In this document: in pieces, positions 1-64,000 of the stretch | Position numbering within the stretch: the first letter of the stretch is position 1 | How the letters are laid out: each line of letters begins with the position of its first letter | Virus record (IMG/VR): IMGVR_UViG_3300025687_000001 | Location: 64,001 to 128,000 of that record | Reading direction: 5' to 3' (one strand) | Length of the DNA stretch: 64,000 bases | From: a virus | The notes under the pieces: generated by a model | Told to the model about the DNA's origin: nothing | What the model saw: only the letters and a program-made list of their open reading frames with translations | Database searches by the model: none | Program-made: the position numbers and the translations under genes

Positions 1-175
1 TGGCGTGCTCCTCGAGCGTGTGAGACTCTGTCTTGAGCTTCTCAGTACGCTTACGCAGGTTCTCCGTGGGCCGGTTGGTAACCGTGTCTACGACGGGCTC
101 AGTGTTGGACACCGGCTGGATGGAAGCTGAGGTGTTCTCGCCGGTGTCGCCACCCTGGGTAAAATCAATCGGCAT
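1..175 (-). CDS. tail fibre-like protein, N-terminus (runs off window)
   Basis: Manual translation MPIDFTQGG...VTNRPTENLRKRTEKLK; resembles the NxPxxxLxxRTxxLK start of tail fibres; follows baseplate genes. Confidence 0.55.
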   Translation of the reverse strand, partial: MPIDFTQGGDTGENTSASIQPVSNTEPVVDTVTNRPTENLRKRTEKLKTESHTLEEHA

Positions 176-183
176 CGTTAGGC

Positions 184-813
184 CTACGCAAAGCTAAGAG
201 TCCAAGCGTACTCGAACTGAACTGTATCGTCTTTAGGGCTGGGGGTAGTCACCCTGCGCGCAAAGACCCGAGAATTTGTGGAAGCGCTAGGATCCGTGAC
301 AGGCTTGCTGGTGTTGCCTCGAGTGAGCAGGGCCACCTCTCGCAGAGTGTTGCCGTTAGCTTGCTCAGCCCCCAGCGTACCTACAAAGCGCACGGAGTTG
401 TTCGTAGGAAAATCTATGTTGGAGATGCGTACGAAGCTCTCAGCTCCCGCAACGGGAGAAACCAAAGCCGTATCAGTTCTGGCCGCTGCAGTGGCGTCAG
501 TCCCTACCCTCATGTACCGGATAGCGTTGTGTATGGGGCTAGGTACCAAGGTTTCCGCTAACGCAAACCCCCGCGACGCGTCCGCAGGGTGCTCTGCTGC
601 TGTAGCAAGACTGTAGTCCACCGTCTCGGGGGACACCGCCGAGCTATCAAAGTTCGACTGGACCAGAAGGTCAATCAGGATTACCGGCGACATGTAAGAG
701 ATGGCGTTAGGGCCCTCGTGTACCCGTAAAACTGCTCCTGTAGCTGCGTCCAGCACGCGCAGAGTTACTTGCCCTCGTATAGCTAGCAGCGAATCTCGCA
801 CACTAAACCTCAC
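184..813 (-). CDS. tail-collar/fibre attachment-like protein
   Basis: YMRVGTD..DTAL..EQANGNTLREVAL..VFARR..EYAWTLSF pattern typical of tail-collar fibre-like proteins; operon context. Confidence 0.6.
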   Translation of the reverse strand: MRFSVRDSLLAIRGQVTLRVLDAATGAVLRVHEGPNAISYMSPVILIDLLVQSNFDSSAVSPETVDYSLATAAEHPADASRGFALAETLVPSPIHNAIRYMRVGTDATAAARTDTALVSPVAGAESFVRISNIDFPTNNSVRFVGTLGAEQANGNTLREVALLTRGNTSKPVTDPSASTNSRVFARRVTTPSPKDDTVQFEYAWTLSFA

Positions 814-2318
814 CCATAGAAACTAGGCGCCTTTTCCTTGGTAGCCAAATTAGTGGACTGGTAGTGCAGATCCACATAGAACAAAAACGGATTCTGATTA
901 AGAGTATCCGCTGCGTCACCGCTGTCTCGGTAGCACCGAACCAAAAAAAGCCCGTCAGGCTCTAGGTCGTCCGTGTCCAGCAGCCCCCCCGCCCCCGACG
1001 CCGCTGTCAGCTGGGTTTCCGCCACCATGTGGTAGTATTGCGTGCCGCTAGCCGTCTGCACCACGCTTACTGTAACAGGCGCTACGTACGCTGCCTGTTG
1101 GTGCCCCTTTGCGTAAGTACACTCAAAATACCACTTAACGTCTCCCGGACTTCCTCCGGCACCTCCGGTGTCTACTACATTCTGCGCCCAGTGTGTGTGG
1201 ATGTGTACGTCCGTACCCGGGACATAATCGTGGGGCATGTGGTACTCGTGAAAAGTCTCTGTTAAGCCCGGAGTGAACTCAAACTGGCGAATACTCCCCA
1301 GAAATATGCTCAGCGTAGGCGAGTTAGGCCCGGTGGGCCGAACATTTCCGCCGCTAGTAATGTCCCGCCACCCAAAGACAGGAGCGGCTTCGATTAGTTT
1401 GATGCCGGTGCCTTGCGTACCTGCTGCCACCCAATCTTTACCGTCCACCACAACACGGTCCGGTGCTCCGTCGATCCAAACAGAGCCTCCTTCTACGGTG
1501 GCCATGGTAGTGGCTGCTTTGTGAATAACAGTGCCCAGCCTGCGCGTGTTAGTACCCGCAGATGCGGATAGCACAGATGTGTTGCTTACAAACACCGGGG
1601 ACCCTACCGAGAGGAACCCGGATGTGTCCATAGGCAGGGGGCCCTCTAGTATGAGGGTCCCGTGTGCGCCGACGGCAATGTTCTCGGAGCACACGCCTAT
1701 GTGCGTCGACACTACGTTAGCGTTTGTAGCGGCCACCTTCTCGGCGGTTAAAACAATATCCGAGAGGTGCTCCTCCATGTCGTCGCCGTCTTGTCCCGCG
1801 GAGGCGTGCCGCGCGAAGAAAGAAAGGCTAGCTGTCTCCCCCAGAAACAGATCCTGTGTGCCCCCATTAATTACTCGAACGCACTTACGTCCGCCCCGCA
1901 TAAGCAAATTTGCATGGAGTTGCTCCTCGACCGCCCGGGCCCACCCGGTGTCTGCGTCATATTCAAACTGTTCTCGCGGAGCAGGTAACGCCTCTGCGCC
2001 GTACGCGCTAGAAACTTCGTACAGAGCCGTCAGCACCTCCTGCGCAGACGTACCTGTGTTAGTGGCCACCAACCGCACTAAGTACCGGCCTGCTACTTCT
2101 GGGGTGAATGTCTTGTTCTCTAGCGTAGTTGGATTGGCGATAGTCAGCGCCGACGGGTGGTGGGCGGGGCCGTAGATAGCAAACCCCTCCCCGTCCCCCG
2201 TCGCAGTGTAATTCGACCAGGCTCCTTCGGACAGTGTGACGGTAACCAACTGGTTAGCGTCCCGCCCGGCCTTAACTTGTGCTGCGCCGCTACCGTCATT
2301 AACCAGGAGAGTCGCCAT
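810..2318 (-). CDS. virion structural protein
   Basis: 502-aa beta-rich ORF in tail operon, overlapping the next start. Confidence 0.5.
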   Translation of the reverse strand: MATLLVNDGSGAAQVKAGRDANQLVTVTLSEGAWSNYTATGDGEGFAIYGPAHHPSALTIANPTTLENKTFTPEVAGRYLVRLVATNTGTSAQEVLTALYEVSSAYGAEALPAPREQFEYDADTGWARAVEEQLHANLLMRGGRKCVRVINGGTQDLFLGETASLSFFARHASAGQDGDDMEEHLSDIVLTAEKVAATNANVVSTHIGVCSENIAVGAHGTLILEGPLPMDTSGFLSVGSPVFVSNTSVLSASAGTNTRRLGTVIHKAATTMATVEGGSVWIDGAPDRVVVDGKDWVAAGTQGTGIKLIEAAPVFGWRDITSGGNVRPTGPNSPTLSIFLGSIRQFEFTPGLTETFHEYHMPHDYVPGTDVHIHTHWAQNVVDTGGAGGSPGDVKWYFECTYAKGHQQAAYVAPVTVSVVQTASGTQYYHMVAETQLTAASGAGGLLDTDDLEPDGLFLVRCYRDSGDAADTLNQNPFLFYVDLHYQSTNLATKEKAPSFYG

Positions 2319-2328
2319 CAGCTAATCC

Positions 2329-4620
2329 TTATCCACCGAATTCACCCCCGCCGAAGGGAGCACCACCAACCCCGCCGCCTCCGCCGACAGGGACAACCTC
2401 CACCTCAAGAAGGTCATCTACGACCTCCCCAACGAGGTCCCACAGCGAAGCCTCGTGAGCAACGAAAGGATATGTGTGCGCGGGACGCGCCTCAATCAAA
2501 GTTCCTACTATAGTCGCCAGATCCTGCGGATACGGGGAAGTGCTGTTGTTGATCAGCACCTCAAACGAGTTCCACTTCAGGAACTTGTCCAGCAGCAGAT
2601 ACGCCACCGCGTGGTGTGTCTGTTCCCCGAACCGCAGAGAGCAAGTCGACGTGACCTTACCGACAATATCATAGTCTACGTCATCTAACTCTTCATAGCG
2701 GCCGTCCACCAGAAAGCTGGCTTCCCCCGTAAACGCGTTAGGTGACAGGAGCCAAATGCTGTGTCGGCTGATGACTGCGTCATCAGTACCCAGGTTCCAA
2801 AACGTGGTCCCGATCAGAAGGTTGTCAGTTTGCGGGTCTATGATCGACAGGAAGTCAACGTTGTTGTCATAGAGCACTGCGCAGGGGGTCCCCGGATCCG
2901 CAACCAAACTCTCCGCGGTCACACCATCGGAGTTGGCTCCGTAGTACATCCCAAGATCGCCGTAATACGCCTGGTACCCGTAGTACCCGTACCGTACGGG
3001 GAATAGCGAAGTCTGAACCCGCCGCCTCTCTGCGCCCAAACCCTCCACCAAGGTGGGCGGAATAGTAGTGTTGTGCCACCACGTAGGGGACTCTAGGTAG
3101 TCCGTGACCTGGTGCGCGTCCGCTATGGTCTGGAAAGCACTGAGTGGCGTGTCCACCGCTGCATTGAGCGTAAACTGCCCGGCAGTACCTTCCGCCAGGA
3201 CAACCGTGGCCGCGCCCTCGGTGTGCTCAATCCGCCACGAAAGACCGCTAGACGCAGCTCCCGGGTCGTCCGCCAGCTTGATCTGCAGCGCACTGTCGTA
3301 CAAGAACTCAATCTCGTACTCATCTAGCCCTACGACCACCTTAGCGGTGTTGTTGCACCCTAGCTCCGCAAAGCTAGCGGGAGTGCCTGTGTCCGTAAGC
3401 CACACTGTGTCTGTAAAGATGGTGTACGCCGTCCCGTCTCTCGGGACCTCGTAGTACTCACGAGCACCAAAGATGATTTCCGCAGTTAGCTCGGTGCCAG
3501 CAGGCAAAGTGTACGTTTCCGTGGTGCCCGGGATGACCGTGAGTACACCTTCGAGCAGTTCGTAGTTGTTTGTGACGACCACGACGCCTCTGCTGGTCGT
3601 ATCTACCGAGGTAACCAGCTCTCCGGTAGCACGAACCAGCGGGAACCCGCTCATAGCCCCCAGAGCTGCCTCGATGTACGGCAGCACCGGCCCACGCACG
3701 TAGAGGTTCCACAAGCCGCGTAGTAGCGCTCGGTACGAGTCTGTAGACACCGTTTTCTCTAAGGAGAACGGGTGCCCGTACATCTCGTAGAGGCTGTAGT
3801 AGTCTTTTTCCGGTTTCGGCGCCCACCCAGATAAGGCTCGTACGCGCGTAGATACGGTCTCTACATCAACAGCCAGCGGATCGGAGACGACGTCGTCGTA
3901 CTGCGGCGACACCACTCCGGCAGTCAGCTGTCCCGACGCGGTAGACCCCAGCTCTGTTCTAAGGGACACTTGAGCATACGAAGCAGCGACCGCTGACACC
4001 TTGCCGTAAGAGGTCGTACCGTCGTCGTGGCTAACCTTGAGCCAATCATCCACACTGACTACAGCAGTCCAGTCTTCTACGTGTGCAGAAGTCACCCGCA
4101 GAGCTAAGTCATAAACCTGTGTACTAAGCCCAAAGCCCGGTACTGGGTTCCCTGCCGTGGTCCAGGAAAACGGGTCCTTATAGAAGAGTAGAAACCAGCC
4201 ATCTGTGGGAACGGTTGGTTCGTAAAATCGAAGCTCTACTAGGCGGGCAGTGTCGTTGGCAATGAGCTCGAAGTCGACGTCGCGCTCCAAGATTGCCTTA
4301 GGGTCTAAGGCTACGTTCTGTATGTACGCTAAGTCCCTAATATCGTTAGGAAGTTCCCACAGCCAGTACGTAGTGTCCTCGTCCGTTGTTGGCACTACTC
4401 GGAACTGGTCCTCAAAGAGGATCATCAGCTGCCAAGGAGCCACTTCCGTCAGCGGGCAATCTTGTAGGGAGAGCCGCATTACCGATAGCAGCATCCGCTC
4501 GTAAGACGCCCCTGCCGCCTCGAGCACAGCCTCGTGGCCTCGCTCGATAAGCTTTACGTCCGCGAAATGCCGCAGCCAGAAGTCAGAGACCCCCCGCAGC
4601 AGCGTAGTGCCGACAGACAT
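2329..4620 (-). CDS. baseplate wedge-like protein
   Basis: 763 aa directly after the J-like gene; YRALLRGLW and C-terminal ARPAHT motifs of wedge proteins. Confidence 0.55.
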   Translation of the reverse strand: MSVGTTLLRGVSDFWLRHFADVKLIERGHEAVLEAAGASYERMLLSVMRLSLQDCPLTEVAPWQLMILFEDQFRVVPTTDEDTTYWLWELPNDIRDLAYIQNVALDPKAILERDVDFELIANDTARLVELRFYEPTVPTDGWFLLFYKDPFSWTTAGNPVPGFGLSTQVYDLALRVTSAHVEDWTAVVSVDDWLKVSHDDGTTSYGKVSAVAASYAQVSLRTELGSTASGQLTAGVVSPQYDDVVSDPLAVDVETVSTRVRALSGWAPKPEKDYYSLYEMYGHPFSLEKTVSTDSYRALLRGLWNLYVRGPVLPYIEAALGAMSGFPLVRATGELVTSVDTTSRGVVVVTNNYELLEGVLTVIPGTTETYTLPAGTELTAEIIFGAREYYEVPRDGTAYTIFTDTVWLTDTGTPASFAELGCNNTAKVVVGLDEYEIEFLYDSALQIKLADDPGAASSGLSWRIEHTEGAATVVLAEGTAGQFTLNAAVDTPLSAFQTIADAHQVTDYLESPTWWHNTTIPPTLVEGLGAERRRVQTSLFPVRYGYYGYQAYYGDLGMYYGANSDGVTAESLVADPGTPCAVLYDNNVDFLSIIDPQTDNLLIGTTFWNLGTDDAVISRHSIWLLSPNAFTGEASFLVDGRYEELDDVDYDIVGKVTSTCSLRFGEQTHHAVAYLLLDKFLKWNSFEVLINNSTSPYPQDLATIVGTLIEARPAHTYPFVAHEASLWDLVGEVVDDLLEVEVVPVGGGGGVGGAPFGGGEFGG

Positions 4621-6257
4621 CAGGTCACCGCAGTGAGTGTGATTAGGTCCTCGAAGGTGACCACTTTCACTGTGCGGTCAGATACCTGGTGCGCCACCCG
4701 GTCGGTGTCTGAGTAGGTGCTGCCGTTCAGTAGAGACGAGTCCTCCACAGTGACCTTGTCCGTGGTTTGGTAGTGAATCTGGTCCCCGTTGGGAGCCTCA
4801 AGGCTGTAATTGACCGTAACCGGGTACCCAACACCGCGCACGTAAGTAGAGTACTGCCCTAAGAAGTAAGTCACTATATCTGTGACCCGCAGGTTTCCAG
4901 AGAACTGCGTGGTGTTGATGTACGTGGCGATAGAGGCCTTGGCGTCCGCTACCGGCAAGGCACCTGGGGCGTCTGCGCTAAGGTAGTAGTTGATGCTAAT
5001 CGACGTAACGACCGGGATGTGCGCGTAGGCCAGGGTATTGGCGTTAGCCACGCGCCGATTGCGGTCACTGAGAATGACATCTACGTTGTAGAGGTCTCGG
5101 AAGCCGTCAAACTCTACGAGCACCTCTCGCTCGGCCGCCACGGTAAGATTAGGCAGCAGTACCCTCACCTCCTGATCTAGCGACCCAAACAGCTTCGGAT
5201 CCGTTACAGAGATAGCGTATGTACTCGAGTCCTGTGCGGGAGTGCCGTTAACTCGCGTGTAATTAGTGCCATCTACAATCACACGCTTGATGCGTGCGTA
5301 GGGAAGCCCGGTAACAGCGTTAGTAGTGAGCGTGAGCTCGTTGACCAATTCATCAACTGTCGCTGGAGAGCCGCCTAAGGGGTACAGGACGGCCTTGCGG
5401 ATGGGCAGGAGACAGTAAACGTTGACGTGCCCCAGCACTCTAATCTGGGTTGCCGGGGGGTCCCCTACAGAGATCTCAACAATGTCTCTCCGCATTTCCA
5501 CGTCACCCGCCCCTACCACAGTAACTTCGTAGACGCTGGCTACCTCGTCTTTCAGGACCGTATCTATAGACCGAGCGGTAACCAGGTTCCGGGTGGCCAC
5601 CGCTGTCTTAGAGCGCTCCAGCAGTGCCGTGTTGGACTCTCCGTCTACCGCGGTGTCGAAGTTGGTCTCAGCCTCGATGTAGGTGATGTACGGAGAGAAC
5701 GCGTCGTACGACGCAAACCGACCTGCTGCGATGTTCCCTGCGGCACCGGGAATCTGACAAATCACGGGGACGTAGAGCAGGTACTCCGCCACAGACCCAG
5801 TAGAGTCCAACACCGCGGTCATGTGCGAGTCTCGTCCAAAGACTAACGCAGTGCTAGAGTCTACGCTGAACACCACTCCCGTGTCGTACACCAGCTCCGC
5901 CGTCAGTGGCACAGTCACGTCTTCCCCCACCTCGGGAGACAGGTGTACTGTGACTGTGCCTGTCGCCGCCGACCCGGTCTTTCTAGTGAGGAACCAGTTG
6001 GACGCCAGATCTTCCAGCGCTGCTGTGGCTTCTGTGACGTCCAGGTCCCCAATGCGCAGCAGGCTCTGGCGGTTGCGAATTGTGTCTGCTTCTCGCTCCA
6101 TGAGCGCGGGTAAGTAGGCTAGCGCTCTAATCACTACGTCGTTTAGAAACGAGCCTGGGCGGAAGTTACCAGCCGGAGCGTACTGCTCCATAGCGCTGCG
6201 AATCAGCCGCTCTGCGACGACTAGATCTTCCGCGTTGATGGTAACGTTCCCAGCCAC
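4620..6257 (-). CDS. baseplate J-like protein
   Basis: NFRPGS, TRKTGSAATGTV, VPVICQIPGAAGNIAAG and DGESNTALLER motifs. Confidence 0.8.
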   Translation of the reverse strand: MAGNVTINAEDLVVAERLIRSAMEQYAPAGNFRPGSFLNDVVIRALAYLPALMEREADTIRNRQSLLRIGDLDVTEATAALEDLASNWFLTRKTGSAATGTVTVHLSPEVGEDVTVPLTAELVYDTGVVFSVDSSTALVFGRDSHMTAVLDSTGSVAEYLLYVPVICQIPGAAGNIAAGRFASYDAFSPYITYIEAETNFDTAVDGESNTALLERSKTAVATRNLVTARSIDTVLKDEVASVYEVTVVGAGDVEMRRDIVEISVGDPPATQIRVLGHVNVYCLLPIRKAVLYPLGGSPATVDELVNELTLTTNAVTGLPYARIKRVIVDGTNYTRVNGTPAQDSSTYAISVTDPKLFGSLDQEVRVLLPNLTVAAEREVLVEFDGFRDLYNVDVILSDRNRRVANANTLAYAHIPVVTSISINYYLSADAPGALPVADAKASIATYINTTQFSGNLRVTDIVTYFLGQYSTYVRGVGYPVTVNYSLEAPNGDQIHYQTTDKVTVEDSSLLNGSTYSDTDRVAHQVSDRTVKVVTFEDLITLTAVT

Positions 6258-6259
6258 GC

Positions 6260-6679
6260 CTAGCCTCCGAGCAATGCAGTGGTGCTAAAGACAGCACCCG
6301 CCTGGTTCTCAATAAGAATACGCAGACGCAGCGTATCCCCATTCTCTAATTCCGCGGACTGCAACGTCAGAGCTTTCAACGACTCGTTCTTTGGGTAAGC
6401 ATACCGCGACTGTAAGTTCTTAATGTACTGAGTAGCGTGCTGTAGAGAAGCTACAGCTACCGAAACGACCTGGCCTTGGTCCACCGAACTGTTGACTAGC
6501 GAGGGCAAGTGCGTCCCCTCCCCTCGAGCGGTCGGTATAGACCCGTGTTCGGTAAGGAGCACGCGCATTACTAGCCCTGCTAGCACTGCGGGCCCCGACG
6601 CGCCTAGCAGAGACCCGTCCTCCGACGCTACCCACGCAGGCACGCCATCCGCAGAGAAAACGTACATGTCGTGAGTCAC
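6260..6679 (-). CDS. gp25/gpW-like baseplate protein
   Basis: SGPAVL..VLLTEHGS..EGTHLPSL motif, 139 aa, just upstream of the J-like gene. Confidence 0.7.
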   Translation of the reverse strand: MTHDMYVFSADGVPAWVASEDGSLLGASGPAVLAGLVMRVLLTEHGSIPTARGEGTHLPSLVNSSVDQGQVVSVAVASLQHATQYIKNLQSRYAYPKNESLKALTLQSAELENGDTLRLRILIENQAGAVFSTTALLGG

Positions 6680-6680
6680 T

Positions 6681-7136
6681 CTAGACCTCCGCGCTGCCCG
6701 TTACTTCGCCCGTCTCCAGATCAACCGCCTGTGTGTCCCGGATAGCCGGAGCCCCTTCTGGCTCTGTCTGCTGCCGGGTAAACAGATCCACTAGAAGGGT
6801 AGTAACTAGCTCTAGGTGTAGCTCGTCTTTTTGCGCAGTAGACAGCGCAGTACTCCAGTAGTCCAACCGGCTTTGTTTGCGCAAGGTGAGCGCTCGGGAC
6901 AAAGCTCGGATACGCGCGTAGAACTTGGCCTGCACACTCATCTGAGACGCGGACTCCGCAGCCGCCACCAGGTCGTGCAAGAACGTGCTATTCTCGAGCA
7001 CCGCCTCCAGCAGAAGAAGGTCGTCATTAGACAGCGCATACGCTTCGTTCTGCATGTGCAGAGTTTGCTTTAGCGCCTGAGCTCGCAAACCGTGAACGAG
7101 GTTGGTTAGCTCTTCCTGGAAGGACTGCGCTGGCAT
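6681..7136 (-). CDS. hypothetical helical protein
   Basis: ORF tightly packed in the operon. Confidence 0.5.
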   Translation of the reverse strand: MPAQSFQEELTNLVHGLRAQALKQTLHMQNEAYALSNDDLLLLEAVLENSTFLHDLVAAAESASQMSVQAKFYARIRALSRALTLRKQSRLDYWSTALSTAQKDELHLELVTTLLVDLFTRQQTEPEGAPAIRDTQAVDLETGEVTGSAEV

Positions 7137-7137
7137 C

Positions 7138-7830
7138 TCACCCCATCTGCGAAGAAATCAGCTTCTTCAGTCTACGCTTCGTGTGCGAGATCTGCCCCGG
7201 CGTGAGCCCCGTCTTGCTCACTAGGTCTTTGGTGGAAAGCACTGGCGCGCCGCCGTACCCAGTAGTGTGCTCAAACACCGTTTGGTCACTGGGGTTTAGG
7301 TCGTAGTACACGAAGTCCAGCAGCCCAGAATCTTCGTCGGTGCCAAACCCATAGGGGATGGGCTGCGACGTGGAAAACTCGTTTCGTTGCTCCGACCTAA
7401 ATCGCGCCACCTCAGCCGGGCTCCACACTAGTTCCCCAGCAAGCTCCTCGTTGGTAGGCTCGCGCCCACTGGATTCTCGCAGACGCTCTTCAGCGTCTAG
7501 AAAGGTCTGGGCCTTAATAGTGCGGTGCTCGGGCATCCGCGCAGGCGAGGAGTGCGTGTAGACGATGCGGCTCAAGCCCTTGAGCTGGTTTGTCACGTGC
7601 GTGTTTAGCGCGGACTTAGAAGGGTTAAAGGTATTGAAAGCGTTAATAGCCAGAAGCTTAGCCTCGGCTCGCACAGCTTCGGGGGCCACCGCCCCGCCAG
7701 ACCACCGGTTCACTTCTTTCTCGATTACCGGAGTCATCTGCTTGAGCAGAGGGGACAGCGTCGTCTTCCCGGGCGCTGCCTGCCATTGTTGCCAGAGCTC
7801 AACGTCCTTTTCTTTTCTAGACATCGCCAT
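7138..7830 (-). CDS. sigma-70 family RNA polymerase sigma factor (FliA/SigB-like)
   Basis: Region 2-like AFNTFNPSKSALNTH, region 3 GREPTNEELAGEL, region 4 HTH LSTKDLVSKTGLTPGQIS. Confidence 0.8.
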   Translation of the reverse strand: MAMSRKEKDVELWQQWQAAPGKTTLSPLLKQMTPVIEKEVNRWSGGAVAPEAVRAEAKLLAINAFNTFNPSKSALNTHVTNQLKGLSRIVYTHSSPARMPEHRTIKAQTFLDAEERLRESSGREPTNEELAGELVWSPAEVARFRSEQRNEFSTSQPIPYGFGTDEDSGLLDFVYYDLNPSDQTVFEHTTGYGGAPVLSTKDLVSKTGLTPGQISHTKRRLKKLISSQMG

Positions 7831-10711
7831 CGTCGTCTCCAGTCAGCGCTGTCGGTCTAAGAACCGCTTGCACATACTCAAGTAATAGCCGCTGCCAGTC
7901 CCTTCGGCTATCGGGCAAATCAGCGTAATTAGCGATGTACCCAACATTGAGCTTCGAGAAGACGGCGTCCGTAGCGCCTCCGTCCTCGTCCGCGTCTATT
8001 ACCGACAGCGTTAGCGGAGAGGCGAGCTCCGACCCCGGCTCTACCCCAGGTCCTCCGACGAACTGACGGATAACCGAGTAGTACGTGGGCACTCCAGCCT
8101 CTTCGATAGCACCGATGCGAACCCCCCGACCCCGACCTAGAGGGTCTAGGTTAGACTTGCCGCGCCCCGCTACTCGGTAGAAGTCTATGTAGTGTTCCAA
8201 CGGGCAGACTGGTCTAGCCACGTATCGCATCGCAGCGTCATGGTCGCTAAACAACTCCTTGGCCTCTGTCTTAGGCACTAGCGGTTTGTGTTCTTCTACG
8301 GGGGCAATCTGGTCTGCCGCGTAGTCAGAGAAGGCCGGGAGCTGCTCTTCTCTAGGGGTTAGCTTCCTCGTTAGAGCAAGCCGCCGCCCGTAATGATTGT
8401 AAAACCCGCCCCACTGCAACACCAGGCGGTGGTCGAACACCCCCGGGCTCGGGCACAACTCCTCGAACTTAGAGTCAATCGGGATGGAGCGTATAGTCTC
8501 CGTCCCGTTCTCCGCTCGCTCGGAGATTTCGTTTCTACGGAAAAGGATGCTGTACACTAAGTTCGCTGTGGGGATGTACTGTAAAGAATCTTGGATCTCC
8601 GCCACAGGATCCTGAGGGAAAGTGTCCAGGCCCCCGCCGTCTGCTACTGCTCCGACCAACACCTGGTTCAGCGTTCGGCCGAAGCTAAACTGAACGGACG
8701 TTGTAGCGTCTCGAGCACCGAAATTGTGCGTAACCGATAGGACGTGCCCCTGCACATGCATCCCCACCGCTTCCGAATCCAGGATCGTCATCGGGAACCC
8801 GGGCACCACGTACGGGTTGAAGCTGGAGCTAAGCCCGCCCTGCGCAGAGCCAAACTTGGCCGTGTAGTACTCCTGCTCCGCTAGCATGAAGTACAGCGCG
8901 TGCGTGGTATGCTTCTTGGCTAGCCGTTTCTCAGATGCTCGGATGTTCTGGCTAAGAGTGGCCGCATAAATGGGGTTGGTAGCCTGGACCTCCGATTCCT
9001 CCCTACGTAGCTCTAGAGCGTCCTTGTCCGCGGTAAACCTAGCGCTATTAGCTACTTCCTGCACTTTGTTGAATAGGGCAGGTACGTCCTTCTGCAGGAC
9101 CTGTGGGCCTAGGTAGTACTCCTCCGGGAAGATCAGAAATTCCGTGTCTGCCGTGGCTGCATTGCTGGCCCTAAAGGCGTGCCCGTCCACCACCGCAGGG
9201 AATCCTACGCGCGTAGCTGACGCTGCGTACCCCGCGCTAGACCCACTGACCTTCAGGTCCCGCAAAGCACCCTGCCGCTTGTAGTACACCCGAGTAGGGT
9301 GCGCCTGGTAGTTCTCCGACCACTGCCAGTTAGTCCACATAGACGGAAAGAACGTGTTGCACAGCGGCGGAAGCGCGAATCGCGCGTTGGGTTTAGTGAG
9401 GTACGAGGCAATGCTGAGCCGCCGCTTGTGTTGGGCTAAGTCGGCAGCCCAGGCAGCGGGGTCACTATCCTGGTGGTGTTCGAACGGTGCTACCGGCAGC
9501 CCGTACTTGTCCAACGTGGCAGACGGCGGAGCCATAACCTCGACGATGTCGTAGTACAGTGCGTTGAACACCCCGTGGAGCAGAGCCCACGCCGAACCAT
9601 GTTCTCCGAACTTCGTCCCCGAGTACCTAGCCAGGCTGCGGAACAGCTTCTTGGCCTTAACCGAGCGCAGCATCGGGAACACACCGCCGCCCAGCTTCCC
9701 GTCGATGGGGTCTTCTTCCCCCGGACGCCCTTCTAGATAGGGGAATGCCATCCAGTGCTCGAGGAAGCGCGTCAGCCGCATCCGCCGCGCGAAGTACCCC
9801 GTATGCGTGATGCTGCGGCTCTTGGCAGAGCGGTACTTGAGCTGCTGCTTAGCTTGCTCTGTAAACACGCGCGTCTGCAGCTCTACGTCCGACACTGACG
9901 AAAGGTTCGGGCTAGCTCTATCCGCCTTACCCGCGTAAGCCGCGTACCCCTCAACTAGCTGCGTGCGCTGAGCCTTATCGATATCCGCAGAGACAGAACT
10001 GCGCGCCTCCGCCAGACGTTGCTGGTACTGGGCCGCAGTTTCGCCAACAGGCGCGGTAGCTCTAGCCTTAGCCTCTGCGGCGGAGTTGACCAGGAGCTCC
10101 CTCTGAGTTTCCCACGCCGCCTTTAAGCGCTTTACCTCTGCAGTGATGTCTGTTGCAGACGTAGGAGTAGTCTTAGCGACCTCTCTGTGCTCCCCAAGCA
10201 CGGCGTAGAGAACGTTTTCGATGATGTCAAAAGGCCGCGTAATGGGCCGCCCTGTTCCTAGGTGTTGCTTGAACAGCGCGTCTGGGAATTTCCCCTTTAC
10301 ATTCAGTTGGTTAGGGAAATCTCTGTGTGGCTTGACGGACGTGCTGGACTGATTGTCGTCGCCCGACATGAAGTACAGGTAGAGCTGCGATAGCACGGTC
10401 ATGACGCTGCCTACCTTAAGCTTCATGGCTCGGTAGTTAGCGCTATTTACGTACTCCCACCCCGTGACCTCTCCCTCAAAAAGGAGGCACCACTGCGGGT
10501 GGTCCGCTTCGTACCAAAGGTCTAGGTAGAAGACCGCGACCTGTACGCGATCCTCCGCTCCTAATCGCGCGATGTACCGGTGCGGAGCTACCTCAATCGT
10601 CGCGGAGACCGGAGAGAAGACGCCGGACGTTACCGACATGGCGGACGAAGGAACGAGCACCCCGTTCAGGTAAACCAAGTACCTGCCGGGCTTGATGGAC
10701 GCGGAAGCCAT
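7817..10711 (-). CDS. large tail/baseplate hub-like protein
   Basis: 964 aa; YLNGVLVP..LFEGEV start and FNPYVVPGFP..GHVLSVTH hub-like motif. Confidence 0.5.
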   Translation of the reverse strand: MASASIKPGRYLVYLNGVLVPSSAMSVTSGVFSPVSATIEVAPHRYIARLGAEDRVQVAVFYLDLWYEADHPQWCLLFEGEVTGWEYVNSANYRAMKLKVGSVMTVLSQLYLYFMSGDDNQSSTSVKPHRDFPNQLNVKGKFPDALFKQHLGTGRPITRPFDIIENVLYAVLGEHREVAKTTPTSATDITAEVKRLKAAWETQRELLVNSAAEAKARATAPVGETAAQYQQRLAEARSSVSADIDKAQRTQLVEGYAAYAGKADRASPNLSSVSDVELQTRVFTEQAKQQLKYRSAKSRSITHTGYFARRMRLTRFLEHWMAFPYLEGRPGEEDPIDGKLGGGVFPMLRSVKAKKLFRSLARYSGTKFGEHGSAWALLHGVFNALYYDIVEVMAPPSATLDKYGLPVAPFEHHQDSDPAAWAADLAQHKRRLSIASYLTKPNARFALPPLCNTFFPSMWTNWQWSENYQAHPTRVYYKRQGALRDLKVSGSSAGYAASATRVGFPAVVDGHAFRASNAATADTEFLIFPEEYYLGPQVLQKDVPALFNKVQEVANSARFTADKDALELRREESEVQATNPIYAATLSQNIRASEKRLAKKHTTHALYFMLAEQEYYTAKFGSAQGGLSSSFNPYVVPGFPMTILDSEAVGMHVQGHVLSVTHNFGARDATTSVQFSFGRTLNQVLVGAVADGGGLDTFPQDPVAEIQDSLQYIPTANLVYSILFRRNEISERAENGTETIRSIPIDSKFEELCPSPGVFDHRLVLQWGGFYNHYGRRLALTRKLTPREEQLPAFSDYAADQIAPVEEHKPLVPKTEAKELFSDHDAAMRYVARPVCPLEHYIDFYRVAGRGKSNLDPLGRGRGVRIGAIEEAGVPTYYSVIRQFVGGPGVEPGSELASPLTLSVIDADEDGGATDAVFSKLNVGYIANYADLPDSRRDWQRLLLEYVQAVLRPTALTGDDDGDV

Positions 10712-11541
10712 TAGTTGAAGCGTCCTACCTCACGCAGAGCACAAAAGATGCCTAGCAGCGTAACTGCCGCCGCGTGGGCTAGCAAGGGGCGCGTGCTGCG
10801 GTCCAGCGAGTCTTCGATTAATTGCACATAGACCTCAGGAACAATGTGCGCCGTAGACCGCAGAGCCGTGCGAGTGAGCTGCACCACCCGTGCTCTCTCA
10901 GCAAGCATGGTTTGAGCAGGCACCGAAGACTTGATGGGACCGGCGTAGACCGATGTCTCGTCAGGCCACGCTAGAGTCATGCAGCCCTCGAAGCGCTCCC
11001 GGTAGACTATCTGCCGTCCTCGACGAGCAGCTAAGGCCTCGTACGCGCCATCAGCAGGATCACTACAAAGACGAGCCAGCAGCGCAACCCTGAAGGTCTC
11101 CACAGCAGCGTTGCTGAACGCCTCTCCCATTGCAGTCTCTAGCGGCGTGGGCGTCGACCCATCGTACTCAGGGTTGGCTCGGGTGGTGTAGCTAAGGGTC
11201 TTGGAGGCAGAGTTGCCGCCAATGTCATCCACGCTGACTTCAACCTCGTACAACGTGTTGTGGGCCAGCAACGCAGTGTTCTGGATGCTGAGCTCGACTA
11301 CTTTGCTATCTCCGTCGTCCCAACTGTCGTAGAAACTGTCGTTCCAAGCACCGGCTTGGAGCGCGCCGTTGATGTACACATCGGTGCCGTTGACCGCTAC
11401 GTTGAGCGTAGCCAGGTCTAGACCCAGATCCCCCACGTCTCCGCGGTCGACTAGCTGGATGCGAAACACGGCTGCGCGGCTGACTCCGCTTGCGCTGTCT
11501 GCTGGGGTGACTGCGGCGATGTAGGGGGCTACGGCGGCCAT
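10711..11541 (-). CDS. Ig-like domain virion protein
   Basis: APYIAAVTPADSASGV..LAHNTLYEVEV..DDIGGN..SYTT resembles an SbsA/Big_5 Ig-like domain. Confidence 0.6.
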   Translation of the reverse strand: MAAVAPYIAAVTPADSASGVSRAAVFRIQLVDRGDVGDLGLDLATLNVAVNGTDVYINGALQAGAWNDSFYDSWDDGDSKVVELSIQNTALLAHNTLYEVEVSVDDIGGNSASKTLSYTTRANPEYDGSTPTPLETAMGEAFSNAAVETFRVALLARLCSDPADGAYEALAARRGRQIVYRERFEGCMTLAWPDETSVYAGPIKSSVPAQTMLAERARVVQLTRTALRSTAHIVPEVYVQLIEDSLDRSTRPLLAHAAAVTLLGIFCALREVGRFN

Positions 11542-11544
11542 GGG

Positions 11545-12684
11545 TTACTTAGAGCCTTTTCCAAACCGAAAAGAAGCTTCTAGCTTCCGTTTAACAGCAG
11601 CCGCACCCTCTACGAGCGTAGCCGCACCCTCTACGAGCGCTGCGGCAGACTCTTCTGTGCGCACAAGCGCTTGAATACTCCGCTTCCGGTTTACCAGGCG
11701 AAGTTGTTCCGCCGTTTCATCCGGAGACAGCCCGCCCTTCTTGTCCTTCTTCTTCTCCAGCTCGCTAAGTCGAGTAGAAATCGCGTTGTTTTCCTGCCTA
11801 AACGAGCAGCCGTCCAACCTCTTTGCTAGCGCTGCCATGTCCATGACCCGCCCCGCGTTTATATCTCTGGTAGCGGCAGGGGAGCCTTTAGTGCAGTCTA
11901 CCTTGCCACGGCCTTTGCGGTTGGGGCGCGGAGGCGGAGCAACGAACGCGGTGCGCGTAAACTGGTCCAAGGTGACGTAATCAACCGAAGGCACTGGAGC
12001 TGCTGCAAATAGGCTGGTGTCCCCGATAAACGCACGCTCCATGCGCTCCAGGTCTGCCTCGCGGCTGGCCCACATGTCATATTCGCTGGAGACAAGGAAC
12101 TCGAAGCTAAACTTCGCCCAATCGTCACTCTGGGCGCTGAGCACGTTGGTCATGCTCAGGATAGCCCCGGTGACCACCTTCCCATTGTAGGCTACCTGTG
12201 CTAAACGCTGCTGGTAGGAAAGCTGAGACCCCCGGAGAACCTGGTGGTACAGAGTATTTAGGGTACTCCGCCAGTTGTCTGTGTAGGTGTTCTCCAGCAC
12301 CCCCGAGAACGAGTAGACGCGAGGCTCCTCTCCAAAGAAGAGGGCGGCGTAGCTATCCCCGTTTAGAGGGATCAGCTGCGTTTTCTCAGTAGCCTTCTCT
12401 ACAACTTCTTGTAGGTAAAAACCTACGTAGGCTCCGCGTTGGAAGCTGGTCGCCGGCGCAGGGAGGGTAGTTAAGTCCCCAGTTAGGTAGAGACGAGCAA
12501 CGCGAAGATCGTTGTGGTTGTCTCGAGCTTCTGTGTAGTCGTACTTACGCGCGGTCAGGGGTCGCTCCGCGTAGACCCCCCTAGCTTCTGTACCCGGACG
12601 GCCGAGCGTGCCTCCGTAGTCGGTGTCCACGTCCCCGGCGATCTCAACGTCCAAACGCCTAGTGAACCAATCAGCCATCTGCAC
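11545..12684 (-). CDS. tail tube initiator/baseplate-associated protein
   Basis: Downstream of tape measure; FFGEEPRVYSFSGVL motif. Confidence 0.45.
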   Translation of the reverse strand: MQMADWFTRRLDVEIAGDVDTDYGGTLGRPGTEARGVYAERPLTARKYDYTEARDNHNDLRVARLYLTGDLTTLPAPATSFQRGAYVGFYLQEVVEKATEKTQLIPLNGDSYAALFFGEEPRVYSFSGVLENTYTDNWRSTLNTLYHQVLRGSQLSYQQRLAQVAYNGKVVTGAILSMTNVLSAQSDDWAKFSFEFLVSSEYDMWASREADLERMERAFIGDTSLFAAAPVPSVDYVTLDQFTRTAFVAPPPRPNRKGRGKVDCTKGSPAATRDINAGRVMDMAALAKRLDGCSFRQENNAISTRLSELEKKKDKKGGLSPDETAEQLRLVNRKRSIQALVRTEESAAALVEGAATLVEGAAAVKRKLEASFRFGKGSK

Positions 12685-12868
12685 CCTGCTTCTGGAAGAT
12701 CACCGCGCTCTCTCGGTACAACACCGCAGCACTCAAAAGGTAGGGGTCCGGGCTTTGTAGGCTCACAACATTCAGCGTCTTGAACCCCTCAACGAGATCC
12801 TCGCACTTCGCTGCCAACACTGCTGCGCCGTCTGGATTGACTAGTCGTAGTCTAGCTCGTTCAGCCAT
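12671..12868 (-). CDS. small hypothetical protein
   Basis: Fills the operon gap with overlapping start and stop. Confidence 0.45.
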   Translation of the reverse strand: MAERARLRLVNPDGAAVLAAKCEDLVEGFKTLNVVSLQSPDPYLLSAAVLYRESAVIFQKQGADG

Positions 12869-15800
12869 CAGGATATCTTCGCGTTCACGTAGTCAGTCAA
12901 AGCATATACAGACCCGACCAATTCACGGATCGAAAGATTGAGCGCGTCCGTCTCTTTGTTCAGCGCCTGATACTTGTTAGCCAGTTTCAGCGCTTCGGAC
13001 TGGTTTTCCTTGAGGGCTTTGTTGAAGAGCTCAATCTGGTCACCCGCTTCTTTGGTGCCGGCATCGCTCTTAGCGTCGGTGGAGCGCTTGCGTGTGGGGT
13101 CGACACTAGCTACGGCACTCCCGAGCACCCCTGCTTCTAAGAGCTCCATAGCCTGCGCAAAGCGCCCTTCTTTAGTGGTGTTGCCCTTACGCGCAAAGTG
13201 CTCCTCCCCAGCAGCCAAGCTTCGGATGCGTGTGAGCATGTCCCCAGCTTCGCTACCGGCCGCGCCCATGACTTGAACAGCGGCTTCCTTGCTTCCCAGG
13301 AACTTAGTGAGAAAATCTTCGTTGGATCCCCCCTCCCCAGCCAGCTCCTTAAGCTTTCGACTCCTAAACCCGGAACTAGTCAAGACGCGTTCGTCGTTGA
13401 TATGTAGTGCACCCAGGGCCGCGCTGAGGTGTCTGCTCTTCTCTAGCCCCTTTAGCTTCTCTTGGAACTCGGCGGTTTTGGCGCCCCAGTTGGTATTAGT
13501 GTCTTTTTTGGTGGATTCTCTAGCGTCCCTTAGCGCGGCTTTCAGCCCAGACGAGCCTTCTCCCTCGAGGACGCTTATAAGTCTGCGCGCGGCAGAGGAC
13601 TGTTCTCCTCCTTTGTCCGAGAGCGCCTGTAACTCCGAAATGTCCCCGCCGGTCTGGTAGAGAAGCTCCATGTCCTTGCCCGTGATGCCCGCTTTGGTGC
13701 CTTCTTGGGCTAGGAGCTGGAGAGTTTTTTGGTGCTCCCGGTGCTCAAAGGTAGTCTCCTCAAGGAAGGCGCTGCTCAAGTCCTGGGCGTAGGCGCGGCC
13801 GGTAGCGGATCTGGCGGAGTCCAACTTCACCTCTGTAATGGACCCAAAAACCTCCTTAGCAAGCTCCCCTTCGCTTCTAGCTCCGCTTAAGTTAACTCCG
13901 GAGAACCTCCCTACCTGGCGAGACAGAGCTCCTGCAGCGAGAGCGTTGTCTTCCGACTCTGCACTGAGGCGCTGGAACTCCGCGCCCATCTGGCTCTGAG
14001 ACGCCGTGCTGAGTACAGCAATCTTCTTCTGAAGTTCGGGATCTGCTTCCATCTCCCGAACAGTGCGGGGCTTCCTGCCGGCAGCAATGTCCTCCTTCTG
14101 TAGAACGCGGTAGATGGAAGTCTTAGCTCCCTGCTCTGCCAGCTTGGAGCTAAGAAACTTCGCACCCTTGGAAGAGCCGCCCTCTTTGTAGGTGTCAAAG
14201 GCGCGGCCTACGTTCTCTCGGTAGTGGGAGAACGCGGCAGCTACCACGTCTTTGCTTAGCTTACTAGCCTCAGCCATCTCGGCAGCGGAACGGTCCAGGT
14301 AAGCTCTGCGCCCCGAGCCAGTTCTAAACCTGCTCGACTCGCGGATAACAGAAGCGGCGCTGTCAACGTGCGCGGCGTGCCGCTGGAACATGGCCAGGTT
14401 TTCACCCGCCACCACGCTGTCACTCTTTAAGAACCGCGTAAAATCCGACCCCATGTGCCCGAAGCCCATATCCTCTAGCTGGTCAATGTTGGCTTCAGTA
14501 ACCGCGTAGTCCTTCTTGACCGACGCCGGAGAGATCCCCGAGAAATCCCCCGCCCTGAACTCGTCAAGAATGCTCTTGGACGGGCCTCCGCGACTGGACA
14601 GCAGGTACTGGTCCTCACTGACCCCTAGAGCCTTAGCTTCAGCAGAGACCTCTAACCCCGCCGTCGCTAGCGCTGCCCTACGCACTCCGAAGACGTCGCG
14701 AGCTGCGGACTTCTTGCGCTCAAACCACCGTACGGCACGGCCCCCAATGCCAAAGCGATCCTCTGCGTCCTGGTAGGAACGCTCTAACCGGTCTCGCTCA
14801 ATCAAGTCCTCTTGCTGCCGGGCTGCGCGAAGAGCTCCGGGGTTCTTGGCGAGCTCCATGTAACTCATGGCCCGCTCACGGCTGCCAGTTACGCGCGTAA
14901 GAGCCTGCAAGCCCGTCATGCCTCGATTCTCGCGCTTGGCCTGCTCCATCATCTGCCGCGCACGCGCGAAAACCATTGCTTGCTGCGTTTCAGGAGTCAT
15001 GTCCTCCTGGTACTCAGCAAACTGGTCCATAGCACCTTCTTCAAACATGGCTGCGCGCAACTCTTGCTGCCGCCGCGTAAGGCCCTTGCCTTTAATGAGC
15101 GCGCGCCCGCGCTTTTGTACGTCCTTGGCCGAGTAGCTTCCGAACGCCATCTCCTGGAACTTCATGGGGTCGAACGTCATGTCCGCGTTCAACGCCCCGA
15201 GCATCATGGTCCCTGCTTGAGTCGCCTGCATGTGCGCAGCGCCCCGCGTCAGGTGGGTGGCCATACCCTGCATACCGCCCAGCGCAGACAGTCGTCTATC
15301 GGAGATGAGGCCCCCGTCCACCATAGCCGTGGCGGACGCCAGTGCCGACCCACCCATAGCCAGCCCGGATCCAGCATTGAGTCCCATTTGGGCGTAGGTG
15401 CCCGCTGCTTCCCCACCAAACCCGGACATATAGGTCTGTAGCGTCATCCCCGCAGCTCGCGCAGCGGCGGTGAGTTTCTTGCCAAAATCCTGCTGCTGGA
15501 ACCTCGTAGAAGAGATGCCGAGAGATCGAGAGATAGACTGGAGCTCAATGGCATCCGCCTGAGTCAGCCCTTCTCCGAGATCCATGATGGTCTTGCTGAC
15601 CTTGGCCAGCTCTTTCACTCGGGCCACGATCTGCTCTGTGGATCCTGTGTGTCCGCGCATCAGGCCAGCCTCTTGGCCCAGCGCCATGGTGGACATCATG
15701 TCCTGCGTGCTGAAGCTGAAGCTCTCTACGGCGGCGCGGTCTAGCCCCTGGTAAATCTGCGCAGCAGAACGCGCGTTGATACCTCGCCCGGTCGGGCTGA

Positions 15801-16641
15801 CCAGGTTACCTAGCCGCATCCCGGAAAACACACTCTCGACGCCCCGCGTACCTTCTCGCTCACGCATGTACGCGTCGCCCCACATGGAAGCAGCCATGAG
15901 AGGCATGCCGATGGCCGACGCCCCGGCTAGGAGCCCGCCGCCGAGCCCAAAAGCCCCCAGCCCCCCGGCCACGGCCGACCCAAACCCGGCTACCTCGAGC
16001 CCCGTCATAGCCAGGTTTTCTACGCGACCAACTGTTCGCCTCGCCGCTGCAGCCCGTTGCTGCAACACCGACATCCCGGTCGGTGCTGGGGGCATCATCA
16101 GGTTACCCAGAGCTCCCGTGGCCGACAGGTCTCCCCAGAACGTTCCTGAAGACAAGCCTGCAGGACTATTCACCGGGCCTTGAATGGGGTGAGTAAACGC
16201 CTGTGTCCACACCGGCGGCGCGTGGGGCATACCCCAGGCAGGGCGAGCACCGATGTTGCCGTACCCATGCCAGCCGCCACCGCCGCCACCGTAGGAGGGC
16301 TCGGGCGGGGTAGGCCCAGTGTACCCAACACCCGCGCTGATGTGCGGGGCGCCAGCGATGGCGGAAGGCTGGCTCAGCCGGATGTTTGTCCCAATGGGAC
16401 TCAGCGTCTGCGGAGGGGGCGGAGCTGCCGCGCCCATAAGCATCGGCGTCTGTGCCGGGAAGGGCGCAGTGTGGCTAAGCTGAGTGGTGAATATGGGCGG
16501 CGGAGGGGTGGGTAGCTGTACCGCTGTGCTGCCACCGCTGTCTACCGGAGCAAAACTTCCTGGCAGCAGCCCTAACCTAACGAGCGCAGACTGAGCACCG
16601 CCGTACCCGGCTGCAATGCTCGAAAAGGTATCTTCTGCCAA
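12868..16641 (-). CDS. tape measure protein candidate
   Basis: 1257 aa, Ala/Gly/Met-rich and helical, hydrophobic Gly segment, directly after the frameshifted chaperone pair. Confidence 0.7.
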   Translation of the reverse strand: MAEDTFSSIAAGYGGAQSALVRLGLLPGSFAPVDSGGSTAVQLPTPPPPIFTTQLSHTAPFPAQTPMLMGAAAPPPPQTLSPIGTNIRLSQPSAIAGAPHISAGVGYTGPTPPEPSYGGGGGGWHGYGNIGARPAWGMPHAPPVWTQAFTHPIQGPVNSPAGLSSGTFWGDLSATGALGNLMMPPAPTGMSVLQQRAAAARRTVGRVENLAMTGLEVAGFGSAVAGGLGAFGLGGGLLAGASAIGMPLMAASMWGDAYMREREGTRGVESVFSGMRLGNLVSPTGRGINARSAAQIYQGLDRAAVESFSFSTQDMMSTMALGQEAGLMRGHTGSTEQIVARVKELAKVSKTIMDLGEGLTQADAIELQSISRSLGISSTRFQQQDFGKKLTAAARAAGMTLQTYMSGFGGEAAGTYAQMGLNAGSGLAMGGSALASATAMVDGGLISDRRLSALGGMQGMATHLTRGAAHMQATQAGTMMLGALNADMTFDPMKFQEMAFGSYSAKDVQKRGRALIKGKGLTRRQQELRAAMFEEGAMDQFAEYQEDMTPETQQAMVFARARQMMEQAKRENRGMTGLQALTRVTGSRERAMSYMELAKNPGALRAARQQEDLIERDRLERSYQDAEDRFGIGGRAVRWFERKKSAARDVFGVRRAALATAGLEVSAEAKALGVSEDQYLLSSRGGPSKSILDEFRAGDFSGISPASVKKDYAVTEANIDQLEDMGFGHMGSDFTRFLKSDSVVAGENLAMFQRHAAHVDSAASVIRESSRFRTGSGRRAYLDRSAAEMAEASKLSKDVVAAAFSHYRENVGRAFDTYKEGGSSKGAKFLSSKLAEQGAKTSIYRVLQKEDIAAGRKPRTVREMEADPELQKKIAVLSTASQSQMGAEFQRLSAESEDNALAAGALSRQVGRFSGVNLSGARSEGELAKEVFGSITEVKLDSARSATGRAYAQDLSSAFLEETTFEHREHQKTLQLLAQEGTKAGITGKDMELLYQTGGDISELQALSDKGGEQSSAARRLISVLEGEGSSGLKAALRDARESTKKDTNTNWGAKTAEFQEKLKGLEKSRHLSAALGALHINDERVLTSSGFRSRKLKELAGEGGSNEDFLTKFLGSKEAAVQVMGAAGSEAGDMLTRIRSLAAGEEHFARKGNTTKEGRFAQAMELLEAGVLGSAVASVDPTRKRSTDAKSDAGTKEAGDQIELFNKALKENQSEALKLANKYQALNKETDALNLSIRELVGSVYALTDYVNAKIS

Positions 16642-16643
16642 GG

Positions 16644-16949
16644 TTAGAACTCCGGCATGTCATCCAACGAGTCAAGCAGCGATAGCAGCTCCCGGTCTGT
16701 CTTTCGCTCCTCGGCTTTGTCCGCTACCAACCGCTCTCTAATGGTATAAGCCCCCTCGAGGTGGAGGCTCATACGCATTATATCTGTGACGATCTGGCTT
16801 AGGTTTTCAAAGTCTTTTTCGTTGCCTGACCGCCGCCATACTTCGGTCACCAGGGACCGTTCGTACTCTTTCCAAAGCCGGACCCGCTCACGGTAAACCA
16901 TCTCTTGCAGGATGGCGCTCTGAACTGACCCTCGCGGCGGGAGGGGCAC
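16644..16949 (-). CDS. tail assembly chaperone frameshift extension (GT-like)
   Basis: Frame is open back to the slippery heptamer at 16997-17003, in the -1 frame of the upstream ORF. Confidence 0.7.
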   Translation of the reverse strand: MPLPPRGSVQSAILQEMVYRERVRLWKEYERSLVTEVWRRSGNEKDFENLSQIVTDIMRMSLHLEGAYTIRERLVADKAEERKTDRELLSLLDSLDDMPEF

Positions 16950-16993
16950 CCCTCGTAGGACTAACTCCGCGCGAGCGCTGCCCCACGAGGTTG

Positions 16994-17611
16994 TCAGAAA
17001 TTTTCGATGGCCCTGGGGTCCCCGGCGAGCTGCACCTTCCGGTCAAACCGAACCAAAACCTGCCCTAACGTAAAGAAAACCTGCTCCGGGAGATTCGTAC
17101 AGAAGTTATATCGAGCTCGCCAGGCAGACTCGACGTCCTCCGCGTTCTCAGGGCTGGGGAAGATGAACTTCTCATTACCGTAGCGGGCCAAACTAGCCGC
17201 CACGTTATGGCGCGTAACGATGTGGTTGAAGTGGTTGGTGGTGCGCGGCTCGGTGTCGTACAAAATGTCCGCGAGCCTATCCGCGTCCCGAGTCGTACGC
17301 GTCCGGAACGTAAACACAGTGCCGCGCAGCTGATAGCTCTCCTCGTAATGCCCCTTGGACAGGAGAGAGTCGAGCACCGTCATGACGCTGTTTTCGCTGA
17401 TCTTCGCTTCCGCCAGCTCCTCCAGCCACAGGTCTTTGGCCGTCTTGGCTTGAAGAGGCTTAGCAGCAATCTCCTCCGCCGCCGCCTCCTCCTCCTCCTC
17501 CTCAGGAGCCTCGACCACCTCCGGGTCCTCTGCGGGCTCCGGGGAGGCCGCTAGGTTGGAGAGCCTGCGGGCTGCGCTGGCGTTGCCTAGCTCGGATAGC
17601 TTGATGGACAC
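16994..17611 (-). CDS. tail assembly chaperone (G-like)
   Basis: GGAG RBS; ends GAA AAT TTC TGA; upstream of tape measure. Confidence 0.7.
   Translation of the reverse strand: MSIKLSELGNASAARRLSNLAASPEPAEDPEVVEAPEEEEEEAAAEEIAAKPLQAKTAKDLWLEELAEAKISENSVMTVLDSLLSKGHYEESYQLRGTVFTFRTRTTRDADRLADILYDTEPRTTNHFNHIVTRHNVAASLARYGNEKFIFPSPENAEDVESAWRARYNFCTNLPEQVFFTLGQVLVRFDRKVQLAGDPRAIENF
16997..17003 (-). other. -1 ribosomal frameshift heptamer A AAT TTC
   Basis: In-frame X XXY YYZ immediately before the stop codon. Confidence 0.75.
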
Positions 17612-17639
17612 TACTTACTCCGCAAAAAAAGAAGGTTAG

Positions 17640-17649
17640 CTGGCATAAG
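17640..17649 (+). promoter_or_regulatory. extended -10-like promoter motif CTGGCATAAG
   Basis: Identical copies at 25562 and 30423; at a divergent gene boundary. Confidence 0.6.
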
Positions 17650-17650
17650 T

Positions 17651-17956
17651 CCCTGAGATCTCTAGGTGTAGTGCACAGCACTTGGAGTTCTCAGGGTCAC
17701 AGTGCTCCCAACATACGGGAGTCAGGCCCTTACCGCCAGCCTTAGTTTTTGACGTAGCTGTTGAAAGCCTGGGTTGGTAGGCTACTCCTAGTTAAGCCTA
17801 GTAGGCTAGCTCTTGTAACAAGAGCGCAGTTGTCTACCGGTGCAAACCGGTAGAGGCGATGAGCCAGCCGGAGACGCGTATTTTATCGGTACCCGAACTA
17901 GCCCAGAAAAACATCCGGCCTGCAGATGTCGACCTCGTAGGAGTAGCGAAGTGACT
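17651..17956 (+). ncRNA. candidate structured ncRNA or 5' leader
   Basis: Several hairpins plus long-range stem GCTACTCCTA/TAGGAGTAGC. Confidence 0.45.
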
Positions 17957-18154
17957 GTCATAAAAGAAGACGTGTTTGGTGGGGCGACGACTTGTGACCA
18001 CACCAACATCGAATACGAGCCCGCGGAGAACTGCGCTACCTGCGCGGACTGCGGCACTGTGTTTGTGCACACAGACCAAACCGCCCCTGAGGGCGAGCCC
18101 GAGGAGCTCCCTGATGTGGAAGTTGCTCTAGAGGAGCAAGATGGCAATGGATGA
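17951..18154 (+). CDS. small Zn-ribbon-like protein
   Basis: CDH..CATCADCG; GTG start at 17951 after AGGAG. Confidence 0.45.
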   Translation: MTVIKEDVFGGATTCDHTNIEYEPAENCATCADCGTVFVHTDQTAPEGEPEELPDVEVALEEQDGNG

Positions 18155-18356
18155 GTTTTTAGCCGAAGTGTTTGAGCGCGCGTCCCACGGAAACGTAGGG
18201 CTAGCTAATGTCATGAGTAGCGCCTCTCGGTACGGCATCCCTGCTTCGGACGCTCGTAGCCTGCTCAGGCTGGCTGTGCAGGAGCAGCGCCTGCCGGAGG
18301 CGGCTCTAAAAGAGGGGCTTGGTCGCTTCTTGGGGCTAAAATCTGGCAAAAGCTAA
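18141..18356 (+). CDS. small hypothetical protein
   Basis: GAGGAG RBS; operon packing. Confidence 0.5.
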   Translation: MAMDEFLAEVFERASHGNVGLANVMSSASRYGIPASDARSLLRLAVQEQRLPEAALKEGLGRFLGLKSGKS

Positions 18357-18359
18357 CGA

Positions 18360-19565
18360 ATGTACCCCACCCTGCCCTGGGTGACATCCGCGCTAAACAC
18401 ACTGTACGGCGTGGAAAAGCCCGCAGCGGCAATTAGCCTCTCCTTGGTTTCTGGTGAAGGCTGTATCCTTTTCGGCCCTCCAGGAAACGGTAAAACGCGC
18501 ATGCTAGAACTCGTTCTCGAGGCTCTGGCCCGCGCCGCTGACCCACTCAAGCCGTGGTCAGCCACTATGACTTCCGAGTCGACAATCGACGACCTGATCG
18601 GCCCCCTCGACCTCACACCTATCATCGAACAAAGTGGGGGGCCGTACAACCACCGACGCACAGTCGAAGGGTTGCTCCACGCTGACGTGGTGTGGCTTCG
18701 CGAGGGGCTGAGTGCCCCGCCGCGAACGCTGGCCTCCGTGCGCGACATCATGGAAAGCAAGGTCTTCGCGAATGGGGACCAGCAAGTTCCGTCGTCTGTC
18801 AAAGCCTGGCTTCTCGACACCAACATCGAGCCGCGTGAGCTGATGGAGATGGGTGACGAGTTCCGAGCACTCACCGAACGGTTCCCTCTGCAGGTCTCGG
18901 TAAACCTGTCTCCCTCCGTGCAGAACCTGAAGAGCGCATACTACTCCGCGCAGTTCGAGCGGCAACTCCCCCACGGACCTTCCATGGAGGAGTTCCGTAC
19001 TATGCAAGCGGCCTGCAAGGTCGTGTCTGTGGGCGAGGACAGCCTCTCCCACGCTGCTACGCTGATGGCCAATGCGGCCAAGGCGCACGGGTTCGTGCTC
19101 AACCCGCGCATCTTCCAGAAGGGCGTGCGGTTGATGCAAGCCAGCGCTACCATACACGGCCGAGGGCACACGACCTCAGAGGACCTGGCTGCGCTGGTGT
19201 TTGTGCCTGGTGGCGAAGTCCTCGAAGAGGAGCTGGGCACCAACATCCAGCGAGCTCAGATCCACAGTGCCGCCAACAAACGTCTAAGCGACGCTGCCTC
19301 GCTGTACGATGAGTGGCGCCGCCTTCACCGAGAGGCGAAGTCTGGGAACTTCATTGCCCAGAGCATGCTCCAGACTACCTTGGAGCACCTAAAGGTCAAG
19401 GTGGCCGGGCTGCCTCGTCTACCCGACGAAGCAGTAGCCGACCGAGATCGGCTACTGGACAGGCTCAGAGAGCAGATGAAGCTGCAGAGCCACACAACTC
19501 AGCGGCTTCTCCAGCTCAAACCGGAGTACGCAGACTTCGTAGCGAAAGTGGATGCCCTCTACTAG
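18360..19565 (+). CDS. RavA/MoxR-like AAA+ ATPase
   Basis: Walker A GPPGNGKT, DDLIGPLD, ALTERF; adjacent vWA gene. Confidence 0.85.
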   Translation: MYPTLPWVTSALNTLYGVEKPAAAISLSLVSGEGCILFGPPGNGKTRMLELVLEALARAADPLKPWSATMTSESTIDDLIGPLDLTPIIEQSGGPYNHRRTVEGLLHADVVWLREGLSAPPRTLASVRDIMESKVFANGDQQVPSSVKAWLLDTNIEPRELMEMGDEFRALTERFPLQVSVNLSPSVQNLKSAYYSAQFERQLPHGPSMEEFRTMQAACKVVSVGEDSLSHAATLMANAAKAHGFVLNPRIFQKGVRLMQASATIHGRGHTTSEDLAALVFVPGGEVLEEELGTNIQRAQIHSAANKRLSDAASLYDEWRRLHREAKSGNFIAQSMLQTTLEHLKVKVAGLPRLPDEAVADRDRLLDRLREQMKLQSHTTQRLLQLKPEYADFVAKVDALY

Positions 19566-20919
19566 GGCCGGAGCGGGCTTCGCGCATGTGCAGACGAAGC
19601 CCCCTCTTCTTTACTATCCACCTAGCACGCAGGAAGTCTACGAAGCTATGCAAGCTAGGAACCTGGGGGACTACGATCCCTCGTTTGTGGCGGACATAGC
19701 AAACGTCGCTGCGGGAGGTACGGTGCTCCCGCAAACGCAGTGGGAAAACCACTACCGTAACCTGGCGCACCTACGAACTGCAGAAGCAGTTAAGGGGGAG
19801 ACCCCAGACATGCAAGCGGCGCGTAGAGCAAGCGTAGAAAAGCTACTTCTGGAGGACGCAGACAGAACCGCTCGGTTCTTAGCCGAGACCGACCTCAGCC
19901 GGTCTCCGGGGGTATCGCCTCTGACAAAGGCTCTGCTGGTCTGCCACATGCTCAAAAACATGCGGCGCAACGAGACGTCCACAGAACAGCTCCTGCGGGC
20001 TCAGAGCAGTAACAACAAAACCGGTCCGGAGTCAGGCAACGTGCCTATCTCGGGCACGGGAAAAGGCCCGCAAAACCGCTACATCAAGGAAGTCAGCGAG
20101 GCTCTGGAGCACCTGGAACAACTGCCCGAGGAGTTTCTAGAGACTTTCGGAGAGCAAGAAGACCGCGACTCGCAGGTTGAGGACCTCATGGACGCCACAG
20201 ACGGTATGGATCTGTCCACGTTCCTTAGGGTAGCCAAGACCCTGGAGAACAGTTGCCTGCTGACCACAACTAAGCAGCGTACGAAGCAGTCCACTCCAGA
20301 AGGGTCTCACGAGGAGCGCAAGGCTCTGCGAGACTTCCGGCACCTTAGCAAGATGACTCGCCGCTCTCGAGCTCAGCTAGCATTAGGTGTGGTGGGTCGC
20401 GCTCACCTGGCAACCGGAGGGCTGTTCTACAAGAACGTCTTTGCCTGGAAAGAGCAAAAGACGCTTTTGTACGTCTTGGTGGATGTCAGTGGATCCATGA
20501 ACAGCCCCTGGCGTATCGGCGCTGCCCTAGGCTCGGTCCAGGCTCTAGCCACTGCAGTTAAGGCGGGCGCGGCCGAGCTCTACTTGCGCTTCTTTGATGG
20601 GACCGTCGGTGACCTTCACCACGTCAAGTCCCCACTAGAGGTGCCGGAGTGGGTGGCTAATATCCGCCGTCGCGCTAACTTCCGGGGCGGGAGCACCGAC
20701 ATCCACCGAGCGATCACCACCGCGCTACGCGACATCCACGAATGGAAAGACGCGTACCGCCCAGAACTTCTGGTCGTCAGTGACGGCCAAGACCAAGTCT
20801 CCACCACTCTGTCTGACCTAGGTCGAGTTAAGCTCCACTCAGTTCAGATCGGAGAGGATGGGTGCGCGCGCCTGGCAAAGCTCGTCTCGGATTCCCGAGG
20901 CCTGCAAATCCAGGTGTGA
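19552..20919 (+). CDS. vWA domain protein (ViaA-like)
   Basis: MIDAS motifs DVSGSM, GGSTD, VVSDG. Confidence 0.85.
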   Translation: MPSTRAGAGFAHVQTKPPLLYYPPSTQEVYEAMQARNLGDYDPSFVADIANVAAGGTVLPQTQWENHYRNLAHLRTAEAVKGETPDMQAARRASVEKLLLEDADRTARFLAETDLSRSPGVSPLTKALLVCHMLKNMRRNETSTEQLLRAQSSNNKTGPESGNVPISGTGKGPQNRYIKEVSEALEHLEQLPEEFLETFGEQEDRDSQVEDLMDATDGMDLSTFLRVAKTLENSCLLTTTKQRTKQSTPEGSHEERKALRDFRHLSKMTRRSRAQLALGVVGRAHLATGGLFYKNVFAWKEQKTLLYVLVDVSGSMNSPWRIGAALGSVQALATAVKAGAAELYLRFFDGTVGDLHHVKSPLEVPEWVANIRRRANFRGGSTDIHRAITTALRDIHEWKDAYRPELLVVSDGQDQVSTTLSDLGRVKLHSVQIGEDGCARLAKLVSDSRGLQIQV

Positions 20920-21166
20920 ACGCGCAGGCTGCCCTGCGCGCTCCCTACAACTGGGAAAACCTAAAGCACTAATAGCTTGTACGGGACACAACGGCAGCTA
21001 TGTGCCCCAAACACGAGCAGACCCGCTCGAAAAACTACCGCCCCATAAGTTTTGCAATTCGATCGAGGCGTTAAAAGATGAAAGGCTGCTTGGTGATAAG
21101 GAACCCCCCTGGGCAGTCGGGTAGAGCCCTGTAGCTAGTGGATAAAAGCTAAAGAAACACCACACT

Positions 21167-21292
21167 GAGGGGTACTGGGTCGTCGGTGCGTAAGAACAAA
21201 ACTGGGTACCAATAGCCGCATCATAATTTACGCATGTGGGTATCAGCTTACCGTTACAGCGTAGTACCGCACCTAAGGCGACCCGGCCCCTC
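21167..21292 (+). ncRNA. candidate rod-shaped ncRNA with a central bubble
   Basis: GAGGGG-TGGGTCGTC-GGTGCG pairs with CGCACC-GGCGACCCGG-CCCCTC; followed by a T tract. Confidence 0.4.
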
Positions 21293-21300
21293 GCCTTCTT

Positions 21301-22092
21301 TTAGCTTCCGAAGTCTAGGAGGTCGTCCCAGCCCTTGGGATCCCACGCCAACTCTTGTACCTTACCCGACTTCTTCACCGTCATGCGGCGCATGGGGTCC
21401 AGATAGCTGTGCGGCAGTACGGTTACCGCCGTACGCTCAACGTTCATGCGGTCGCAGAGCTCGAGCGTGAGCGAGTTTAGCGTGTCTTTCTGCGCCTCAG
21501 TCCAAGGACCGCCCGCGGGCACAGCCAACAGGTCCACGCTGATGGACCCGGTATTGGGAGACGGAGCGCCTTCTGGCAAAAGCTGCGCCGGGGAATCGAG
21601 GCCCGGGAAAGCTTCTTTCCACGCAGCGTACCCCCCAGCGGGGGGCTGCGCAGCCAGGCTGCCACCTAGGGGGTGCGACCAGCGCTGCCAATCTGTACCC
21701 GCGTACAACTGCCGCACATTGGTCTTCCACCCAGCATGCCAGCCTTGTACTCCTAGCGGGAGGATCTGCCAGACGTAGCCGTCCCAGTCGATCAGGAAAT
21801 GCGTGCTTACGCCGTTGCCACTACGCGCGTAGTACCTGCAGGCGTAGCGCGCTACTTCGCGGCAGTCCTTTATGCCCTTGTCAAAGGCCTTCTGGACAAT
21901 CCCCGCTCCAGTCGTGTGCACCACTACAAAGCTAGCCGGGATGGTACGCTTGGAGAAGTCCCGCTCGTCTGGGATGCGCCGGTCGTGGGGAACTGAGGGA
22001 AGCCAGTCAACCATTTGGAGGTCGGGTTTTGGCTCCGGGGGGTTTTGCGGCGTTAGAAGGTCCCGCCAGACTTGGAAGAGTTCGTTGAGCAT
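21301..22092 (-). CDS. N-acetylmuramoyl-L-alanine amidase (Amidase_2 family)
   Basis: VVVHTT, STHFLID, WHAG, NTGSISV, TEAQ, PH..DP motifs. Confidence 0.85.
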   Translation of the reverse strand: MLNELFQVWRDLLTPQNPPEPKPDLQMVDWLPSVPHDRRIPDERDFSKRTIPASFVVVHTTGAGIVQKAFDKGIKDCREVARYACRYYARSGNGVSTHFLIDWDGYVWQILPLGVQGWHAGWKTNVRQLYAGTDWQRWSHPLGGSLAAQPPAGGYAAWKEAFPGLDSPAQLLPEGAPSPNTGSISVDLLAVPAGGPWTEAQKDTLNSLTLELCDRMNVERTAVTVLPHSYLDPMRRMTVKKSGKVQELAWDPKGWDDLLDFGS

Positions 22093-23786
22093 TACTCTTC
22101 AAACGCCTCCATCGTAACGTACCAAGCTACGTTGCCTCCTCCAATGCTTCGGGAGTAGCAGGTAGCAATAGAGTTGTCGGCTATGGTCAGCAGCAGATCG
22201 CCGGATCCTGTGCCGAACTGATCTGAGCCGCCGCACCTCAATTGCTGCTGGAATCCTGAGTGGTTGATAACGCGCAGCAGCAGGTTCGCTACTGAAGGTA
22301 GCGTAAGCATGTAGTCAGCCGCATTACCGCCAGTCAAGAAGTGCACGGGCTTAGAGTCGCTGATATCGTAGAGCGTTGTCATCGTATAAGTCTGCGAGGT
22401 GTACTGCACCGCAGTCTCTATACATAGAGCGTCCGCTCCCGTTACGCGGAGCTCCCCCCCGGAGGGTCCGTCTAGCCACAGCTTATCGACGCCACCGACG
22501 TTTGATAGGAACATAGTCGCCGTGTCGGAGCACGCATCAGACTCCAGCGACAACGTGGCAATGGCGCTTGCGTGGATATCCACGGTTTGCGTGTGTACGT
22601 TACTCCACCGTGCACCCCCTGCCCCCAAAGAGTGCGTGACGTCAGCGGCGGGTGCCACGTCCATATCGAAATACGCGGTGGCAAAATCATCAAACAAGAT
22701 TTCGCCGTTAGACCCTTCCCCGATCTGGAAGGGCTTGTTGAAGATCAGCTTCCCGTCACCGCTGTTAGACTCGTAAGTCATGCCTACGTCAGTATTAGCG
22801 CCCTCAACGTCTATGAAGACACCGATGCCCGCACTGACGTCATTGTACTCTGCTAACGCCACCTGCCCGTCATCTGTCACCACTGCTATCTGCGAGTTGC
22901 CTGCGTTCTCCACTACAAGACCATCGTAGTTGTATGGGTCTCGAGCTGGGTCGGCTGACACGATATGGACAGCGTGCTGTGGCAGCTCAATGCCGAGCCC
23001 CAGCTTCCCATCATCCTTCAGAGTAGCCCGCACAGACAGCGAGCTACCATCGTGAGTCAAAAACTTGAGCTCAGTGGCTGCATCGCCGGCGTGCCAGTTG
23101 CTCGCTGCTACAGCATCAATCCGCGCACCTTCTTCCCAGGTATCGATGTCCTCGAAGCCTCCAGCGGTATCATCGTGACCGGTGAATGCGATGGAGCCAA
23201 GGGTTTGTGCGTTAGAGACCGACTGGTCTGCCTGCGCTAGCACAAGCTTTGGCGCTGCGGTGTCGCTCTGCGCTATGCCCGAAACGTAGAAATTGCGGGT
23301 AGCGCAGAGGGTGTAATACTCCTCGTTCAGTTCGTTGGACGCAGCAAACGCCTTGATGCCCTCCCACAAAAGAGCCGGGAGCTTGTTGCACATCAACAGC
23401 AAGCGGTCAGGCGCTAGCGCGTAGCCTACTAGGGGGCCGTAGCGGATGAGCATGTCGAGCTCAGAGTCCCCGTACTGAAAATCACCCGCAGTGGAATCGC
23501 AAAACACCCAGTTGTTGATGCTGTAGGGCACTCCGCTCGCGTGGTACACCCCGGAGGTTTGTACGCGGCAAACACCGTGCGCAATACTGTAGCAGATACC
23601 TAGGACGTGGGAGTGCGTGCGGTCGGCTAGGTCCAGCTGCTCCGCGCCGCTGTCCCACATGACGGGTTTCCCGACCGCCACGGTAACGTCGTACGACGTG
23701 TAGTCCTGAAAAGACCCGCTAGGCGCGTCGATAGGCCCAACGACCCCCGCTACGACTTCACCTTGAACCTTGCGTTCGATTGCCAC
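22092..23786 (-). CDS. tail fibre/receptor-binding-like protein
   Basis: LGSIAFTG..GARIDA..LKF..GKLGLG..P and YSLG/RWSNVH-like fibre repeats. Confidence 0.55.
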   Translation of the reverse strand: MAIERKVQGEVVAGVVGPIDAPSGSFQDYTSYDVTVAVGKPVMWDSGAEQLDLADRTHSHVLGICYSIAHGVCRVQTSGVYHASGVPYSINNWVFCDSTAGDFQYGDSELDMLIRYGPLVGYALAPDRLLLMCNKLPALLWEGIKAFAASNELNEEYYTLCATRNFYVSGIAQSDTAAPKLVLAQADQSVSNAQTLGSIAFTGHDDTAGGFEDIDTWEEGARIDAVAASNWHAGDAATELKFLTHDGSSLSVRATLKDDGKLGLGIELPQHAVHIVSADPARDPYNYDGLVVENAGNSQIAVVTDDGQVALAEYNDVSAGIGVFIDVEGANTDVGMTYESNSGDGKLIFNKPFQIGEGSNGEILFDDFATAYFDMDVAPAADVTHSLGAGGARWSNVHTQTVDIHASAIATLSLESDACSDTATMFLSNVGGVDKLWLDGPSGGELRVTGADALCIETAVQYTSQTYTMTTLYDISDSKPVHFLTGGNAADYMLTLPSVANLLLRVINHSGFQQQLRCGGSDQFGTGSGDLLLTIADNSIATCYSRSIGGGNVAWYVTMEAFEE

Positions 23787-24614
23787 TTAGCCACCTACGA
23801 ACTGCTGGAGCATCTGGTAAGCCTGCTGCGGGTCAACTCCCTGCTGCAGGAGGTACTGGTAAGCCTGCTGCACCTGCTGCATCTGGTCCTGGCCGCCGCC
23901 TTGCTGTTGGGGCTGCTGAGGCTGCGCTTGCTGCTGCTGCCCCTGCATTTGCTGCTGGTACTGCTGGTAAGCCGGAGACTGCGTGTACTGCATCCACTGC
24001 TGCTGTACCATCTGCTCAGCTTGCTGAGGCGGAACCCCCTGCTGCACGAAACTCTGAAATAGCTGCTGCAGCTGCTGCATCTGCTGCGGGTCCGCCGAGG
24101 GTCCCGCCTGCTGCTGGGCCTGCTGCTGGGCCTGCTGCTGGGCCTGCTGCTGCTGGCCCCCGCCGCCCATTTGCTGCTGTGTATACGCCACCCACTGTCT
24201 CTGCAGCTGATCCTGGGCAGCCATGGGGTTCATGCCCTGTTGCACCATTTGCTGGTACATAGCCTGCAGCTGCTGCTTTTCCTGATCATTAGGACCGCTA
24301 GAGGGAACGTCCTGCGGACCGGCCTGCTGCATGTGCTGGGCGTAACCCATGACTTCTTGTTGGGCCTGCTGAGGCATCTGTTGCTGCTGGGCCTGCTGGG
24401 GCATCTGTTGCTGCTGGGCCTGCTGGGGCATCTGTTGCTGCTGGGGTCCCATCACTCCCTGGAGGTACTGCTGCGCCTCCTGGGGCTGTAGCCCCTGCGA
24501 GGTCAGGTACTGCATGGCCTGGCCGTAGTCGTCCATCATGCCGAGCTTAACCAGAGCCTCAAACCCTCCAAGGACGCCAGCCAGCTTAATGATCTCAGTT
24601 TCAGTAGTACGCAT
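23787..24614 (-). CDS. glutamine-rich low-complexity protein
   Basis: Poly-Q tracts and four xxQGxxPxxA modules; overlaps the upstream stop. Confidence 0.65.
   Translation of the reverse strand: MRTTETEIIKLAGVLGGFEALVKLGMMDDYGQAMQYLTSQGLQPQEAQQYLQGVMGPQQQQMPQQAQQQQMPQQAQQQQMPQQAQQEVMGYAQHMQQAGPQDVPSSGPNDQEKQQLQAMYQQMVQQGMNPMAAQDQLQRQWVAYTQQQMGGGGQQQQAQQQAQQQAQQQAGPSADPQQMQQLQQLFQSFVQQGVPPQQAEQMVQQQWMQYTQSPAYQQYQQQMQGQQQQAQPQQPQQQGGGQDQMQQVQQAYQYLLQQGVDPQQAYQMLQQFVGG
24357..24445 (-). repeat. 27-bp tandem repeat x3 encoding QQQMPQQAQ
   Basis: Repeated ctgttgctgctgggcctgctggggcat units. Confidence 0.7.
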
Positions 24615-25494
24615 TCATAGCCTCTTCCTCGCCTGGCTGGTTTAGCATGTGGTTGACCCCTAGCGCCATACCACCGGCACCCAAGAGACCAAGAGGGATC
24701 TTTCTAGACGCCGAGAGATTCTTGCCTAGCTGCTTGACCAGGTCTTCTCCGATAGCCTCAGGAGCCTTGCCCGCTAGGAACCTCATCTTCTGGAACGGAA
24801 TGTCGTGCTTCGCTGCTTCGGTGCTAAGCTCGACCAGCCTCTTGCGCCGGTCCCAGAAGCCATCGCCTCCTGTAGCCTTAAGCTTGTTCAGCAGCTCTCG
24901 CATGCGGAAGCGAGCCTCCAACTCAGAGCCAAAGTCCGCCATCTGGCTGCCCAGCTCGTAGCCCCCGTACCCCGACAGCCCAAGAACTAGGCCCTTGCCG
25001 AGGGCTTCATTCTTCGCCGGAGGCTGCTCATACTCTTGGTAGGCCAGTTTAGTAGTCATAAACGCATCAAAGCCCGCAGCGGCAGTCTTGGGCTTAGGCT
25101 CCGGCTGAAGTTTGGTAGCGTCAGTGCCCTGCGGTAACTTGCTGCTCACCGCGCTGGGCTGCGCACCCACACCCTGATTGACCGGAGCGTTAAGCAGACT
25201 ACCTGGAGCCTGCAGCGGCGCGTTGGGGTTAGCGCCCACAGACGGACCCGCCATGAGCGCCGTGAGAGCAGGGTTAGAAGCGAGAGCAGCGTTAGCTGGG
25301 GAAGTAGCTCCAGGCGCTACGGACCCCATTTGCGCTGCCTTCGCTGCTCTGTGCTCCTCAATGTCTTCCAGGAGAGCCTTGCTGCGCCGGTACTTCTTAG
25401 AAAGAAAACTTAAGAGCCCGTCTACACGAGCCAGGGTCTCCTCTTTAAGCGCCGGAGCTTCTTCTGGTAGTTTCTCAGGCTCAAGCTCAGCCAT
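24601..25494 (-). CDS. putative internal head protein
   Basis: KTAA and KLA motifs, two Gly-rich hydrophobic segments. Confidence 0.5.
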   Translation of the reverse strand: MAELEPEKLPEEAPALKEETLARVDGLLSFLSKKYRRSKALLEDIEEHRAAKAAQMGSVAPGATSPANAALASNPALTALMAGPSVGANPNAPLQAPGSLLNAPVNQGVGAQPSAVSSKLPQGTDATKLQPEPKPKTAAAGFDAFMTTKLAYQEYEQPPAKNEALGKGLVLGLSGYGGYELGSQMADFGSELEARFRMRELLNKLKATGGDGFWDRRKRLVELSTEAAKHDIPFQKMRFLAGKAPEAIGEDLVKQLGKNLSASRKIPLGLLGAGGMALGVNHMLNQPGEEEAMNAYY

Positions 25495-25561
25495 TACGCC
25501 AACCCAGGTAGAAAGTCATCTCAATTCTAGCTGCAAAGCGGAAGCTTACCCAGCCTAAAAT

Positions 25562-25571
25562 CTGGCATAAG
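25562..25571 (+). promoter_or_regulatory. promoter motif CTGGCATAAG
   Basis: 10 nt before ATG 25582, no Shine-Dalgarno. Confidence 0.6.
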
Positions 25572-25581
25572 TTAGCAGCCT

Positions 25582-26454
25582 ATGAAGAACATCTTCTTGT
25601 CTCTCGGAAGAGAGACAATCACCTTTCTCAAGGGCCTGCGTAACGAGCAGGCCGAACTTACTCGTGAGCTGCGCGTCACCACACGCGACATTGCGCGGCT
25701 GCAAGAGTCCTTGCGCGAACAAACAGCAAACCGCGCTCGGCTCCAGACGCTGCTCGCGTCTCGCGCCCAAGAAGTCGCCCAGAGCCTGGAAGAGGCCCAG
25801 AGCGTCGTCAACCAGGTTGGCTCGTACGACGAGGGCCTGCCCATCGGGGTCGAAATCGATGACCTCGTCAAGGAGCTCAAGGCGCTGTTCGCTGGAGACG
25901 CGGTTGCGCTGGCTTCGACAGACCTCGCTACCGCTGAGACCACGGTGAGGGCGCCAGAGCCCGCTACGCGCGTAGAGCCTCAGGCGCCCTGCGGCGGAGT
26001 CACGGCTCAGGCGCACTTGATCGACCTGCTGGTACGTTCGCAGAACGGGCACAGCTACCACGGGTACCCGTCCACGGTTTGGGCGTGGACCTTCCTGCTG
26101 AATCTGAAGACCCAGCAGGGAACGCTGACAGGCGATGACCGCTACGTCAGCATCGCGGAGCTCTCCGACTTCATGTTGGAGGTTCTGCCGAAGCAGAGTG
26201 ACCCCGCCGCGCGAGCACTGGATACGCGGTGGTACGACTCCCGGAAGCGCGCCAAGACGCTATACGGGATTCTCGATCGTATGCGTCACAAGAAGGCGCA
26301 GCCCCTTCGGATCGAGTACTTCGCCGGGCACAAGAAAGTGAAGAGCAAGATCCCCGTGCCCGAGAAGTACCTCGGGCACGGCAATTACATGGCCTTGTGG
26401 TTCGACCCCTCGGCAAAGGACGCCCAGACGGCAGGCATGGTCATCCAGGCCTAG
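25582..26454 (+). CDS. coiled-coil protein with basic C-terminal domain
   Basis: Heptad-rich N-terminus. Confidence 0.6.
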   Translation: MKNIFLSLGRETITFLKGLRNEQAELTRELRVTTRDIARLQESLREQTANRARLQTLLASRAQEVAQSLEEAQSVVNQVGSYDEGLPIGVEIDDLVKELKALFAGDAVALASTDLATAETTVRAPEPATRVEPQAPCGGVTAQAHLIDLLVRSQNGHSYHGYPSTVWAWTFLLNLKTQQGTLTGDDRYVSIAELSDFMLEVLPKQSDPAARALDTRWYDSRKRAKTLYGILDRMRHKKAQPLRIEYFAGHKKVKSKIPVPEKYLGHGNYMALWFDPSAKDAQTAGMVIQA

Positions 26455-26556
26455 GAGTCCGGTGCCTCCTGAGGCCGCCGCAATGTACCGACGACAGGTG
26501 CCCCTTACGAACTACTTGTCGTCGGTACACCGCTTTTCCTAGCCCAGGAGCCAGCG

Positions 26557-26822
26557 TGTTTCTAGACACTCCCCGAGAGGGGGTGGTGTGCACCTCTTAC
26601 GTGGAAGACGAGCTGTGCGCCCCCACAATCGAGGCAACCAGCATTGCTGGGTTCATTCTCCTGCACGACAAGACGTGCTCTTTTGGAGAGTGGATACTCC
26701 TGGTAAAAAGCCCGGACGGCGCCTTGTCGTACAACAACTGTACGTACAGCGTCCGCGGGCGGGGACCAAAGAAGTACCTTACGCAGGTGCTGCTCCCCAT
26801 CCTTAATCTGACGGAGGGCTAG
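26557..26822 (+). CDS. hypothetical protein
   Basis: GTG start after AGGAG inside the listed 26229-26822 ORF. Confidence 0.45.
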
Positions 26823-26825
26823 CTC

Positions 26826-27092
26826 ATGAACGAGATCAGCGTCCCCAAGGCTGCTGTGCCTAACCTCACCGCGTATCTACAGGCAGGTGCGGTGGTGTCT
26901 ACTATCAAGAACCAGAAGACTGGAAGGGTAGTAGCGCTGCTGGCCAACCCCGCCGCTGATGGCGCTGATCTCGCTGAGATCCTGGCGGACTCGGGGGAGC
27001 ACTCCACGCTCCCCGCCGCCATCCTCGCTCTGGAGGAAATCCTGGAACAACTGGAAATGGAGGACCTTGAGCTCGATCAGCCGGAAGCGTAA
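26826..27092 (+). CDS. hypothetical protein
   Basis: GGAGG RBS. Confidence 0.55.
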   Translation: MNEISVPKAAVPNLTAYLQAGAVVSTIKNQKTGRVVALLANPAADGADLAEILADSGEHSTLPAAILALEEILEQLEMEDLELDQPEA

Positions 27093-27437
27093 AGCTCCGT
27101 CCTGGAGAAAGTTCGTTGAAAGCGGAGAGATGGACGGCAGCGTGAAGCTGTTGTTTGGGGGGGCACGCCCGAATTCTCTACGGGAGTGCGAGGTACCCCA
27201 ACTCTATCGGACTGCTCCGAGAGTACCTATGTGTGGACGCTCGAGGACGCCACGACGGGACCCTCACCCTTCAACGAATGTTCCGCCCCAGCAAACTCCT
27301 CGTTACCTACACCGGCAGTGATCGGTACCTGCCTTTCTCCGCGCAGTATAGCCCTCAGGATGTTTTGTGGGTTCACAAGGCCTACGCGACTATGTTAGGA
27401 GGGTTAAGGACTGACTTGAGAAGGTGCTAGGAGATTA

Positions 27438-27519
27438 GCGAGGGTGGCGGAACTGGTAGACGCACTGGATTTAGGTTCCAGCGACTTTAGTCATGGGGGT
27501 TCGATTCCCCCCTCTCGCA
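27438..27519 (+). tRNA. tRNA-Leu(TAG)
   Basis: Cloverleaf, anticodon arm CTGGA-TTTAGGT-TCCAG, long variable arm. Confidence 0.92.
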
Positions 27520-27525
27520 TACTTA

Positions 27526-27607
27526 GCCCGGGTGGTGGAACTGGTAGACACCGCTGACTTAAACTCAGCCGCAGAAATGCGTGTGGGTTCGATCCCCGCC
27601 CCGGGCA
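27526..27607 (+). tRNA. tRNA-Leu(TAA)
   Basis: GCTGA-CTTAAAC-TCAGC, long variable arm. Confidence 0.92.
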
Positions 27608-27611
27608 CTAA

Positions 27612-27881
27612 ATGACCTTCATTCTCCTAGCACCTGACAATAAAAGAGAACTCGGCGCAGTCCAGGTCCTTAGGGACAGCGACACTCACCACGTCCTGGC
27701 GCTGCGCTTTCATTTAAACCACCCGCCCAGGGTGGTCACCTACTCGCAGCAAAACCTCAAAGACCTACTAGCTGCTCAAGACATTGCTGCTATAATCGCA
27801 GCTGACGCTCTCAGCCTGGGGGGCTACGAGCACGCTCCAAGGATTCTAACCTTGTCTGATACGCGCGTAGAAACGCTATGA
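27612..27881 (+). CDS. hypothetical protein
   Basis: ORF between tRNAs. Confidence 0.45.
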   Translation: MTFILLAPDNKRELGAVQVLRDSDTHHVLALRFHLNHPPRVVTYSQQNLKDLLAAQDIAAIIAADALSLGGYEHAPRILTLSDTRVETL

Positions 27882-28105
27882 TGACGCACTGGGAGCTGGC
27901 GAGGCTAGCGGGGCTGTGGCTGGAAAAGCTGGCCACCGAGCACCCGGAAAAACTCGACGAGTGCGTTGCTATCACCATCCACGACGACTACACTGCTGAC
28001 ATTGCTTTCAAGGTACGTTGGTCAGGGCCCAAGAAGGTCGCCCCGACCCCGGAGCCGAAAGAAACAGAAGAAGCGAGTTCTGTGACAACTGATGAAGGCG
28101 AGTAG
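27878..28105 (+). CDS. hypothetical protein
   Basis: ATGA-coupled; 3' end overlaps tRNA-Val. Confidence 0.45.
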   Translation: MMTHWELARLAGLWLEKLATEHPEKLDECVAITIHDDYTADIAFKVRWSGPKKVAPTPEPKETEEASSVTTDEGE

Positions 28106-28167
28106 CTCAGCGGTAGAGCAGCTCTTTTACGTGGAGCTGGTCGCAGGTTCGACCCCTGTCTCGCCTA
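28096..28167 (+). tRNA. tRNA-Val(TAC)
   Basis: GCTCT-TTTACGT-GGAGC; T arm GGTTCGACCC. Confidence 0.88.
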
Positions 28168-28246
28168 CAACTATGCCAGTCGAACAGCAGGTAAAACCCA
28201 GTGAGGAAGAGAGCTGTCTAGCACTGCTGGGTGCTGGCTTCTTTTA

Positions 28247-28319
28247 GGGGGATTAGCTCAGTTGGGAGAGCAGGAGCTTTGCAAGCTTCAGGTCGTCAGT
28301 TCGATTCTGACATCCTCCA
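28247..28319 (+). tRNA. tRNA-Ala(TGC)
   Basis: GGAGC-TTTGCAA-GCTTC; G3:U70 pair. Confidence 0.92.
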
Positions 28320-28329
28320 CATCTTCTAT

Positions 28330-28402
28330 TGCGGGTTAGAAAAATCAGGTACTTCACCTGGTTCATACCCCGGAGATCTGGGTTCAAATCCCAGGCCCGC
28401 AA
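28330..28402 (+). tRNA. tRNA-Met(CAT), atypical
   Basis: CCTGG-TTCATAC-CCCGG with one mismatch; fMet-like acceptor TGCGGG/CCCGCAA. Confidence 0.75.
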
Positions 28403-28416
28403 CAACAATTCTTTTC

Positions 28417-28426
28417 CTGGTAAAAG
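28417..28426 (+). promoter_or_regulatory. promoter motif CTGGTAAAAG
   Basis: Identical copies at 45265 and 59109. Confidence 0.55.
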
Positions 28427-28430
28427 AAAC

Positions 28431-28725
28431 TGCCAGCAAAGCACTGCTGGCACTAGGGCCGCGCAATGAGCGCTCGCGTTGGACAGAATCCGGTGACGTC
28501 CGCGACCCCGCTGTTTACTCTTGGCTTTCTGCCCACCAAGAACCTGGCAGCCGTGAGGCCCAGGCGGTGAACGATGCGAAATTCCGAGTGGGTGAGAGGC
28601 CCACATCTTCTTCTAAGAAATAGCTGGCCGTTGTGGAGACAATCTCCAGGGAGGAGTAGCGTCAGTTCCCGGATTAAGCTCCCGGGGGCGGGACCTTGAC
28701 CCTTCGGCTGGCGGCGCCTTCTTTA
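28431..28725 (+). ncRNA. candidate multi-branched ncRNA
   Basis: Long-range pairing 28487-28498 with 28660-28675 enclosing several hairpins. Confidence 0.4.
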
Positions 28726-28765
28726 GGCTTGCCCGTCTCATTTTAGATAGGTTAATTTCCACCGC

Positions 28766-29110
28766 ATGACTTTCGACGAATACCAGGAGGTAGCCAGCAC
28801 CACCGCTCGCTACCCAGGCCGCCTTCAGCACAACCCCACCTACCCTGTTCTCGGTCTAAACGGCGAAGCTGGGGAAGTGGCGGAGAAGTTGAAGAAGTTG
28901 TTCCGTGACACGAACTGGACTCCGGGCACCCCGATACCTCACGACGTAAGGGACCTGCTCATCAAAGAGCTGGGAGACGTACTGTGGTACCTCTCCGCCT
29001 GCTGCGACGAGATCGCTGTTACTTTAGATGAAGTGGCGCACGTCAACATCCAGAAGCTCCTCTCCAGGAAGCAACGCGGCGTCATCGGAGGCAGCGGCGA
29101 CAACCGCTAA
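28766..29110 (+). CDS. MazG-like NTP pyrophosphohydrolase
   Basis: LGLNGEAGEVAEKLKK..KELGDVLWY..NIQKL. Confidence 0.9.
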   Translation: MTFDEYQEVASTTARYPGRLQHNPTYPVLGLNGEAGEVAEKLKKLFRDTNWTPGTPIPHDVRDLLIKELGDVLWYLSACCDEIAVTLDEVAHVNIQKLLSRKQRGVIGGSGDNR

Positions 29111-29114
29111 CCCT

Positions 29115-29185
29115 AGGGGCGTCGTCTAACGGTAGGACGCAAGGTTTTGGTCCTTGTTACGTGGGTTCGAATCCTACCGCCCCTG
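29115..29185 (+). tRNA. tRNA-Gln(TTG)
   Basis: CAAGG-TTTTGGT-CCTTG. Confidence 0.92.
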
Positions 29186-29186
29186 C

Positions 29187-29260
29187 CCTCACGTAGCTCA
29201 GCTGGATAGAGCGACGGCCTTCTAAGCCGTGGGTCCCAAGTTCGAATCTTGGCGTGAGGA
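29187..29260 (+). tRNA. tRNA-Arg(TCT)
   Basis: ACGGC-CTTCTAA-GCCGT. Confidence 0.92.
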
Positions 29261-29268
29261 CTAGCCAA

Positions 29269-29341
29269 TCCGCCTTAGCTCAGTTGGTAGAGCAATCGGC
29301 TGTTAACCGATTTGTCGCTGGTTCGAGCCCAGCAGGCGGAG
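29269..29341 (+). tRNA. tRNA-Asn(GTT)
   Basis: ATCGG-CTGTTAA-CCGAT. Confidence 0.93.
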
Positions 29342-29350
29342 CATTCTTTA

Positions 29351-29423
29351 GGGCCTATAGCTCAGTGGTGAGAGCGGCCGGCTCATAACCGGTTGGTCCC
29401 AGGTTCAAGTCCTGGTGGGCCCA
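29351..29423 (+). tRNA. tRNA with CAT anticodon, probably Ile2
   Basis: GCCGG-CTCATAA-CCGGT; GGGCCTA acceptor typical of tRNA-Ile. Confidence 0.85.
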
Positions 29424-29435
29424 AGTAAAAACACC

Positions 29436-30209
29436 ATGGGATACGACATGAGCTTGGTAAACCCGAGCGAAGAACTTCTTCGACTCGAGCAGGACAGCAA
29501 GCGCGAATTCCAAGCGCTGGTAGCCGCCCGAGATATCCTAAAGACCCCAGAAACTAAAGCCATTTTCCAGGACGCTATGGACTACTGGAACAACTGCTAC
29601 TGGGGCACTAAGCGCGGCAACCCCGCGCCTGTAAAGCCGGACTACGCTGACACTGCTAGCACTGAACTCTTTGAAAAGGTCTTAGCTGCGCAAGAAGCGG
29701 TCATCGCGCACAGTAACAAGGGCACGCGCGATCCTACCTACTTCCGCCTGAACGTCTGGGGGATGGGTAAGTACCGCGATGTGATGGAAAAGCTAGGGAT
29801 GATGTACTTAGGCCGGTACACGACACCCAGCTTCGCCGCGTACCCCGGTGACGAGCACTTCGCTGGAGACTACACTGAACCCATCACCGACGAAGGCCGT
29901 AAGTGGCGCGAACACCAGGACATGTGTCTGCACTACAGTCCCCCGGAAGCTGAGGGCCTATTGCCCGGCCACAAGTTTGGCTCCAATGACGGATGGCACG
30001 TCACTACCGACGAGTGCGCTGCTGCGCTGAGGGTTGCCGCGGCACACGGGTGGGACGCAGACAATCCTCCCAGCGAAGAGATGAAAAAGGTGTCTGGCCC
30101 CTTCAACGAGATGGGCGTTCCCGACGCTGATGAGAACACCTACTGGTGGGCGTGGTTGGGCTTCCTGAAGAACGCGCGTGACAACGCGGAAGGGTTTCAG
30201 GTTTACTGA
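29436..30209 (+). CDS. hypothetical phage protein
   Basis: ATG at 29436 (MGYDM) after the tRNA. Confidence 0.65.
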   Translation: MGYDMSLVNPSEELLRLEQDSKREFQALVAARDILKTPETKAIFQDAMDYWNNCYWGTKRGNPAPVKPDYADTASTELFEKVLAAQEAVIAHSNKGTRDPTYFRLNVWGMGKYRDVMEKLGMMYLGRYTTPSFAAYPGDEHFAGDYTEPITDEGRKWREHQDMCLHYSPPEAEGLLPGHKFGSNDGWHVTTDECAAALRVAAAHGWDADNPPSEEMKKVSGPFNEMGVPDADENTYWWAWLGFLKNARDNAEGFQVY

Positions 30210-30307
30210 GCCCTGAACGGTTCGCATCCTACGGGGGACCTGGCGGTGATACCTCGTAGTTGGTCGGGGTAACCCAGCATCGTCTGGGCTATAACCGCCA
30301 TCCCTTT

Positions 30308-30383
30308 GGGGCATTAGCTCAGTTGGTAGAGCAATTGACTTTTAATCTCTTGGTCCAGGGTTCGAGTCCCTGATGCCCCACCA
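30308..30383 (+). tRNA. tRNA-Lys(TTT)
   Basis: Canonical D and T arms, encoded CCA; anticodon stem has two mismatches. Confidence 0.85.
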
Positions 30384-30422
30384 AGAAAACGCGTTACAAG
30401 CGCAACAAGTTCGTCTAAGATT

Positions 30423-30432
30423 CTGGCATAAG
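30423..30432 (+). promoter_or_regulatory. promoter motif CTGGCATAAG
   Basis: Upstream of tRNA-Thr. Confidence 0.55.
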
Positions 30433-30457
30433 TAGGTGTCCTAGGACTCTTGCTTAT

Positions 30458-30530
30458 GCTGGGATAGCTCAGTTGGTAGAGCAGCTGATTTGTAATCAGC
30501 CGGTCGTCAGTTCAAGTCTGACTCTCAGCT
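30458..30530 (+). tRNA. tRNA-Thr(TGT)
   Basis: GCTGA-TTTGTAA-TCAGC. Confidence 0.93.
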
Positions 30531-30644
30531 CTCAACCCCACAACTACGTCCCCTCCCCCGAAGAGCACGGCCAGCCACCGGGGGGCGTAATAGGGTTAAG
30601 GTGGCTTACGAAACCCACAGCTAGGGTAGTCGTGCAGGCTGACT

Positions 30645-30686
30645 GGGGGCGGTTAACTGTGGTGGGTTAACCGCCCCCTTCTTTTT
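30645..30686 (+). terminator. intrinsic terminator
   Basis: 13-bp stem GGGGGCGGTTAAC/GTTAACCGCCCCC plus TTCTTTTT at a convergent junction. Confidence 0.8.
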
Positions 30687-31080
30687 AGCCCGTAAAGAGG
30701 CCCTTGAGGTGGTCCATGCGGGACATCTCCGGCTGGCCGCCCATGGCAGCGCCCGCGCCCATAAGGCCCGCACCACCCAGCGCAGCAGCGCCGCCTAGCG
30801 CTCCAGCCTGCCAGGGGTTGGCCCTGGCCGCCTGCCACATGTCCTTACCAACACCCGCCAGGTAATCACCATGCCCCATGTTCTGCATGGCCTCCGCGCC
30901 CCCAGCCAGGTGCTGCGTCAGCTTCCGCTGATCCCGGAAAGTCGACATGGGCTTCCCCGCCCAATCTTTGATCGACTTACCCATCCCCGCCCAGTTGATG
31001 GCGATCTTCTCCTGCCCCTCAGCAAGGCCAAAATCAATCAGAGCCTGGGCGCACCCAGCGTCATACGCTTCCTTGAACAT
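30685..31080 (-). CDS. putative internal head protein with Gly-zipper
   Basis: KEAYxxG leader, EKIA motif, GALGGAAALGGAG segment. Confidence 0.55.
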   Translation of the reverse strand: MFKEAYDAGCAQALIDFGLAEGQEKIAINWAGMGKSIKDWAGKPMSTFRDQRKLTQHLAGGAEAMQNMGHGDYLAGVGKDMWQAARANPWQAGALGGAAALGGAGLMGAGAAMGGQPEMSRMDHLKGLFTG

Positions 31081-31312
31081 CCTCTACACCTTTCCAAGAG
31101 CTGCACTTGTAAATACCGCTAGCAGCGAAATCATAGCGCACGCAGTAGCCCTGGACACCTGCTCTTACGTCAAAATGTTTGCAGGACATGCAACTCTGCG
31201 CCGGGTCGGGAGCGGGTCCGTAGTTAGGAGCGTCCACCATGGAGCTGGTTTTCTCGATGTACTCGAGTAGAGCTCTGGCTGCTCCGCGGCCGTAGGCTTC
31301 TTTGATGCTCAT
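31061..31312 (-). CDS. HiPIP-like 4-Cys protein
   Basis: APNY..CMSCKHF..C..CSSW. Confidence 0.6.
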   Translation of the reverse strand: MSIKEAYGRGAARALLEYIEKTSSMVDAPNYGPAPDPAQSCMSCKHFDVRAGVQGYCVRYDFAASGIYKCSSWKGVEDVQGSV

Positions 31313-34300
31313 GATAACAGCTCCTTGAGCTCGTCTACTGCAGTGAGTTCTTTGTCTGCGGTGAGGCCATGCCCTGCAAGCCCGATACCCCCAGCGGTGA
31401 GTAGGGTCCCGAGGCCCTTTGGCATTCTACCAAGGTAGTCAACTAGCGCAGACAGCTGCCGCGGAGTCACATTTCGTGTCTGCTTCAGAGCCTCCAGTAG
31501 ACCCTCGGTCTTACGAACCTTATTCAGAGCACTCATACCTTCACGAGTCTCTCGACCTAGCACCCTCCGCGCATAGTCAGCGTTAGGAACCACATCTTTA
31601 GGCTGTGCAAGGTACTCTCGGATGACCTCCGGCAGATCTCTGCGGAGAGCCTTACCCTGCTCATTGTTTAAAATGAGGTTGGCTCCGCCTTGCGTAAACG
31701 GAAGAGACGCCATCCCCGCTAGCCCCAGCCCGCCAGCAACTTCGGGCAGAGAGACGTCCTCCGGGTTAATCTTGCTCGCACCATACACAGCACCGGCGCC
31801 CCCTGCCGCAGCTGCCCCTCGCAGTAGGTTGGGTGCGTGCTTTAGCCACTTTTGGCGACGAGCCTGCCTAGCTAGTAGCTTATCCGCCGACGCCTCAGCG
31901 GCTTCCTGGCTTAAGCCTTTCTCCAGTTCTCGGTCAATAGCGATCTCTCGCAAAGCCTCTTGGCTGGGACGGTACTCAGTAATGGTCTCGTACATATCGT
32001 CCGAGCCAATATCTGACGGGAGGATGGTACCAATAGACTTGCGCTGTCGGGTCGCAGAATCTCGGTCCATCAATCCACCCGGGGCCGTGGTGCAGATACC
32101 CCCTTCACAATTAGCCTCTCGGGCTGCCTGCGCCAACGTCTGATTACTGCGCCCTGTAAGCTTACCGTAAACCTTAGCTACAGGGTCAGGTACAAAAACT
32201 TCCCGCAGCCCAGCACGGATAGCCTTGGGGTTGTTGTAGTGCAGCGCACGTCCTTCTTCATCCGTGAGGGCGTTCATGAATGCTTTTTGATCCGGCGCCA
32301 ATCGGTCCGAGAATCCTTTGCGCGCCTCAGCCGCTCCCCCAGTCCGGTCTTTGCGTCGCAAGATGCGAACGTTGCGATCCGGGCTCATGCCGGACTCGGA
32401 CATCCGACTGATAAGATTCTCCCGCCCCTCTAACGTGTCAATGGCGTTATACCGATCGTACATGAGGTTAGAGTGGATAAAGTCGGACCCACCCATAAAC
32501 CCCTTCATCATGTCCTGCTTGTTCCCCGATAGCCCGGGCCCAGAAAGGACAACGTCCCCGGGCGGCAGTTGCCGAATGAAGGCATCCCAGTTTTCAGTAG
32601 TACTGCCGGGTGTGTGAAGGGGCGCACGCTTATTAGTGATTGCAGCTAGAGCCGGCATCCCTGCTGCCGCAGCCATCAGGCTGTTGCGGATAGCGTGAGA
32701 CTCTTCGTCCTCCGAAGTCTTCTCTCGGTCAGCCACTAACCCGTGCAGCCCAAGTCCCGCGCCTCCCGCCATGAGTGCAGCACCCGGCTTCTTCAGATGC
32801 TTAGCTACGTCTAGTAGGTACGTACTGTACGCTGGGGCGATACGCTTAGCCCCTCGTAGCGTCTCAGCTAGCCCTCGGTGCTTTTTTAGGTCCTGTAGCG
32901 CGTAGGCGTTAGCCATGGTCTCGTCACGCAGAACCCGAAGCGCTCCCTTGAGAGTGTCCCTCTTAGGCGCTGCGTTCATGTCCGTGCGGATAGCCGCCCG
33001 AATCTGATCATCCAGCGTTAGAGCCCCAGACCTGCGGGCTCGATTTTCAAAATCTCGAGCGTGTCCTAGCTCGTGCGCCAGGAACTCCGGGGTGTGCGCC
33101 TGCACTGCCTGCCTACGCGAGTAGTCGTAAGTCGGAGACTCAACCCCCCGGTTCATGGGATGGTTGCGATCTGCCGTAACCCCGAATCCCCCTTCGGGGC
33201 TCACATGTACCAGCCCTCTATCGTTGATGATCTTGCGACCGAAGTCCTGCATGTCAGCTTCGACCTTGGCCTTAGCCTGATCTAAGCTGAACCCTTCGGC
33301 CATGATGTCCCGAAGGCGCTTATCGCCGTACTCATTGATCTGCTTGCGGTAGTTGTTTACCGCAGCCATGCTGAGTGGCTTGTGAAGGAAGGGCACGGCC
33401 CCTGCTGCGCCTAACCCAAGCCCTGCAGCTACCTCGGGTACAGAGACGTCTTCCGGGTTTACCTTGGACAGGCCGTAAATAGCTCCAGCACCGCCCAGAC
33501 CGATGGCTCCGCGAGCGATGTTAGGCGCGTGCCGCAGCAACTTGTCTCGTCGCAGCGCAGATCGCTGCTGCTTTGCTACCTCAGCAATCGCGTCTTCTGT
33601 GGACATGCCGGCTGCGCGCAAATCACGAACAGCACGCGCCTTAGCTTCCTCTGGGTCTGGCGTGTACTCGAGCACCGTCTCCAGGCTGGGGTCGCTGGCA
33701 ATGTCTCTAGGCAACAGGGAGCTGAGGCTCTTGTTCTGCCGAGCCTTGGACGCCGGGTCCATAGTCCCACCAGGAAGAACTGTGCAAACCCCCCCGGCGC
33801 ACCGAACCTCCTCGCCTAGTTGACTAGGAGTCTTAGGCTGCTTGTTGGTAAGCTTCCCCCACAGCTTAGCAACGGGGTCTGGCACCAAGATTTCTCGCAG
33901 CCCACTCTTGACAGACTTGCCTACGCTGTACGTCGGAGCATCTCCGTGCTGGCCGTACATAGACTGTAGGAACTTAGCTCGGTCCTGCTCCCCTGTCAGG
34001 GACGCCATGGCCGGGTCTTTGTGCCGTAGGATCCGCACTCGGCGCTCAGGATTGATACCCGCGTCACCTATGTCACTCATGACATGGCGTCGATCTGGCG
34101 CAATGTCCAGAACCTTGCCGGGTCCCCACCCCACGTTAGCGTGGGTATAGTCAGCAGACCCTTGAGTCGCCGCCACTAGATTGCGGATAGGGTCACCTTT
34201 GTCAGACCCCGAGAGGACGATATCGCCTGGCTTCAAGTTAGCCGTTATGTAGTCAAAGTTGTGGGTGCTGGTACCCGGCGTGTGCAGCGGAGCCCGACGA

Positions 34301-37300
34301 TTAGTAAGCGCAGTAACCGCAGGCACCCCCGCCGCTACCCCCATGAGGGAGTTGCGTAGCGCGTGGGACTCCTCATCTTGCTGCCAGGGCAAGGCAGCAC
34401 CCGTCTTCTCCCCCTCGCGACCTTTGCTGTACTGAACCCCTGCTCCGATGCCACCAATGCCCGCGCCGATACCTAGTTGCGCCAAGAAGGTGTTATACCC
34501 AGACTGCGCTGCGGGCTGCATAGCCCTAGCCACTTCAGGTGGGAGGTGCCCTTTGTCTAACTGCTGAAGAGGAGTCAAGGCGGACATGTCCCCCGCCTCA
34601 ATAGCCTCCCGGACTTTCCTTGAGGCACTGGGAGTACCGAGGTTTCCGCCAGTCTCCATCACAGTAGACACTGGCGTCTGCCCAGTAATGAACTCCAGAG
34701 AGTCCTTCTCCGGCCGTGTAAGCTTACGACTGTAGCCTTTAGGAGCGCGAGCTGCTTCATCCAACAGCTTAGTAGCCCGTCTCCCATGATAAACTCCTCG
34801 GAAGGGCATAGCAGCGCCCTCCAGGAAACCGCGCCCGAGACCCCGCCAACCCCCCTTAGCTCCACCCTTGAAACCCTCGATGAGCCCAGTCACCATGCTA
34901 GGGACCAACAACCCGCCTCCCGCTAATCCTCCAGCAATGCCCACGCCCTGCTTGAGGTTATGCTCTCCCTCAGAGATACCTGCCCGCTGGTTACGTGCCC
35001 CATACTCAGACGTCCAGACGCCAAAGGGGCCCAGACCCGCAGCAAAGTCCTGTCCTAGATTGGTAGGCTTCTCGGACTTCCAGAACGCACTCGTCTTTAC
35101 GCGCGTAAGCAGCCACTTCCCGTCCTTCGTACGCAGCAGCCGCATCTTTCCCTGGTCAGGCACATCGAACTCCACTTTACCTGGCGCAGACGACACCATA
35201 GTGTCCGCGTCAAGTATAGCGTCAACCTTGCCTGCCCCGTACGTTCCCTCCGGGATTTCCCCCGACCACCCCGCGTAGTCCGCTGTGTGGGTAGGCTGAA
35301 GCAAAGCAAGCAGCTTCTGTCGCTTCTCGTCGGGCCACTGAGCTCGAGGCACCGCCCAAGAGTGAGCACGGCTGGTCTCCGGATCAACCAGGCGAAGGTC
35401 CCAGTGCTTTCCCGCGCGGTTTGCGTTGTGGAGCTGGGTGGTTAGGCGCCAGTTGGCGTCTTGGACCTCTGGGATTGGGTGGATTTGGCGGGAGGCGGGG
35501 ATGCCTGGGGCGAATTCTTCGGAGGACTGCTTCTTCCGAAACCAATTGCCCCCACCCCACCGATCTTCATAGTCGCCCTCCTCGAAACCCGCTGCAAGGA
35601 ACGCCTTCCGAGAAGGCTCGTTGCTCGTCTCAATGAACGCAATGCCGTCCCCATGTTTTGCGACGTGCTCCCGGATGGCCTGCGCGGCCAAGCCCTTCCC
35701 TCGGTGCTCCGGCTGAACGTAGATGGCGCCCACCCGGTGCATCCCCGAACCCCTGGACTGGCGCGGAGTGTGGAACCCCACGATCTCACCATCGACTGTG
35801 ATTGGAACCCGAACTCTATCCTTGTCCCTGGGGCGTACGTACCCGCGTAGATAAGGCTCCTGATTAGCCTCGAGGAGGAGTTTGTAAGGGATACCGGGGG
35901 CGAATTCCCCCTGCGGTAACCCTGCCTCCTCCGAGAACTTCTTCAGCTCAGACCTAGCCCATGGTGATTCGACTACGTCGTAGTGTCCGCGAAGCTTATC
36001 CGCCAGGGTGGTCTTACCAGCGGCCACGTCCCCCATGAGGAAGTTGATCTCGGAGGTCTTAGTCCGGAGAAGCTCCGCAAAAGGGGCTCCACCAACAGTT
36101 CGTACCGCGAAGGCAGGGTTGCCCTGAACATCCCTAGCGGGGCGAACTCGGTACTCCCCCAAAGGGGCCTCTAGCTCCCGTCTGAATAGAGGCACCTCAT
36201 ACGTAGGGTTCCTAGTGCTAACAACGCTAGTAGGGTCCGCCGTCCTGTTTGAGTCGCGGACAAACCTTTCGTAATAGGGTCGATCCCATAAATCAGAGGC
36301 CTTGGTTACTGCGTGACTGTGCACCTCCGGGTAACTACCCGCCGCACCAGACCTGGAATACGCAAACAACTTACCATCTACAGGTGCCCAGGATGGCTCC
36401 CCCACAATTCCAGTGGCATACCCCGCCGCTACGTCCGGGTGTCGAGTAGTGAAGACCAACTTACCGCCCTCTTCCGGCAGAGCATTGCCCCTGAAGAGCA
36501 CGTCAGTAGGGCTGCTAGGGTTAGCTAAGATCTCAGCGGACCCTGTACTGGGCAGCAACACCTCGTCCGCTGCCGGCAAGTGCTTCCCCTTAGCTCGCTC
36601 CCGAATAGAGTCAGTAGCTGCCGCTATGTCCCTACGCACTTGATAGGCAGGCTTGCTTCCACTCCATGCATGCGCGCGATAAAGCTCTCTTGCGGCAGAG
36701 TCAGCTCTGGCACCTACCCGCCTGCGTTGCGCGTTACCCTCGATTAGCTCGTCTACAACATCCCCGGCCCCCCGGCCCGGCTTACCGCTCTCTGGAACAC
36801 CAAACCGCCTTTCTAGCGCGCCATACCAGTCCTTGCGCTCCTGCCTAGTAGTAGGGTTCAACAAGTCCGCTATAGCGGCGTTGGACTTAGGCCCCACATC
36901 AGGCCCAGCCGCATGGAGGCGCTTGATCTCCTTAGTAATCCCCGGTCGGACCTCTTCTAATAGAGCTAGTGCTTGTCTGGTGCTTGCTCGCGCAGCGTAC
37001 TTGCTAATAGGAGCCGAGGAGCTCTTCTTAAACTCCCTCCACCTCTCCAACTCCTCCCTCAAACTCTCCGGCACCCCGCCCTCACGCCCAATACGCGCGT
37101 AGATCTCATCCAGGTCAGTAATGCTCGGCTCGCCCTCACGGTGAAGGCCGTACCTATTGAACGTGTAGCCCTTCTCTTTAGCTAGGCGCTTGTCGTGGAT
37201 GATGCCCTTGCCCCGAAGCCACTGAGCTAGCGCGGGCTCGAAGTGTTCCTCAGTGGTCTTGAAGACATCTACGCCAGGCTGCTTGGGCAGGTCAGTGACC

Positions 37301-37977
37301 CCCTCCTTAGGGACCACCAGGAGGTCAAGGTCTTTTGGGTCGGGGTGGCCCCTCCCGGTGGAGCCTACAGTAGCCTGGTAGCGAATTTGGTCTGCTAGGG
37401 ACTCTGGGGCCGCACCACTCTGCTTAGGAAACAGCGAAGTATACCCAGACCTAAAAACCTCGGGCAGCGACCCCACGGTGGCCCCCGCCCCCGCCCCACC
37501 AAGAAGCGCGATCAGCTTGTGCTTGGGGAGCAGCTTTGTGAAGCCCTTGTTGGGGTGAGCTGCTTCCCAAATTGCGCCAGACAACGCCCCTGCTGCCGGC
37601 GCTACCCCTAGGGCTCGGTCCGTTAGCGTCGGCTCCTGCGATCCCGTGTTCCAGAACGCTTTCTTCTCCTCCTGCCCGCCAAACAGCGCCCGCACCGCCA
37701 AAGCTTCCTCGTCGCTGTACCCGCGCTCGGACCCCTTGTGAGCTCCGCCTACCCAGAGCCTGTCAGGGTAGAGATGAACCTGCCCCCGCTCAGTGTGCAG
37801 TCCGTAGTGCGGGCCGCGCTTGGACTCTCCGAAGTGCGCTCGAGGACCGAACTTGAGATGCACCGGTTCGTACTTAGAGCCAGGGCTCCGCTTAGCCGCG
37901 CGCTTCTTCTTGAGGCGCTCGATTTCCGCTATGAACTGTAGGAGCTCGTTCTGAGTCGGGGTACCTTGGTCGTTCAC
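31309..37977 (-). CDS. 2222-aa polyvalent multi-enzyme protein
   Basis: PolX-like GS..DLD and GYTFNRYGL; ART-like FRG..FTT; GNAT V.PEHRGKGLA; LigD phosphoesterase HWDLRL..SWAVP..YGAG; two GDIV..H..C domains; HELGH. Confidence 0.75.
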   Translation of the reverse strand: MNDQGTPTQNELLQFIAEIERLKKKRAAKRSPGSKYEPVHLKFGPRAHFGESKRGPHYGLHTERGQVHLYPDRLWVGGAHKGSERGYSDEEALAVRALFGGQEEKKAFWNTGSQEPTLTDRALGVAPAAGALSGAIWEAAHPNKGFTKLLPKHKLIALLGGAGAGATVGSLPEVFRSGYTSLFPKQSGAAPESLADQIRYQATVGSTGRGHPDPKDLDLLVVPKEGVTDLPKQPGVDVFKTTEEHFEPALAQWLRGKGIIHDKRLAKEKGYTFNRYGLHREGEPSITDLDEIYARIGREGGVPESLREELERWREFKKSSSAPISKYAARASTRQALALLEEVRPGITKEIKRLHAAGPDVGPKSNAAIADLLNPTTRQERKDWYGALERRFGVPESGKPGRGAGDVVDELIEGNAQRRRVGARADSAARELYRAHAWSGSKPAYQVRRDIAAATDSIRERAKGKHLPAADEVLLPSTGSAEILANPSSPTDVLFRGNALPEEGGKLVFTTRHPDVAAGYATGIVGEPSWAPVDGKLFAYSRSGAAGSYPEVHSHAVTKASDLWDRPYYERFVRDSNRTADPTSVVSTRNPTYEVPLFRRELEAPLGEYRVRPARDVQGNPAFAVRTVGGAPFAELLRTKTSEINFLMGDVAAGKTTLADKLRGHYDVVESPWARSELKKFSEEAGLPQGEFAPGIPYKLLLEANQEPYLRGYVRPRDKDRVRVPITVDGEIVGFHTPRQSRGSGMHRVGAIYVQPEHRGKGLAAQAIREHVAKHGDGIAFIETSNEPSRKAFLAAGFEEGDYEDRWGGGNWFRKKQSSEEFAPGIPASRQIHPIPEVQDANWRLTTQLHNANRAGKHWDLRLVDPETSRAHSWAVPRAQWPDEKRQKLLALLQPTHTADYAGWSGEIPEGTYGAGKVDAILDADTMVSSAPGKVEFDVPDQGKMRLLRTKDGKWLLTRVKTSAFWKSEKPTNLGQDFAAGLGPFGVWTSEYGARNQRAGISEGEHNLKQGVGIAGGLAGGGLLVPSMVTGLIEGFKGGAKGGWRGLGRGFLEGAAMPFRGVYHGRRATKLLDEAARAPKGYSRKLTRPEKDSLEFITGQTPVSTVMETGGNLGTPSASRKVREAIEAGDMSALTPLQQLDKGHLPPEVARAMQPAAQSGYNTFLAQLGIGAGIGGIGAGVQYSKGREGEKTGAALPWQQDEESHALRNSLMGVAAGVPAVTALTNRRAPLHTPGTSTHNFDYITANLKPGDIVLSGSDKGDPIRNLVAATQGSADYTHANVGWGPGKVLDIAPDRRHVMSDIGDAGINPERRVRILRHKDPAMASLTGEQDRAKFLQSMYGQHGDAPTYSVGKSVKSGLREILVPDPVAKLWGKLTNKQPKTPSQLGEEVRCAGGVCTVLPGGTMDPASKARQNKSLSSLLPRDIASDPSLETVLEYTPDPEEAKARAVRDLRAAGMSTEDAIAEVAKQQRSALRRDKLLRHAPNIARGAIGLGGAGAIYGLSKVNPEDVSVPEVAAGLGLGAAGAVPFLHKPLSMAAVNNYRKQINEYGDKRLRDIMAEGFSLDQAKAKVEADMQDFGRKIINDRGLVHVSPEGGFGVTADRNHPMNRGVESPTYDYSRRQAVQAHTPEFLAHELGHARDFENRARRSGALTLDDQIRAAIRTDMNAAPKRDTLKGALRVLRDETMANAYALQDLKKHRGLAETLRGAKRIAPAYSTYLLDVAKHLKKPGAALMAGGAGLGLHGLVADREKTSEDEESHAIRNSLMAAAAGMPALAAITNKRAPLHTPGSTTENWDAFIRQLPPGDVVLSGPGLSGNKQDMMKGFMGGSDFIHSNLMYDRYNAIDTLEGRENLISRMSESGMSPDRNVRILRRKDRTGGAAEARKGFSDRLAPDQKAFMNALTDEEGRALHYNNPKAIRAGLREVFVPDPVAKVYGKLTGRSNQTLAQAAREANCEGGICTTAPGGLMDRDSATRQRKSIGTILPSDIGSDDMYETITEYRPSQEALREIAIDRELEKGLSQEAAEASADKLLARQARRQKWLKHAPNLLRGAAAAGGAGAVYGASKINPEDVSLPEVAGGLGLAGMASLPFTQGGANLILNNEQGKALRRDLPEVIREYLAQPKDVVPNADYARRVLGRETREGMSALNKVRKTEGLLEALKQTRNVTPRQLSALVDYLGRMPKGLGTLLTAGGIGLAGHGLTADKELTAVDELKELLS

Positions 37978-38029
37978 GGCTTATCAGCCCCACATTAAGA
38001 CTAATTCAGTTATAAGATAATTGACCGAG

Positions 38030-38503
38030 ATGAACATCTTTGTATTGGACTCGGACCCCGCAAAAGCGGCTGAATTCCACTGTGATAACCACGTCGGAAA
38101 GATGCTGCTGGAGTCCGTGCAAATGCTCTCCACGGTGCGTCGACTCTACGGGTATACCGCGCCCTACAGAGCTACGCACCCAAACCACCCTGCGACTGTG
38201 TGGGTCAGGGAATCCAGAGCCAATTACGTTTGGCTGTATGACCTGGCTCGAGAACTAGACATCCAGCACGTCGCACGCTTTGGCACACGGCACAGCTCCG
38301 GCAAAGCACTGAGCAAAGTGCTCCTGGTGCCCGCTGAGCTCCCGGACACTCCGCGTACAAAGTTCGCTCAGTGCATGCCGCCCAAGTACCAGCACGCTGA
38401 CGCGGTCGTGGCCTACCGAAAGTTCTACGCTGGGGAGAAGGCGCACTTTGCTACCTGGCGCAACGAAGAGCCGTATTGGTGGCGAATTATGTGTCATAAG
38501 TGA
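38030..38503 (+). CDS. pyrimidine dimer DNA glycosylase (DenV family)
   Basis: MNIFVLD.DP..AA..HCD.HV.KMLLE..QMLST..H.NHP...W..YR.FY. Confidence 0.8.
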   Translation: MNIFVLDSDPAKAAEFHCDNHVGKMLLESVQMLSTVRRLYGYTAPYRATHPNHPATVWVRESRANYVWLYDLARELDIQHVARFGTRHSSGKALSKVLLVPAELPDTPRTKFAQCMPPKYQHADAVVAYRKFYAGEKAHFATWRNEEPYWWRIMCHK

Positions 38504-38507
38504 ACAC

Positions 38508-38777
38508 ATGGAAGCAATGCCAGCGTTGTTGGCTCTCACTGCGCCGTCTCTGGCGCGCGGGCCCAACTACCGCCCTTCGCGGCTACACCAAGCCGCTGTA
38601 GAATACTACCTGGGGTGCATACCTACTCAGTACGCGCCCCAGCTTGTCAAAACCTGCCGTGCCTGGCTCCGCCGCCAGCTCACCTGGAGCCACGTTGTCG
38701 CTGCTTGGGCTGCTGCGTGGGAGAACTACTACCGAACTTCTCCGCCGCACCTCATTCGAGAAGTACGATGCCCATAG
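38508..38777 (+). CDS. hypothetical protein
   Basis: ATG 7 nt after promoter-like GTCATAAG. Confidence 0.45.
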   Translation: MEAMPALLALTAPSLARGPNYRPSRLHQAAVEYYLGCIPTQYAPQLVKTCRAWLRRQLTWSHVVAAWAAAWENYYRTSPPHLIREVRCP

Positions 38778-39064
38778 CGTACACCGGGTGCGAATGCGGC
38801 ACTTGTACGCGCGTAAAGGTCTCCGGCAGCTCCCTAAGCATGAACCACGTGAGCTTTGTAACCTTCGGGATCGGATCCAAGGGGCTGCCGACCTTATTTG
38901 GCATCTCCGCACTGAAGCCCGGGGCGAAATACGTCAAAGAAATGGCAGTGGCGTACAGTAGGCTGAAGAAGCGTAACTGGGCTCCGGAGAACATGGTCTG
39001 CTGGGACTGTGGTGCCCCTGTGGAACTGGTAGGAGATCTGGATGGCGGGGCTGCTAGCGCTTAG
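38768..39064 (+). CDS. Zn-finger-like hypothetical protein
   Basis: CECGTC..CWDCG; ATG at 38768. Confidence 0.45.
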   Translation: MPIAYTGCECGTCTRVKVSGSSLSMNHVSFVTFGIGSKGLPTLFGISALKPGAKYVKEMAVAYSRLKKRNWAPENMVCWDCGAPVELVGDLDGGAASA

Positions 39065-39320
39065 CGCTTTCCTGGGTTTCCTGGCTGGTGCTGCTTGCGC
39101 TGCTTTCAGCCTGGTCAGGGTCTGGTCTCCACAACGCAATAAGTACTTGGAGCGCCGAGCACGCCTCAAGGTCATCGAGGACCTGCGCTTCGAGGCTCGC
39201 GCCTACGACGCCAAAGCTCGCTCTGCGTGGCAGCCGTTTTACATGAACAAATATGCTGCGCGCGCAGAGCAACTACGTCAGCAAGCACAAGACCTAGCGT
39301 ACAAGGAAGAGTCCCTTTAG
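39042..39320 (+). CDS. membrane-anchored hypothetical protein
   Basis: N-terminal hydrophobic helix, GGAG RBS. Confidence 0.5.
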   Translation: MAGLLALSAFLGFLAGAACAAFSLVRVWSPQRNKYLERRARLKVIEDLRFEARAYDAKARSAWQPFYMNKYAARAEQLRQQAQDLAYKEESL

Positions 39321-39350
39321 GACTCCTTCCTTTTAGCCTAGACTTAGGCT

Positions 39351-39863
39351 ATGCGATTTACTCCGTACCTAGCTGCAATCGTTAGCGCGTGGCCCGGCCT
39401 GACTTTAGCTCAGGCTACAGCTGCTTCTGTCAACAAGGGCACCACGTTCACCCTGGAGCTGGTGCTTGCACTTGGTACTGCACTCCTAGCCGTGGGAGCC
39501 TTTGTCCAGAAGTCGAGGCAGATGGAAAAGTCGCTGGAAGAAGCCAGCAAAGAACGCAGGCTACTCTCCGACACAGCGACCAAGATCGAGAAGGACATCA
39601 TTCAGATGGGCAACAGGGCCACAGAGCACGGCCTGGCCGAAGTCGCAACCAGTGTGGCTCAGGCGATGATCATGATGGGGGGAGTGGCGGAGCGGTTAGA
39701 ACGGTCTCAGGAGGCCTTAGAGACCCGCCTGCGAGAATGCGAACGTAACGCCGACCAGACAACTGCGGCATTCCGGGAATTGGCCAAAGCCGCGGGCAAC
39801 GCCGATGAGATGTACCGGCAGCTCAACGCAATGGAGAGGCGTATCGACCGGTTGGAGAGGTAG
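39351..39863 (+). CDS. signal peptide/TM plus coiled-coil protein
   Basis: Two hydrophobic N-terminal segments then heptads. Confidence 0.6.
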   Translation: MRFTPYLAAIVSAWPGLTLAQATAASVNKGTTFTLELVLALGTALLAVGAFVQKSRQMEKSLEEASKERRLLSDTATKIEKDIIQMGNRATEHGLAEVATSVAQAMIMMGGVAERLERSQEALETRLRECERNADQTTAAFRELAKAAGNADEMYRQLNAMERRIDRLER

Positions 39864-39865
39864 CA

Positions 39866-40219
39866 GTGTCCAGCGTAGAAATCCCGCTGGTGCTGGTTGT
39901 TGAGGATAACAACACCGACTACGATCTTCTGGTTGAGCAGCTAGTTACTGAGTACCTGCTTGTTCGAGCCAAGGATGGCTCTGCCGCTATTGAGATGCTC
40001 CTCGGCGGGGCAACCTACTACGCCGCTATCATTGACCTATTGCTTCCGGGGACCAAGACGGGGGCTGATGTGTCCCTAGTCGCAGCGGACCTCGGGGTGC
40101 CTGTACTCATGCTCACTACCACACCAGCGCTAGCGCAAATGTCAGGTTCACTGGGCAGTATCATGGAAAAGGGGGCTGCGCCGGAGGCGGTCCTTACTTG
40201 GTTACGGAGTCTGACGTGA
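39866..40219 (+). CDS. single-domain response regulator (REC)
   Basis: VVEDN, IDLLLPG, MLT, EK. Confidence 0.8.
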   Translation: MSSVEIPLVLVVEDNNTDYDLLVEQLVTEYLLVRAKDGSAAIEMLLGGATYYAAIIDLLLPGTKTGADVSLVAADLGVPVLMLTTTPALAQMSGSLGSIMEKGAAPEAVLTWLRSLT

Positions 40220-40605
40220 GAGTGCTTCTGATCGAGGACTGCCCAGACGATGAGGTCAGGTCCCTAGCAGCTTTGCAGGCGACAGAGATGCCCCTGAACG
40301 TAACGGTGGCGCATAACAGCGGTGATGCGAAGAAGTCCCTGGAGGAGTCCGGTCCCTGGGACATAGTCCTTGTGGACTTTCGACTGCCTGGGAGCATCGA
40401 CGGGGTGACGCTGGCCGAGCTGGCTATGGAGTTGTACCCCGACGCACGGGTCGCGATGTTGACCGGACTCCCCGAAGCAGCGTCTCGTGCGTTAAAAGAC
40501 AACCGTATCCTGGTGTTTGGTAAGGACATCTTCTTGCGTGGGCACGTCGCAGCGCTGGTCCACGACGCTTCTATCCAGCCGGGCACGTTGTACGCGGTAG
40601 GCTGA
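40216..40605 (+). CDS. single-domain response regulator (REC)
   Basis: LIEDC, VDFRLPG, MLTG, GK; GTGA-coupled start. Confidence 0.85.
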   Translation: MRVLLIEDCPDDEVRSLAALQATEMPLNVTVAHNSGDAKKSLEESGPWDIVLVDFRLPGSIDGVTLAELAMELYPDARVAMLTGLPEAASRALKDNRILVFGKDIFLRGHVAALVHDASIQPGTLYAVG

Positions 40606-41888
40606 TGTTTCGGTTAACTGTTGACGCGAAGGGGGTTATTGTCGAGGCGGATGCAGCCGCCTCGCGTCTCCTCGAGAGAGAGCTTGTCGGCGTCTCTGTA
40701 GACGTCCTGGCCGGAGGAGACCACGCCCGTCTACGAAAAGCTGTTGCCCCGGACGAGGCCCGGCCAATGGCGCGGACGCTAAAGCTCGGTCAACGGTATG
40801 TGGACGTCGCGTTTGGTGCTGCCGACGTAAGCAGCAGCCGCCACGTTTGGGTCGCAGACCGAACAACAGAGACCACCGTGTTGCGGCTTTTAGAGCTTGG
40901 CTTGGATCTGGCCTGTACCGCAACAGACGGCTTACATTTTGATTACCTTTCTCCGTCCTGGGAAAAAACACTAGGCTGGTCGCTGGAAGAACTTCGAGCG
41001 CGGCCGTTTGTAGAGTTCGTACACCCGGAAGACGTCCCAGCCACAGCGGCGGTGGCCGAAGAGATGCTCGCTAGTCAAGGTGTGGTGCAGCTGTTCCGCA
41101 ACCGCTACCGGCACAAGAGCGGTTCCTGGGTCTGGCTGGAGTGGATGGCGCGGGTCGCGGACAACATGTTTTGGGCGAGTGCTCGCGACGTGACTCGTTT
41201 GGTCGAGGTCGAAGCTCGACAGACACGCACCTTACGAGAGATGGAGCAGTTCAGTTACGCCGCCGCCCATGATCTGAAGGCGCCGTTACGCCGCATTACC
41301 AGTCTCGCCAGGAGCGCCGTGATGGCGCTGGAAGCCGGTGATAACGAGAAGCTGGTCAAGCGGCTGGAGCAGATCGCTGCCGCCGGAGAAGACGGGTCCT
41401 CGGTCGTCGAGGCAGCGTTGGAGTACGCATGCCTCGGGGGCGAAGTCACGACTGCCCCGGCGGATGTGGAGGATGCCATAGGCGCAGCTCTGAGGCGATC
41501 GGGTGTCCTTCACGGCGGTGCCCCCCTTTCCGCTAAAGGTCCCGAGGGGGTCACTGTGCGGTACCACAAGGAGGGGCTCGTCGCGGCTATCACTAATCTG
41601 CTCGACAACGCGAAGAAGTACGGTGACGGTTCTGCCATCTCCATCACGTGGGACAATAGTGCGCACGGCGGTGCGTGGATTGCCGTGGCAGACCAAGGCC
41701 GCGGTTTCGACCCCGAGTGGGCAGAGCGGGTGTGGGAGCCGGCGTGGAGAGGGCATAGTGACGTGGCAGGACACGGCTTCGGACTGGCCAAAGTACGAAA
41801 GCTGATTGAATCAATGGGCGGCGCCGTGCGGGCGTCGTCCCCCGGTCCGGGCAAGGGGGCCGTCTTTGTGATCGAGTTGGAGCTATGA
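40605..41888 (+). CDS. PAS-domain sensor histidine kinase
   Basis: PAS LGWS.EEL..VHPED; H box AHDLKAPL; N box NLLDNAKKY; G1 DQGRG; G2 GHGFGL. Confidence 0.92.
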   Translation: MFRLTVDAKGVIVEADAAASRLLERELVGVSVDVLAGGDHARLRKAVAPDEARPMARTLKLGQRYVDVAFGAADVSSSRHVWVADRTTETTVLRLLELGLDLACTATDGLHFDYLSPSWEKTLGWSLEELRARPFVEFVHPEDVPATAAVAEEMLASQGVVQLFRNRYRHKSGSWVWLEWMARVADNMFWASARDVTRLVEVEARQTRTLREMEQFSYAAAHDLKAPLRRITSLARSAVMALEAGDNEKLVKRLEQIAAAGEDGSSVVEAALEYACLGGEVTTAPADVEDAIGAALRRSGVLHGGAPLSAKGPEGVTVRYHKEGLVAAITNLLDNAKKYGDGSAISITWDNSAHGGAWIAVADQGRGFDPEWAERVWEPAWRGHSDVAGHGFGLAKVRKLIESMGGAVRASSPGPGKGAVFVIELEL

Positions 41889-41889
41889 A

Positions 41890-42327
41890 ATGGGTGGGTA
41901 CGCAGAGCCGCTGCATGTAGTCGTCTGCGACGACGACGACGTGGATGCTGAGCTAATAGTAGAAGCGTTGGAACGTGAAAGTGTCGCGGACAGCTATACT
42001 CATGTAGACAGCGGTCCAGCACTACTTGCTTACTTGCGAGACCCGAAGACTCCGAGACCTTGCCTCATCCTGCTCGACCTCTCCATGCCGGGTATGAACG
42101 GTCACGACACCCTAAGGGCCGTACGCGGTGACCGCAGCATTCGCGACATCGTAGTCTGCGTTTACTCGACGTCAGGCGAGCTACGAGATGTGCGCGAGGC
42201 ACACGAGATCGGCGTCCAAGGCTATCTCAAGAAACCAGGCACAGCACCGAACGAGACGGAGCGGGTGGTGCGCGGCATCATGGCGCACTTAGAGTACTTC
42301 ATCCTGCCGCACCCTCCGAGGGTGTAG
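41890..42327 (+). CDS. single-domain response regulator (Rcp1-like)
   Basis: CDDDDVD, LLDLSMPGMNG, STS, YLKKP. Confidence 0.9.
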   Translation: MGGYAEPLHVVVCDDDDVDAELIVEALERESVADSYTHVDSGPALLAYLRDPKTPRPCLILLDLSMPGMNGHDTLRAVRGDRSIRDIVVCVYSTSGELRDVREAHEIGVQGYLKKPGTAPNETERVVRGIMAHLEYFILPHPPRV

Positions 42328-42399
42328 TCGGACCCCCACTACCCCCCTACGCCCGCAAAACCCTATACTTGCTGCACCAGACCATAGTGGGCGGTCAGT

Positions 42400-42708
42400 A
42401 TGCAGCGATTGTGGATGATTGCACAGGCAGATAACGGGTTTACCTGCTCTGACGTAACTGGGTCAACTAGAACGGTGCACGCCGGGGAACCCGCTGAGGC
42501 CTTGGCTGATTTGCTGTTTGAGCACTTTGAGAGCCTGTTCCGAACCAAGCACCGAGGCGGCCTGGTTATTCGCGTAGCGGGGCGTCGTACATCGGAAGAT
42601 GACATCCTGGCAGCCGCCTACGAGGTAATCGACGCCCTGCCTCCGGAACTAAGAAGCCCTGTAGCTCGGGCGCTCAACCTGCTGCAGGGAGTAGACAGCG
42701 ATGCGTGA
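42400..42708 (+). CDS. hypothetical protein
   Basis: ORF overlapping the next start. Confidence 0.5.
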   Translation: MQRLWMIAQADNGFTCSDVTGSTRTVHAGEPAEALADLLFEHFESLFRTKHRGGLVIRVAGRRTSEDDILAAAYEVIDALPPELRSPVARALNLLQGVDSDA

Positions 42709-43981
42709 AGACTTAGTAGCGACTGCTCGCGAGCTGTACGCACGCTACCAAAGCAGCCGAGAAGTAGCGCGCCGTATGGGCGTGCACAGGTCCACGGTCT
42801 CTCGTTGGTTAGCCGGAACGCAGGCCCCCACAGGTCCCACACAGACCGCAGATTCCTCGCAGCGCAAAGAGCTAAAAGACAGCATCGAAAACGGCGTACG
42901 CACTATTGAGTCCAACGATGTAGCTACGCTCGAGGACCTCTTGGCGGAGGCTAAGGTCGACCTGGATGAGTGGTTGGTGGTCAAATACAACGTCGGCTAC
43001 CACGTCGTAACCATCAAGGCCAAGCAGGCTGACGGTACACACAAACTCATCAAATCTAGGAACCCTAAAATCAACGCGGTCCTAGAGCGCCGTCCCTCCT
43101 TCTTTGCCCCTGTTGTACGACCTGTAACACCACTAAAGCGCCGTGCAGTCCCGACCACTCCTGACGGAGTGGCACTAATTCTCCCGGACTCCCAGCACGG
43201 TTTTCGCCGCAAACCTGGCGGAGAGTTGGACCCTCTGCACGATGTACGCGCGTGCGACGTAGCCCTGCAGACCGCGGAGTTGCTTCAGCCGGATGAAATC
43301 GTGCTCTTGGGTGACATGTTGGATCTAGCCCCGTGGAGTTCGTACGCGCAGGAGCCCGAGCTCAAGTACACTACGCAACCCGCTATCGAGGCTCTCGCTG
43401 CCTGGCTGGGCGGCTTGAGGAAAGCGTGCCCCTCTGCGAAAATCACGTACCTCGAGGGCAACCATGAGCACCGAATCATTAAGAAACTCAACGACGTACA
43501 TGACGAAGCCTCTACTCTCCGCGGACCTGACTCAGACCTGCCTCTTCTTTCCATCCCCTATTTACTATCTCTCAGCTCCTTGGATATCGACTATGTCGGA
43601 CCGTACGGAGCTAGCTACTGGCTCTGGGGGGTTAGAATTCATCACGGCAATGTGGTCCGTGCACGCGGTGGGGACACCGCGGGGGCAATGTTAGCTCGAG
43701 CTACACACAGCCAGATCGTAGGGCACATCCATCGCCGTGAGGTGGCCTCCCGACGCATACGCACCGAGCACGGGCCGCAGACTGTTACAGCCCTAAGCCC
43801 TGGTTGCTTATGCCGGGTGGACGGCGCAGTGCCCCACAAGCAGGGGGCGGAGGTAGACTGGCAGCAGGGAATGGCGCTGGTCTACAGGCACGAAACTCGT
43901 GCTCAGTCTGTGCAACTCGTACCTATCAACGACGGCGTCGCGTACGTCCATGGGCACAAAATTGAATCCAAAAACGATTAG
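42701..43981 (+). CDS. HTH plus calcineurin-like metallophosphoesterase
   Basis: HTH REVARRMGVHRSTVSRWL; DxH, GD..D, GNHE, HG, GHIH. Confidence 0.85.
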   Translation: MREDLVATARELYARYQSSREVARRMGVHRSTVSRWLAGTQAPTGPTQTADSSQRKELKDSIENGVRTIESNDVATLEDLLAEAKVDLDEWLVVKYNVGYHVVTIKAKQADGTHKLIKSRNPKINAVLERRPSFFAPVVRPVTPLKRRAVPTTPDGVALILPDSQHGFRRKPGGELDPLHDVRACDVALQTAELLQPDEIVLLGDMLDLAPWSSYAQEPELKYTTQPAIEALAAWLGGLRKACPSAKITYLEGNHEHRIIKKLNDVHDEASTLRGPDSDLPLLSIPYLLSLSSLDIDYVGPYGASYWLWGVRIHHGNVVRARGGDTAGAMLARATHSQIVGHIHRREVASRRIRTEHGPQTVTALSPGCLCRVDGAVPHKQGAEVDWQQGMALVYRHETRAQSVQLVPINDGVAYVHGHKIESKND

Positions 43982-44357
43982 CACTGTCCTCGGAGCGGTC
44001 ACGGCTCTCTTTTTAGCCTGGTCTCAGCTAAAAGAAGTGCAAGTGCGCGCACAGAAGACGGCGATAGAAGTTGCAGGCGCTGCTCGCGCTGAAGCGCTAG
44101 CCACAGCTGCCCCCGTCACAAACGCGTGCGCTCGGGAGGTAGAAGCTCTTCGTGCCGAGTTTGACCTGGAGCGGCAGCTTCACATTAAGACCCGCATAGA
44201 GGTGCGTCGATTGCAGAGCTCTGCTCTGGTACGCCGGGACTCTCTGGAATGGGACGCTAGAGAGCTTCGCGAGGCGCGCGGCGAAGTATTCACCGGCCCC
44301 GAAGTTGACCTGGACTCACTGAAGCCTCCCGAGCGGGTCCTCCTGCCTAAGCTTTAA
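43962..44357 (+). CDS. membrane-anchored coiled-coil protein
   Basis: TM then coiled coil; start uncertain (TTG). Confidence 0.45.
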   Translation: MNPKTISTVLGAVTALFLAWSQLKEVQVRAQKTAIEVAGAARAEALATAAPVTNACAREVEALRAEFDLERQLHIKTRIEVRRLQSSALVRRDSLEWDARELREARGEVFTGPEVDLDSLKPPERVLLPKL

Positions 44358-44358
44358 T

Positions 44359-44368
44359 CTGGTATAAG
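44359..44368 (+). promoter_or_regulatory. promoter motif CTGGTATAAG
   Basis: TG plus TATAAG, 8 nt before ATG. Confidence 0.6.
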
Positions 44369-44376
44369 CGGTTAGC

Positions 44377-44727
44377 ATGGAACCATGTAACTGCACCACT
44401 CGTCGTGTGGACCGACGCAGCACCTGCTCCAACGCAGTTGCGCTAAACCTGACCTACGGCGAATTCAATCTTTTCGGCGCCTGGCCTGAAGACACTGATG
44501 AGCAGCCTCTAGCTGGAAGCCTGACCGGCACCATGAGCCGTATTACACCGGCCAACCCCGACTACGTTTTCATAGCGCGCGCAATGCTGCACGCCATCCT
44601 ACGCAAGGGCTGGGTAGAGCGTATCAGCCCTTGCAAGGTTCGCATCACCGAGTCTGGCAAAGCTCTTCGCGAGCAAATCCGCTCTACGCCACACTGGCAA
44701 AAGACCGAGCCTAGACGAGAAGAGTAG
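44377..44727 (+). CDS. winged-helix-like protein
   Basis: ILRKGWVER..VRITESGK wing motif. Confidence 0.5.
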   Translation: MEPCNCTTRRVDRRSTCSNAVALNLTYGEFNLFGAWPEDTDEQPLAGSLTGTMSRITPANPDYVFIARAMLHAILRKGWVERISPCKVRITESGKALREQIRSTPHWQKTEPRREE

Positions 44728-44825
44728 TGGAGCTGACCCTGACAGACCCTGCCACCTTGTTCTTGGTGGTGGTTTGTTCCGGGTTGCTTGCTCGCGCGAT
44801 CAGCAGCTATCTTGGCTGGTAGAGT

Positions 44826-44875
44826 GCTGGGGGCTAGTTTGCCAGCTACGGGTACAACCCAAACTAGCCCCCAGC
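44826..44875. repeat. perfect 16-bp inverted repeat
   Basis: GCTGGGGGCTAGTTTG / CAAACTAGCCCCCAGC. Confidence 0.75.
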
Positions 44876-44976
44876 CGCTGGGAACTCGGACCGCGGAGGG
44901 ACTAGGCGGGGGTGGGGCGACGCAGCGAGATACCCGTTAGCCCGCGACCTCCTACTATTTAGCTCAGGAGAATTAG

Positions 44977-45261
44977 GTGGCCCAGGACAGTCATCTAGGC
45001 ATGTCTTCTTTCGAGAAACGCGAAGCACTAGGCATTGTTGTGCTGTTTGCTCTGCTGATGTCGTTGACCTGTAGCGTAATCACCTGCGGAACACCCAACA
45101 ACACGGTCACTAAGTGCAGGGAGTGTAGTGTCGCTGCAGACTGCTACTACGGCGAAAAGTGCGGCTGCCCCATCGTAAGCGTAGGCGGCCGAAACCAGCG
45201 CCACTGCGGCGTGTGCGAGCCTAGCCTCTCCTCCGCTGAGAGCTACACCTGCGAGCTCTAG
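44977..45261 (+). CDS. membrane-anchored Cys-rich protein
   Basis: TM followed by a Cys-rich domain; AGGAG RBS. Confidence 0.5.
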   Translation: MAQDSHLGMSSFEKREALGIVVLFALLMSLTCSVITCGTPNNTVTKCRECSVAADCYYGEKCGCPIVSVGGRNQRHCGVCEPSLSSAESYTCEL

Positions 45262-45344
45262 TTTCTGGTAAAAGAAGGGGATGGAGACATCCACTTCGGC
45301 CTCGTTGGAGGCCAAAAAGAGACACACTAAAACGGAGCTAGAAG

Positions 45345-45608
45345 GTGGCTGACCCCCGCCTACTCCACCCCCTAAACCGTCCCCCTCCAAGTCTGCGTAG
45401 CCTGTACTCGTTCACCGAGTTCGAGAAGCTCATCTACGCCGCCTCGTACGCTTCCTGGTACGCCAGGGAGGTTGCCCAGCACGTGGACCAAGGCCGCGGC
45501 TACCCAGACTCTGGGTACCAGGTTCGGGCTGCTGAGGAAGCCCACACTCACGCTATAGATGCGGTCCTGGCTCTCCGCGCACAGGTTGCAGGCGTTGATG
45601 AGTTCTAG
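45345..45608 (+). CDS. hypothetical protein
   Basis: Operon packing. Confidence 0.45.
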   Translation: MADPRLLHPLNRPPPSLRSLYSFTEFEKLIYAASYASWYAREVAQHVDQGRGYPDSGYQVRAAEEAHTHAIDAVLALRAQVAGVDEF

Positions 45609-45951
45609 CCAGCCTGACCCGGAGGACTTCGCTGACTTCGACATCGAGCGGGGTCCTCGTTACACCCGGCATGCGCTGCTGCGTGCTAAGCAGCGATTCT
45701 CTGACCTACGCGCGTACAACGAAGACAGGATTCTTCGTGTTTTGGACGCAGCTCTGCTTGGAGGCGCCATAGTGGAAGACCCACTGCCCGGCACCTACCA
45801 CGTCCGCAACCGTGCCTACGCCTGGTGCCCCGAGGAGCGAACTGTTACCGTTCGAGGACACATCAAGGGCAAAGCCGCGGACTTCATCATTGACCGTGAC
45901 TCGGGCGTGGTGATTACCATCACTGACCCGTACTATGTGGAGCCTAAGTGA
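45598..45951 (+). CDS. DUF4258/RelE-fold-like protein
   Basis: YTRHALLRAKQR..VVITI motif. Confidence 0.5.
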   Translation: MSSSQPDPEDFADFDIERGPRYTRHALLRAKQRFSDLRAYNEDRILRVLDAALLGGAIVEDPLPGTYHVRNRAYAWCPEERTVTVRGHIKGKAADFIIDRDSGVVITITDPYYVEPK

Positions 45952-46361
45952 GCAAGACCGATAGCTACGCTACCCACCACGAAGGCGGGACGTACACTAC
46001 CAACACTGACCCCGAAGAATGTGAGATCCTTCGTACTGCTGACACTGCTGGCACCGCCATCCAGGTCAACCAGTGGGACGTACGCCGACAGAACGGGCAT
46101 TGGGCCTGGCAGCGCTGGCGGGGGCGTATGTGGCGCCTCACTGTGCTGCTGCTTCCGGTGCTGTACCTGACCTTCGCTCCCTTCGCTATGGTGGAGTTGG
46201 GCTTTGACGCTGGTTGGCGGCCCCTGACCGAGGAGAGCTTGTCCGGGGTTTGGATACGGGGGCTGCCTGCCACTTTCGCAGCAGTCTTCGTTAGCTTTTT
46301 CTGCTACGTAGTAGTGGTCCCGCTCTTGGGCGACCTCGCCCTCTGGGTCTGGAAGGGTTGA
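45948..46361 (+). CDS. membrane protein
   Basis: Two hydrophobic helices. Confidence 0.5.
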   Translation: MSKTDSYATHHEGGTYTTNTDPEECEILRTADTAGTAIQVNQWDVRRQNGHWAWQRWRGRMWRLTVLLLPVLYLTFAPFAMVELGFDAGWRPLTEESLSGVWIRGLPATFAAVFVSFFCYVVVVPLLGDLALWVWKG

Positions 46362-47127
46362 GGCTGTGTCAGCCCTAGGCAAAGCCTCGGCTATCTTGAA
46401 AGGCCAAGGGTGGGAGAACACCTTCACTGGAGCCATCCAGCACCCGAAAATCCACAGCATGGATCTTCCGGTGCACAAGAGCGTCTACGCCCACCCTGAC
46501 GGGCGCGCCATGCACCTTCGGATGTTCTACAACGACTACGACACGGTAATCCTCGAGACCCCAGAAGGCCCCTCCATGCTGCACCACACGCAGCTTACTC
46601 GGGAGACGCTGTGCCCACACTAACCGACATGAGCAAGCCCCTTCAGGTACGCGTTGCTCGAGAGGACTTCCGCACAGACCCCGACGACGGGCTGTGCCCG
46701 TACCACTCTCTGTGCGAAAAGCGCGCGGGGCACCACGGACGCTGTGCTAACGGCAACCTGTCCTGGCTCACGAACAAGGCTCGCCCTGAGTTGTATTGGG
46801 GCGCTGACTTCGCTGATGCCTGGATGGAGCGCCACAAGCCGTACCTGAGAAAGAAGAAGCGCAAGTGACGCACGCCTGGCTTGCCAGCACGTACAGCATC
46901 TGTGGTCTACTGGCTTACTTCGGTATCCTGATGACCGCCGTGCTGGCTGTGCACCAGAACCCTCCCGCTACAAGTGACAAGGAGTCGCGTGGAGAGCAGA
47001 TCGTGCTGCTCTTCATGCTAGCGCTGGTTTGCATGGTCACGTGGCCTTTGCTGCTTGCGCTGCTTCTTGGGAAAACCACAAAGGATGGGAGCCTGGATTG
47101 ACTCCCTATCTTTCATAAGAAACCGAG

Positions 47128-47661
47128 ATGAGTAAGATCAACCTCTGCATCCACCTCGTGGTGGATGGAAAACCTGTTTACAAGACCCAAACCGCTAGCG
47201 TCGAAACCACTCGCATGGCCAGCACCGTACTGCAGGTGATGGTCGACGAACTCTTCGCGAGCTCCGAGGAGTGGGACGACAGCGCTGTCGAGAAGCTGTT
47301 GGAGGCCGCGAAGGGGGCGGAGCCTAGCTCCTGCGACCACAGACCTTCTTGGGCCCCAGACTTGGGCAAGATGTTCTGTGTGTATTGTGGCATGGCTTGG
47401 GACGTGCCAGAAGCCGCGGCGAACACAGAGCCCGCAAAGCCTCGCTACTGCTACACCCCCGCGGACTCCAGGTTTCACCGGCTGACCGCGGACAAACGCA
47501 TAGCTTGCACTGGGGTGCCCAACCCCTCCGGCGGAGGCTACGAGGTGGCCTCGGTGTTCGAAGAATCTCTGTGTACCGAGCCCGAGTGCCGGGAAGGGTG
47601 GGAGAAGAAGTCCTGCGAACCACGGTGTGAAGACATCGTCACACATCTGGGGGAGGAGTGA
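47128..47661 (+). CDS. Cys-rich hypothetical protein
   Basis: CDH..CVYCG, CTEPEC. Confidence 0.5.
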   Translation: MSKINLCIHLVVDGKPVYKTQTASVETTRMASTVLQVMVDELFASSEEWDDSAVEKLLEAAKGAEPSSCDHRPSWAPDLGKMFCVYCGMAWDVPEAAANTEPAKPRYCYTPADSRFHRLTADKRIACTGVPNPSGGGYEVASVFEESLCTEPECREGWEKKSCEPRCEDIVTHLGEE

Positions 47662-48851
47662 GCAGCGCCCGCGCCGAGACCGGCGTAATGCAGTTTGGGG
47701 ATGACTGGCCGGGATACTTCATCCGCGGCGACAACGTCATCCACATAAGGTTCGTTCTCAAGGGTCTGAGCGACGACCCGCCCGAAGGCATCGGGGTCCT
47801 GGAGTGGGCGCAGTTCCGCGCCGCCCTCGAGGACATGACCCGGTGCCTGCACAACGATAACCCTGAGCAGAAGCTCAAGGATTGGAAAGATGTCGTCGCG
47901 GGTGTGGAGTAGCAAATGGCAGCCCACCACTCCGCCCGAGGGCAAGACTGACATCCCCAACCACACTCGATACTGGCCACGCACCGCTAAATGCAGTTGT
48001 TGTGGCCAGCGTCGGGTTGTGTGGATGAACGACGAGAGCCGACAAGGCCCAGACGGTGTTCTCTACTCCAAACGTCCGGGGTGCCAGAAGTGCTGTGAGA
48101 AGGGGGCGTGGAGAGCGGTGGAAGAGACTAGCGATGAGTAAGAAGCTTAGCCTCCGCCTCGGCTGGAAGCGCAACGCCGGCCTCGTTTGCGTTGCCTACA
48201 AGGCCTACACTGTTCACCTTGGTGTGCAGCCTCGAGACTGGCTGTGGGGCCCTGCGTACAGCTGGTACGATGGGTCCCTCCTGGAGTTTGGTCTTGGGCC
48301 GTGGATGCACGCAAATTGGTGCGAGTGTGCCAGTGAACCTGGGGACGTAGAACCTCCTGGTTGGCTGCAGGACTGGGTGGAGAAGCATGGCTGCCGGTGA
48401 GTACGGGTTGTACGAGCATGTGGCTACCGGCAACCGCGACGGGTGGGTGTGGTCCTAGTGTCGACGCCCCCCGCACCGGTAAACCCAGGGGCGCAGCCTG
48501 CGTCTACCAACAACGCTAACCTCGCAAGAGGCTTCAAGAATTTGGAGATGGATTGCCCCGCCCACGACACCTCTTCCTAGCACTAGCAGCGTCAGCAGAG
48601 CTACGCACTGCTTTGGCTGAGAGCGACGCAAACCTGAAGCTCTCGGAACCCCTGGAAGCGCTGCACCTCGCTGCTTGCGTTGTGAAAACGCTCGATAGCC
48701 AGCGGGGGGCTCCTCTGACAGCCGAGGATTCTCGGCTGTACAGAGAGCTACGCTGCTTGCCCCGCAACCACCCCTTGCGCCCCAGGCATCGTAGCTACTA
48801 GGAAGCGGAGGCCTCGCCTCTCCTTCCTTTTATGTGGCACAAGATAAGGAC

Positions 48852-49418
48852 ATGTACGACCACTACTTGTGGACAAAGGCACAAGAGAACATTCGGATCG
48901 CTCTCGGCCTACACCCACCGCACATAGTTTTTTGGATGTGGCACAGAGAGTGGGCTCCTGCGGGAGCTCGCGACTACCGCATCCTGCGAGCTAAGCTGGA
49001 TCTCAAAGCATGCCAGGCAGCAGCCGCTACGATGCGTACCCAGGAAGACAACCTGGTGCGCTTATTTGATGAGACAGGGGACGCAGAGTTCCGCAGGAAA
49101 GCGGAGAAGCTGCGTAAGCATCGAGAGGGGGCGCTTACTCGGGAGTTGCGTCTAAGGCACCTGGCGCTGGGCTTTCTTCGGGAGAAACCGCGGTCTCTTG
49201 TAGCGCCTCGCGGGAGCTTTACGGGCAGACGCCGTGTGTGGTACTTAGTGCCCTCTGGAGAAATCCTCTCCTACGCGTACTTAGCCACTATGAACTGCAG
49301 TATGGTGGATACGGAGCACGGTCTACACGCAGACAACATCAGCGGCCACGTGACCACCTCACTTAACTCCACTAAATTTTTCGTTAGAGCGCTAGACTCT
49401 TGGTTGAGAGAGACGTGA
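48852..49418 (+). CDS. hypothetical protein
   Basis: ATG 8 nt after GTGGCACAAG. Confidence 0.5.
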   Translation: MYDHYLWTKAQENIRIALGLHPPHIVFWMWHREWAPAGARDYRILRAKLDLKACQAAAATMRTQEDNLVRLFDETGDAEFRRKAEKLRKHREGALTRELRLRHLALGFLREKPRSLVAPRGSFTGRRRVWYLVPSGEILSYAYLATMNCSMVDTEHGLHADNISGHVTTSLNSTKFFVRALDSWLRET

Positions 49419-49730
49419 AATACCTCTACACAAACCCACACAAGGTCTATGAGTTTCTATCTAGGGCCCAGCACAAAGCTACTGCTTAAGACCACTGCGG
49501 GCGTCGGGGGCATCGCCATTCTCATTGGTGTAGTATAGCTGGAAGTACGTGCCTGGACTGTCTCACATTACGCTGCGAGTGCTAAACGCCACTCAGCTGC
49601 TCGAGCAGCTACTCGAGGCTAAAGAAACTTGCAGTAAGATCGAGGAAGAAGATTTTGAGGCGTACCTCTACCACCAAGCCTCCAGCAAACATGATATATA
49701 ACAGCCACTACTACTCAGGAGAATCCTCCA

Positions 49731-50105
49731 GTGTCTGATATCGCTATTGATACCGCCGAGACCCCGGCTCCGGAAGCCGAGTCGGGCCCTGCTCGTCCGG
49801 GTATTGCTCCTCCGCCTAACGGGACCCCCTGTGTGCTCACTGTCGTGTTCAAGGACACGCACATCACGATGGAGCTGCAGACTCGGTGCTTCCAGGGGTT
49901 CAACCCCTTCAACGTTCCCGCTGTTCACGCTGCTACGCTGCGTCAGGGTGGCGGGGCTATGGTGTTCTCGCTCAACCCTGAGGGCACCGAAAGCGTGTCC
50001 TTTGAGTCCGAGAGCGTAGCCAGCATCTGGGCGCGGGTGCCACAGCCCAAGAGCGCTCCTACGCCGATGCCTCAGCCCAAGCCTCGAGTTCGTAAGCGTA
50101 AGTGA
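49731..50105 (+). CDS. hypothetical protein
   Basis: AGGAG RBS. Confidence 0.5.
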   Translation: MSDIAIDTAETPAPEAESGPARPGIAPPPNGTPCVLTVVFKDTHITMELQTRCFQGFNPFNVPAVHAATLRQGGGAMVFSLNPEGTESVSFESESVASIWARVPQPKSAPTPMPQPKPRVRKRK

Positions 50106-53100
50106 GCCTTCCCAAGGCAGTTGCCGGAAGGGCGGCAGGGCCCTCGATGTACAGACTGTGGAGGCAAAATAGATGGGTAGCGAAGCGTCCCACACCCGGT
50201 ACGTAGTGCAAGCCAAGGAAGGCTGGTACATCGCCGGAAACACGGAAAAGACGTTGGCTAGCTTAGGCAGAGCCCGGCAGTGGAGCACCAAGGCTGAGGC
50301 TGATGCCTGGGCTAAGCCCTACGGCGGCGAGTACCGCGTGCTAGAAATCACAGTCCACATCAAGGTTGCGTGAAACCTGGCACAAGAGAGTATGACAAGC
50401 CTAGTAAGGCAGATTGACGCTGCCCTACAGCTTCTTGGTTGGAGTCCCCTTACGGACTTTGGAGAGATTAGTCTCTGCAGTTTACGTGAAGAGTGGGTGG
50501 CCGATATGACGGCTAATCTCTCCTGGCCGAGGGACGCCCAGATTAGTAGATGGTGCAGCAGCGCTACCCGTGGCGTAGGGAAAGAGGCGGGTACCACAAT
50601 CTACGTCCTAGCCAACCTAAAAGACCCGCACATGGTGTTCCTGGCCTCCCTCACACACCTAGGCCCAAGCAAGTTCAGCAGCGAACACGCAGTGCTTCAC
50701 GCAAACTACCCAAACTGGGAATGGCTGCTCAACCACACTGCAGCCCAGTAGAAAACCCCGACGTGTCGTGCCTGCTACAACTAATCCATTGGGATACTTA
50801 AGTAAGTTAGCGGGTGTCATGGACCTCGCGGGCTTTACCTACGTTGATCGGTGGCTAACGCCTCAACTGATCGGGGGGTTGCCCACCGACATGGCCCACA
50901 ACCCTAGCAGGGTAGACTATGTACTCGGAGAGTCCGTGCATGTAGTGGCGTGTGTCGTAGAAGTAGGGTTCCAGGTCAAGCAGGCCAAGCTGGCCATCTA
51001 CGTCTACAGCCCTGAAAAGCCTGAAGTACCCGGCTACCACGCTGTGCTCGACAACGCTGTTGCCGCTTTCGGCGTTGTTGCTGCTTTCATTGAGGACATG
51101 AGATGAGCCTGATTGACCTTAGCAACTGGGACCCCGCCTTCATCAAGGCTAGCGCTGCTGCGCTGCTTACGCTGCCCGTTGACCCAGCAGAGGTGCAGGT
51201 CCAGCTGCGTGCTAGTGAGTTGAATACGTATTCCTCGGAAGGGGTGATGACATGGCCCTACTCAAAGGATGTCCTCTCTAGCTATGGCGACACTCCGTGG
51301 GTCAGTGCAATCTGGTTAGACCTGGCCAACCTGCCAGGTCTTCACTTTCGGTCAGCCAGTTACGACCTCTGGTACATCAATACTCGCTGGATCGTGGGGT
51401 GCAACGTCCACCCAGACCATCCAGGGCTGCCGGAGATATCCTGGTGCAAAGAAGTCAGCACTCCCTACGAAGTCTACGAGGGCGGCGTGAGAGCACTCAA
51501 TGAGCTCTGGTCCTGTGGATAGCCCGCCCTTGCACGGACGGCTGTTCGACCGTACATGGGCGCCACGGCCTGGTGCTGTACGTGTTTGTGCGGCTGAGCA
51601 GTGGTAGCGCCTACGTGGTCAGCAACGTGTCGTGGGCGCAAATGTTCAAGCGCCCTTCAAGACAGGGAAATATGCTTCACGTAGGACGCCCTAGCTGGGA
51701 GCTGAAGCGCGAGCGTACGCGCGTAAGCCTTGAGCACCCCGCAGAAGTGCAGCAACACATCCTCAAGGAACTCGACCGGCCTCACAGGCATGCAAAACGA
51801 ATTAGCGCTCAACGCTAAGCTGCTCCTGAGAGCAGCAGAGCTGTTAGGGTGGGAAGCGCCGGTGCAGGTAGCCACAAGCTCCCTGGACAAGCACATCGGG
51901 GCAGGGATCTACTACACTATTGGGCGGTTCTCAGGGCGAGGCATCACCATAAGCGTAGCTACGAGCACCGACAACGTCTGGAAACCCCTGCTAACTTACG
52001 GACCCTGCGAGCGGCGCGAGCCTACGCACTGGGAAGACCGACAATACAAGCATCCCAAGTACGTCTTCATGCCTTCGTATAGGCGAGAACAATGTAACAG
52101 CATACAAACACTGTTCGCAGCGACAGACTTTCTCGCAGAGCAAGCAGCGTGGTTCAGGGACTGTTCCCGCAAGGGAAGGCTGTATGTACGAAAGGAGTAC
52201 TCCTCGTGAGTGACCTGAGGACACTGCTTACCTCGCTTGCGCTGCTTGGGTTCCAAGCAAACCGCGCGGGCGGCATGATCAGTGGTAGGTTCGAATTCAG
52301 CGAGGCCAATACATTGGTGCTAGTCTACGTGCCCGACGACCGAGGCCGCCTGTACTTGTCGCTGACCATAACGCCTTCCGCCCTAGACTGGGTGGCCTCG
52401 ACAACTACCCAATTTCCGGTGACCTGGGTGACCCCCCAAGACTTCCCTGCAGTGGCAGCATGGCTTCTCAGCGGATTGCCTCGAGATGAGTAAAGCAACG
52501 CTCAACGCTACCAATGACCAAGACTGAAGCGCGAGTAGCGCTAGAGGCGCATGGGTACGTGGCCCGCTACCCCTCCGCTGCTTTCCCTAATCACGCTAAC
52601 GGGGTACTGGTAGCTAAGCGCGGAGCGCCTACTGTGCTATCGCTGTCCTATAACCCGGACGTACTGGACCTGGTACTCGAGGTAGGTTCTGCAGATGTGT
52701 GGAAACAATCGGGTGGGCTCTTTGTTCAGTGGCATCTTCCGGGTCTTCGACCAATAGGTACCCCCTACCACTACCACCACGACGGTTACCTGCCGTCTGA
52801 GTACTTCCTGGAGTTCTTGCTGCTGATGAAGAAAGCCTTTCATGACATCACCGGCAGCTGAGCTCCTTTTTAGCCCGCAAGACCAGGCGGCGTTTGTGGC
52901 ACAAGCGAGTATGAACCTGACTACCGCGGCACAGGTCTTTGATCTTTGCGGCTACGATGTCGAAGCCGTCTACCCAACTAGGCCGTCGCTGTTAGCCACC
53001 ACCCGCGGCGCCTTCTCCACCGGCGGCGCCTTCTCTGGGCAAACTGCGGACACAATAGAGTGTGAGCTTAGCATCGACTCGTGTGGTTTCCTATTGACAG

Positions 53101-54981
53101 TCCTCTACGGGAAGGCTTGGTATCCCACTCTTAGAGATCCCTTGCGCACTTGGGTAGACAGCGAACCCCACATGCAAGAGCTAGAAGTACACACAGCGCA
53201 AGAGCTGCTTGCGCTGTGTGCGTGGCTGAAGACAGCGCTGTGAGCCACAACAGATACCCTACAAATGAAGAGGCCTGGGAGATGCTAAAGCTCATGGGCT
53301 TCCACCAGTCTTACATCCCTAGCCATGTACGCGAATCTCTCTCTGCTGTGTACTGCTATCCAAAAGTACACATGCGACACGCGGTCCTTGAGATACGGTG
53401 GTTCGAAGGCGCAGGGAACCTTTTCGCCCATTTGAGCGGTGGCTGGGTCAGCAACACACTTACGTCACCGTGGGAGATAATGTTTGTTCGGTGGGACCCG
53501 TGGGAGCCAGGCCTTCCACACACTCTCGCTGGAGTAGCGCTAACGCTGCCCAAGCTGCAAGCTCGGCTCGCCGAGCTCATGCAGCAATTCAAGGAAGCCA
53601 ATGCTTCGCTGTACGCCTGACCGAGCTTGTCTTGTCTTTGAGCTGCTAGGGTTCGCCAACCTGGCGTACTACACCCGGGACCCCCAGCGCCGAGCCGCCA
53701 CGGGATTTCACAGCGCGGGAGGCCACCTCTACGCTCTCGTAGTGGCCTGGGACGCGGAGGTGGAAGAGTTTTTCTCCGAAGCAGGCCTCGGCATGATCCT
53801 CGACACTTCGGATCCCCCCACGCAGCCTCCGACAGTGGTTTGGTCCGCGATGTATCCTCCGGAGCCCTTGCTCCCAGCAATAGAAGTGAAGACAGTGCAA
53901 GAGCTGCTCAACGCTACTTGCGCTGCTTTCGCTGCTTTCCATGAAAAATACGGAGATGACTAGAACAGAGTTTGAGATGCTGGCCACGATGTGTGGTTAC
54001 AGAGTGATTACGAGAGACAAAAACGTGTCTAAGTCGTCTGTCGTGGCCTTCGCTACTTGCTATGACACAGGACGAACTAAGCGCGGTGACACGCCCGCAG
54101 TGCTAGTCAAGTGGCTAGCGCCTCCGCCTACATACTTAGGGGTCACCGCAGGCTACGCCCGCCTAATTCCCCTCATCCACGAGGGTAGACTGACACACTG
54201 GACTCACTGGACGAGGCAGGTATACTCCTCTGGGATCCCCCCGCTGCCTGATGCCAAAGAGCTAGCAGCGCTGTTTGCGTGGTTGGCGGAAGGAGTCCTA
54301 AGTGTTGAGACCTAGTGTCCTCCGGGAGGTGCTTGCGCTAGCTGGGTACCACCCTGCTTCCATCCGACACTGGTTTGTGCTGACTTCTCGAGGCACGTCT
54401 GTCCCCCACCTGGCAGAGTCTGACTGTTTTGTCTTGAGTGTAGATATCACCATGCAGGGATCACTGCGCTTCGAGGCAGGCACTGCTATAGTTGCTTTCT
54501 CTGCTGAAGACGACCCAGGCTGCTGCGCAAAACTCTTTCGCTACGGCCGCGCTTCTCTGGTGGAAAGCCTAGACACACCAGACACACCCGAAGAGCTCCT
54601 CGAGCTCCTGGTAAACAAGGCGGAAGCCTTTTACAGGGAGTACAGTGCCAAGCATTGAGCTGAGTGACAGTAGGAAAGAGTGGCTGCTACAGCTTGCCGG
54701 GTTTGAGATGGTGTACTTAGCTCCACGGCAATACATTGGTAGTCTTAGGCTGCCCGCAACCGGACAACTCTTGCTGGCACAACCACTGACAACAGAGCTA
54801 CGCATGTGGCACGGCGTGGGAGGTACTCACCAGACGTCTTACGGTCGCAGGTCCTACAGCTGGCAAAGCATACCAGTCTTTATCCACTGGCAATATCAAG
54901 GCCCAACAGAGTGGGCAGTGTACGCACAGCTGGTAGAGGCAGCCAACGAGTTTATGGAGACTGGTGTCATCGAGATGTGTT

Positions 54982-55308
54982 GTGACCAGGACTGAGATGC
55001 GAGCGCCGCTAGCGCTGCTTGGCTTTCGCGTTTTGAGCAAGGAAGGCCCCTTGGAGTGGGAGGTAGCGGCGAAACAGCTGCCTGGTAGGCCAAAGCTTAT
55101 CTACGTAGATATGGCAAAGGCCGGACCTCCGCATAAGCTCAATGTGTACATAGGTGACGGGGTAATCCTCGGAGTAGAGACAGACGCATACCTGAGGGGA
55201 ATTAGGTGGGGCTCCCCTCCTAAGATAAACCGCAGCGACTGAAGTGTCAGCACTCCGATACAGTTGGCCATTGTGTTAGCCAACCAAGTAAGGCTTGCTC
55301 ATGACTAG
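54982..55308 (+). pseudogene. array paralogue with in-frame TGA
   Basis: TGA at 55240-55242 followed in frame by SVSTPIQLAIVLANQVRLAHD. Confidence 0.6.
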
Positions 55309-56081
55309 GACTGAGATTGGTATTGTCTACCTTGCCTTAGGCATAGAGACTACCACACCCAAGCCCACACACTACTATCCCTGGTTCCTCGGGGTTAGAG
55401 AAGTGGGTCCCTGCGTTTTGTGGGTAGAGACCAGCAACTCTGACGCAAGTGGCGTGAGAAGCCACATCAATGCTTACTGGGGCCCAGGAGTGTTAGAAGG
55501 CTCCGTGGGTCGCAGACGACCTGACCGCGGATGGGACGTTGTACACCGCAGACACTTCAACTGTGACACCCCGCAAGAACTCTACGATCTCCTGGTACAA
55601 GTAATAGGTGAGATCGCAAAGCATGACTCGAACTGAGCAATGTAGCCACTACCAGCTGCTCCTGGAAATCACAGACCGCTTCGTTAGATATGCCTCTCGT
55701 GACTAAGCAAGAGCTAGCAATGACATTGTCGCTGACAGGGTTTACCCGGACACACCCTGCTGACGCTGTTTGGGTTGGCGGCGCTAAAGGTGTAGGAGAC
55801 AACCTGCTGTGGGTTACCATCACTGATGTCATAGGCGAGTGGTACACCCGAGCTGAGTGGGGGACTGGCTCCTTAGCCAATCGCTCGACTTTGACTCACT
55901 ACTCCCATAGGGACGGCTACACGGGCACGGAATACTACCCTAGGTGGGCGTACCGCCGAGACGGGGGCTTCTTCCCAAGGCGCAAGCAGGTCAAAGCAAC
56001 GTCAGCAACGCCAGCAGCGTTCCTCGCTGAGCTCGCTGAACTCACTGCTCGCGCTGCTGCCTACGACCCCACAAAGACAGC

Positions 56082-56310
56082 ATGACACGCGCAGAAGCAG
56101 AGCTGGCGCTGACTTGCGCTGGCTACACGCTGATGTTGTGGCCTGGGGTGTTCTTAAGGAAAATCGAGGGATCCTTACATAGCGTGGGAAGGCGAACGCA
56201 GGTACCCGCTTTACCGGCTAAAGAAAAGACACGACGTGACCAGCTTACGCGGCTTCGCTGATTTCCTTGTTGCGCTGAGAGAGCAGTACTTGCAGGAGGT
56301 TGGGTGCTGA
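56082..56310 (+). pseudogene. frameshifted array paralogue
   Basis: MTRAEAELALTCAGY start; C-terminal helix TSLRGFADFLVAL is in another frame. Confidence 0.5.
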
Positions 56311-57191
56311 GCCCAGCTCAAGCAGCGCTAGCAATGCAAGGGGCGGGGTTGATGCTGACTAGCGAACGAGCTGCCCCGATCCTCCGCGTCGGGAGTCTGC
56401 TTCGAATACCATGGGCCCCCGCGGACACTCGGGAATACGCCCCCGGCCTCGGGGCCACCTACACCGAGAATAGTCACGGTGAGGGCAGGCTGTACGTGCG
56501 CACTGGACCAGCGCGATGGACGCCTCGAGTTTCCGTGGGAGGTCAGCCCTACGCCACAATTAGCTGGAAGCTAGATGGCGCGTTGATGCAACAAATACCC
56601 TGGGACTCCAACGACCCTGTTGAGCTGACGCGCTTCTTGCGCTGGTTCGTTGATTGGTTTGTCGAGACACAGGCTAAAGAAAAGTGATCAGCGCAAGCAG
56701 CGTTAGCCTGATTTTAGAGGTACTAGGGTTCAGGCTAGCTTACCCGTACCAGCCAAAGTTAGTTGTCGGTGGGGGGTTGCAAGTGCCCTTTACCGGTAAG
56801 CTAGCCACTAGTCTAGTCGTGGAGCACTACCGCTTAGCCAACGTCTTGTACCTTTACTGCGGTAACGCCTTGGTTTGGGATCCTGAACCAGGCATCACTG
56901 TCGTGGAGGTCAAGGACGACATAGACCAACTGGGCCTGTACACCAACGCACCTGAGGATCCCACAGAGCTCTATAACTTCTTGTTATGGATCGTCGACTG
57001 GTTCGTTTCAACCAGACATGCCGCGACGAGCAGCCTCAGCGAAGGCAGAGAAGGCAGCGTCAGCCCGGTGTCGGCCCAGACCACTTAACAGGTACTGGGC
57101 TGACACCGGAAGTTGCGCTAGTTCTCGCTTTAGATTTACCGGGCCAGGCTGTTGCGGAGTACGCGCGTAGTACGACTCCTTGACAATGCCT

Positions 57192-58001
57192 CTAGCGCTC
57201 AGCTCCCCCCGGTAGGGCGTTTCTTTTAGCTCCGACATGGTCTAAGTCTAGGGCTGCGGTGGGGGGAAAGGCAAGCTTACGCTGCTGCTCTGCTTGCTTG
57301 AGAAAAGCGAGGGGGTCGGGGTGCTGCTGGAGCTGCCTAAGCAGCTTAGCGTCTAAAGAATCATCAACAGCGAAGGCAGCGTCGAAGGCGTGTCCATACG
57401 AGACGTCATCGTCGTATAGCAGCTCCTGCAGCTTATCGTAGGTGAACTGCTCCCAATTTGGGTGCTGCTTGCGCCAGAGCACGCGGAGCTTGGTGATTGG
57501 ATCGCCGTCTCGGTCGTCTAGGACATCAAAGTACGAGTCGTCCCAGCAGGCGCGGAATTCTCTGTCGGTTGAGCTAGTAAAGGCCAGCAGCGCCTGCCAG
57601 GCAGCAAGGCCAGCTTCTTTTAGGTCGGGGAGCGAGGAGGGCGTTGCTTGCGCTGCTGCTCTGAGGGCTTCTAAGGCGTCGAGCAGCTGACCATAGGCAG
57701 GGGTAGGGACTTGGTCTCTTCGTGGGCCTACGCTGACGAGGGCCGCATCTACGCGCTTTAACACCTCCAAGCCTATGGAGACGTTTATGCTTTGCAACCT
57801 GCCCACCTTACGACCTGCTTTGCTGCTTCGTTGTTTGACCGCGCCCTGGAGCCAAGTAGCGAGGATCGCATGGGCGCGTTGAGGATTTACGTAGGGCATA
57901 TACCGATGATTCGTGTCTGGGGTTTCGAGGGTAGAAAAAGCATATCGCAGAGGAAGTGAGTAAGAAACAGCGCAAGCAGCGCCAGCAACACTTTCATCCA
58001 C
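57192..58001 (-). CDS. hypothetical protein
   Basis: Only minus-strand gene in the region; start may be ATG at 57899. Confidence 0.5.
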   Translation of the reverse strand: MDESVAGAACAVSYSLPLRYAFSTLETPDTNHRYMPYVNPQRAHAILATWLQGAVKQRSSKAGRKVGRLQSINVSIGLEVLKRVDAALVSVGPRRDQVPTPAYGQLLDALEALRAAAQATPSSLPDLKEAGLAAWQALLAFTSSTDREFRACWDDSYFDVLDDRDGDPITKLRVLWRKQHPNWEQFTYDKLQELLYDDDVSYGHAFDAAFAVDDSLDAKLLRQLQQHPDPLAFLKQAEQQRKLAFPPTAALDLDHVGAKRNALPGGAER

Positions 58002-58163
58002 ATCAATGATATCCTCTATTACTTCTAACAGAGAACCCCTGTTTTCAATGATTACGCGGACTTAGCCAGTAAGCTTCGAAATTTTCGAACGCGCTCTAAG
58101 TACTGGAATCTATTGGGAAATCAGACACAAGTCTCACGTTATAACTAACAATCCTTTTTTCCC

Positions 58164-58749
58164 TTTAATTTCAAGGGTTTCGACTTTTGGTTTTCGATTG
58201 TCAATAAGTTTCAAGTACTTAGGCGTTGCCCTGCGCGAGCAGCCGCCTCGAAAAGTGGCCCTAATGCGCTGATTTCATTGAGAAATTCGCTGCATCTATA
58301 TCTTTATGGGAGAGGTTTTGCGCACCATAACCTAATACCCAAAACCCTGGCTACTAGAGTAGCCGACAAAAGAGCGGCATAGAATTGTAAAATTCCATAA
58401 GCAAATCTTATGGTAACCCAACACTGCAAGCTCAAGCAGCGCTAATAGGCTTTCTCGACCCTCAGGAGAAAATTTTGACTTTTGAGATTACTAACACAAA
58501 TAACAAATAAGCTTTAATGAGTAATAAAAGCTTCTACTTCTTATGCATTGAGACATAAATGTCCCAGCAGATTTCGTTTGTAAGCTCTTTACCCAGTACT
58601 CTCTCATAAAGATATAGATATAGGTAAAAAGGTAATAGTTTTAGTTAGTTAGGGTCACTTTTGCAGGCGGCTGCTCGCGCAGGGCAGTCTCTAACTACCC
58701 GGAATCTATGCGCATTTGCTTTTCGAAAGTCGAACTCGTTGAAATCATT
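58164..58749. repeat. AT-rich element with about 150-bp collinear inverted arms
   Basis: Perfect 22-bp pair 58227-58248/58665-58686 and 20/21 pair 58294-58314/58599-58619 on the same axis. Confidence 0.85.
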
Positions 58750-59108
58750 AAGAATTTCCCGATTTTCAGCTATGCAAAAAGTATAAGGTGTAACTTTACC
58801 GTATGACTAGATTTTGAAATCTCTACTATTCCTCACAAGCTTCTATTCCCGCGGACGTTTTTGCTCTAATACTTCTACGCCGACATGTAGGTATAGAAAC
58901 TACTTCTACTGAGACCTTAGCACCTCACTTTTTGCAGCACACGCACCTACATGTACTGCGCTGTCGTATCAGCGTTCACATCAAAAACAGTGCTCTCGCC
59001 CTCCGCACTTTCTAAATCCCCCAAATCCTCCACCAACCCCCTCCCTCGCTCAAATTCCGCCCCCGACCCAAATCGCGCTACTCTTTCCGCACAACAACAA
59101 CCGGCTTC

Positions 59109-59118
59109 CTGGTAAAAG
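59109..59118 (+). promoter_or_regulatory. promoter motif CTGGTAAAAG
   Basis: 6 nt before ATG 59125. Confidence 0.6.
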
Positions 59119-59124
59119 AACACG

Positions 59125-59526
59125 ATGAGCAACCCCCCAACTCCACCCTGGGTCCGAACTACCGCGCGACTCGTTCGCACGAAGGAATTCAAGACCCTCC
59201 TGGAGTCGTTGATGCCCCCACACAAGGCACGCATCCTCGCTGAGGCATTGACGAACTACTACTCTGTAGACAGAAACCCAGAAGCCCGAGAGAACTACTG
59301 GGATGAGTTCACTGATCCGGGCCTAGAGCTGTGCTTTGACAAACACGGCCCCCGCTTCGAAGGCAGCGCAGGCAGCGCAAGCAGCGCAAGCAGCGCAAAC
59401 AAGGCCCTCCAAGCAATCGTGGCCACCGTAGCCCCCTCTCACCCCTCTACCCGCCCCCCACACTCCGCTCAAACCCCCGCGCCCACGCCCACCCAACTCT
59501 CTGCTAGCCCTAATGAGCGCAAGTAA
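59125..59526 (+). CDS. hypothetical protein
   Basis: Follows the promoter motif. Confidence 0.5.
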   Translation: MSNPPTPPWVRTTARLVRTKEFKTLLESLMPPHKARILAEALTNYYSVDRNPEARENYWDEFTDPGLELCFDKHGPRFEGSAGSASSASSANKALQAIVATVAPSHPSTRPPHSAQTPAPTPTQLSASPNERK

Positions 59527-61607
59527 GACGTACGCGCGTACAACCGAGCAAGTTTCTGCCACCCCCAGCACCTCCGCCACCCCCGACCCCATCGACTGGC
59601 TCACCACCGACGCAGGGTTGGCGTGGCTTCGCTGGCTCACCCTGCCTGTAGTCGTACGCCCGTGGTTCCCTACGGGAGTAGTGGCAGTTGCCGCAAACCC
59701 TATAACCACCACCTCCGCCAGCGCTTTGCGAGACTTCGCCGCCAAGCTCCACGACACCAGCCGCTTGTTGTTGGCAGTCTTGCCCTCCTCCGCAGATAAC
59801 CTATTGGCGGGCGCTTACTTGGACACAAGCACAGCCCGATTATTCACTCGAACAATGCGTAACGTAACTCTCGCCAATACCGCCTCTCTCTGCGACCTCC
59901 AGGACCCCCTCGAGCTCCACAAATGGCTGACAGAGCAAGCAGCGCTAGTGCACCAACAGCACTAGCACCACACCTAAGCGACGAAGAAGAGCTAGCCTGC
60001 CTGGTGCGTACCCTGGCACCCACTACTCTCCTGGCTGGCTACGAGCTCGTGCACCAAGACCTTACAGACAAGAGGTACTGGCGCTTCGTGTTGGATGACG
60101 TAGCTGGCGAGTTCAGCCAGACTTCCACCGACCTCGACGTCTGGCAGCTCCCCTGCACCTCCGCCACACACCCCACCCCCGCCTGCATAATGGCAATCAA
60201 TCCTTACGCTGACTGCATGCGAGTCGTTTGGATTGAGGGAGACCCGTCACGTGAGCTTATGGGACCAAGCATCAAGCTAGCTACATTCGACTTCCCGGAA
60301 CCTCTCTTCCCGGTCACCCCCACCACCCAGCTTGAGTTTTACACGTGGCTAGTAGAGTGCAAGAAGAAGTACCTGGCGCCATCCAGAACACAGTCGCCCA
60401 GTTAGCTGGGTTTGTGTACTCTTACGAAGAGGCCACGTTACCTGCTTACTGGGAGACCTTCCTTGATCACTACCCAGACCGCGCTTTCTCCACAGCGGAC
60501 TGCGCGTTTTATGTCTGGGAATACACCATAAAGCGATAGTGTCGCTCAACCCCTACCCACCCCCAGGCCGCAGTCCCTACTTGGTTAGCCCCTCCGTTCC
60601 ACACGGGACTTTTCCTCTTCAGGTCTCTCAGGATTCTCCAAACCCATTGGACACCCAGCACTACCTGGATTTCTATGTAGGGCTGACCCGTCTGCGCCTG
60701 GCAGTGTTCCCAGCGCCGCCAGGAGCACCATGACCCCAGAAGAAATCGCAGCAGCACTAACAGCGCTAGCACCGACAGCAGCGCTAGCAGGGTACGTCTC
60801 TACAAAACCTACCAGCGTCTCTGCTGGCCTCGGTGCCAACGCCCACTATGACCCGCGGTTCTGGCAGCGCACGTTGGACAATTACCAGGGGTTTAATGAA
60901 CAGGTAGCTGTGTGGGATATCTGGGTATACGAAGCAACTGGCAATGACACCGGAAGCAACGACTTACGGGCAGTCATCATTGCTGTAAACCCATATGCCC
61001 GCGCCCTACAGTGGGTGTGTGCTTTCCCAGCTACGCCAACCCTAATAGAAGCAAGGTTCCGACTCCCTACTAACACCAGCACCAACACACCCTACCCACC
61101 CTTTTTCCACTGGGAACTATACACGTGGCTATGTACCTGTCGAAAGAAAAGCCTTACGGCGACCTTCCAAACCCAGTAAGATACAAACTCCTGGTCGACT
61201 TCGTAAACATGGCAGAGAAGGTCCTGCTACTCACTGCCTTGCCAGTGCGGCTGGGCGACTCTCCAGAGTATTACAGGCATATCTTGTTGCCTACGTACGA
61301 GACATGGAAGCGGGATGTGTTCAACCGCTGTGCGCGCAACCCCGTCCCTAGCCCCAGCGGGCATCCCTGTGCTGATTACTACAACCACCTGGCTTTGGTG
61401 TACACAGAGCCGGAAGGCGAGCGCGCCTCGAACACTCAGACAGAATCCTGGGTCTTCTGTCTGAGTGTGGTTGACTTGACTCTGTGCACCTTCAGCAGCA
61501 GCATATCGGGCCCAGCATACATCCGTCCCATGCCAGACCCACGCACCCCCAATGCTCCGACAGAGCTACTGGAATACATCCTAATGTGTCATAAGGCACT
61601 AACATGA
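59513..61607 (+). other. right block of small paralogous CDSs
   Basis: 59513, 59923, 60345/60539, 60730 and 61125 share subsets of LAG[YF], [FY]W..LD, NPY and ELY.WL-like motifs. Confidence 0.6.
60345..60733 (+). pseudogene. paralogue split by a frameshift
   Basis: First frame AQLAGFVY..YWETFLD..VWEY; second frame HKAIVSLNPY..YLDFYVGL aligns with neighbours. Confidence 0.55.
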
Positions 61608-62479
61608 CACCAGCAATACTGCTCAACCCCTTCTTCACTGCCATCACGCAAAGCACGCAGCGTACGGCAACGTTCTACATGTTTCAGTACTCGCCGGAGT
61701 CTTACCCGCCGGCGCCAGCCCCGGTGGCCAACACTTTGCTCCAGTACACAGTGCACACGCCGCCCTCTCTCGCGAGCACTGCTCTCGCAGCTGTTCCTTC
61801 TCCAACAGCAGCGCTAGCAGCGTACGTTCCCTCCCCACTAAGAGAGCTAGCGCTGCTAAACATGGTAAACGTGGGGGGACTCCCGCTCTTTGTACCTTGC
61901 GTAGACATGAAGACGGCCTCTTTTCGCACTGCCGGGCTCACGCCGGGCGCTTACATGACCATCGTACAAGACGTCGCAGAGATGGAAGACTACCTTGGGT
62001 TGCCAGCCATGATTTTCGACACGGGCAATTCTTATCATGTGTACTTCGAAGGGCTGTTGACTCAGAGTGCGCACGAGACGTGGTTGGGGTGGCTACGCGA
62101 CCTGGCTGAATCGGCGCAGTCGGACATTCGCTCACCGCAGATAGACTACACTTGGGTCAGGAACACCATCGACCGCAGGGTAGCAACGCTTCGGTGGACG
62201 CACACCACGCGGAGCAAGCAGCAAATCAAGCATTTGCCAACGCTTGCGTACATGCCACACGCGTCTGACAGCTCTCCGCTGGTCCCGCGGACCTGGCTGG
62301 ACCCTGAACACCCCGAAAACCCGTTCACTGCCCACCCAGCCCTCGGTCACAGCAGGTATTATGACGCGCGAACGCTGCCGCTGCCTCCGAACCCAGACCC
62401 GGATTTGCGGCCTGTTTTTGCTCGCACCAAAGCCGCCAGCATCTCCACCCCCAAAGCGAACTACACATGGACTCTCTGA
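61604..62479 (+). CDS. possible AEP primase-like protein
   Basis: PCVD, DTGNSYHVY, D..W....LR motifs. Confidence 0.4.
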   Translation: MTPAILLNPFFTAITQSTQRTATFYMFQYSPESYPPAPAPVANTLLQYTVHTPPSLASTALAAVPSPTAALAAYVPSPLRELALLNMVNVGGLPLFVPCVDMKTASFRTAGLTPGAYMTIVQDVAEMEDYLGLPAMIFDTGNSYHVYFEGLLTQSAHETWLGWLRDLAESAQSDIRSPQIDYTWVRNTIDRRVATLRWTHTTRSKQQIKHLPTLAYMPHASDSSPLVPRTWLDPEHPENPFTAHPALGHSRYYDARTLPLPPNPDPDLRPVFARTKAASISTPKANYTWTL

Positions 62480-63372
62480 GCTACATCCTCAAGACGCGCA
62501 TGCCGGAGCACCTGGACACGTTCAAGAGGCACTCTCTGCCACTGGAGTGGTCACGGCTCACGCAGAAGCGCTTGCTGTACCACCCGGACACGCGTGCGAT
62601 CTGGAACCAGCTGAGGTACTACGGGCTGCCAATGTACGCAGCGCAAGCAGCGCATGCAGCGAAAGCAGCGCTCATGCCGCTCTCAAGCCACAAACACACA
62701 CCTGCCATCTACGAGGGCCTGAACTTTGACCTGATGGACCTCTCCCGCACGGTGTGGGGTACGCTTGAGCTTCCGGCGTGCAGCTTTGTTGGAGCAGACC
62801 TCTCCCACTCCAACTTCTCTCGAGCCAATCTCACCAACACCGACTTCACGTACGCCAAAGCCACCAACGCGAAGTTCTCTCGTACGTTGGACCTGAGGCA
62901 CATTTCGTACCTGCGTAGCCGTACTCCGGCAATCAATAAGCGCCCCACCATGTACCACGACCGAGCGCGAGACGGCTCGGCAACACTATGGCCTTTGGAG
63001 GACTTTCAGCGCGCCCCCGACGCCCCGCCCCCCAAGCCACTCCCACCATCGCCAAAAGCGCCAGCGTCGCGGTCGGTGTTGTGCTTGTGTACACTGCACC
63101 ACTGGCATGCACGAGCCTTTCTGGCTCGACGAGCGTTGCGCACGTGGAAGTGGAAGTACCAACACGAGTGGGTGATTCACTTCCCGACAGGCTTTACCCC
63201 CGAAACCCGTCAAGCCGTCCGCATTCTACGCGCGTACGGGTACATTCCACACCTGCTGGCCGTCGAGTTGCACAGCGCGGGCTGGGAAGCTGGAGTGTTT
63301 TCGAGCTTTCTGCCGATGCCGGTTAGCGGTACTGAGTGGGAGACAGTGCGGGTGGTAGAGCGGCGGTTGTGA
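62467..63372 (+). CDS. pentapeptide repeat protein
   Basis: ACSFV GADLS HSNFS RANLT NTDFT YAKAT NAKFS. Confidence 0.75.
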   Translation: MDSLSYILKTRMPEHLDTFKRHSLPLEWSRLTQKRLLYHPDTRAIWNQLRYYGLPMYAAQAAHAAKAALMPLSSHKHTPAIYEGLNFDLMDLSRTVWGTLELPACSFVGADLSHSNFSRANLTNTDFTYAKATNAKFSRTLDLRHISYLRSRTPAINKRPTMYHDRARDGSATLWPLEDFQRAPDAPPPKPLPPSPKAPASRSVLCLCTLHHWHARAFLARRALRTWKWKYQHEWVIHFPTGFTPETRQAVRILRAYGYIPHLLAVELHSAGWEAGVFSSFLPMPVSGTEWETVRVVERRL

Positions 63373-63795
63373 GTACCAAACCGGGCCTATGGGCAGGCGG
63401 CATTCACGCAGCGCAAGTCAAGTTTGACGCCTGCTGCGAGGTGCTGTGGATGTTGGGGTGGCAAGACATTCACGGTCCTCAGATTATTCTTCACACAGGG
63501 TACGATCGAATGAAGCGCGTGTTTCGGCTCTCTACAAACCCCGCGATTTTGCTCCCCCACCGAGCTCGAGTGTTTTTTTGGGCACGGCGCCGCAGACTAC
63601 AGCCGAGGGGCCTATGTCCGCGTGGAGGTGGTAGTGACCACACCGCCAGAACCGGGCCAACACCCCTACCTGCTCTACGACGGTGACGGGTGTCCCCGAC
63701 CTCCTAGCTTTGTTGTCGTACAATGGGACAACCTACAAGCCCTAGGAGAAGCACTCTATGAATACACTGCTGCAGCGATTAGCGGACGCATTTGA
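63369..63795 (+). pseudogene. array paralogue frameshifted at a T7 run
   Basis: LWMLGW N-terminal motif; deleting one T at 63573-63579 restores an ORF ending LQALGEALYEY.. Confidence 0.5.
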
Positions 63796-64000
63796 GCTGA
63801 TGGGGTGGGAGGAGACTCCTCCTCCGTCTCGTAGGTACAACCAAGACGCGCCTCTCGACAATCCAGGGAGGTTTAAGTTTCCGGAGTCCCTGACAACCAA
63901 GAAGACCCCCAACACGCCGGTAGCGGTGCGAAGGTTTTCGCCGCCGCCAGAGTCCCCTGCCTACCCGCTAACAGCGCTAGCAACGCAAGTAGCGTCAGGC
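63758..64000 (+). CDS. array paralogue (partial)
   Basis: MNTLLQRLADAFELMGW, GGAG RBS. Confidence 0.5.
   Translation, partial: MNTLLQRLADAFELMGWEETPPPSRRYNQDAPLDNPGRFKFPESLTTKKTPNTPVAVRRFSPPPESPAYPLTALATQVASG

Follow-up and report, generated by a model that had tools for sequence, protein, structure and literature searches.

A 2,222-residue phage protein of polyvalent type with exchangeable enzyme cargo and a duplicated C-terminal membrane unit

The giant phage protein P0001 is a variant on the known polyvalent-protein theme, in which the enzymes are strung between an N-terminal domain and two membrane-anchored units resembling lipid enzymes. Disparate activities are joined in its chain, i.e. 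a GNAT acetyltransferase, a LigD-type 3'-phosphoesterase, two permuted papain-fold domains, a Pol-beta-type nucleotidyltransferase motif and a zincin motif. Our analysis suggests that P0001 is probably a single-chain, membrane-inserting polyvalent protein having a chassis common to its relatives, lipid-acting units and end-healing cargo. A sequence-only reading of this DNA had already proposed a phage protein of polyvalent type, and we agree, since several unrelated enzyme domains stand in one chain, the cargo is swapped among relatives and the fusions of the N-terminal domain elsewhere are typical.

The window is the whole stretch of 64,000 nucleotides that was analysed, i.e. positions 64,001 to 128,000 of the IMG/VR virus record IMGVR_UViG_3300025687_000001. 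This record is a complete virus of 160,861 bp with terminal repeats, encoding Baseplate_J and an endolysin as well as a tRNA cluster. The frame of P0001 is open throughout 6.7 kb without interruption, and the gene is present in the JGI, ENA and Logan assemblies at equal length with 0-3 differences, so the giant protein called from the sequence is real. Its start lines up with the starts of the relatives P0002 and P0003. The domain coordinates of the earlier reading, when converted to residues, agree with the positions detected by the tools (Table 1). Searches of GenBank phages at the DNA and protein levels with the gene, P0001, P0041 and P0005 gave GNAT-level matches at most, and IMG/VR scans with A1, P0002, P0004 and residues 180-645 gave no match.

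Table 1. Features of the giant gene and its operon, in window coordinates
Feature	Residues	Coordinates	Strand	Remark
Giant gene P0001	2,222 aa	31309..37977	-	single open frame, GTG start
Conserved His-rich N-terminal domain	10-105	37663..37950	-	helix, ~7 strands, helix
First Gly/Ala-rich hydrophobic segments	118-176	37450..37626	-	hydropathy scan
Pol-beta-superfamily nucleotidyltransferase, PolX-like	195-300	37078..37395	-	motif and sub-threshold thumb match
Beta-rich region, ADP-ribosyltransferase-like in the earlier reading	486-636	36070..36522	-	motif-like strings by eye
Truncated P-loop kinase stub	640-671	35965..36060	-	Walker A GDVAAGKTT at 649
Direct repeat, copy 2 (family D5)		35888..35907	.	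encodes EFAPGIP; N-terminal flank of GNAT
GNAT acetyltransferase cassette	698-820	35518..35886	-	PF00583, FR47, phrog_1249
Direct repeat, copy 1 (family D5)		35498..35517	.	encodes EFAPGIP; C-terminal flank of GNAT
LigD-type 3'-phosphoesterase	841-961	35095..35457	-	PF13298, TIGR02777 and PDB matches
Gly-zipper hydrophobic segments and linker	1008-1184	34426..34956	-	hydropathy; uncharged 1010-1036, 1152-1184
C-terminal unit, copy 1	1200-1755	32713..34380	-	layout common to stand-alone P0004 and P0005
YiiX/YaeF-type permuted papain-fold core, copy 1	~1226-1440	33658..34302	-	aligned to copy 2
Minimal zincin	1560-1700	32878..33300	-	HELGH at 1635, ETMAN at 1686
C-terminal unit, copy 2	1756-2222	31312..32712	-	without the zincin segment
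YiiX/YaeF-type permuted papain-fold core, copy 2	1782-2004	31966..32634	-	
83-aa gene, coupled to the giant gene		31061..31312	-	ATGA overlap, KEAY..G..AL leader, Cys-rich body
131-aa gene, last of the operon		30685..31080	-	KEAY..G..AL leader, Gly-zipper tail
GC-rich hairpin, 14-bp stem		30645..30678	.	between the operon and the convergent tRNA cluster

The relatives retain both ends of the protein and exchange the cargo between them. P0002 (917 aa) and P0003 (1,106 aa) share with P0001 the N-terminal domain (67% identity for P0003) and one C-terminal unit (~41%), and they carry instead a DUF6036-like nucleotidyltransferase and a full AAA_18 kinase. P0003 is P0002 plus a GNAT inserted between 30-aa direct repeats. 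We considered whether the nucleotidyltransferases of P0001 and P0002 could be the same cargo and rejected this; they are different cargo because the P0002-type profile does not match P0001. A scan of GTDB genomes with P0002 gave no match; the scan of metagenomes yielded a single contig of 6.4 kb, whose flanks were uninformative.

In P0001 the GNAT is also a repeat-flanked cassette. Its 20-nt direct repeats have 90% identity and a spacing of 390 nt, and the encoded peptide stands at residues 691 and 821. The Pfam model PF00583 matches residues 721-801 with 27.4 bits (4.4e-6; cut-off 20.7) and the translation contains RGKGLA, an acetyl-CoA motif of the form R/Q-x-x-G-x-G/A, in keeping with the GNAT call made from the sequence. 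The P-loop remnant noted there is the truncated start of an AAA_18 domain; over 32 aa it shares 84% identity with the beginning of the complete domain of P0003. The similarity stops after HYDVVES, and P0001 has no AAA_18 Pfam match and no complete nucleotide-binding domain beyond the Walker A motif; the domain is complete in both P0002 and P0003. Some of the cargo is thus decaying, because the kinase has been reduced to a stub. Together, the repeat-flanked GNAT cassettes and the stub catch cargo exchange in the middle of the process.

The earlier call of a LigD-type phosphoesterase domain stands. LigD_N (PF13298) matches residues 848-919 with 42.8 bits (6.5e-11), above the cut-off of 31.1, and TIGR02777 matches at 8.8e-12 with 45.1 bits, under its equivalog cut-off of 144 bits. 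Among PDB sequences, 3p4h matches over residues 844-958 with an E value of 3.6e-9, as do 3p43 and 3n9b. H850, H858, D860 and R862, together with the His and Tyr of PTHTADY, align with their counterparts in all three; in 3n9b the first four correspond to what we take to be H42, H48, D50 and R52, and PTHTADY aligns with EDHPLDY. These aligned His, His, Asp, Arg, His and Tyr residues are presumably the metal-binding and catalytic residues of the Pseudomonas aeruginosa enzyme. The domain of P0001 is intact in its sequence. It resembles the LigD enzyme of P. aeruginosa (3n9b) and the stand-alone archaeal enzymes (3p4h, 3p43) in these matches and residues, and unlike LigD it comes without a ligase or Prim-Pol and is embedded in a multi-domain phage protein, which places a LigD-type end-healing enzyme in an effector-like context. 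Models of Ku, ATP-dependent DNA ligase and RNA ligase had no match in the phage genome, so the phage has no detectable partner to complete the repair pathway.

The N-terminal half of the cargo is less clear. The PolX-like region has the motifs GSTGRG-x5-DLDLL (GS-x10-DLDLL) at residues 205-220 and VDVF at 235, and its DNA_pol_B_thumb match (PF14791, residues 264-297) scores 14.9-17.3 bits against a cut-off of 25 bits, with a genome-wide E of 7.2e-4. Control genomes often give weak matches to the thumb model, and the palm model PF14792 does not match. The tentative call of a minimal PolX-like enzyme is based on the GS..DxD motif and the sub-threshold thumb match. The look-alikes given by a language model (0.92-0.95) are phage NTP_transf_2/Polbeta clusters, and the AF2 model is unreliable here. 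Minimal family-X polymerases are known, e.g. ASFV Pol X, and the region resembles it in the GS...DxD palm motif followed by the thumb-like EKGYTFNRYGL, without an 8-kDa or fingers domain; unlike ASFV Pol X it is far shorter, with ~18 residues from the DxD to the next acidic strand. It may be a minimal nucleotidyltransferase rather than a polymerase. For the region read as ADP-ribosyltransferase-like, the strings LFRG at 494, FTT at 509 and YEV at 593 can be picked out by eye, the ART-PolyVal HMM (PF18760) does not match, the AF2 model has pLDDT <50, and the only language-model lead is 0.83, to a cluster of which 22% carry the family. A word-based homologue search detected no homologues of residues 105-645.

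The His-rich N-terminal domain is uncharacterised and is newly noted here. Its AF2 model has a pLDDT of ~95, and E37, G44, H48, G50, H57 and H68 are invariant in 28 sequences, H40 being nearly so. It has no Pfam family, occurs once in the phage genome, and gave nothing meaningful in a profile search against PDB sequences; fold searches with a 645-aa model were filled by matches to the helical hairpin 399-468 and not to the N-domain. Kinship with the phosphoesterase domain was rejected, as the hhalign match traces to a single alignment member, which has a LigD_N domain of its own. Elsewhere the domain is fused to InPase (PF18823), NUDIX, SNF2, LigD Prim-Pol, LigD phosphoesterase, HD and GNAT, of which InPase, SNF2 and GNAT are listed polyvalent-protein domains (PMC5512222). 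Small N-domain proteins elsewhere also bear Gly-zipper tails. The hydropathy scan of P0001 found hydrophobic Gly/Ala-rich segments in ten places, in line with the Gly-rich membrane segments pointed out before.

The C-terminal part is one unit duplicated in tandem. Residues 1200-1530 and 1756-2094 align with 45% identity (E 3e-80), and copy 1 runs from an amphipathic helix through a permuted papain-fold core, a Gly-zipper hairpin and a candidate minimal zincin to a terminal Gly-zipper; the AF2 model of copy 2 (m4e6020fcd09d) has a mean pLDDT of 76.3. The sequence-only reading had listed two NlpC/P60 regions and a HELGH zincin as separate domains, which does not hold as the zincin lies inside the duplicated unit. 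The zincin motif itself is present with its downstream ETMAN, and HELGH followed by (D/E)ETxAN is kept in P0001, P0004 and P0005; the segment is missing from copy 2 and from P0002. MPTase-PolyVal (PF18818) does not match the segment, and one family member matches PF04298 at 1.9e-4. The unit is conserved across many viruses, is also found as stand-alone proteins in uncultured viruses, belongs to no Pfam family, and gave nothing meaningful in a profile search against PDB sequences.

The papain-fold cores are permuted enzymes, as that reading had it. The His lies N-terminal to the Cys, i.e. the core is circularly permuted, and the papain-like alpha/beta fold is shared with 3kw0 and 2if6. Across the family His80 is conserved in 39/39 sequences, Tyr159 in 39/40, and Cys207 and Ser/Thr208 in 40/40. 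In copy 1 the His of DYTH, the Tyr of PTY and the Cys-Thr of GGVCT occupy these columns, and the His, Tyr and Cys are intact in both copies despite 55% divergence between them. They match the His/Tyr/Cys signature of the permuted enzymes, whose YaeF/YiiX-like members (PF05708, MEROPS C92) include Bacillus cereus BcPPNE (3kw0), Escherichia coli YiiX (2if6) and poxvirus G6R/OPG091 (PMC3142127). PF05708 has no match in the genome at E <= 10 and none in the Pfam scans, so we place the core with the permuted group by structure and do not count it as a PF05708 member. It differs from these enzymes in that the third polar residue is only tentatively placed, that an amphipathic helix precedes it and Gly-zipper hairpins and the zincin follow, and that it is duplicated within one long chain.

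The label 'protease' given to these domains is probably wrong, because published work links permuted NlpC/P60 enzymes to lipid substrates (PMC3142127, PMC12994826). A fatty acid is bound in YiiX (PMC3142127), the T6SS effector Tox-Act1 is a phospholipase (PMC12994826), and Staphylococcus aureus LnsA also acts on lipids (PMC12994826, PMC7387801). A lipid activity of the papain-fold units would be an analogy with distant structural relatives at 8-14% identity. What P0001 has in common with Tox-Act1 and LnsA is a permuted papain-fold Cys enzyme at a membrane, and with Tox-Act1 also a setting of conflict; the analogy is functional only, and the delivery route differs. If the papain-fold unit acts on lipids, it would suggest a phage phospholipase or acyl-amidase at the membrane, in parallel to the T6SS lipid toxins.

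We propose that the chassis consists of the His-rich N-domain and Gly-zippers, replaceable enzyme cargo, and a membrane unit with a YiiX/YaeF-type Cys enzyme, Gly-zipper hairpins and, ancestrally, a minimal HExxH...E zincin. In the source phage this unit has been duplicated in tandem and the cargo has grown to the PolX-like nucleotidyltransferase, a ~300-aa region, the dead kinase stub, the GNAT and the phosphoesterase. The Gly-zippers would insert P0001 into the inner membrane of the host, most likely while the genome enters or shortly afterwards. By analogy with YiiX, LnsA and Tox-Act1, the papain-fold units would there attack acyl or lipid linkages, and the P0001 chain may be cut by the zincin, the Cys enzyme or both. 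The soluble cargo might mend nucleic-acid 3' ends by means of the phosphoesterase and the nucleotidyltransferase, together with the kinase in relatives, the GNAT might acetylate a target, and these activities would help the phage against host nucleases.

One could go further and speculate that the N-domain and membrane unit form an undescribed phage delivery chassis, a lipid-cleaving and self-processing module that breaches or anchors in the inner membrane at entry and brings exchangeable end-healing cassettes in with the genome to undo nuclease damage. We rate this fuller scheme as distinctly unlikely. Virion packaging and processing of P0001, put forward in the earlier reading as ejection and proteolytic splitting, are what we infer; the related loci are only suggestive as a context for virion delivery. 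The stand-alone units (L003-L005) are found in large uncultured viruses within long co-directional operons, where PHROGs names almost no neighbours, and they adjoin homologues of the phage's tail-region and RNAP genes. A homologue of window 7138-7830 was rejected as a 'tail gene' marker in L004; the synteny argument from this locus is weakened because the marker is a sigma factor.

Another possibility, unlikely in our view, is that a protein of the same architecture is made in the infected cell and does not travel in the virion, serving as a membrane-anchored repair and modification hub or an envelope remodeller, e.g. in superinfection exclusion or lysis preparation. The gene is not part of the tail and baseplate block that can be recognised: 43 bp separate its start from a divergent DNA-binding-protein gene, it adjoins regulatory genes, and Baseplate_J lies ~14 kb away on the same strand, with the tRNA cluster, the endolysin and other genes between. 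P0001 has no MuF or portal fusion or other virion-domain fusion and no adjacent virion gene, and its many hydrophobic segments would be awkward for capsid packaging. However, known phage ejection proteins also insert in membranes, and the stand-alone units stand in long, late-looking operons. The InPase, SNF2, NUDIX and LigD partners of the N-domain, moreover, fit an injected polyvalent repertoire (PMC5512222).

It is very improbable that P0001 is a structural tail or ejection protein (tape measure or pilot) whose papain-fold domains are peptidoglycan amidases and whose other domains are add-ons. The NlpC/P60 superfamily does include wall amidases, the Gly-rich helical segments are like those of tape-measure and ejection proteins, and the L004 unit sits between homologues of genes from the phage's tail region. 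The low-ranking BFVD rows are tape-measure proteins, but only at probability 0.02-0.2. In fold, the domains match the permuted YiiX/YaeF group with its published ties to lipids and not the canonical P60 wall amidases, the tail block already contains proteins of 1,257 aa and 964 aa, and the phage encodes a separate amidase endolysin. Least probable of all is an accretion of little function, a mosaic from repeated illegitimate recombination in which most domains decay, as the kinase stub, the zincin lost from copy 2, the frequent rearrangement implied by repeat-flanked cassettes and the region 105-645 could indicate, against which stand the long open frame, the intact phosphoesterase residues, GNAT motif and His/Tyr/Cys of both copies, and a unit family conserved in many viruses.

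Polyvalent proteins are viewed as the opening strike of a phage against the defences of its host, and to our knowledge few have been tested. T4 Alt and the internal proteins of T4, and gp14/15/16 of T7, are enzymes or membrane-inserting proteins that travel inside the capsid and leave it together with the DNA; unlike them, P0001 shows no cleaved capsid-targeting signal, and no sequence or fold relationship to them was found. The polyvalent proteins of phages and conjugative elements, e.g. P1 DdrB/DarB and the N4 virion RNAP, were described by Iyer, Burroughs, Anand, de Souza and Aravind in 2017 (PMC5512222). P0001 is like them as a mobile-element protein joining many unrelated enzyme domains, with accretion and swapping among relatives, and as the bearer of an N-domain found elsewhere with InPase, SNF2 and NUDIX; the published repertoire (PMC5512222) already includes GNAT, Pol-beta nucleotidyltransferase, kinase and zincin-type peptidase. 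It is unlike them in lacking MPTase-PolyVal and ART-PolyVal matches, a MuF or portal fusion and an adjacent virion gene, and in having both its N-domain and its membrane-anchored unit outside Pfam families. The terms NlpC, LigD, Pol X and transmembrane are absent from the text of PMC5512222, and the domain combination of P0001 is not there. P0001 offers two conserved, uncharacterised blocks for separate study, i.e. the His-rich hub domain and the membrane unit, in which a permuted papain-fold enzyme and a minimal zincin stand together.

The surroundings of the operon gave no sigma-70-like promoter. The operon consists of the P0001 gene and two small leader-bearing proteins of the Gly-zipper family, and paralogues of the leader are found at genome positions 50740, 150531, 156440 and 156797.

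The giant protein P0001 is encoded by a single open frame in a complete virus record of 160,861 bp with direct terminal repeats. Assemblies from JGI, ENA and Logan all contain it at identical length, with 0-3 position differences and on contigs as long as 160 kb, which rules out both an assembly artefact and a chance frame; the one giant multi-domain protein noticed in the sequence-only reading is confirmed. Alignment to the starts of two shorter relatives, P0002 and P0003, which were found by a length-relaxed search, confirms its start. Translational coupling links two small genes to the giant gene, and a hairpin with a 14-bp stem after the second one faces a convergent tRNA cluster. Both small proteins and four others in the genome open with the leader KEAY..G...AL (consensus (F/I)(L)K(E/Q)AY..G...AL..(F/A)G), while the bodies after the leader are unrelated, being Cys-rich or Gly-zipper.

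Coordinates of the giant gene and of features discussed with it (window positions unless marked genome)
Feature	Position	Strand	Remarks
P0001 gene	31309-37977	-	single open frame, 2,222 codons, GTG start
83-aa gene	31061-31312	-	ATG overlaps P0001 stop (ATGA)
131-aa gene	30685-31080	-	next after 83-aa gene
Four further leader-bearing small proteins	genome 50740, 150531, 156440, 156797	-	
Direct repeat flanking P0001 GNAT, two copies	35498-35517, 35888-35907		20 nt, 90% identical; EFAPGIP encoded twice
Baseplate_J gene	4620-6257	-	same strand as giant gene
Sigma-70-like factor, 230 aa	7138-7830	-	Sigma-70 region 3, PF04539, 1.5e-7
Amidase endolysin, 263 aa	21301-22092	-	PHROG amidase and endolysin families, 2e-9
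Eleven tRNA genes	27438-30531	+	Leu x2, Val, Ala, Met x2, Gln, Arg, Asn, Lys, Thr; transcribed towards giant-gene operon
426-aa protein	42701-43981	+	N-terminal HTH DNA-binding segment and metallophosphoesterase (phrog_20266, 2.9e-51)

The three proteins P0001, P0002 (917 aa, on a 142-kb contig) and P0003 (1,106 aa, L008:3073-6393) have in common their first ~100 residues (67% identity) and one C-terminal copy of ~460 residues (~41%). The cargo of P0002 and P0003 is unlike that of P0001, and covers a DUF6036-like nucleotidyltransferase and a complete AAA_18 P-loop kinase. P0003 corresponds to P0002 plus a 189-aa GNAT insert, missing in P0002, with a 30-aa direct repeat at both borders (LEMKRRLNRPKDQKDIRYLLRNLEGKKTAE, two copies), and this GNAT looks like a fresh cassette insertion. 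The GNAT of P0001 is flanked by a direct repeat as well. The repeat-bounded GNATs and the differing cargo between shared ends indicate that the family keeps both ends and exchanges the middle cassettes. A 'P-loop remnant' had been noticed in P0001, and exactly so: the stretch INFLMGDVAAGKTTLADKLRGHYDVVES shares 84% identity with the beginning of the AAA_18 kinase of P0003, after which the similarity ends. This visible exchange and the two conserved uncharacterised modules, i.e. the N-terminal domain and the C-terminal unit, are the points of most interest.

The N-terminal domain (aa 10-105) is modelled at pLDDT ~95 with about seven strands between two helices, and has no family in Pfam. E37, G44, H48, G50, H57 and H68 are invariant across 28 sequences and H40 nearly so, which suggests metal binding or catalysis. 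Structure searches with a 645-aa model gave results dominated by a helical hairpin. The domain occurs at the N-terminus, in the middle or at the C-terminus of other proteins, fused to InPase (PF18823), NUDIX, SNF2 helicase, LigD Prim-Pol, LigD PE, HD, GNAT, P-loop NTPases and Gly-zipper tails; InPase, SNF2 and GNAT are among the polyvalent-protein domains listed by Iyer et al. (PMC5512222). The proposed classification of P0001 as a polyvalent protein is supported, most strongly by these fusion partners. Its combination of domains, said earlier not to be known from any described protein, is absent from that defining paper.

Two cargo domains exceed their Pfam cut-offs as expected from the sequence-only reading: GNAT at aa 721-801 (27.4 bits against 20.7), whose translation retains the acetyl-CoA motif RGKGLA, and the LigD 3'-phosphoesterase at aa 848-919 (42.8 bits against 31.1). 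The latter call is shared by the NCBIfam and PDB searches (3p4h, E 3.6e-9 over aa 844-958). H850, H858, D860, R862 and the His and Tyr of PTHTADY align opposite their equivalents in solved enzymes, and the esterase looks active. Models of Ku, DNA ligase and RNA ligase gave no match in the phage genome, hence any end-healing would depend on host sealing enzymes. For the minimal PolX-like nucleotidyltransferase suggested previously, aa 205-220 (GSTGRGHPDPKDLDLL) carry a Pol-beta-superfamily signature, but the PolX palm model does not match the region and the thumb model reaches only 14.9-17.3 bits at aa 264-297 (..DKRLAKEKGYTFNRYGL..; E 7.2e-4 genome-wide), below the 25-bit cut-off. The language-model look-alikes of the region are phage NTP_transf_2/Polbeta clusters (0.92-0.95). 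A Pol-beta-fold transferase is likely, and a true family-X polymerase uncertain. The region read as ADP-ribosyltransferase-like (aa 486-636) has no HMM match or detected homologue; a language-model lead (0.83) points to a cluster with ART-PolyVal in 22% of its members, and the structure model is unreliable.

The C-terminal unit is duplicated in P0001, with aa 1200-1530 and 1756-2094 being 45% identical (E 3e-80). The alignment with P0002 and P0003 extends the repeated unit to the C-terminus and places the HELGH segment, a stretch of ~115 aa, in copy 1 only. A profile search run exhaustively over 1.84 billion representatives gave ~50 proteins with the unit, none with a Pfam family match over it. 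The majority are stand-alone (340-600 aa); others carry the unit twice in tandem, or joined to a GNAT, a kinase or an N-terminal HExxH region. The stand-alone P0004 (545 aa) and P0005 (582 aa) reproduce the whole of copy 1, with LHELGHAED followed 40-50 residues on by (D/E)ETxANRNA, and hence the ancestral unit had the putative zincin, which copy 2 and P0002 have lost. Conservation across the family of His80 (39/39), Tyr159 (39/40), Cys207 (40/40) and Ser/Thr208 (40/40) matches the His/Tyr/Cys signature of permuted enzymes described by Xu et al. (PMC3142127). The Pfam model PF05708 does not match, so we place the unit with the permuted group by structure, and outside that family.

The 'protease domains' (NlpC/P60) of the sequence-only reading are better read as this one duplicated membrane unit, comprising a permuted Cys enzyme and a putative minimal zincin. 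YiiX has a hydrophobic S1 pocket with a bound fatty acid, and Xu et al. proposed lipid or acyl-amide substrates (PMC3142127); Tox-Act1, a permuted T6SS effector, was shown to have phospholipase activity on PG and PE (2026 study, PMC12994826). In the view summarised there, canonical NlpC/P60 enzymes cut peptidoglycan while permuted enzymes target lipids. Since an amphipathic helix precedes and Gly/Ala-rich hydrophobic hairpins follow each papain-fold core, and the permuted relatives are lipid-linked, we infer by analogy, at 8-14% identity, that a membrane-bound, lipid-directed activity fits better than a protease or a wall amidase; the permuted Cys enzyme is probably lipid-directed.

The Baseplate_J gene is separated from the giant gene by an amidase endolysin, the eleven tRNAs and other genes, and the PHROG match of the endolysin indicates a separate lysis enzyme in the phage. 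Stand-alone or fused units were found on five IMG/VR contigs of 36-190 kb. The unit gene of contig L004 is part of a long co-directional operon, with a homologue of window 11545-12684 on one side and one of the sigma-70-like gene on the other; that of L005 comes after genes homologous to those at genome 146.9-157.3 kb, and the stand-alone one of L003 is flanked by two genes similar to the phage's 1,448-aa protein (genome 20389-24735), parts of which L003:7530-8732 and L003:11104-11829 resemble. Almost none of the neighbours in L003-L005 are named by PHROGs. A virion association of P0001 is plausible, and its packaging, ejection and self-cleavage are hypothetical. The sigma-70-like gene, rejected as a tail protein, lies just upstream of Baseplate_J, inside the tail/baseplate block, and may encode a phage late sigma factor; its L004 homologue (33% identity, E 3e-33) lies downstream of the unit gene at a distance of 1.5 kb. 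The large proteins L001:5453-9901 (+), P0116, P0136 and L002:4527-6929, adjoining or fused to the unit, carry a SWIM-like CxC...CxH, a His-rich segment HIHSHPE.WTMHED.HP, HExxH and a C-terminal region that ends in ..MEMNP.ER, and look like additional uncharacterised phage proteins with several domains.

Follow-up and report, generated by a model that had tools for sequence, protein, structure and literature searches.

The DNA analysed here, a stretch of 64,000 nucleotides (the window), encodes a run of five genes on the + strand at positions 39351-42327. The order is a membrane coiled-coil protein (TMcc), two receivers (REC1 and REC2), a PAS-HisKA-HATPase histidine kinase, and a receiver of the Rcp1 type (REC3). 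The sequences suggest, with a probability of roughly 60%, that this cassette is a functional, phage-maintained, branched two-component module. In other words, a signalling operon of its own probably informs the virus about the state of the infected cell.

Gene arrangement and phage origin of the cassette

An open reading frame was present for each of the five genes, at the coordinates given below. The first and the last of the four junctions are gaps of 2 nt and 1 nt, respectively; between them come, in this order, a 4-nt GTGA overlap and a 1-nt overlap. The first-pass annotation of this DNA had described a tightly coupled run of TM coiled-coil, REC, REC, kinase, and REC genes, and this description is confirmed, with gaps of 0-2 nt and overlaps of 1-4 nt. 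It had also stated that the phospho-Asp, H, N, and G boxes are intact, which the alignments bear out, and that there is no DNA-binding output domain. The latter holds as well: Pfam searches of all five cassette proteins found neither an HTH nor any other output domain. Genome-wide, no HPt domain (PF01627) was matched at E <= 0.05, and there is no second kinase; the cassette kinase is the sole HATPase_c protein of the genome. On sequence comparison, TMcc, REC1, and REC2 are near-orphans, and the kinase and REC3 copy a common bacterial gene order.

The view that the cassette is phage-encoded is supported by the record itself. The record (161 kb) has direct terminal repeats, with an exact repeat of 386 bp, and is 100% complete according to CheckV; phage genes for baseplate, protease, RNA polymerase, and amidase surround the cassette. 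Each of the five proteins recurs without a single letter changed on 8-10 contigs; these come from three independent sources (JGI, ENA, and Logan) and include an independent 160,191-bp assembly. The GC, GC3, and codon scores of the cassette are at most 1.1 sd from those of the phage's other genes, and for tetranucleotide distance it is at the 20th percentile. Among cellular proteins, the closest relatives are 33-43% identical, and none exceeds about 43%. Two concerns raised by the first-pass annotation can be addressed with these data. Mis-assembled host DNA is excluded by the identical proteins on 8-10 contigs, and a recent unselected capture is unlikely in view of the phage-like composition and the low identity of the cellular relatives.

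No kinase or receiver was found in those phages whose RNA polymerase is closest, namely Vibrio D69, Salmonella Arash, and one IMG/VR fragment. This means that the cassette is accessory. A close phage relative with the cassette was not retrieved, and the block as a whole is thus only putatively conserved; the retention of pocket residues in REC3 relatives and of architecture and a C-terminal motif in TMcc relatives, described below, argues for purifying selection. Complete two-component sets had been said to be rare in phages. This is roughly right, since the kinase matched only 23 of 50,697 deposited records, several of which are bacterial contigs, but PHROGs already includes kinase and receiver families.

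A terminator-like hairpin with a T-tract is located at 39303..39335 (+ strand), at the end of the upstream gene, as found by RNA folding and the terminator scan. Its folding energy is -24.4 kcal/mol (z -3.8; 0 of 200 shuffles equally stable), and it ends 16 nt upstream of the first cassette start codon. Another small hairpin (39340-39347) adjoins this ATG. The strong hairpin directly upstream means that expression of the cassette may be low or conditional. The 13-mer tail of the first hairpin, CTCCTTCCTTTTA, has one further exact copy at 48820-48832, which follows a similar hairpin and precedes another + strand gene. The upstream gene itself (39042..39320, + strand) encodes a 92-aa protein with a TM helix at the N-terminus and a helical tail that is basic. 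This protein belongs to no Pfam, PHROG, or PADLOC family and shares the same 10 contigs with the cassette proteins; it is a putative member, separated from the cassette by the hairpin. Downstream, the genes at 42400..44727 (+ strand) are also putative members and are probably on the same transcript as the cassette. They are orf102, an HTH-metallophosphoesterase (42701-43981, + strand; phrog_20266 at 2.9e-51 and HTH families), a TM plus coiled-coil protein recognised as an ORF (43950-44357, + strand), and orf116. The next + strand terminator-like site from the terminator scan is at 44749-44772. In 39 IMG/VR loci with a relative of the phosphoesterase, no kinase or receiver was found next to it.

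The absence of the cassette from the nearest phages and the hairpin directly upstream might indicate an inert passenger or an artefact, that is, an assembly chimera or a decaying captured host operon with no role. A frameshifted REC3 (P0133) in one 148-kb assembly points in the same direction; it is either an assembly error or a sign that REC3 is dispensable. This explanation is nevertheless highly improbable: the genome, with its terminal repeats, is rated complete, identical proteins occur on contigs from independent sources, the composition is indistinguishable from that of the phage, all cellular homologues are at most 43% identical, and the catalytic residues are all intact across the five coupled genes.

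The kinase and the three receivers

The kinase (40605..41888, + strand; 427 aa) was assigned from Pfam, PDB matches, and alignments. It consists of a PAS-like N-terminal segment (residues 1-95), a PAS_3 domain (residues 103-197; nt 40911-41195, + strand; 54.5 bits), a HisKA/DHp domain (residues 213-277; nt 41241-41435, + strand), and an HATPase_c domain with N, G1, and G2 boxes (residues 323-426; nt 41571-41882, + strand; 64.2 bits). The HisKA score of 19.7 bits is below the Pfam cut-off of 26.9. Despite this, the H-box is intact: His222 (H222) lies in the motif HDLKAPL, AAAHDLKAPLRRI, and aligns with the H-boxes of EnvZ/HK853, P0002, and the Methylobacter kinase. The ATP-binding residues N335, D363/G365/G367, and G389/G391/G393 are invariant between this kinase and P0002. 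The PDB matches are the kinase cores of EnvZ, HK853, and bacteriophytochromes. With a phospho-accepting His and a predicted Bergerat fold carrying the N, G1, and G2 boxes, the protein seems to be a kinase of the HisKA type, the class defined by Pfam HisKA PF00512 and HATPase_c PF02518. No hydrophobic or TM segment was found by hydropathy. Together with the PAS_3 match, this agrees with the earlier description of a soluble PAS histidine kinase, and because the kinase is soluble, a cytoplasmic cue, as had been proposed, is the natural reading. No cofactor motif was recognised by eye in PAS_3, and Pfam gave PAS-family matches only, with no GAF or PHY domain.

REC3 (41890..42327, + strand; 145 aa) is a stand-alone receiver according to Pfam (Response_reg, PF00072; 58.3 bits) and PDB matches. 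Its pocket is formed by D14-D15, D63, S95, Y112, and K115-P116. The best solved relatives are RphyB (4zyl), RcpB (1k66), RcpA (1k68), the Deinococcus bacteriophytochrome regulator, and Rcp1 (1i3c), with 6xvu also among the top PDB entries, so that the name "Rcp1-like" given previously was correct. It should be mentioned that the kinase has no GAF or PHY domain; REC3 is therefore Rcp1-like by sequence and not a phytochrome regulator. All pocket residues are retained in relatives at 54-58% identity, and D15, D19, D63, S95, and K115-P116 are retained in relatives at 42-58% identity.

REC1 (39866..40219, + strand; 117 aa) is a divergent stand-alone receiver. Its Response_reg score was 18.2 bits, which is below the Pfam threshold. 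The AlphaFold2 model has a pLDDT of 89.6 and five strand-helix units, and its top Foldseek matches were receiver domains throughout, with TM values of 0.77-0.86. In addition, the PDB phmmer matches were all receivers (best E 0.0055). The predicted structure thus confirms that this weakly scoring protein has the receiver fold. The acceptor pocket, from the alignment, is E13-D14, D57, T86, and K102.

REC2 (40216..40605, + strand; 129 aa) was assigned as a stand-alone receiver from Pfam, PHROG, and PDB matches. The Response_reg score was 29.5 bits (E 9e-7; Pfam cut-off 30.2), phrog_5982 was matched at 7.7e-10, and receivers in the PDB were matched down to 4e-5. Its start had been placed at TTG 40198; according to public gene calls, the GTG at 40216 is the most likely start, giving 129 aa, and this GTG sits in the GTGA overlap with the REC1 stop codon. 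In the 129-aa numbering, the pocket is E7-D8, D54, T83, and K103, where the residues of the C-terminal half were read by eye, as the MAFFT alignment misplaced that half. A word-based search gave no relatives beyond REC2 itself. The protein is 38% identical to the C-terminal receiver of the hybrid kinase P0023.

A Lys-Pro pair and an aromatic switch residue, located three positions ahead of the Lys, are common, although not universal, in receivers. Only REC3 has them among the three receivers. The switch regions of REC1 (I-M-E-K-G) and REC2 (V-F-G-K-D) lack both the Lys-Pro pair and the aromatic residue, and REC1 and REC2 may thus not signal in the canonical way.

The kinase and REC3 can be compared with the Cph1-Rcp1 and bacteriophytochrome-regulator pairs and with bacterial kinase-then-receiver operons. 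All have the SHDLxxPL-type H-box in common, as well as a stand-alone receiver gene directly after the kinase gene. A homologous receiver lies within 250 nt downstream of a same-strand HisKA kinase in 57 of the 80 bacterial loci. In the locus of Methylobacter svalbardensis (L148), a PAS-PAS-kinase of 492 aa is followed by a receiver of 138 aa and then by a hybrid kinase. The phage kinase aligns with this Methylobacter kinase over the full length (PAS-PAS-HisKA-HATPase), whereas the phage cassette has no downstream hybrid kinase. In contrast to the phytochrome pairs, the phage kinase lacks the GAF/PHY photosensory module and has only PAS_3 and the short PAS-like segment. Identity to the proteins of these bacterial systems is just 25-43%, and the present genes are encoded by a phage. 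Furthermore, the phage adds two divergent receivers and a membrane protein upstream, in coupled genes.

On this basis, a kinase dimer would bind or sense an intracellular signal of the infected cell via PAS_3, autophosphorylate at H222, and hand the phosphoryl group to D63 of REC3. REC3 is the likely cognate partner, as the gene order of kinase and then receiver is conserved in bacteria. D57 of REC1 and D54 of REC2 would also accept phosphate, and these two receivers would be either parallel outputs or phosphate sinks that determine how long the signal lasts. HisKA kinases use a Thr or Asn residue at H+4 (the E/DxxT/N motif) for phosphatase activity. The H-box HDLKA has neither at this position, which makes the sink role plausible. 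Sinorhizobium CheA with CheY1 and CheY2 is a branched system having a phosphate-sink receiver; the phage cassette differs from it in lacking chemotaxis components. A multi-step His-Asp-His-Asp phosphorelay was rejected, since HPt was not matched genome-wide and no conserved His is present in the TMcc family.

The presence of three output-less receivers for one kinase might also point outward. The main targets would then be host phosphorelays, as the first-pass annotation had also proposed, and not a partner encoded by the phage. The receivers might drain phosphate from host kinases, including those of defence systems of the Detocs kind, or the phage kinase might phosphorylate host regulators and so reprogramme the cell. 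Neither REC1 nor REC2 looks like the Rcp1-type partner expected for the kinase, and REC2 is similar to the receiver of a hybrid kinase. The cassette is located within a + strand block of small genes that resembles a host-takeover region. A stand-alone receiver as a phosphate buffer has an experimental precedent in DtcB of Detocs, for which this role was shown genetically (bioRxiv 10.1101/2023.01.24.525353), and phage proteins perturbing host two-component systems are known, as described for PIT4 (PMC10714779). Like DtcA/DtcB/DtcC, the cassette has one kinase for several stand-alone receivers, of which those without an output could buffer phosphate flow. However, it has no effector-bearing receiver, and it is not a host defence system. 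The kinase and receivers gave no match to Detocs or other PADLOC families at E <= 0.01, and none of the cassette proteins matched these profiles. In addition, a pure decoy would need neither its own sensor kinase nor translational coupling, and cellular relatives of just 25-43% identity argue against mimicry of a particular host protein. Such host-directed interference is considered rather unlikely.

The membrane protein and candidate outputs

TMcc (39351..39863, + strand; 170 aa), assigned from its ORF and hydropathy, is a signal peptide/TM/coiled-coil protein. The N-terminus is signal-peptide-like and ends with AQA. This is followed by a short stub and one TM helix at about residues 30-52 by hydropathy. 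The C-terminal part of about 118 aa is helical and coiled-coil-like and is predicted to face the cytoplasm. This topology is based on the positive-inside rule and the conserved AxA site. The AlphaFold2 model is all-helical and of low confidence (pLDDT 59). No Pfam family was found for TMcc. When 1.84 billion representatives were searched exhaustively with HMMER, only P0139 and P0140 were found; with P0141, a member of the 90% cluster of P0139, the relatives are three in total. They are 28-30% identical to TMcc and have the same architecture and a conserved RAAG motif.

No DNA-binding or enzymatic output is present, so that the receivers, once phosphorylated, would have to act through protein binding. 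As a target, the co-translated TMcc would be the most economical, via its helical tail. This putative link is drawn from adjacency and coupling, and the model of TMcc is of low confidence. Downstream, the signal might affect the membrane or energy state, the timing of lysis, the exclusion of superinfecting phages, or the control of the phage RNA polymerase. A fully virus-autonomous circuit is a tentative and rather unlikely specific form: the kinase would read a metabolic or redox signal of the infected cell, and phospho-dependent binding of its atypical receivers to TMcc, as a virus-only protein, would gate a membrane event. The membrane events named for this circuit are lysis timing, superinfection exclusion, and membrane energisation.

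TMcc gave weak PHROG matches to Rz-like spanins (23.4 and 16.9 bits; phrog_739 at E 1e-4), of which no stretch passed the threshold. These matches look like coiled-coil noise. TMcc was rejected as an Rz-type i-spanin in view of the weak matches, the predicted cytoplasmic coiled coil, and the distance to the lysin; no o-spanin was found in or adjoining the TMcc gene.

The same matches bear on the earlier suggestion that the phage times lysis through the membrane protein. Here TMcc would be an antiholin- or spanin-like regulator, and the relay would time lysis, or another membrane event, by the physiology of the host. Small membrane proteins are encoded nearby, namely the 92-aa protein starting at 39042, the TM plus coiled-coil protein at 43950-44357, and a 78-aa two-TM ORF at 46865-47101. 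A regulator pathway deferring lysis has also been proposed in the literature (PMC9437464). However, the nearby membrane ORFs match no lysis PHROG, and the cytoplasmic coiled coil predicted for TMcc is the opposite of the i-spanin topology. The only recognisable lysin of the genome, an Amidase_2 protein (21301-22092, minus strand), lies at a distance of 17 kb on the opposite strand with no holin gene adjoining, so that the suggestion has no positional support. Furthermore, the finding of only three relatives means that TMcc has no detectable membership in a widespread lysis-linked family. A lysis timer is thus doubtful and quite unlikely.

Related viral systems and implications

A cassette of similar composition is present in the Microcoleus phage My-WqHQDG (about 163 kb; OR578706.1, 88856-91946). 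There, the genes of a HisKA kinase with the H-box SHDLQEPL, two receivers, and a one-TM coiled-coil protein overlap or abut. The gene order is reversed: the membrane protein comes last and has its TM helix at the C-terminus. The kinase of that phage is hydrophobic in its N-terminal region and shares 28% identity with the present one, in the core only. The membrane proteins share no sequence similarity, and the two phages are unrelated at RNA polymerase. The My-WqHQDG cassette is an independent analogue, which speaks for the reading as a functional module.

Precedents for viruses that carry or exploit two-component signalling to read the host state are also found elsewhere. Ectocarpus siliculosus virus EsV-1, a eukaryotic giant virus, encodes histidine kinases of the hybrid type (PMC6324907). 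In what has been described as "lytic deferment" (PMC9437464), phages make use of the CtrA regulator pathway; that case involves a host regulator and DNA binding sites, whereas the present one involves a phage kinase and output-less receivers.

The value of the finding is tempered by the fact that the parts are ordinary bacterial domains, and similar cassettes already exist without annotation in PHROGs and in one cyanophage genome that has been deposited. The system is a useful one, with a complete genome and a soluble, easily expressed kinase. The three receivers differ in their switch residues, and phosphotransfer profiling could separate outputs from sinks.

The usual picture of lytic phages is of a fixed programme, or of eavesdropping by means of single receptor proteins. 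The near-orphan TMcc is a candidate two-component output of a new kind. If true, the virus-autonomous circuit would add a new class of output to two-component signalling and a new decision route for lytic phages. If the cassette is indeed a selected, phage-owned kinase-receiver circuit, this would mean that some large phages process host-cell information themselves.

Composition and relatives of the cassette

The cassette consists of five ORFs on the + strand (39351-42327). They encode the membrane protein TMcc (39351-39863; 170 aa), the stand-alone receivers REC1 (39866-40219; 117 aa) and REC2 (40198/40216-40605; 135/129 aa), the kinase (40605-41888; 427 aa), and a third stand-alone receiver, REC3 (41890-42327; 145 aa). 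TMcc and REC1 lie 2 nt apart, REC1 and REC2 overlap in GTGA, REC2 and the kinase overlap by 1 nt, and 1 nt separates the kinase from REC3; public gene calls start REC2 at the GTG at 40216.

The kinase matches the Pfam families PAS_3 (54.5 bits), HATPase_c (64.2 bits), and, below the threshold, HisKA (19.7 bits). H222 (within HDLKAPL), N335, the DxGxG box, and the GxGxG box are retained, and no hydrophobic segment was found in this protein. The Response_reg scores are 58.3 bits for REC3, 29.5 bits for REC2 (slightly below the cut-off of 30.2), and 18.2 bits for REC1. The AlphaFold2 model of REC1, based on a 35-row alignment (pLDDT 89.6), has five strand-helix units, and its best Foldseek matches in the PDB are all receiver domains (TM 0.77-0.86). 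In all three receivers, the acidic pair and the acceptor Asp are retained, as are the Thr/Ser and the Lys; REC3 alone also has the Lys-Pro pair and, as aromatic switch, Y112. Pfam revealed no output domain in any of the five proteins, and neither a second kinase nor an HPt was found across the genome. A relay through an HPt was rejected on the latter ground. Because domains, residues, and these absences all checked out, the run of five genes for a membrane protein, receivers, and a kinase described in the first-pass annotation is borne out, with small corrections, at the level of ORFs, domains, and key residues.

The best solved relatives of REC3 are RphyB, RcpB, RcpA, a Deinococcus bacteriophytochrome regulator, and Rcp1, and REC3 is an Rcp1-type receiver. 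In 57 of the best 80 bacterial loci, the REC3-homologous gene follows a HisKA kinase gene of its own strand, no more than 250 nt away. The order in Methylobacter svalbardensis is a PAS-PAS-HisKA-HATPase kinase (492 aa), a 138-aa receiver, and a hybrid kinase; this 492-aa kinase aligns over its full length with the phage kinase, and both have the SHDLKAPL box. The bacterial kinase-then-receiver order and the full-length alignment indicate that the kinase and REC3 are, as judged by sequence, an ordinary bacterial pair carried by a phage. REC3 relatives of 54-58% identity occur on short ENA and Logan contigs, with all pocket residues kept.

TMcc, REC1, and REC2 are near-orphans. A word-based search found no relatives of REC2, and an exhaustive HMMER search of 1.84 billion representatives gave only P0139 and P0140 as relatives of TMcc, with P0141 as a cluster member of P0139. 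The TMcc family has in common an N-terminus that resembles a signal peptide and ends in AxA, a single TM helix, and a long helical tail, and an RAAG motif near the C-terminus is conserved throughout. The TMcc model is all-helical and of low confidence (pLDDT 59), and was left out of the fold search. The Atlas matches all scored below 0.9 and were treated as noise. P0141 and P0135, a 54%-identical relative of REC3, were each found on six Logan contigs, which hints at a related phage carrying both genes.

Phage ownership and distribution

The window covers bases 64001-128000 of its source IMG/VR record (160,861 bp). This record has direct terminal repeats, the exact repeat being 386 bp, and is rated 100% complete. 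The genes around the cassette include those for a baseplate wedge protein, a head maturation protease, multisubunit RNA polymerase subunits, and an Amidase_2 lysin. Every cassette protein is letter-identical on 8-10 contigs, which come from JGI/IMG, ENA, and Logan and include a separate 160,191-bp assembly; with the proteins identical in all assemblies, there is no variation from which dN/dS could be calculated. In GC, GC3, and codon-preference score, all five genes are within 1.1 sd of 104 other long ORFs, and by its tetranucleotide distance from the genome the cassette ranks at the 20th percentile of 3-kb windows. Among cellular proteins, the closest are only 33-36% identical to the kinase (Actinomycetota MAGs) and 39-43% identical to REC3 (Methylobacter, Aquabacterium, and Thiobacillus). 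The terminal repeat, the identical contigs, the matching composition, and the distant cellular relatives together make an assembly chimera or a recent capture very unlikely. Thus, of the two objections that the first-pass annotation had raised against its own reading, mis-assembled host DNA fails against the identical proteins on a complete genome, and recent capture is very improbable with phage-like composition and cellular identities of 43% or less.

It should be mentioned that one 148,137-bp JGI contig carries a REC3 variant (P0133) which is identical over 91 residues and then frameshifted; this reflects either an error of assembly or a gene naturally knocked out in one population. Such a variant would fit an inert passenger, that is, a cassette carried without function. 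This is unlikely for a cassette found in a complete genome and in identical copies on 8-10 contigs, with phage-like composition and no close cellular relatives.

No close copy of the cassette was found in IMG/VR with the kinase, its best relative P0002, the downstream phosphoesterase, the RNA polymerase, the reverse transcriptase, the N-terminus of the giant neighbour protein, the upstream 160-aa gene, or the REC3 family alignment as queries, and tblastn with each cassette protein found none in any of the fetched loci either. A metagenome search with the kinase alignment returned bacterial PAS kinases only, and the 194.6-kb contig of P0002 was absent from its matches. Against deposited phages, blastn gave no match, tblastn of TMcc gave nothing, and REC3 gave five weak matches only. 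The large RNA polymerase subunit (1448 aa) shows 34-35% identity to its counterparts in Vibrio phages D69, D148, and D181 and Salmonella phage Arash, and 40% identity to that on one 90-kb IMG/VR fragment; D69, Arash, and this fragment have no HATPase_c or receiver match. By these comparisons, the cassette is not a lineage trait; it is an accessory module that belongs to this phage and perhaps to a few close relatives. The multisubunit RNA polymerase beta/beta'-like proteins are encoded outside the window, at genome positions 16896-18677 and 20389-24735. The 97 kb that lie outside the window yielded no tRNA genes.

Flanking genes and expression signals

The cassette stands at the opening of a long + strand block of small genes, which starts at 38021 and lies opposite a 2222-aa polyvalent protein. 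The first gene of the block (38021-38503, +) matches phrog_624 ("DNA binding protein", 1.3e-48) and, weakly, a pyrimidine-dimer glycosylase family (19 bits, below the cut-off). Directly upstream of the cassette, at the stop of a gene for a 92-aa membrane protein, is a strong terminator-like hairpin with a T-tract (39303-39335, +), folding at -24.4 kcal/mol (z -3.8). Its 13-mer tail, CTCCTTCCTTTTA, has one further exact copy in the window (48820-48832), which is the tail of a second terminator-like hairpin (48800-48832) in the short gap before the + strand gene at 48834. Both hairpins are far more stable than shuffles (z about -3.7), and may represent a phage-specific type of terminator or attenuator. 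Since the first hairpin ends only 16 nt before the first cassette start codon (39351), the cassette is probably reached by read-through, and its expression may be attenuated.

The next terminator-like site of the + strand in the scan is at 44749-44772, so that orf102, the HTH-metallophosphoesterase, and two small proteins are probably co-transcribed with the cassette. The HTH-metallophosphoesterase fusion (42701-43981, +), right after the cassette, matches phrog_20266 at 2.9e-51. Its relatives (35-46% identity) occur on about 30 IMG/VR contigs, mostly of 10-55 kb, and it is a widespread phage gene; no kinase or receiver was found near these relatives in 39 IMG/VR loci.

No sigma-70 promoter was found in a scan of 37500-45500, a result that carries no information for a phage with an RNA polymerase of its own. 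YATAAG (+ strand; at 25566, 38011, 44363, 47114, and 61590) is located 10-16 nt before several + strand starts, and CATAAG is present in 8 of the 80 upstream gaps, where 0.8 would be expected. YATAAG might serve the phage's own RNA polymerase as a promoter or start-site element. It is not enriched window-wide (27 found, 29 expected), and was not used as an operon marker.

The first-pass annotation had also suggested that the cassette times lysis through its membrane protein. This is improbable: positional support is absent, as the only recognisable lysin (21301-22092, - strand; Amidase_2, 52 bits; endolysin/amidase PHROGs at about 2e-9) is 17 kb away, among structural-side genes and with no holin-like ORF adjoining. 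A Phage_lysozyme search gave no match, and an SLT search gave one sub-threshold match, far from the cassette. The spanin PHROG matches of TMcc are weak and topologically inconsistent. Downstream of the cassette are three envelope-type ORFs on the + strand: a TM and coiled-coil protein with N-in topology and an i-spanin-like shape (43950-44357; phrog_9090 "membrane protein", 9e-4), a Cys-rich 94-aa protein with a signal-peptide-like start (44977-45261), and a 78-aa protein with two TM helices and a holin-like shape (46865-47101). They match no lysis family, including the holin and spanin PHROGs.

Proposed phosphorelay

From these parts, which are present and intact, we infer a branched phosphorelay. 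The soluble PAS kinase would sense an intracellular cue and phosphorylate the Rcp1-type REC3, whose role as the cognate partner is suggested by the conserved gene order. REC1 and REC2, which are atypical receivers, would be extra phosphate acceptors. The H+4 residue in the H box of the kinase is Ala, not the Thr/Asn that belongs to the phosphatase motif of HisKA. This replacement suggests that the phosphatase activity of the kinase is weak, which would give the extra receivers a role as a sink, as DtcB has in Detocs. Because they have no output domain, the receivers would have to act through protein binding; the nearest candidate is the co-translated TMcc, whose helical tail is predicted to be cytoplasmic.

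Alternatively, the cassette might interfere with the host, by decoy receivers or by cross-phosphorylation. This seems rather unlikely: a decoy would need no coupled kinase of its own, and no Detocs or other defence profile in PADLOC matches the cassette. Identity as a defence system was rejected for the same lack of a PADLOC match.

A parallel cassette is present in the deposited cyanophage Microcoleus phage My-WqHQDG, where a kinase and two receivers are joined by a coiled-coil protein whose TM helix is C-terminal; together they form an unrecognised signalling cassette. The membrane proteins of the two phages have no sequence similarity, and the phages are unrelated at the RNA polymerase. In My-WqHQDG (OR578706.1, 88856-91946), the annotation gives only "hypothetical" for the 545-aa kinase (HATPase_c, 94 bits) and for the second receiver (46.7 bits), and names only the first receiver as a receiver. 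Among deposited phages, its membrane protein and its second receiver occur in that record alone.

PHROGs already holds kinase and receiver families of unknown function. Viral hybrid kinases are known from EsV-1 (PMC6324907), and phage use of host CtrA has been described (PMC9437464); in a jumbo-phage survey, only a receiver variant that does not signal is discussed. The literature searched revealed no characterised kinase-receiver system encoded by a phage. The domains of the cassette are ordinary by themselves. What is unusual is their setting: they are owned by a phage, with one kinase to three output-less receivers and a near-orphan membrane partner.

Follow-up and report, generated by a model that had tools for sequence, protein, structure and literature searches.

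A long array of small, highly diverged genes in an uncultured freshwater phage, tentatively read as an expansion of one protein family

The complete 161-kb genome of an uncultured freshwater phage carries a plus-strand run of small, tightly packed genes, which raises the question of whether they are copies of one gene and what their products might do. In the coordinates of the window (the whole 64,000-nt stretch of DNA that was analysed), the run extends from 50392 to about 70270 in an accessory block of co-directional plus-strand genes, and most of its products are 95-160 aa long. The array continues 6 to 11 kb beyond the window end, with two further genes at 74637-75306, and comprises about 28 to 36 back-to-back copies of the small protein. 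A preliminary description had reported a consecutive array of about 24 paralogues at 50392-64000, a number close to the approximately 22 ORFs that have family support inside the window. All the N-terminal strings it listed, from LQLLGW to FELMGW, were found at their places on plus-strand ORFs, and all the C-terminal ones, from TAQELL to PTELL, were also found on plus-strand ORFs (Table 1). The array as such is real, but the interval is mixed, as it includes a minus-strand ORF, a non-coding gap and two non-member proteins. In addition, 10-15 ORFs in the run are without support as members.

Judged from the sequence alone, the array ORFs look like genuine, tightly packed genes, because GC content by codon position is ~0.58/0.47/0.64, Shine-Dalgarno-like cores precede 16 of the 39 starts (vs. 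11% background), an independent gene caller also calls these genes (but not 63336-63686), and the DNA recurs with 100% identity over 20.4 kb in four other samples. The gene at 51103 overlaps the preceding stop by 4 nt, and the overlaps among members 10-13 (53941-55242) reach 14-32 nt.

Table 1. Features of the array within the window and across its end. Ranks are from leave-one-out HMMs against 394 decoys, full-length unless stated otherwise.
Feature	Position	Strand	Traits	Rank
Member 1	50392-50751	+	119 aa, LQLLGW	9
Member 2	50768-51106	+	112 aa, MDLAGF	12
Member 3	51103-51522	+	139 aa, no N motif	4; C-terminal 40 aa, 1
Member 4	51790-52209	+	139 aa, AELLGW	2
Member 5	52206-52493	+	95 aa, LALLGF	8
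Member 6	52514-52861	+	115 aa, MTKTE..LEAHGY	0
Member 7	52896-53243	+	115 aa, FDLCGY / TAQELL	0; C-terminal 0
Member 8	~53246-53620, start uncertain	+	LKLMGF	36; C-terminal 37
Member 9	53601-53963	+	120 aa, FELLGF / TVQELL	77; C-terminal 0
Member 10	53941-54315	+	MTRTE..ATMCGY	24
Member 11	54302-54658	+	118 aa, LALAGY / TPEELL	2
Member 12	54645-54995	+	LQLAGF	2
Member 13	54964-55242	+	92 aa, VTRTE..LALLGF, short, no C-terminal helix	2
Member 14	55295-55636	+	113 aa, MTRTE..YLALGI / TPQELY	43
Member 15	55690-56085	+	131 aa, VTKQE..LSLTGF	1
Collapsed copy	56082-56261	+	59 aa, MTRAEAELALTCAGY then basic tail	
Member 16	56304-56687	+	127 aa, MQGAGL / DPVELT	
Member 17	56684-57088	+	134 aa, LEVLGF / DPTELY	
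Unrelated ORF	57192-58001	-	269 aa, breaks up array	
Lower-GC non-coding gap	58001-59125		1.1 kb	
Long imperfect inverted repeat in gap, outside family	58168-58745			
Uncertain member	59513-59965	+	150 aa, DPLELH C-terminal helix, no N motif	162; C-terminal 4
Close trio, first	59923-60405	+	160 aa, TLLAGY..YTWL	0
Close trio, split copy	60345-60539 + 60539-60733	+	two frames, two 64-aa ORFs	
Close trio, third	60730-61179	+	149 aa, AALAGY..YTWL	0
Probable member	61131-61607	+	158 aa, APTELL C-terminal helix, no N motif	57; C-terminal 0
Weak AEP-like protein, non-member	61604-62479	+	291 aa	382
Pentapeptide-repeat protein, non-member	62467-63372	+	301 aa, PF00805 E 4.5e-10	372
LWMLGW ORF, probably degraded copy	63336-63686	+	Arg/Pro/Gly-rich tail	106 (1.9 bits)
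Member crossing window end	63758-64321	+	187 aa, FELMGW, CPRC motif at end	0

In most array products, the N-terminal helix ends in G-[FWY] and the C-terminal one opens with [T/D]-P-x-E-L; an MT[RK]xE start recurs in ~6 genes. Sought within the first 60 aa, the N-terminal motif was found in 23 of 39 array ORFs, whereas among the genome's other ORFs (80 aa or longer) it occurs in 18 of 394 (Fisher p 4e-17). Leave-one-out HMMs for the last 40 aa, a part of the sequence not used for gene choice, placed 18 of 39 ORFs within the top 1% of decoys; full-length HMMs for 40 genes picked by position alone gave an AUC of 0.85, with 24 of the 40 within the top 5%, and 30 of the 40 exceeded the 95th percentile of 66 small gene-like decoys. 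These profile cross-matches are weak (2-13 bits in the leave-one-out searches) but significant. The HMM from block 1 alone also gave rank 0 for the gene at 63758. A self-search with the family profile found matches only in the array and on the plus strand, a result that is circular, since the array genes trained the profile.

The same genes might instead form no single family, being several unrelated or partly related ORFan groups whose amphipathic end helices are alike by composition or convergence. This is what one could expect from the scarcity of significant pairwise matches (only four or five pairs in the array), from the cross-block HMMs, with which fewer than half of the genes reach the top 5% (7 of 22 later genes with the block 1 HMM, 5 of 17 in the other comparison), from the group at 65111-66544, whose similarity is mainly within itself and for which the cross-block HMMs gave no link to block 1, and from one of the structural models described below, which yields no fold for the middle part. 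We nevertheless regard such a mixed origin as unlikely: the two end motifs occur together in 8 of 39 array ORFs and in none of the 394 ORFs elsewhere, the AUC was obtained on genes chosen by position, and gene-like decoys score no higher than spurious ORFs.

Pairwise identity among the array proteins is 9-25%, and the only conserved residues across the family are G and, nearly so, P. The "hypervariable surface" of the preliminary description was too strong a wording: the divergence spans the whole sequence and not the surface alone. The closest pairs are 59923 and 60730 (E 5e-15, 37% identity), 56304 and 56684 (E 1e-6, 32%), 52896 and 53601 (E 2e-4, 34% over 104 aa), and 55295 and 55690 (E 1e-3). 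At the DNA level, 52896 and 53601 have 28 nt in common (86% identity) where the C-terminal helix begins, and a 16-nt start cassette (94% identity) is found in the stretch of members 14-15 (55295-56085) and at 54983. Genes no more than two positions apart score on average 16.2 bits vs. 14.6 +/- 0.35 in 5000 shuffled orders (p < 2e-4), and each of the top five or six pairs joins direct neighbours or genes two positions apart. Because the best pairs are neighbours, the pattern fits tandem duplication followed by divergence. Copies also appear to have been both born and lost, and this turnover is shown by the collapsed, split and degraded copies. The collapsed copy at 56082-56261 has lost its middle; its N-terminal helix is kept, and 16 nt still match the 3′ end of 56304. 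In the split copy, the first 64-aa ORF corresponds to the front half of 60730 and the second to the rear half, and the same split is present in a contig from another sample. The DNA is identical in the four other samples, and therefore there is no present-day variation. A diversity-generating retroelement target was rejected on two grounds, the lack of long direct repeats in the array and the 100% identity over 20.4 kb across samples.

What fold do these proteins adopt? The AlphaFold model of 54302-54658 (pLDDT 65, pTM 0.47) has a helix at residues 4-13, strands, and a helix at 96-117, whereas the model of the 56304/56684 pair (pLDDT 57, middle below 50) is confident only at helix 4-13, strand 17-19 and helix 93-120. 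Both models thus contain the two end helices, where confidence is highest; the middle is strand-rich in the former and unsure in the latter, so that the same fold throughout does not follow. Accordingly, the earlier proposal of one expanded scaffold stands for the weak but significant profile cross-matches but not for a single fold in all copies. The start motif could also be taken for the capsid-targeting leader of T4-type internal proteins, in which a short conserved leader with a protease site precedes an otherwise unrelated, variable cargo; the second conserved element at the C-terminus and the confident modelling of both helices would rather suggest a structural part of the fold than a signal that is cleaved off.

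Tentatively, each protein would be a single small domain in which an antiparallel beta-meander carries the N- and C-terminal helices on the same face. The N-terminal helix would end in a near-invariant Gly followed by an aromatic residue, the C-terminal one would read [T/D]-P-x-E-L..W-[LFV], and the strands and loops between them would differ among the copies both in length and in sequence. The predicted topology would be that of type III secretion chaperone and YbjN proteins ("TY-chaperones"), a group that holds partner polypeptides in its grip. In TY-chaperones, a five-stranded beta-meander is flanked by two helices lying on one face, and the homodimer binds an extended partner polypeptide; examples are SicP (1jyo), SycT (2bsj), ExsC (3kxy), DR_1245 (4h5b) and AmyR (5fr7), with Pfam families PF05932 and PF10722. 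The array proteins resemble them in size (110-140 aa) and in the predicted order of N-terminal helix, beta-meander and C-terminal helix. Furthermore, in the YbjN sequences we fetched, as in the array, the first helix closes with G followed by a hydrophobic residue and the last opens with [T/D]-x-[D/E]-E-[L/I]. Among structural neighbours, type III secretion chaperones rank best, and those of the ESM Atlas (ESMFold) model of 52514 include a YbjN cluster (TM 0.51) and YjbR (TM 0.52/0.51). At the sequence level, the Pfam YbjN (PF10722) and CesT (PF05932) models found no match in the six-frame translated phage genome, and hhalign against 11 and 37 YbjN sequences was likewise negative (P 0.4-0.85).

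With such neighbours, the proteins may be true type III-style chaperones or adaptors, each holding one packaged or ejected phage cargo unfolded. We consider this improbable, given that 30 or more chaperones far exceed any plausible number of cargoes, that the array lies in the accessory plus-strand block away from the head and tail genes, and that sequence homology to CesT or YbjN is lacking. Type III secretion chaperones are, moreover, typically acidic, whereas the pI of the array proteins ranges from 4.5 to 10, many being acidic and several basic (pI 9-10).

The reading we prefer, still tentatively, is that one small family has undergone a lineage-specific tandem expansion and that its copies are most likely non-enzymatic binders on a TY-chaperone-like fold; binding rather than catalysis is favoured because there is no conserved polar residue and the pI varies so widely. 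Each copy would bind a different host protein (defence or housekeeping) or phage protein, and all copies would be made together from one transcription unit. Binding of host defence proteins is a candidate role, suggested by the lack of conserved polar residues and by the genomic setting. In a more specific version, which we hold to be rather doubtful, the phage would have built up a repertoire of peptide-gripping domains from the type III secretion chaperone/YbjN-like scaffold, each copy seizing a different host protein, e.g., a defence component.

The basic members, the YjbR neighbours of the 52514 model and the helix/G-aromatic/strand start, which we take to resemble HicA, would also suit nucleic-acid-binding regulators (of the YjbR/MmcQ, MotA "double-wing" or dsRBD/HicA type) expanded to retarget host or phage transcription. 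Such a function seems very unlikely, as many members are acidic, no positively charged position is conserved, and hmmscan of 28 members against Pfam at E up to 10 gave no match to YjbR or HicA, nor to YbjN or CesT. Still less probable is an immunity or antitoxin set comparable to bacterial polyimmunity loci, guarding the infected cell or the phage against toxins or excluding rival phages: no toxin gene lies near the array, no Pfam immunity family is matched, and PADLOC models gave a single borderline match for one of 32 members.

Searches beyond this genome gave a consistent result. The array members had no match in Pfam, PHROGs, NCBIfam or PDB sequences; four members queried in public protein and contig collections, a profile of 56304 and 56684 run against 1.84 billion representatives, and scans of viral and metagenome contigs returned no homologues. 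None of the queried genes of the interval has a detectable homologue elsewhere, and the one related phage that turned up, G001, is a fragment without the array region. The preliminary description had recognised no family, and this holds by sequence but not entirely by structure, where a weak resemblance to type III secretion chaperone/YbjN proteins is seen.

Large paralogue arrays in big phages are already known, so that the novelty here is a new family and not a new principle. Phages G and 121Q contain arrays of > 30 genes, described as "very similar genes" (Hua et al. 2017, PMC5646251), and Bacillus phage G has ~35 zinc-ribbon copies (Iyer et al. 2021, PMC7824862); the authors ascribed such arrays to tandem duplication (PMC5646251, PMC7824862). 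Like those, our array consists of tens of co-directional, back-to-back copies of a small protein in a large phage. It differs in belonging to another protein family without a zinc ribbon and in its far more diverged copies, and the 161-kb genome is below the jumbo threshold. T4-type hyperplastic early regions and the SPO1 host-takeover module are blocks of small, packed, fast-evolving ORFans thought to act early on the host. The array has the same compact layout, its small and rapidly evolving ORFans all being read in one direction; unlike these mostly unrelated genes, most array genes would come from one ancestor, and neither early promoters nor stem-loop cassettes were found here. Polyimmunity loci (SUKH etc.) and multigene families of large eukaryotic viruses consist of tandem, diverged binding-domain paralogues, read as products of arms races. 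They are similar to our locus as tandem arrays of very diverged small-domain paralogues but have other folds and hosts, and linked toxins or known targets, a linkage not seen here.

The array takes up ~20 kb, an eighth of the phage genome, and is given over to one protein family, whose queried members have no detectable relative among billions of public sequences. Provided that the copies bind different targets, they would offer a ready panel of natural inhibitors or adaptors for the freshwater host and would illustrate the way new phage functions arise by duplication and fast divergence. Should the type III secretion chaperone/YbjN-like fold be true, this peptide-binding scaffold would be extended to phage accessory proteins, and a true peptide-gripping repertoire would be a phage counterpart of polyimmunity loci and eukaryotic-virus multigene families, and its members would make up a structurally new class of proteins directed against the host or its defences.

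As for the non-members, the 269-aa ORF has no Pfam or PHROG match and no relatives in viral or metagenome contigs. The inverted repeat in the gap has no Rfam match; its outer arms are 97 nt long with 72% complementarity, its inner arms 21 nt with 95%, and its fold z-score is -10. The AEP-like protein matches Pfam PF24387 at E 2.6e-4, below the family cut-off. Its gene (61604) and gene 60730 have a 26-nt patch in common (92% identity), which encodes PTAALA[GA]YV.

On the plus strand, ORFs of 95-160 aa follow one another from position 50392, and their ends overlap or almost touch (gaps of -4, -14, -20, -23 and -32 nt, with few larger ones). The array extends past the window end to about 70270 in window-equivalent coordinates, and two further members are found at 74637-75306. 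Gene calls made independently on identical contigs of other samples include nearly all of these ORFs. Moreover, their codon-position GC is about 0.58/0.47/0.64, and a GGAG, GAGG or AGGA core lies 4-18 nt upstream of 16 of the 39 starts, compared with 11% at random positions (p 2e-6). On these grounds, we regard the array genes as real; below, they are named by their start coordinates. The scans for promoters and terminators gave counts not above those in shuffled sequence.

The source contig, a single one of 160,861 bp with direct terminal repeats, is rated complete and represents an uncultured phage with myovirus-type baseplate genes and a tRNA cluster; no DNA-level relative of the genome was found among the phage collection records. 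The genome has a GC content of about 0.58, and the composition of the array interval is normal save for a dip at 58-60 kb. The phage histidine kinase (40605-41888) has its best cellular relatives in metagenome-assembled genomes of Verrucomicrobiales and Acidobacteriota, at 30-34% identity, which gives a weak hint of a host among Verrucomicrobiota.

The preliminary description had presented the array as one scaffold expanded into many copies, and all the motif strings it quoted were found in the ORFs. In pairwise searches, little stands out except the pairs 56304/56684 (E 1e-6), 59923/60730 (E 5e-15), 52896/53601 (E 2e-4) and 55295/55690 (E 1e-3) and the 65596/66060/66544 group. Identity in the array alignments is 9-25%, the sole invariant residue being the Gly of the G-aromatic motif that ends the N-terminal helix, with one Pro nearly invariant. 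Of the 39 array ORFs, 23 carry this N-terminal motif in their first 60 residues; elsewhere, it occurs in just 18 of the 394 ORFs with 80 aa or more (Fisher p 4e-17). To guard against circularity, leave-one-out HMMs were built from genes picked by position only and compared with 394 decoys. At full length they gave an AUC of 0.85, and 18 of 40 genes ranked within the top 1% of decoys (24 within the top 5%); the last 40 residues alone gave 0.83 (18/39 and 22/39, respectively). Thirty of 40 array genes scored above the 95th percentile of 66 small gene-like decoys; decoys that are real genes scored no higher than spurious ORFs. These weak but significant cross-matches speak for a common scaffold. 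When the HMM was made from block 1 only (50392-57088), 7 of the 22 later genes reached the top 5% (63758, 66957, 68166, 69110, 74637 and 74980 clearly, 59923 marginally). In the reverse test, an HMM from the later genes recovered 5 of 17 block 1 genes at the same level.

In our reading, block 1 is a coherent family of 17 genes and one remnant; the family also takes in 63758, the trio around 59923 and, in the distal part, five or six genes. Membership is uncertain for a further eight to ten ORFs (59513, 61131, 64876-66544, 68572, 69379 and 69761). Several ORFs in the region are clear non-members, among them one with an archaeo-eukaryotic primase-like (AEP-like) match and a pentapeptide-repeat protein; some proteins of the latter class mimic DNA. 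Upstream of the array, an isolated 85-aa ORF (46366-46623) begins ASAILKGQGWENT and may be a stray family member, since it is among the top non-array matches of the family HMM (13 bits).

Coordinates of non-member genes, decayed copies and inverted-repeat arms in the array region (L001, a stretch of this genome reaching beyond the window end)
Feature	Coordinates	Strand	Length	Remarks
Non-member ORF	57192-58001	minus	269 aa	
Non-member	59212-59526			
Non-member with AEP-like match	61604-62479		291 aa	PF24387, E 2.6e-4; below threshold (21 bits vs. cut-off 27)
Non-member with pentapeptide repeats	62467-63372		301 aa	PF00805, E 4.5e-10; located within the array
Non-member ORF beyond window end	window-equivalent 67798-68232 (L001:4798-5232)			
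Decayed copy	56082-56261			keeps N-terminal helix and last codons of a 56304-like gene; middle absent
Decayed copy	60345-60539 and 60539-60733			halves of one 60730-like gene in different frames
Probable decayed copy	63336-63686			N-terminal motif, then junk-like tail; uncalled by gene caller
Imperfect inverted repeat, outer arms	58168-58264 / 58649-58745		97 nt	72%
Imperfect inverted repeat, inner arms	58294-58314 / 58599-58619		21 nt	95%

The array is split by a 1.1-kb lower-GC non-coding gap (58001-59125), where a 611-nt inverted-repeat stretch folds at -215 kcal/mol vs. -144 +/- 7 in shuffles (z = -10). The gap had no match in Rfam; it may serve as an origin or a divergent control region, or be a large hairpin element. 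A word with 9-nt periodicity, GCAGCGCAAGCAGCGCAAGCAGCG, is repeated throughout the array in both orientations, as is its complement (for instance, at 59354-59410 and 62629-62685, and elsewhere). The recurrence is probably compositional, since the word and its complement mostly code for Ala-rich helices.

The order of the genes is reflected in their similarity: genes no more than two places apart score 16.2 bits with each other, compared with 14.6 +/- 0.35 in 5000 shuffled orders, none of which scored as high, and the best-scoring pairs are direct neighbours or stand two places apart. Residual DNA identity is found at the MT[RK]xE start (16 nt, 94%) and between 52896 and 53601 where the C-terminal helix begins (28 nt, 86%); a 26-nt patch (92%) is common to 60730 and the AEP-like gene, in which it lies in the N-terminal part. 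Three copies show decay. Contigs of four other samples match this DNA at 100% identity over 20.4 kb, 12.8 kb, 1.6 kb and 0.9 kb, which indicates that the breaks in these copies are not assembly noise. For the same reason, the hypervariable surface proposed earlier was not borne out, nothing in the array being hypervariable at present. A diversity-generating retroelement was ruled out by this identity and by the absence of template and variable repeats.

No family had been recognised from the sequence alone, and this held in database searches: profiles from Pfam, PHROGs, NCBIfam, PADLOC and PDB sequences gave nothing meaningful for up to 32 members. A word-indexed search of 5.8 billion proteins with 56684 and 60730 returned self-matches only, and a full HMMER search of 1.84 billion representatives with the 56304 and 56684 profile returned only self, a 56304 fragment and two repeat-protein artefacts. 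There was no match in viral-contig scans with 54302, the 269-aa ORF, the SLT-like flank and the AEP-like protein, nor in metagenome scans with the 269-aa ORF and the 59923/60730 alignment. In 39 phosphoesterase-neighbour contigs, the family HMM had no match at E 0.1 (a single one, in contig L014, reached E 0.45), and the motifs were not enriched (N-terminal motif 48/1288, both motifs 0). The related phage fragment IMGVR_UViG_3300032306_000439 (98.6 kb) is syntenic with positions 1-102 kb of this genome at 30-68% protein identity; it stops short of the region equivalent to the array, which is absent from its 98.6 kb. On the minus strand of this fragment, at 94507-97252, there are five adjacent paralogues, each beginning MNPMLKIAYDYGC and continuing with Gly-rich segments.

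Tandem arrays with tens of small-protein copies have been described in large phages, namely in G and 121Q (PMC5646251) and, with about 35 zinc ribbons, in phage G (PMC7824862). Just as in those phages, small-protein copies stand here in tandem by the tens, and the array represents a new, very diverged and apparently orphan family of an already known array type.

AlphaFold2 was run with a 28-paralogue alignment. In the model of 54302-54658 (pLDDT 65, pTM 0.47), helices at 4-13 and 96-117 flank several short strands and a long hairpin (55-65, 77-88). The model of 56684-57088 is confident only at its two end helices and its first strand; the pLDDT of its middle is below 50, so that at the level of the fold the one-scaffold claim stands only in part. 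Foldseek found no match in PDB or BFVD. When the 54302 model was compared exhaustively with the structures of 48,161 PDB representatives, YbjN proteins came first (DR_1245 4.7, AmyR 4.4), and an all-PDB scan with the 56684 model gave nothing beyond single-helix matches. The ESM Atlas models of two members have a pLDDT of 0.40-0.42, with feature matches below 0.9; the neighbours of the low-confidence model of 52514-52861 include a YbjN-annotated cluster (TM 0.51/0.43) and YjbR (0.52/0.51). Since the Pfam YbjN and CesT models had no match in the genome, and an hhalign comparison between the family and 37 YbjN sequences, taken from genomes of Verrucomicrobiota and Actinomycetota, was not significant, we keep the predicted chaperone-like fold as a lead and claim no family membership. 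Two genomes flagged as unpublished (G157 and G204) contributed none of the loci, so that no claim depends on them.

The conserved positions are the Gly and the aromatic residue ending the first helix, the [T/D]-P-x-E-L starting the last one, and hydrophobic or Trp sites; no conserved polar residue was found in the array alignments, and the pI of the proteins ranges from 4.5 to 10. On this basis, the two end helices and the sheet would form a fixed frame while strands and loops vary, and the proteins would work through binding rather than catalysis. That the genes are co-directional and overlapping suggests that their products are made together. Their partners may be host housekeeping proteins, phage proteins or host defence proteins; the last, given as an example in the preliminary description, are plausible candidates.

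Two proteins of the distal run end with a C-P-[RH]-C motif, L001:758-1321 (VECPRCGLQH) and L001:4798-5232 (VKCPHCNETH), which may be a common zinc-binding tail. Further downstream, at L001:9871-10074 (genome 136871-137074), there is a 67-aa ORF with ...LNHLGARGWEVVQLSE, which we take to resemble a DUF4177-type small protein.
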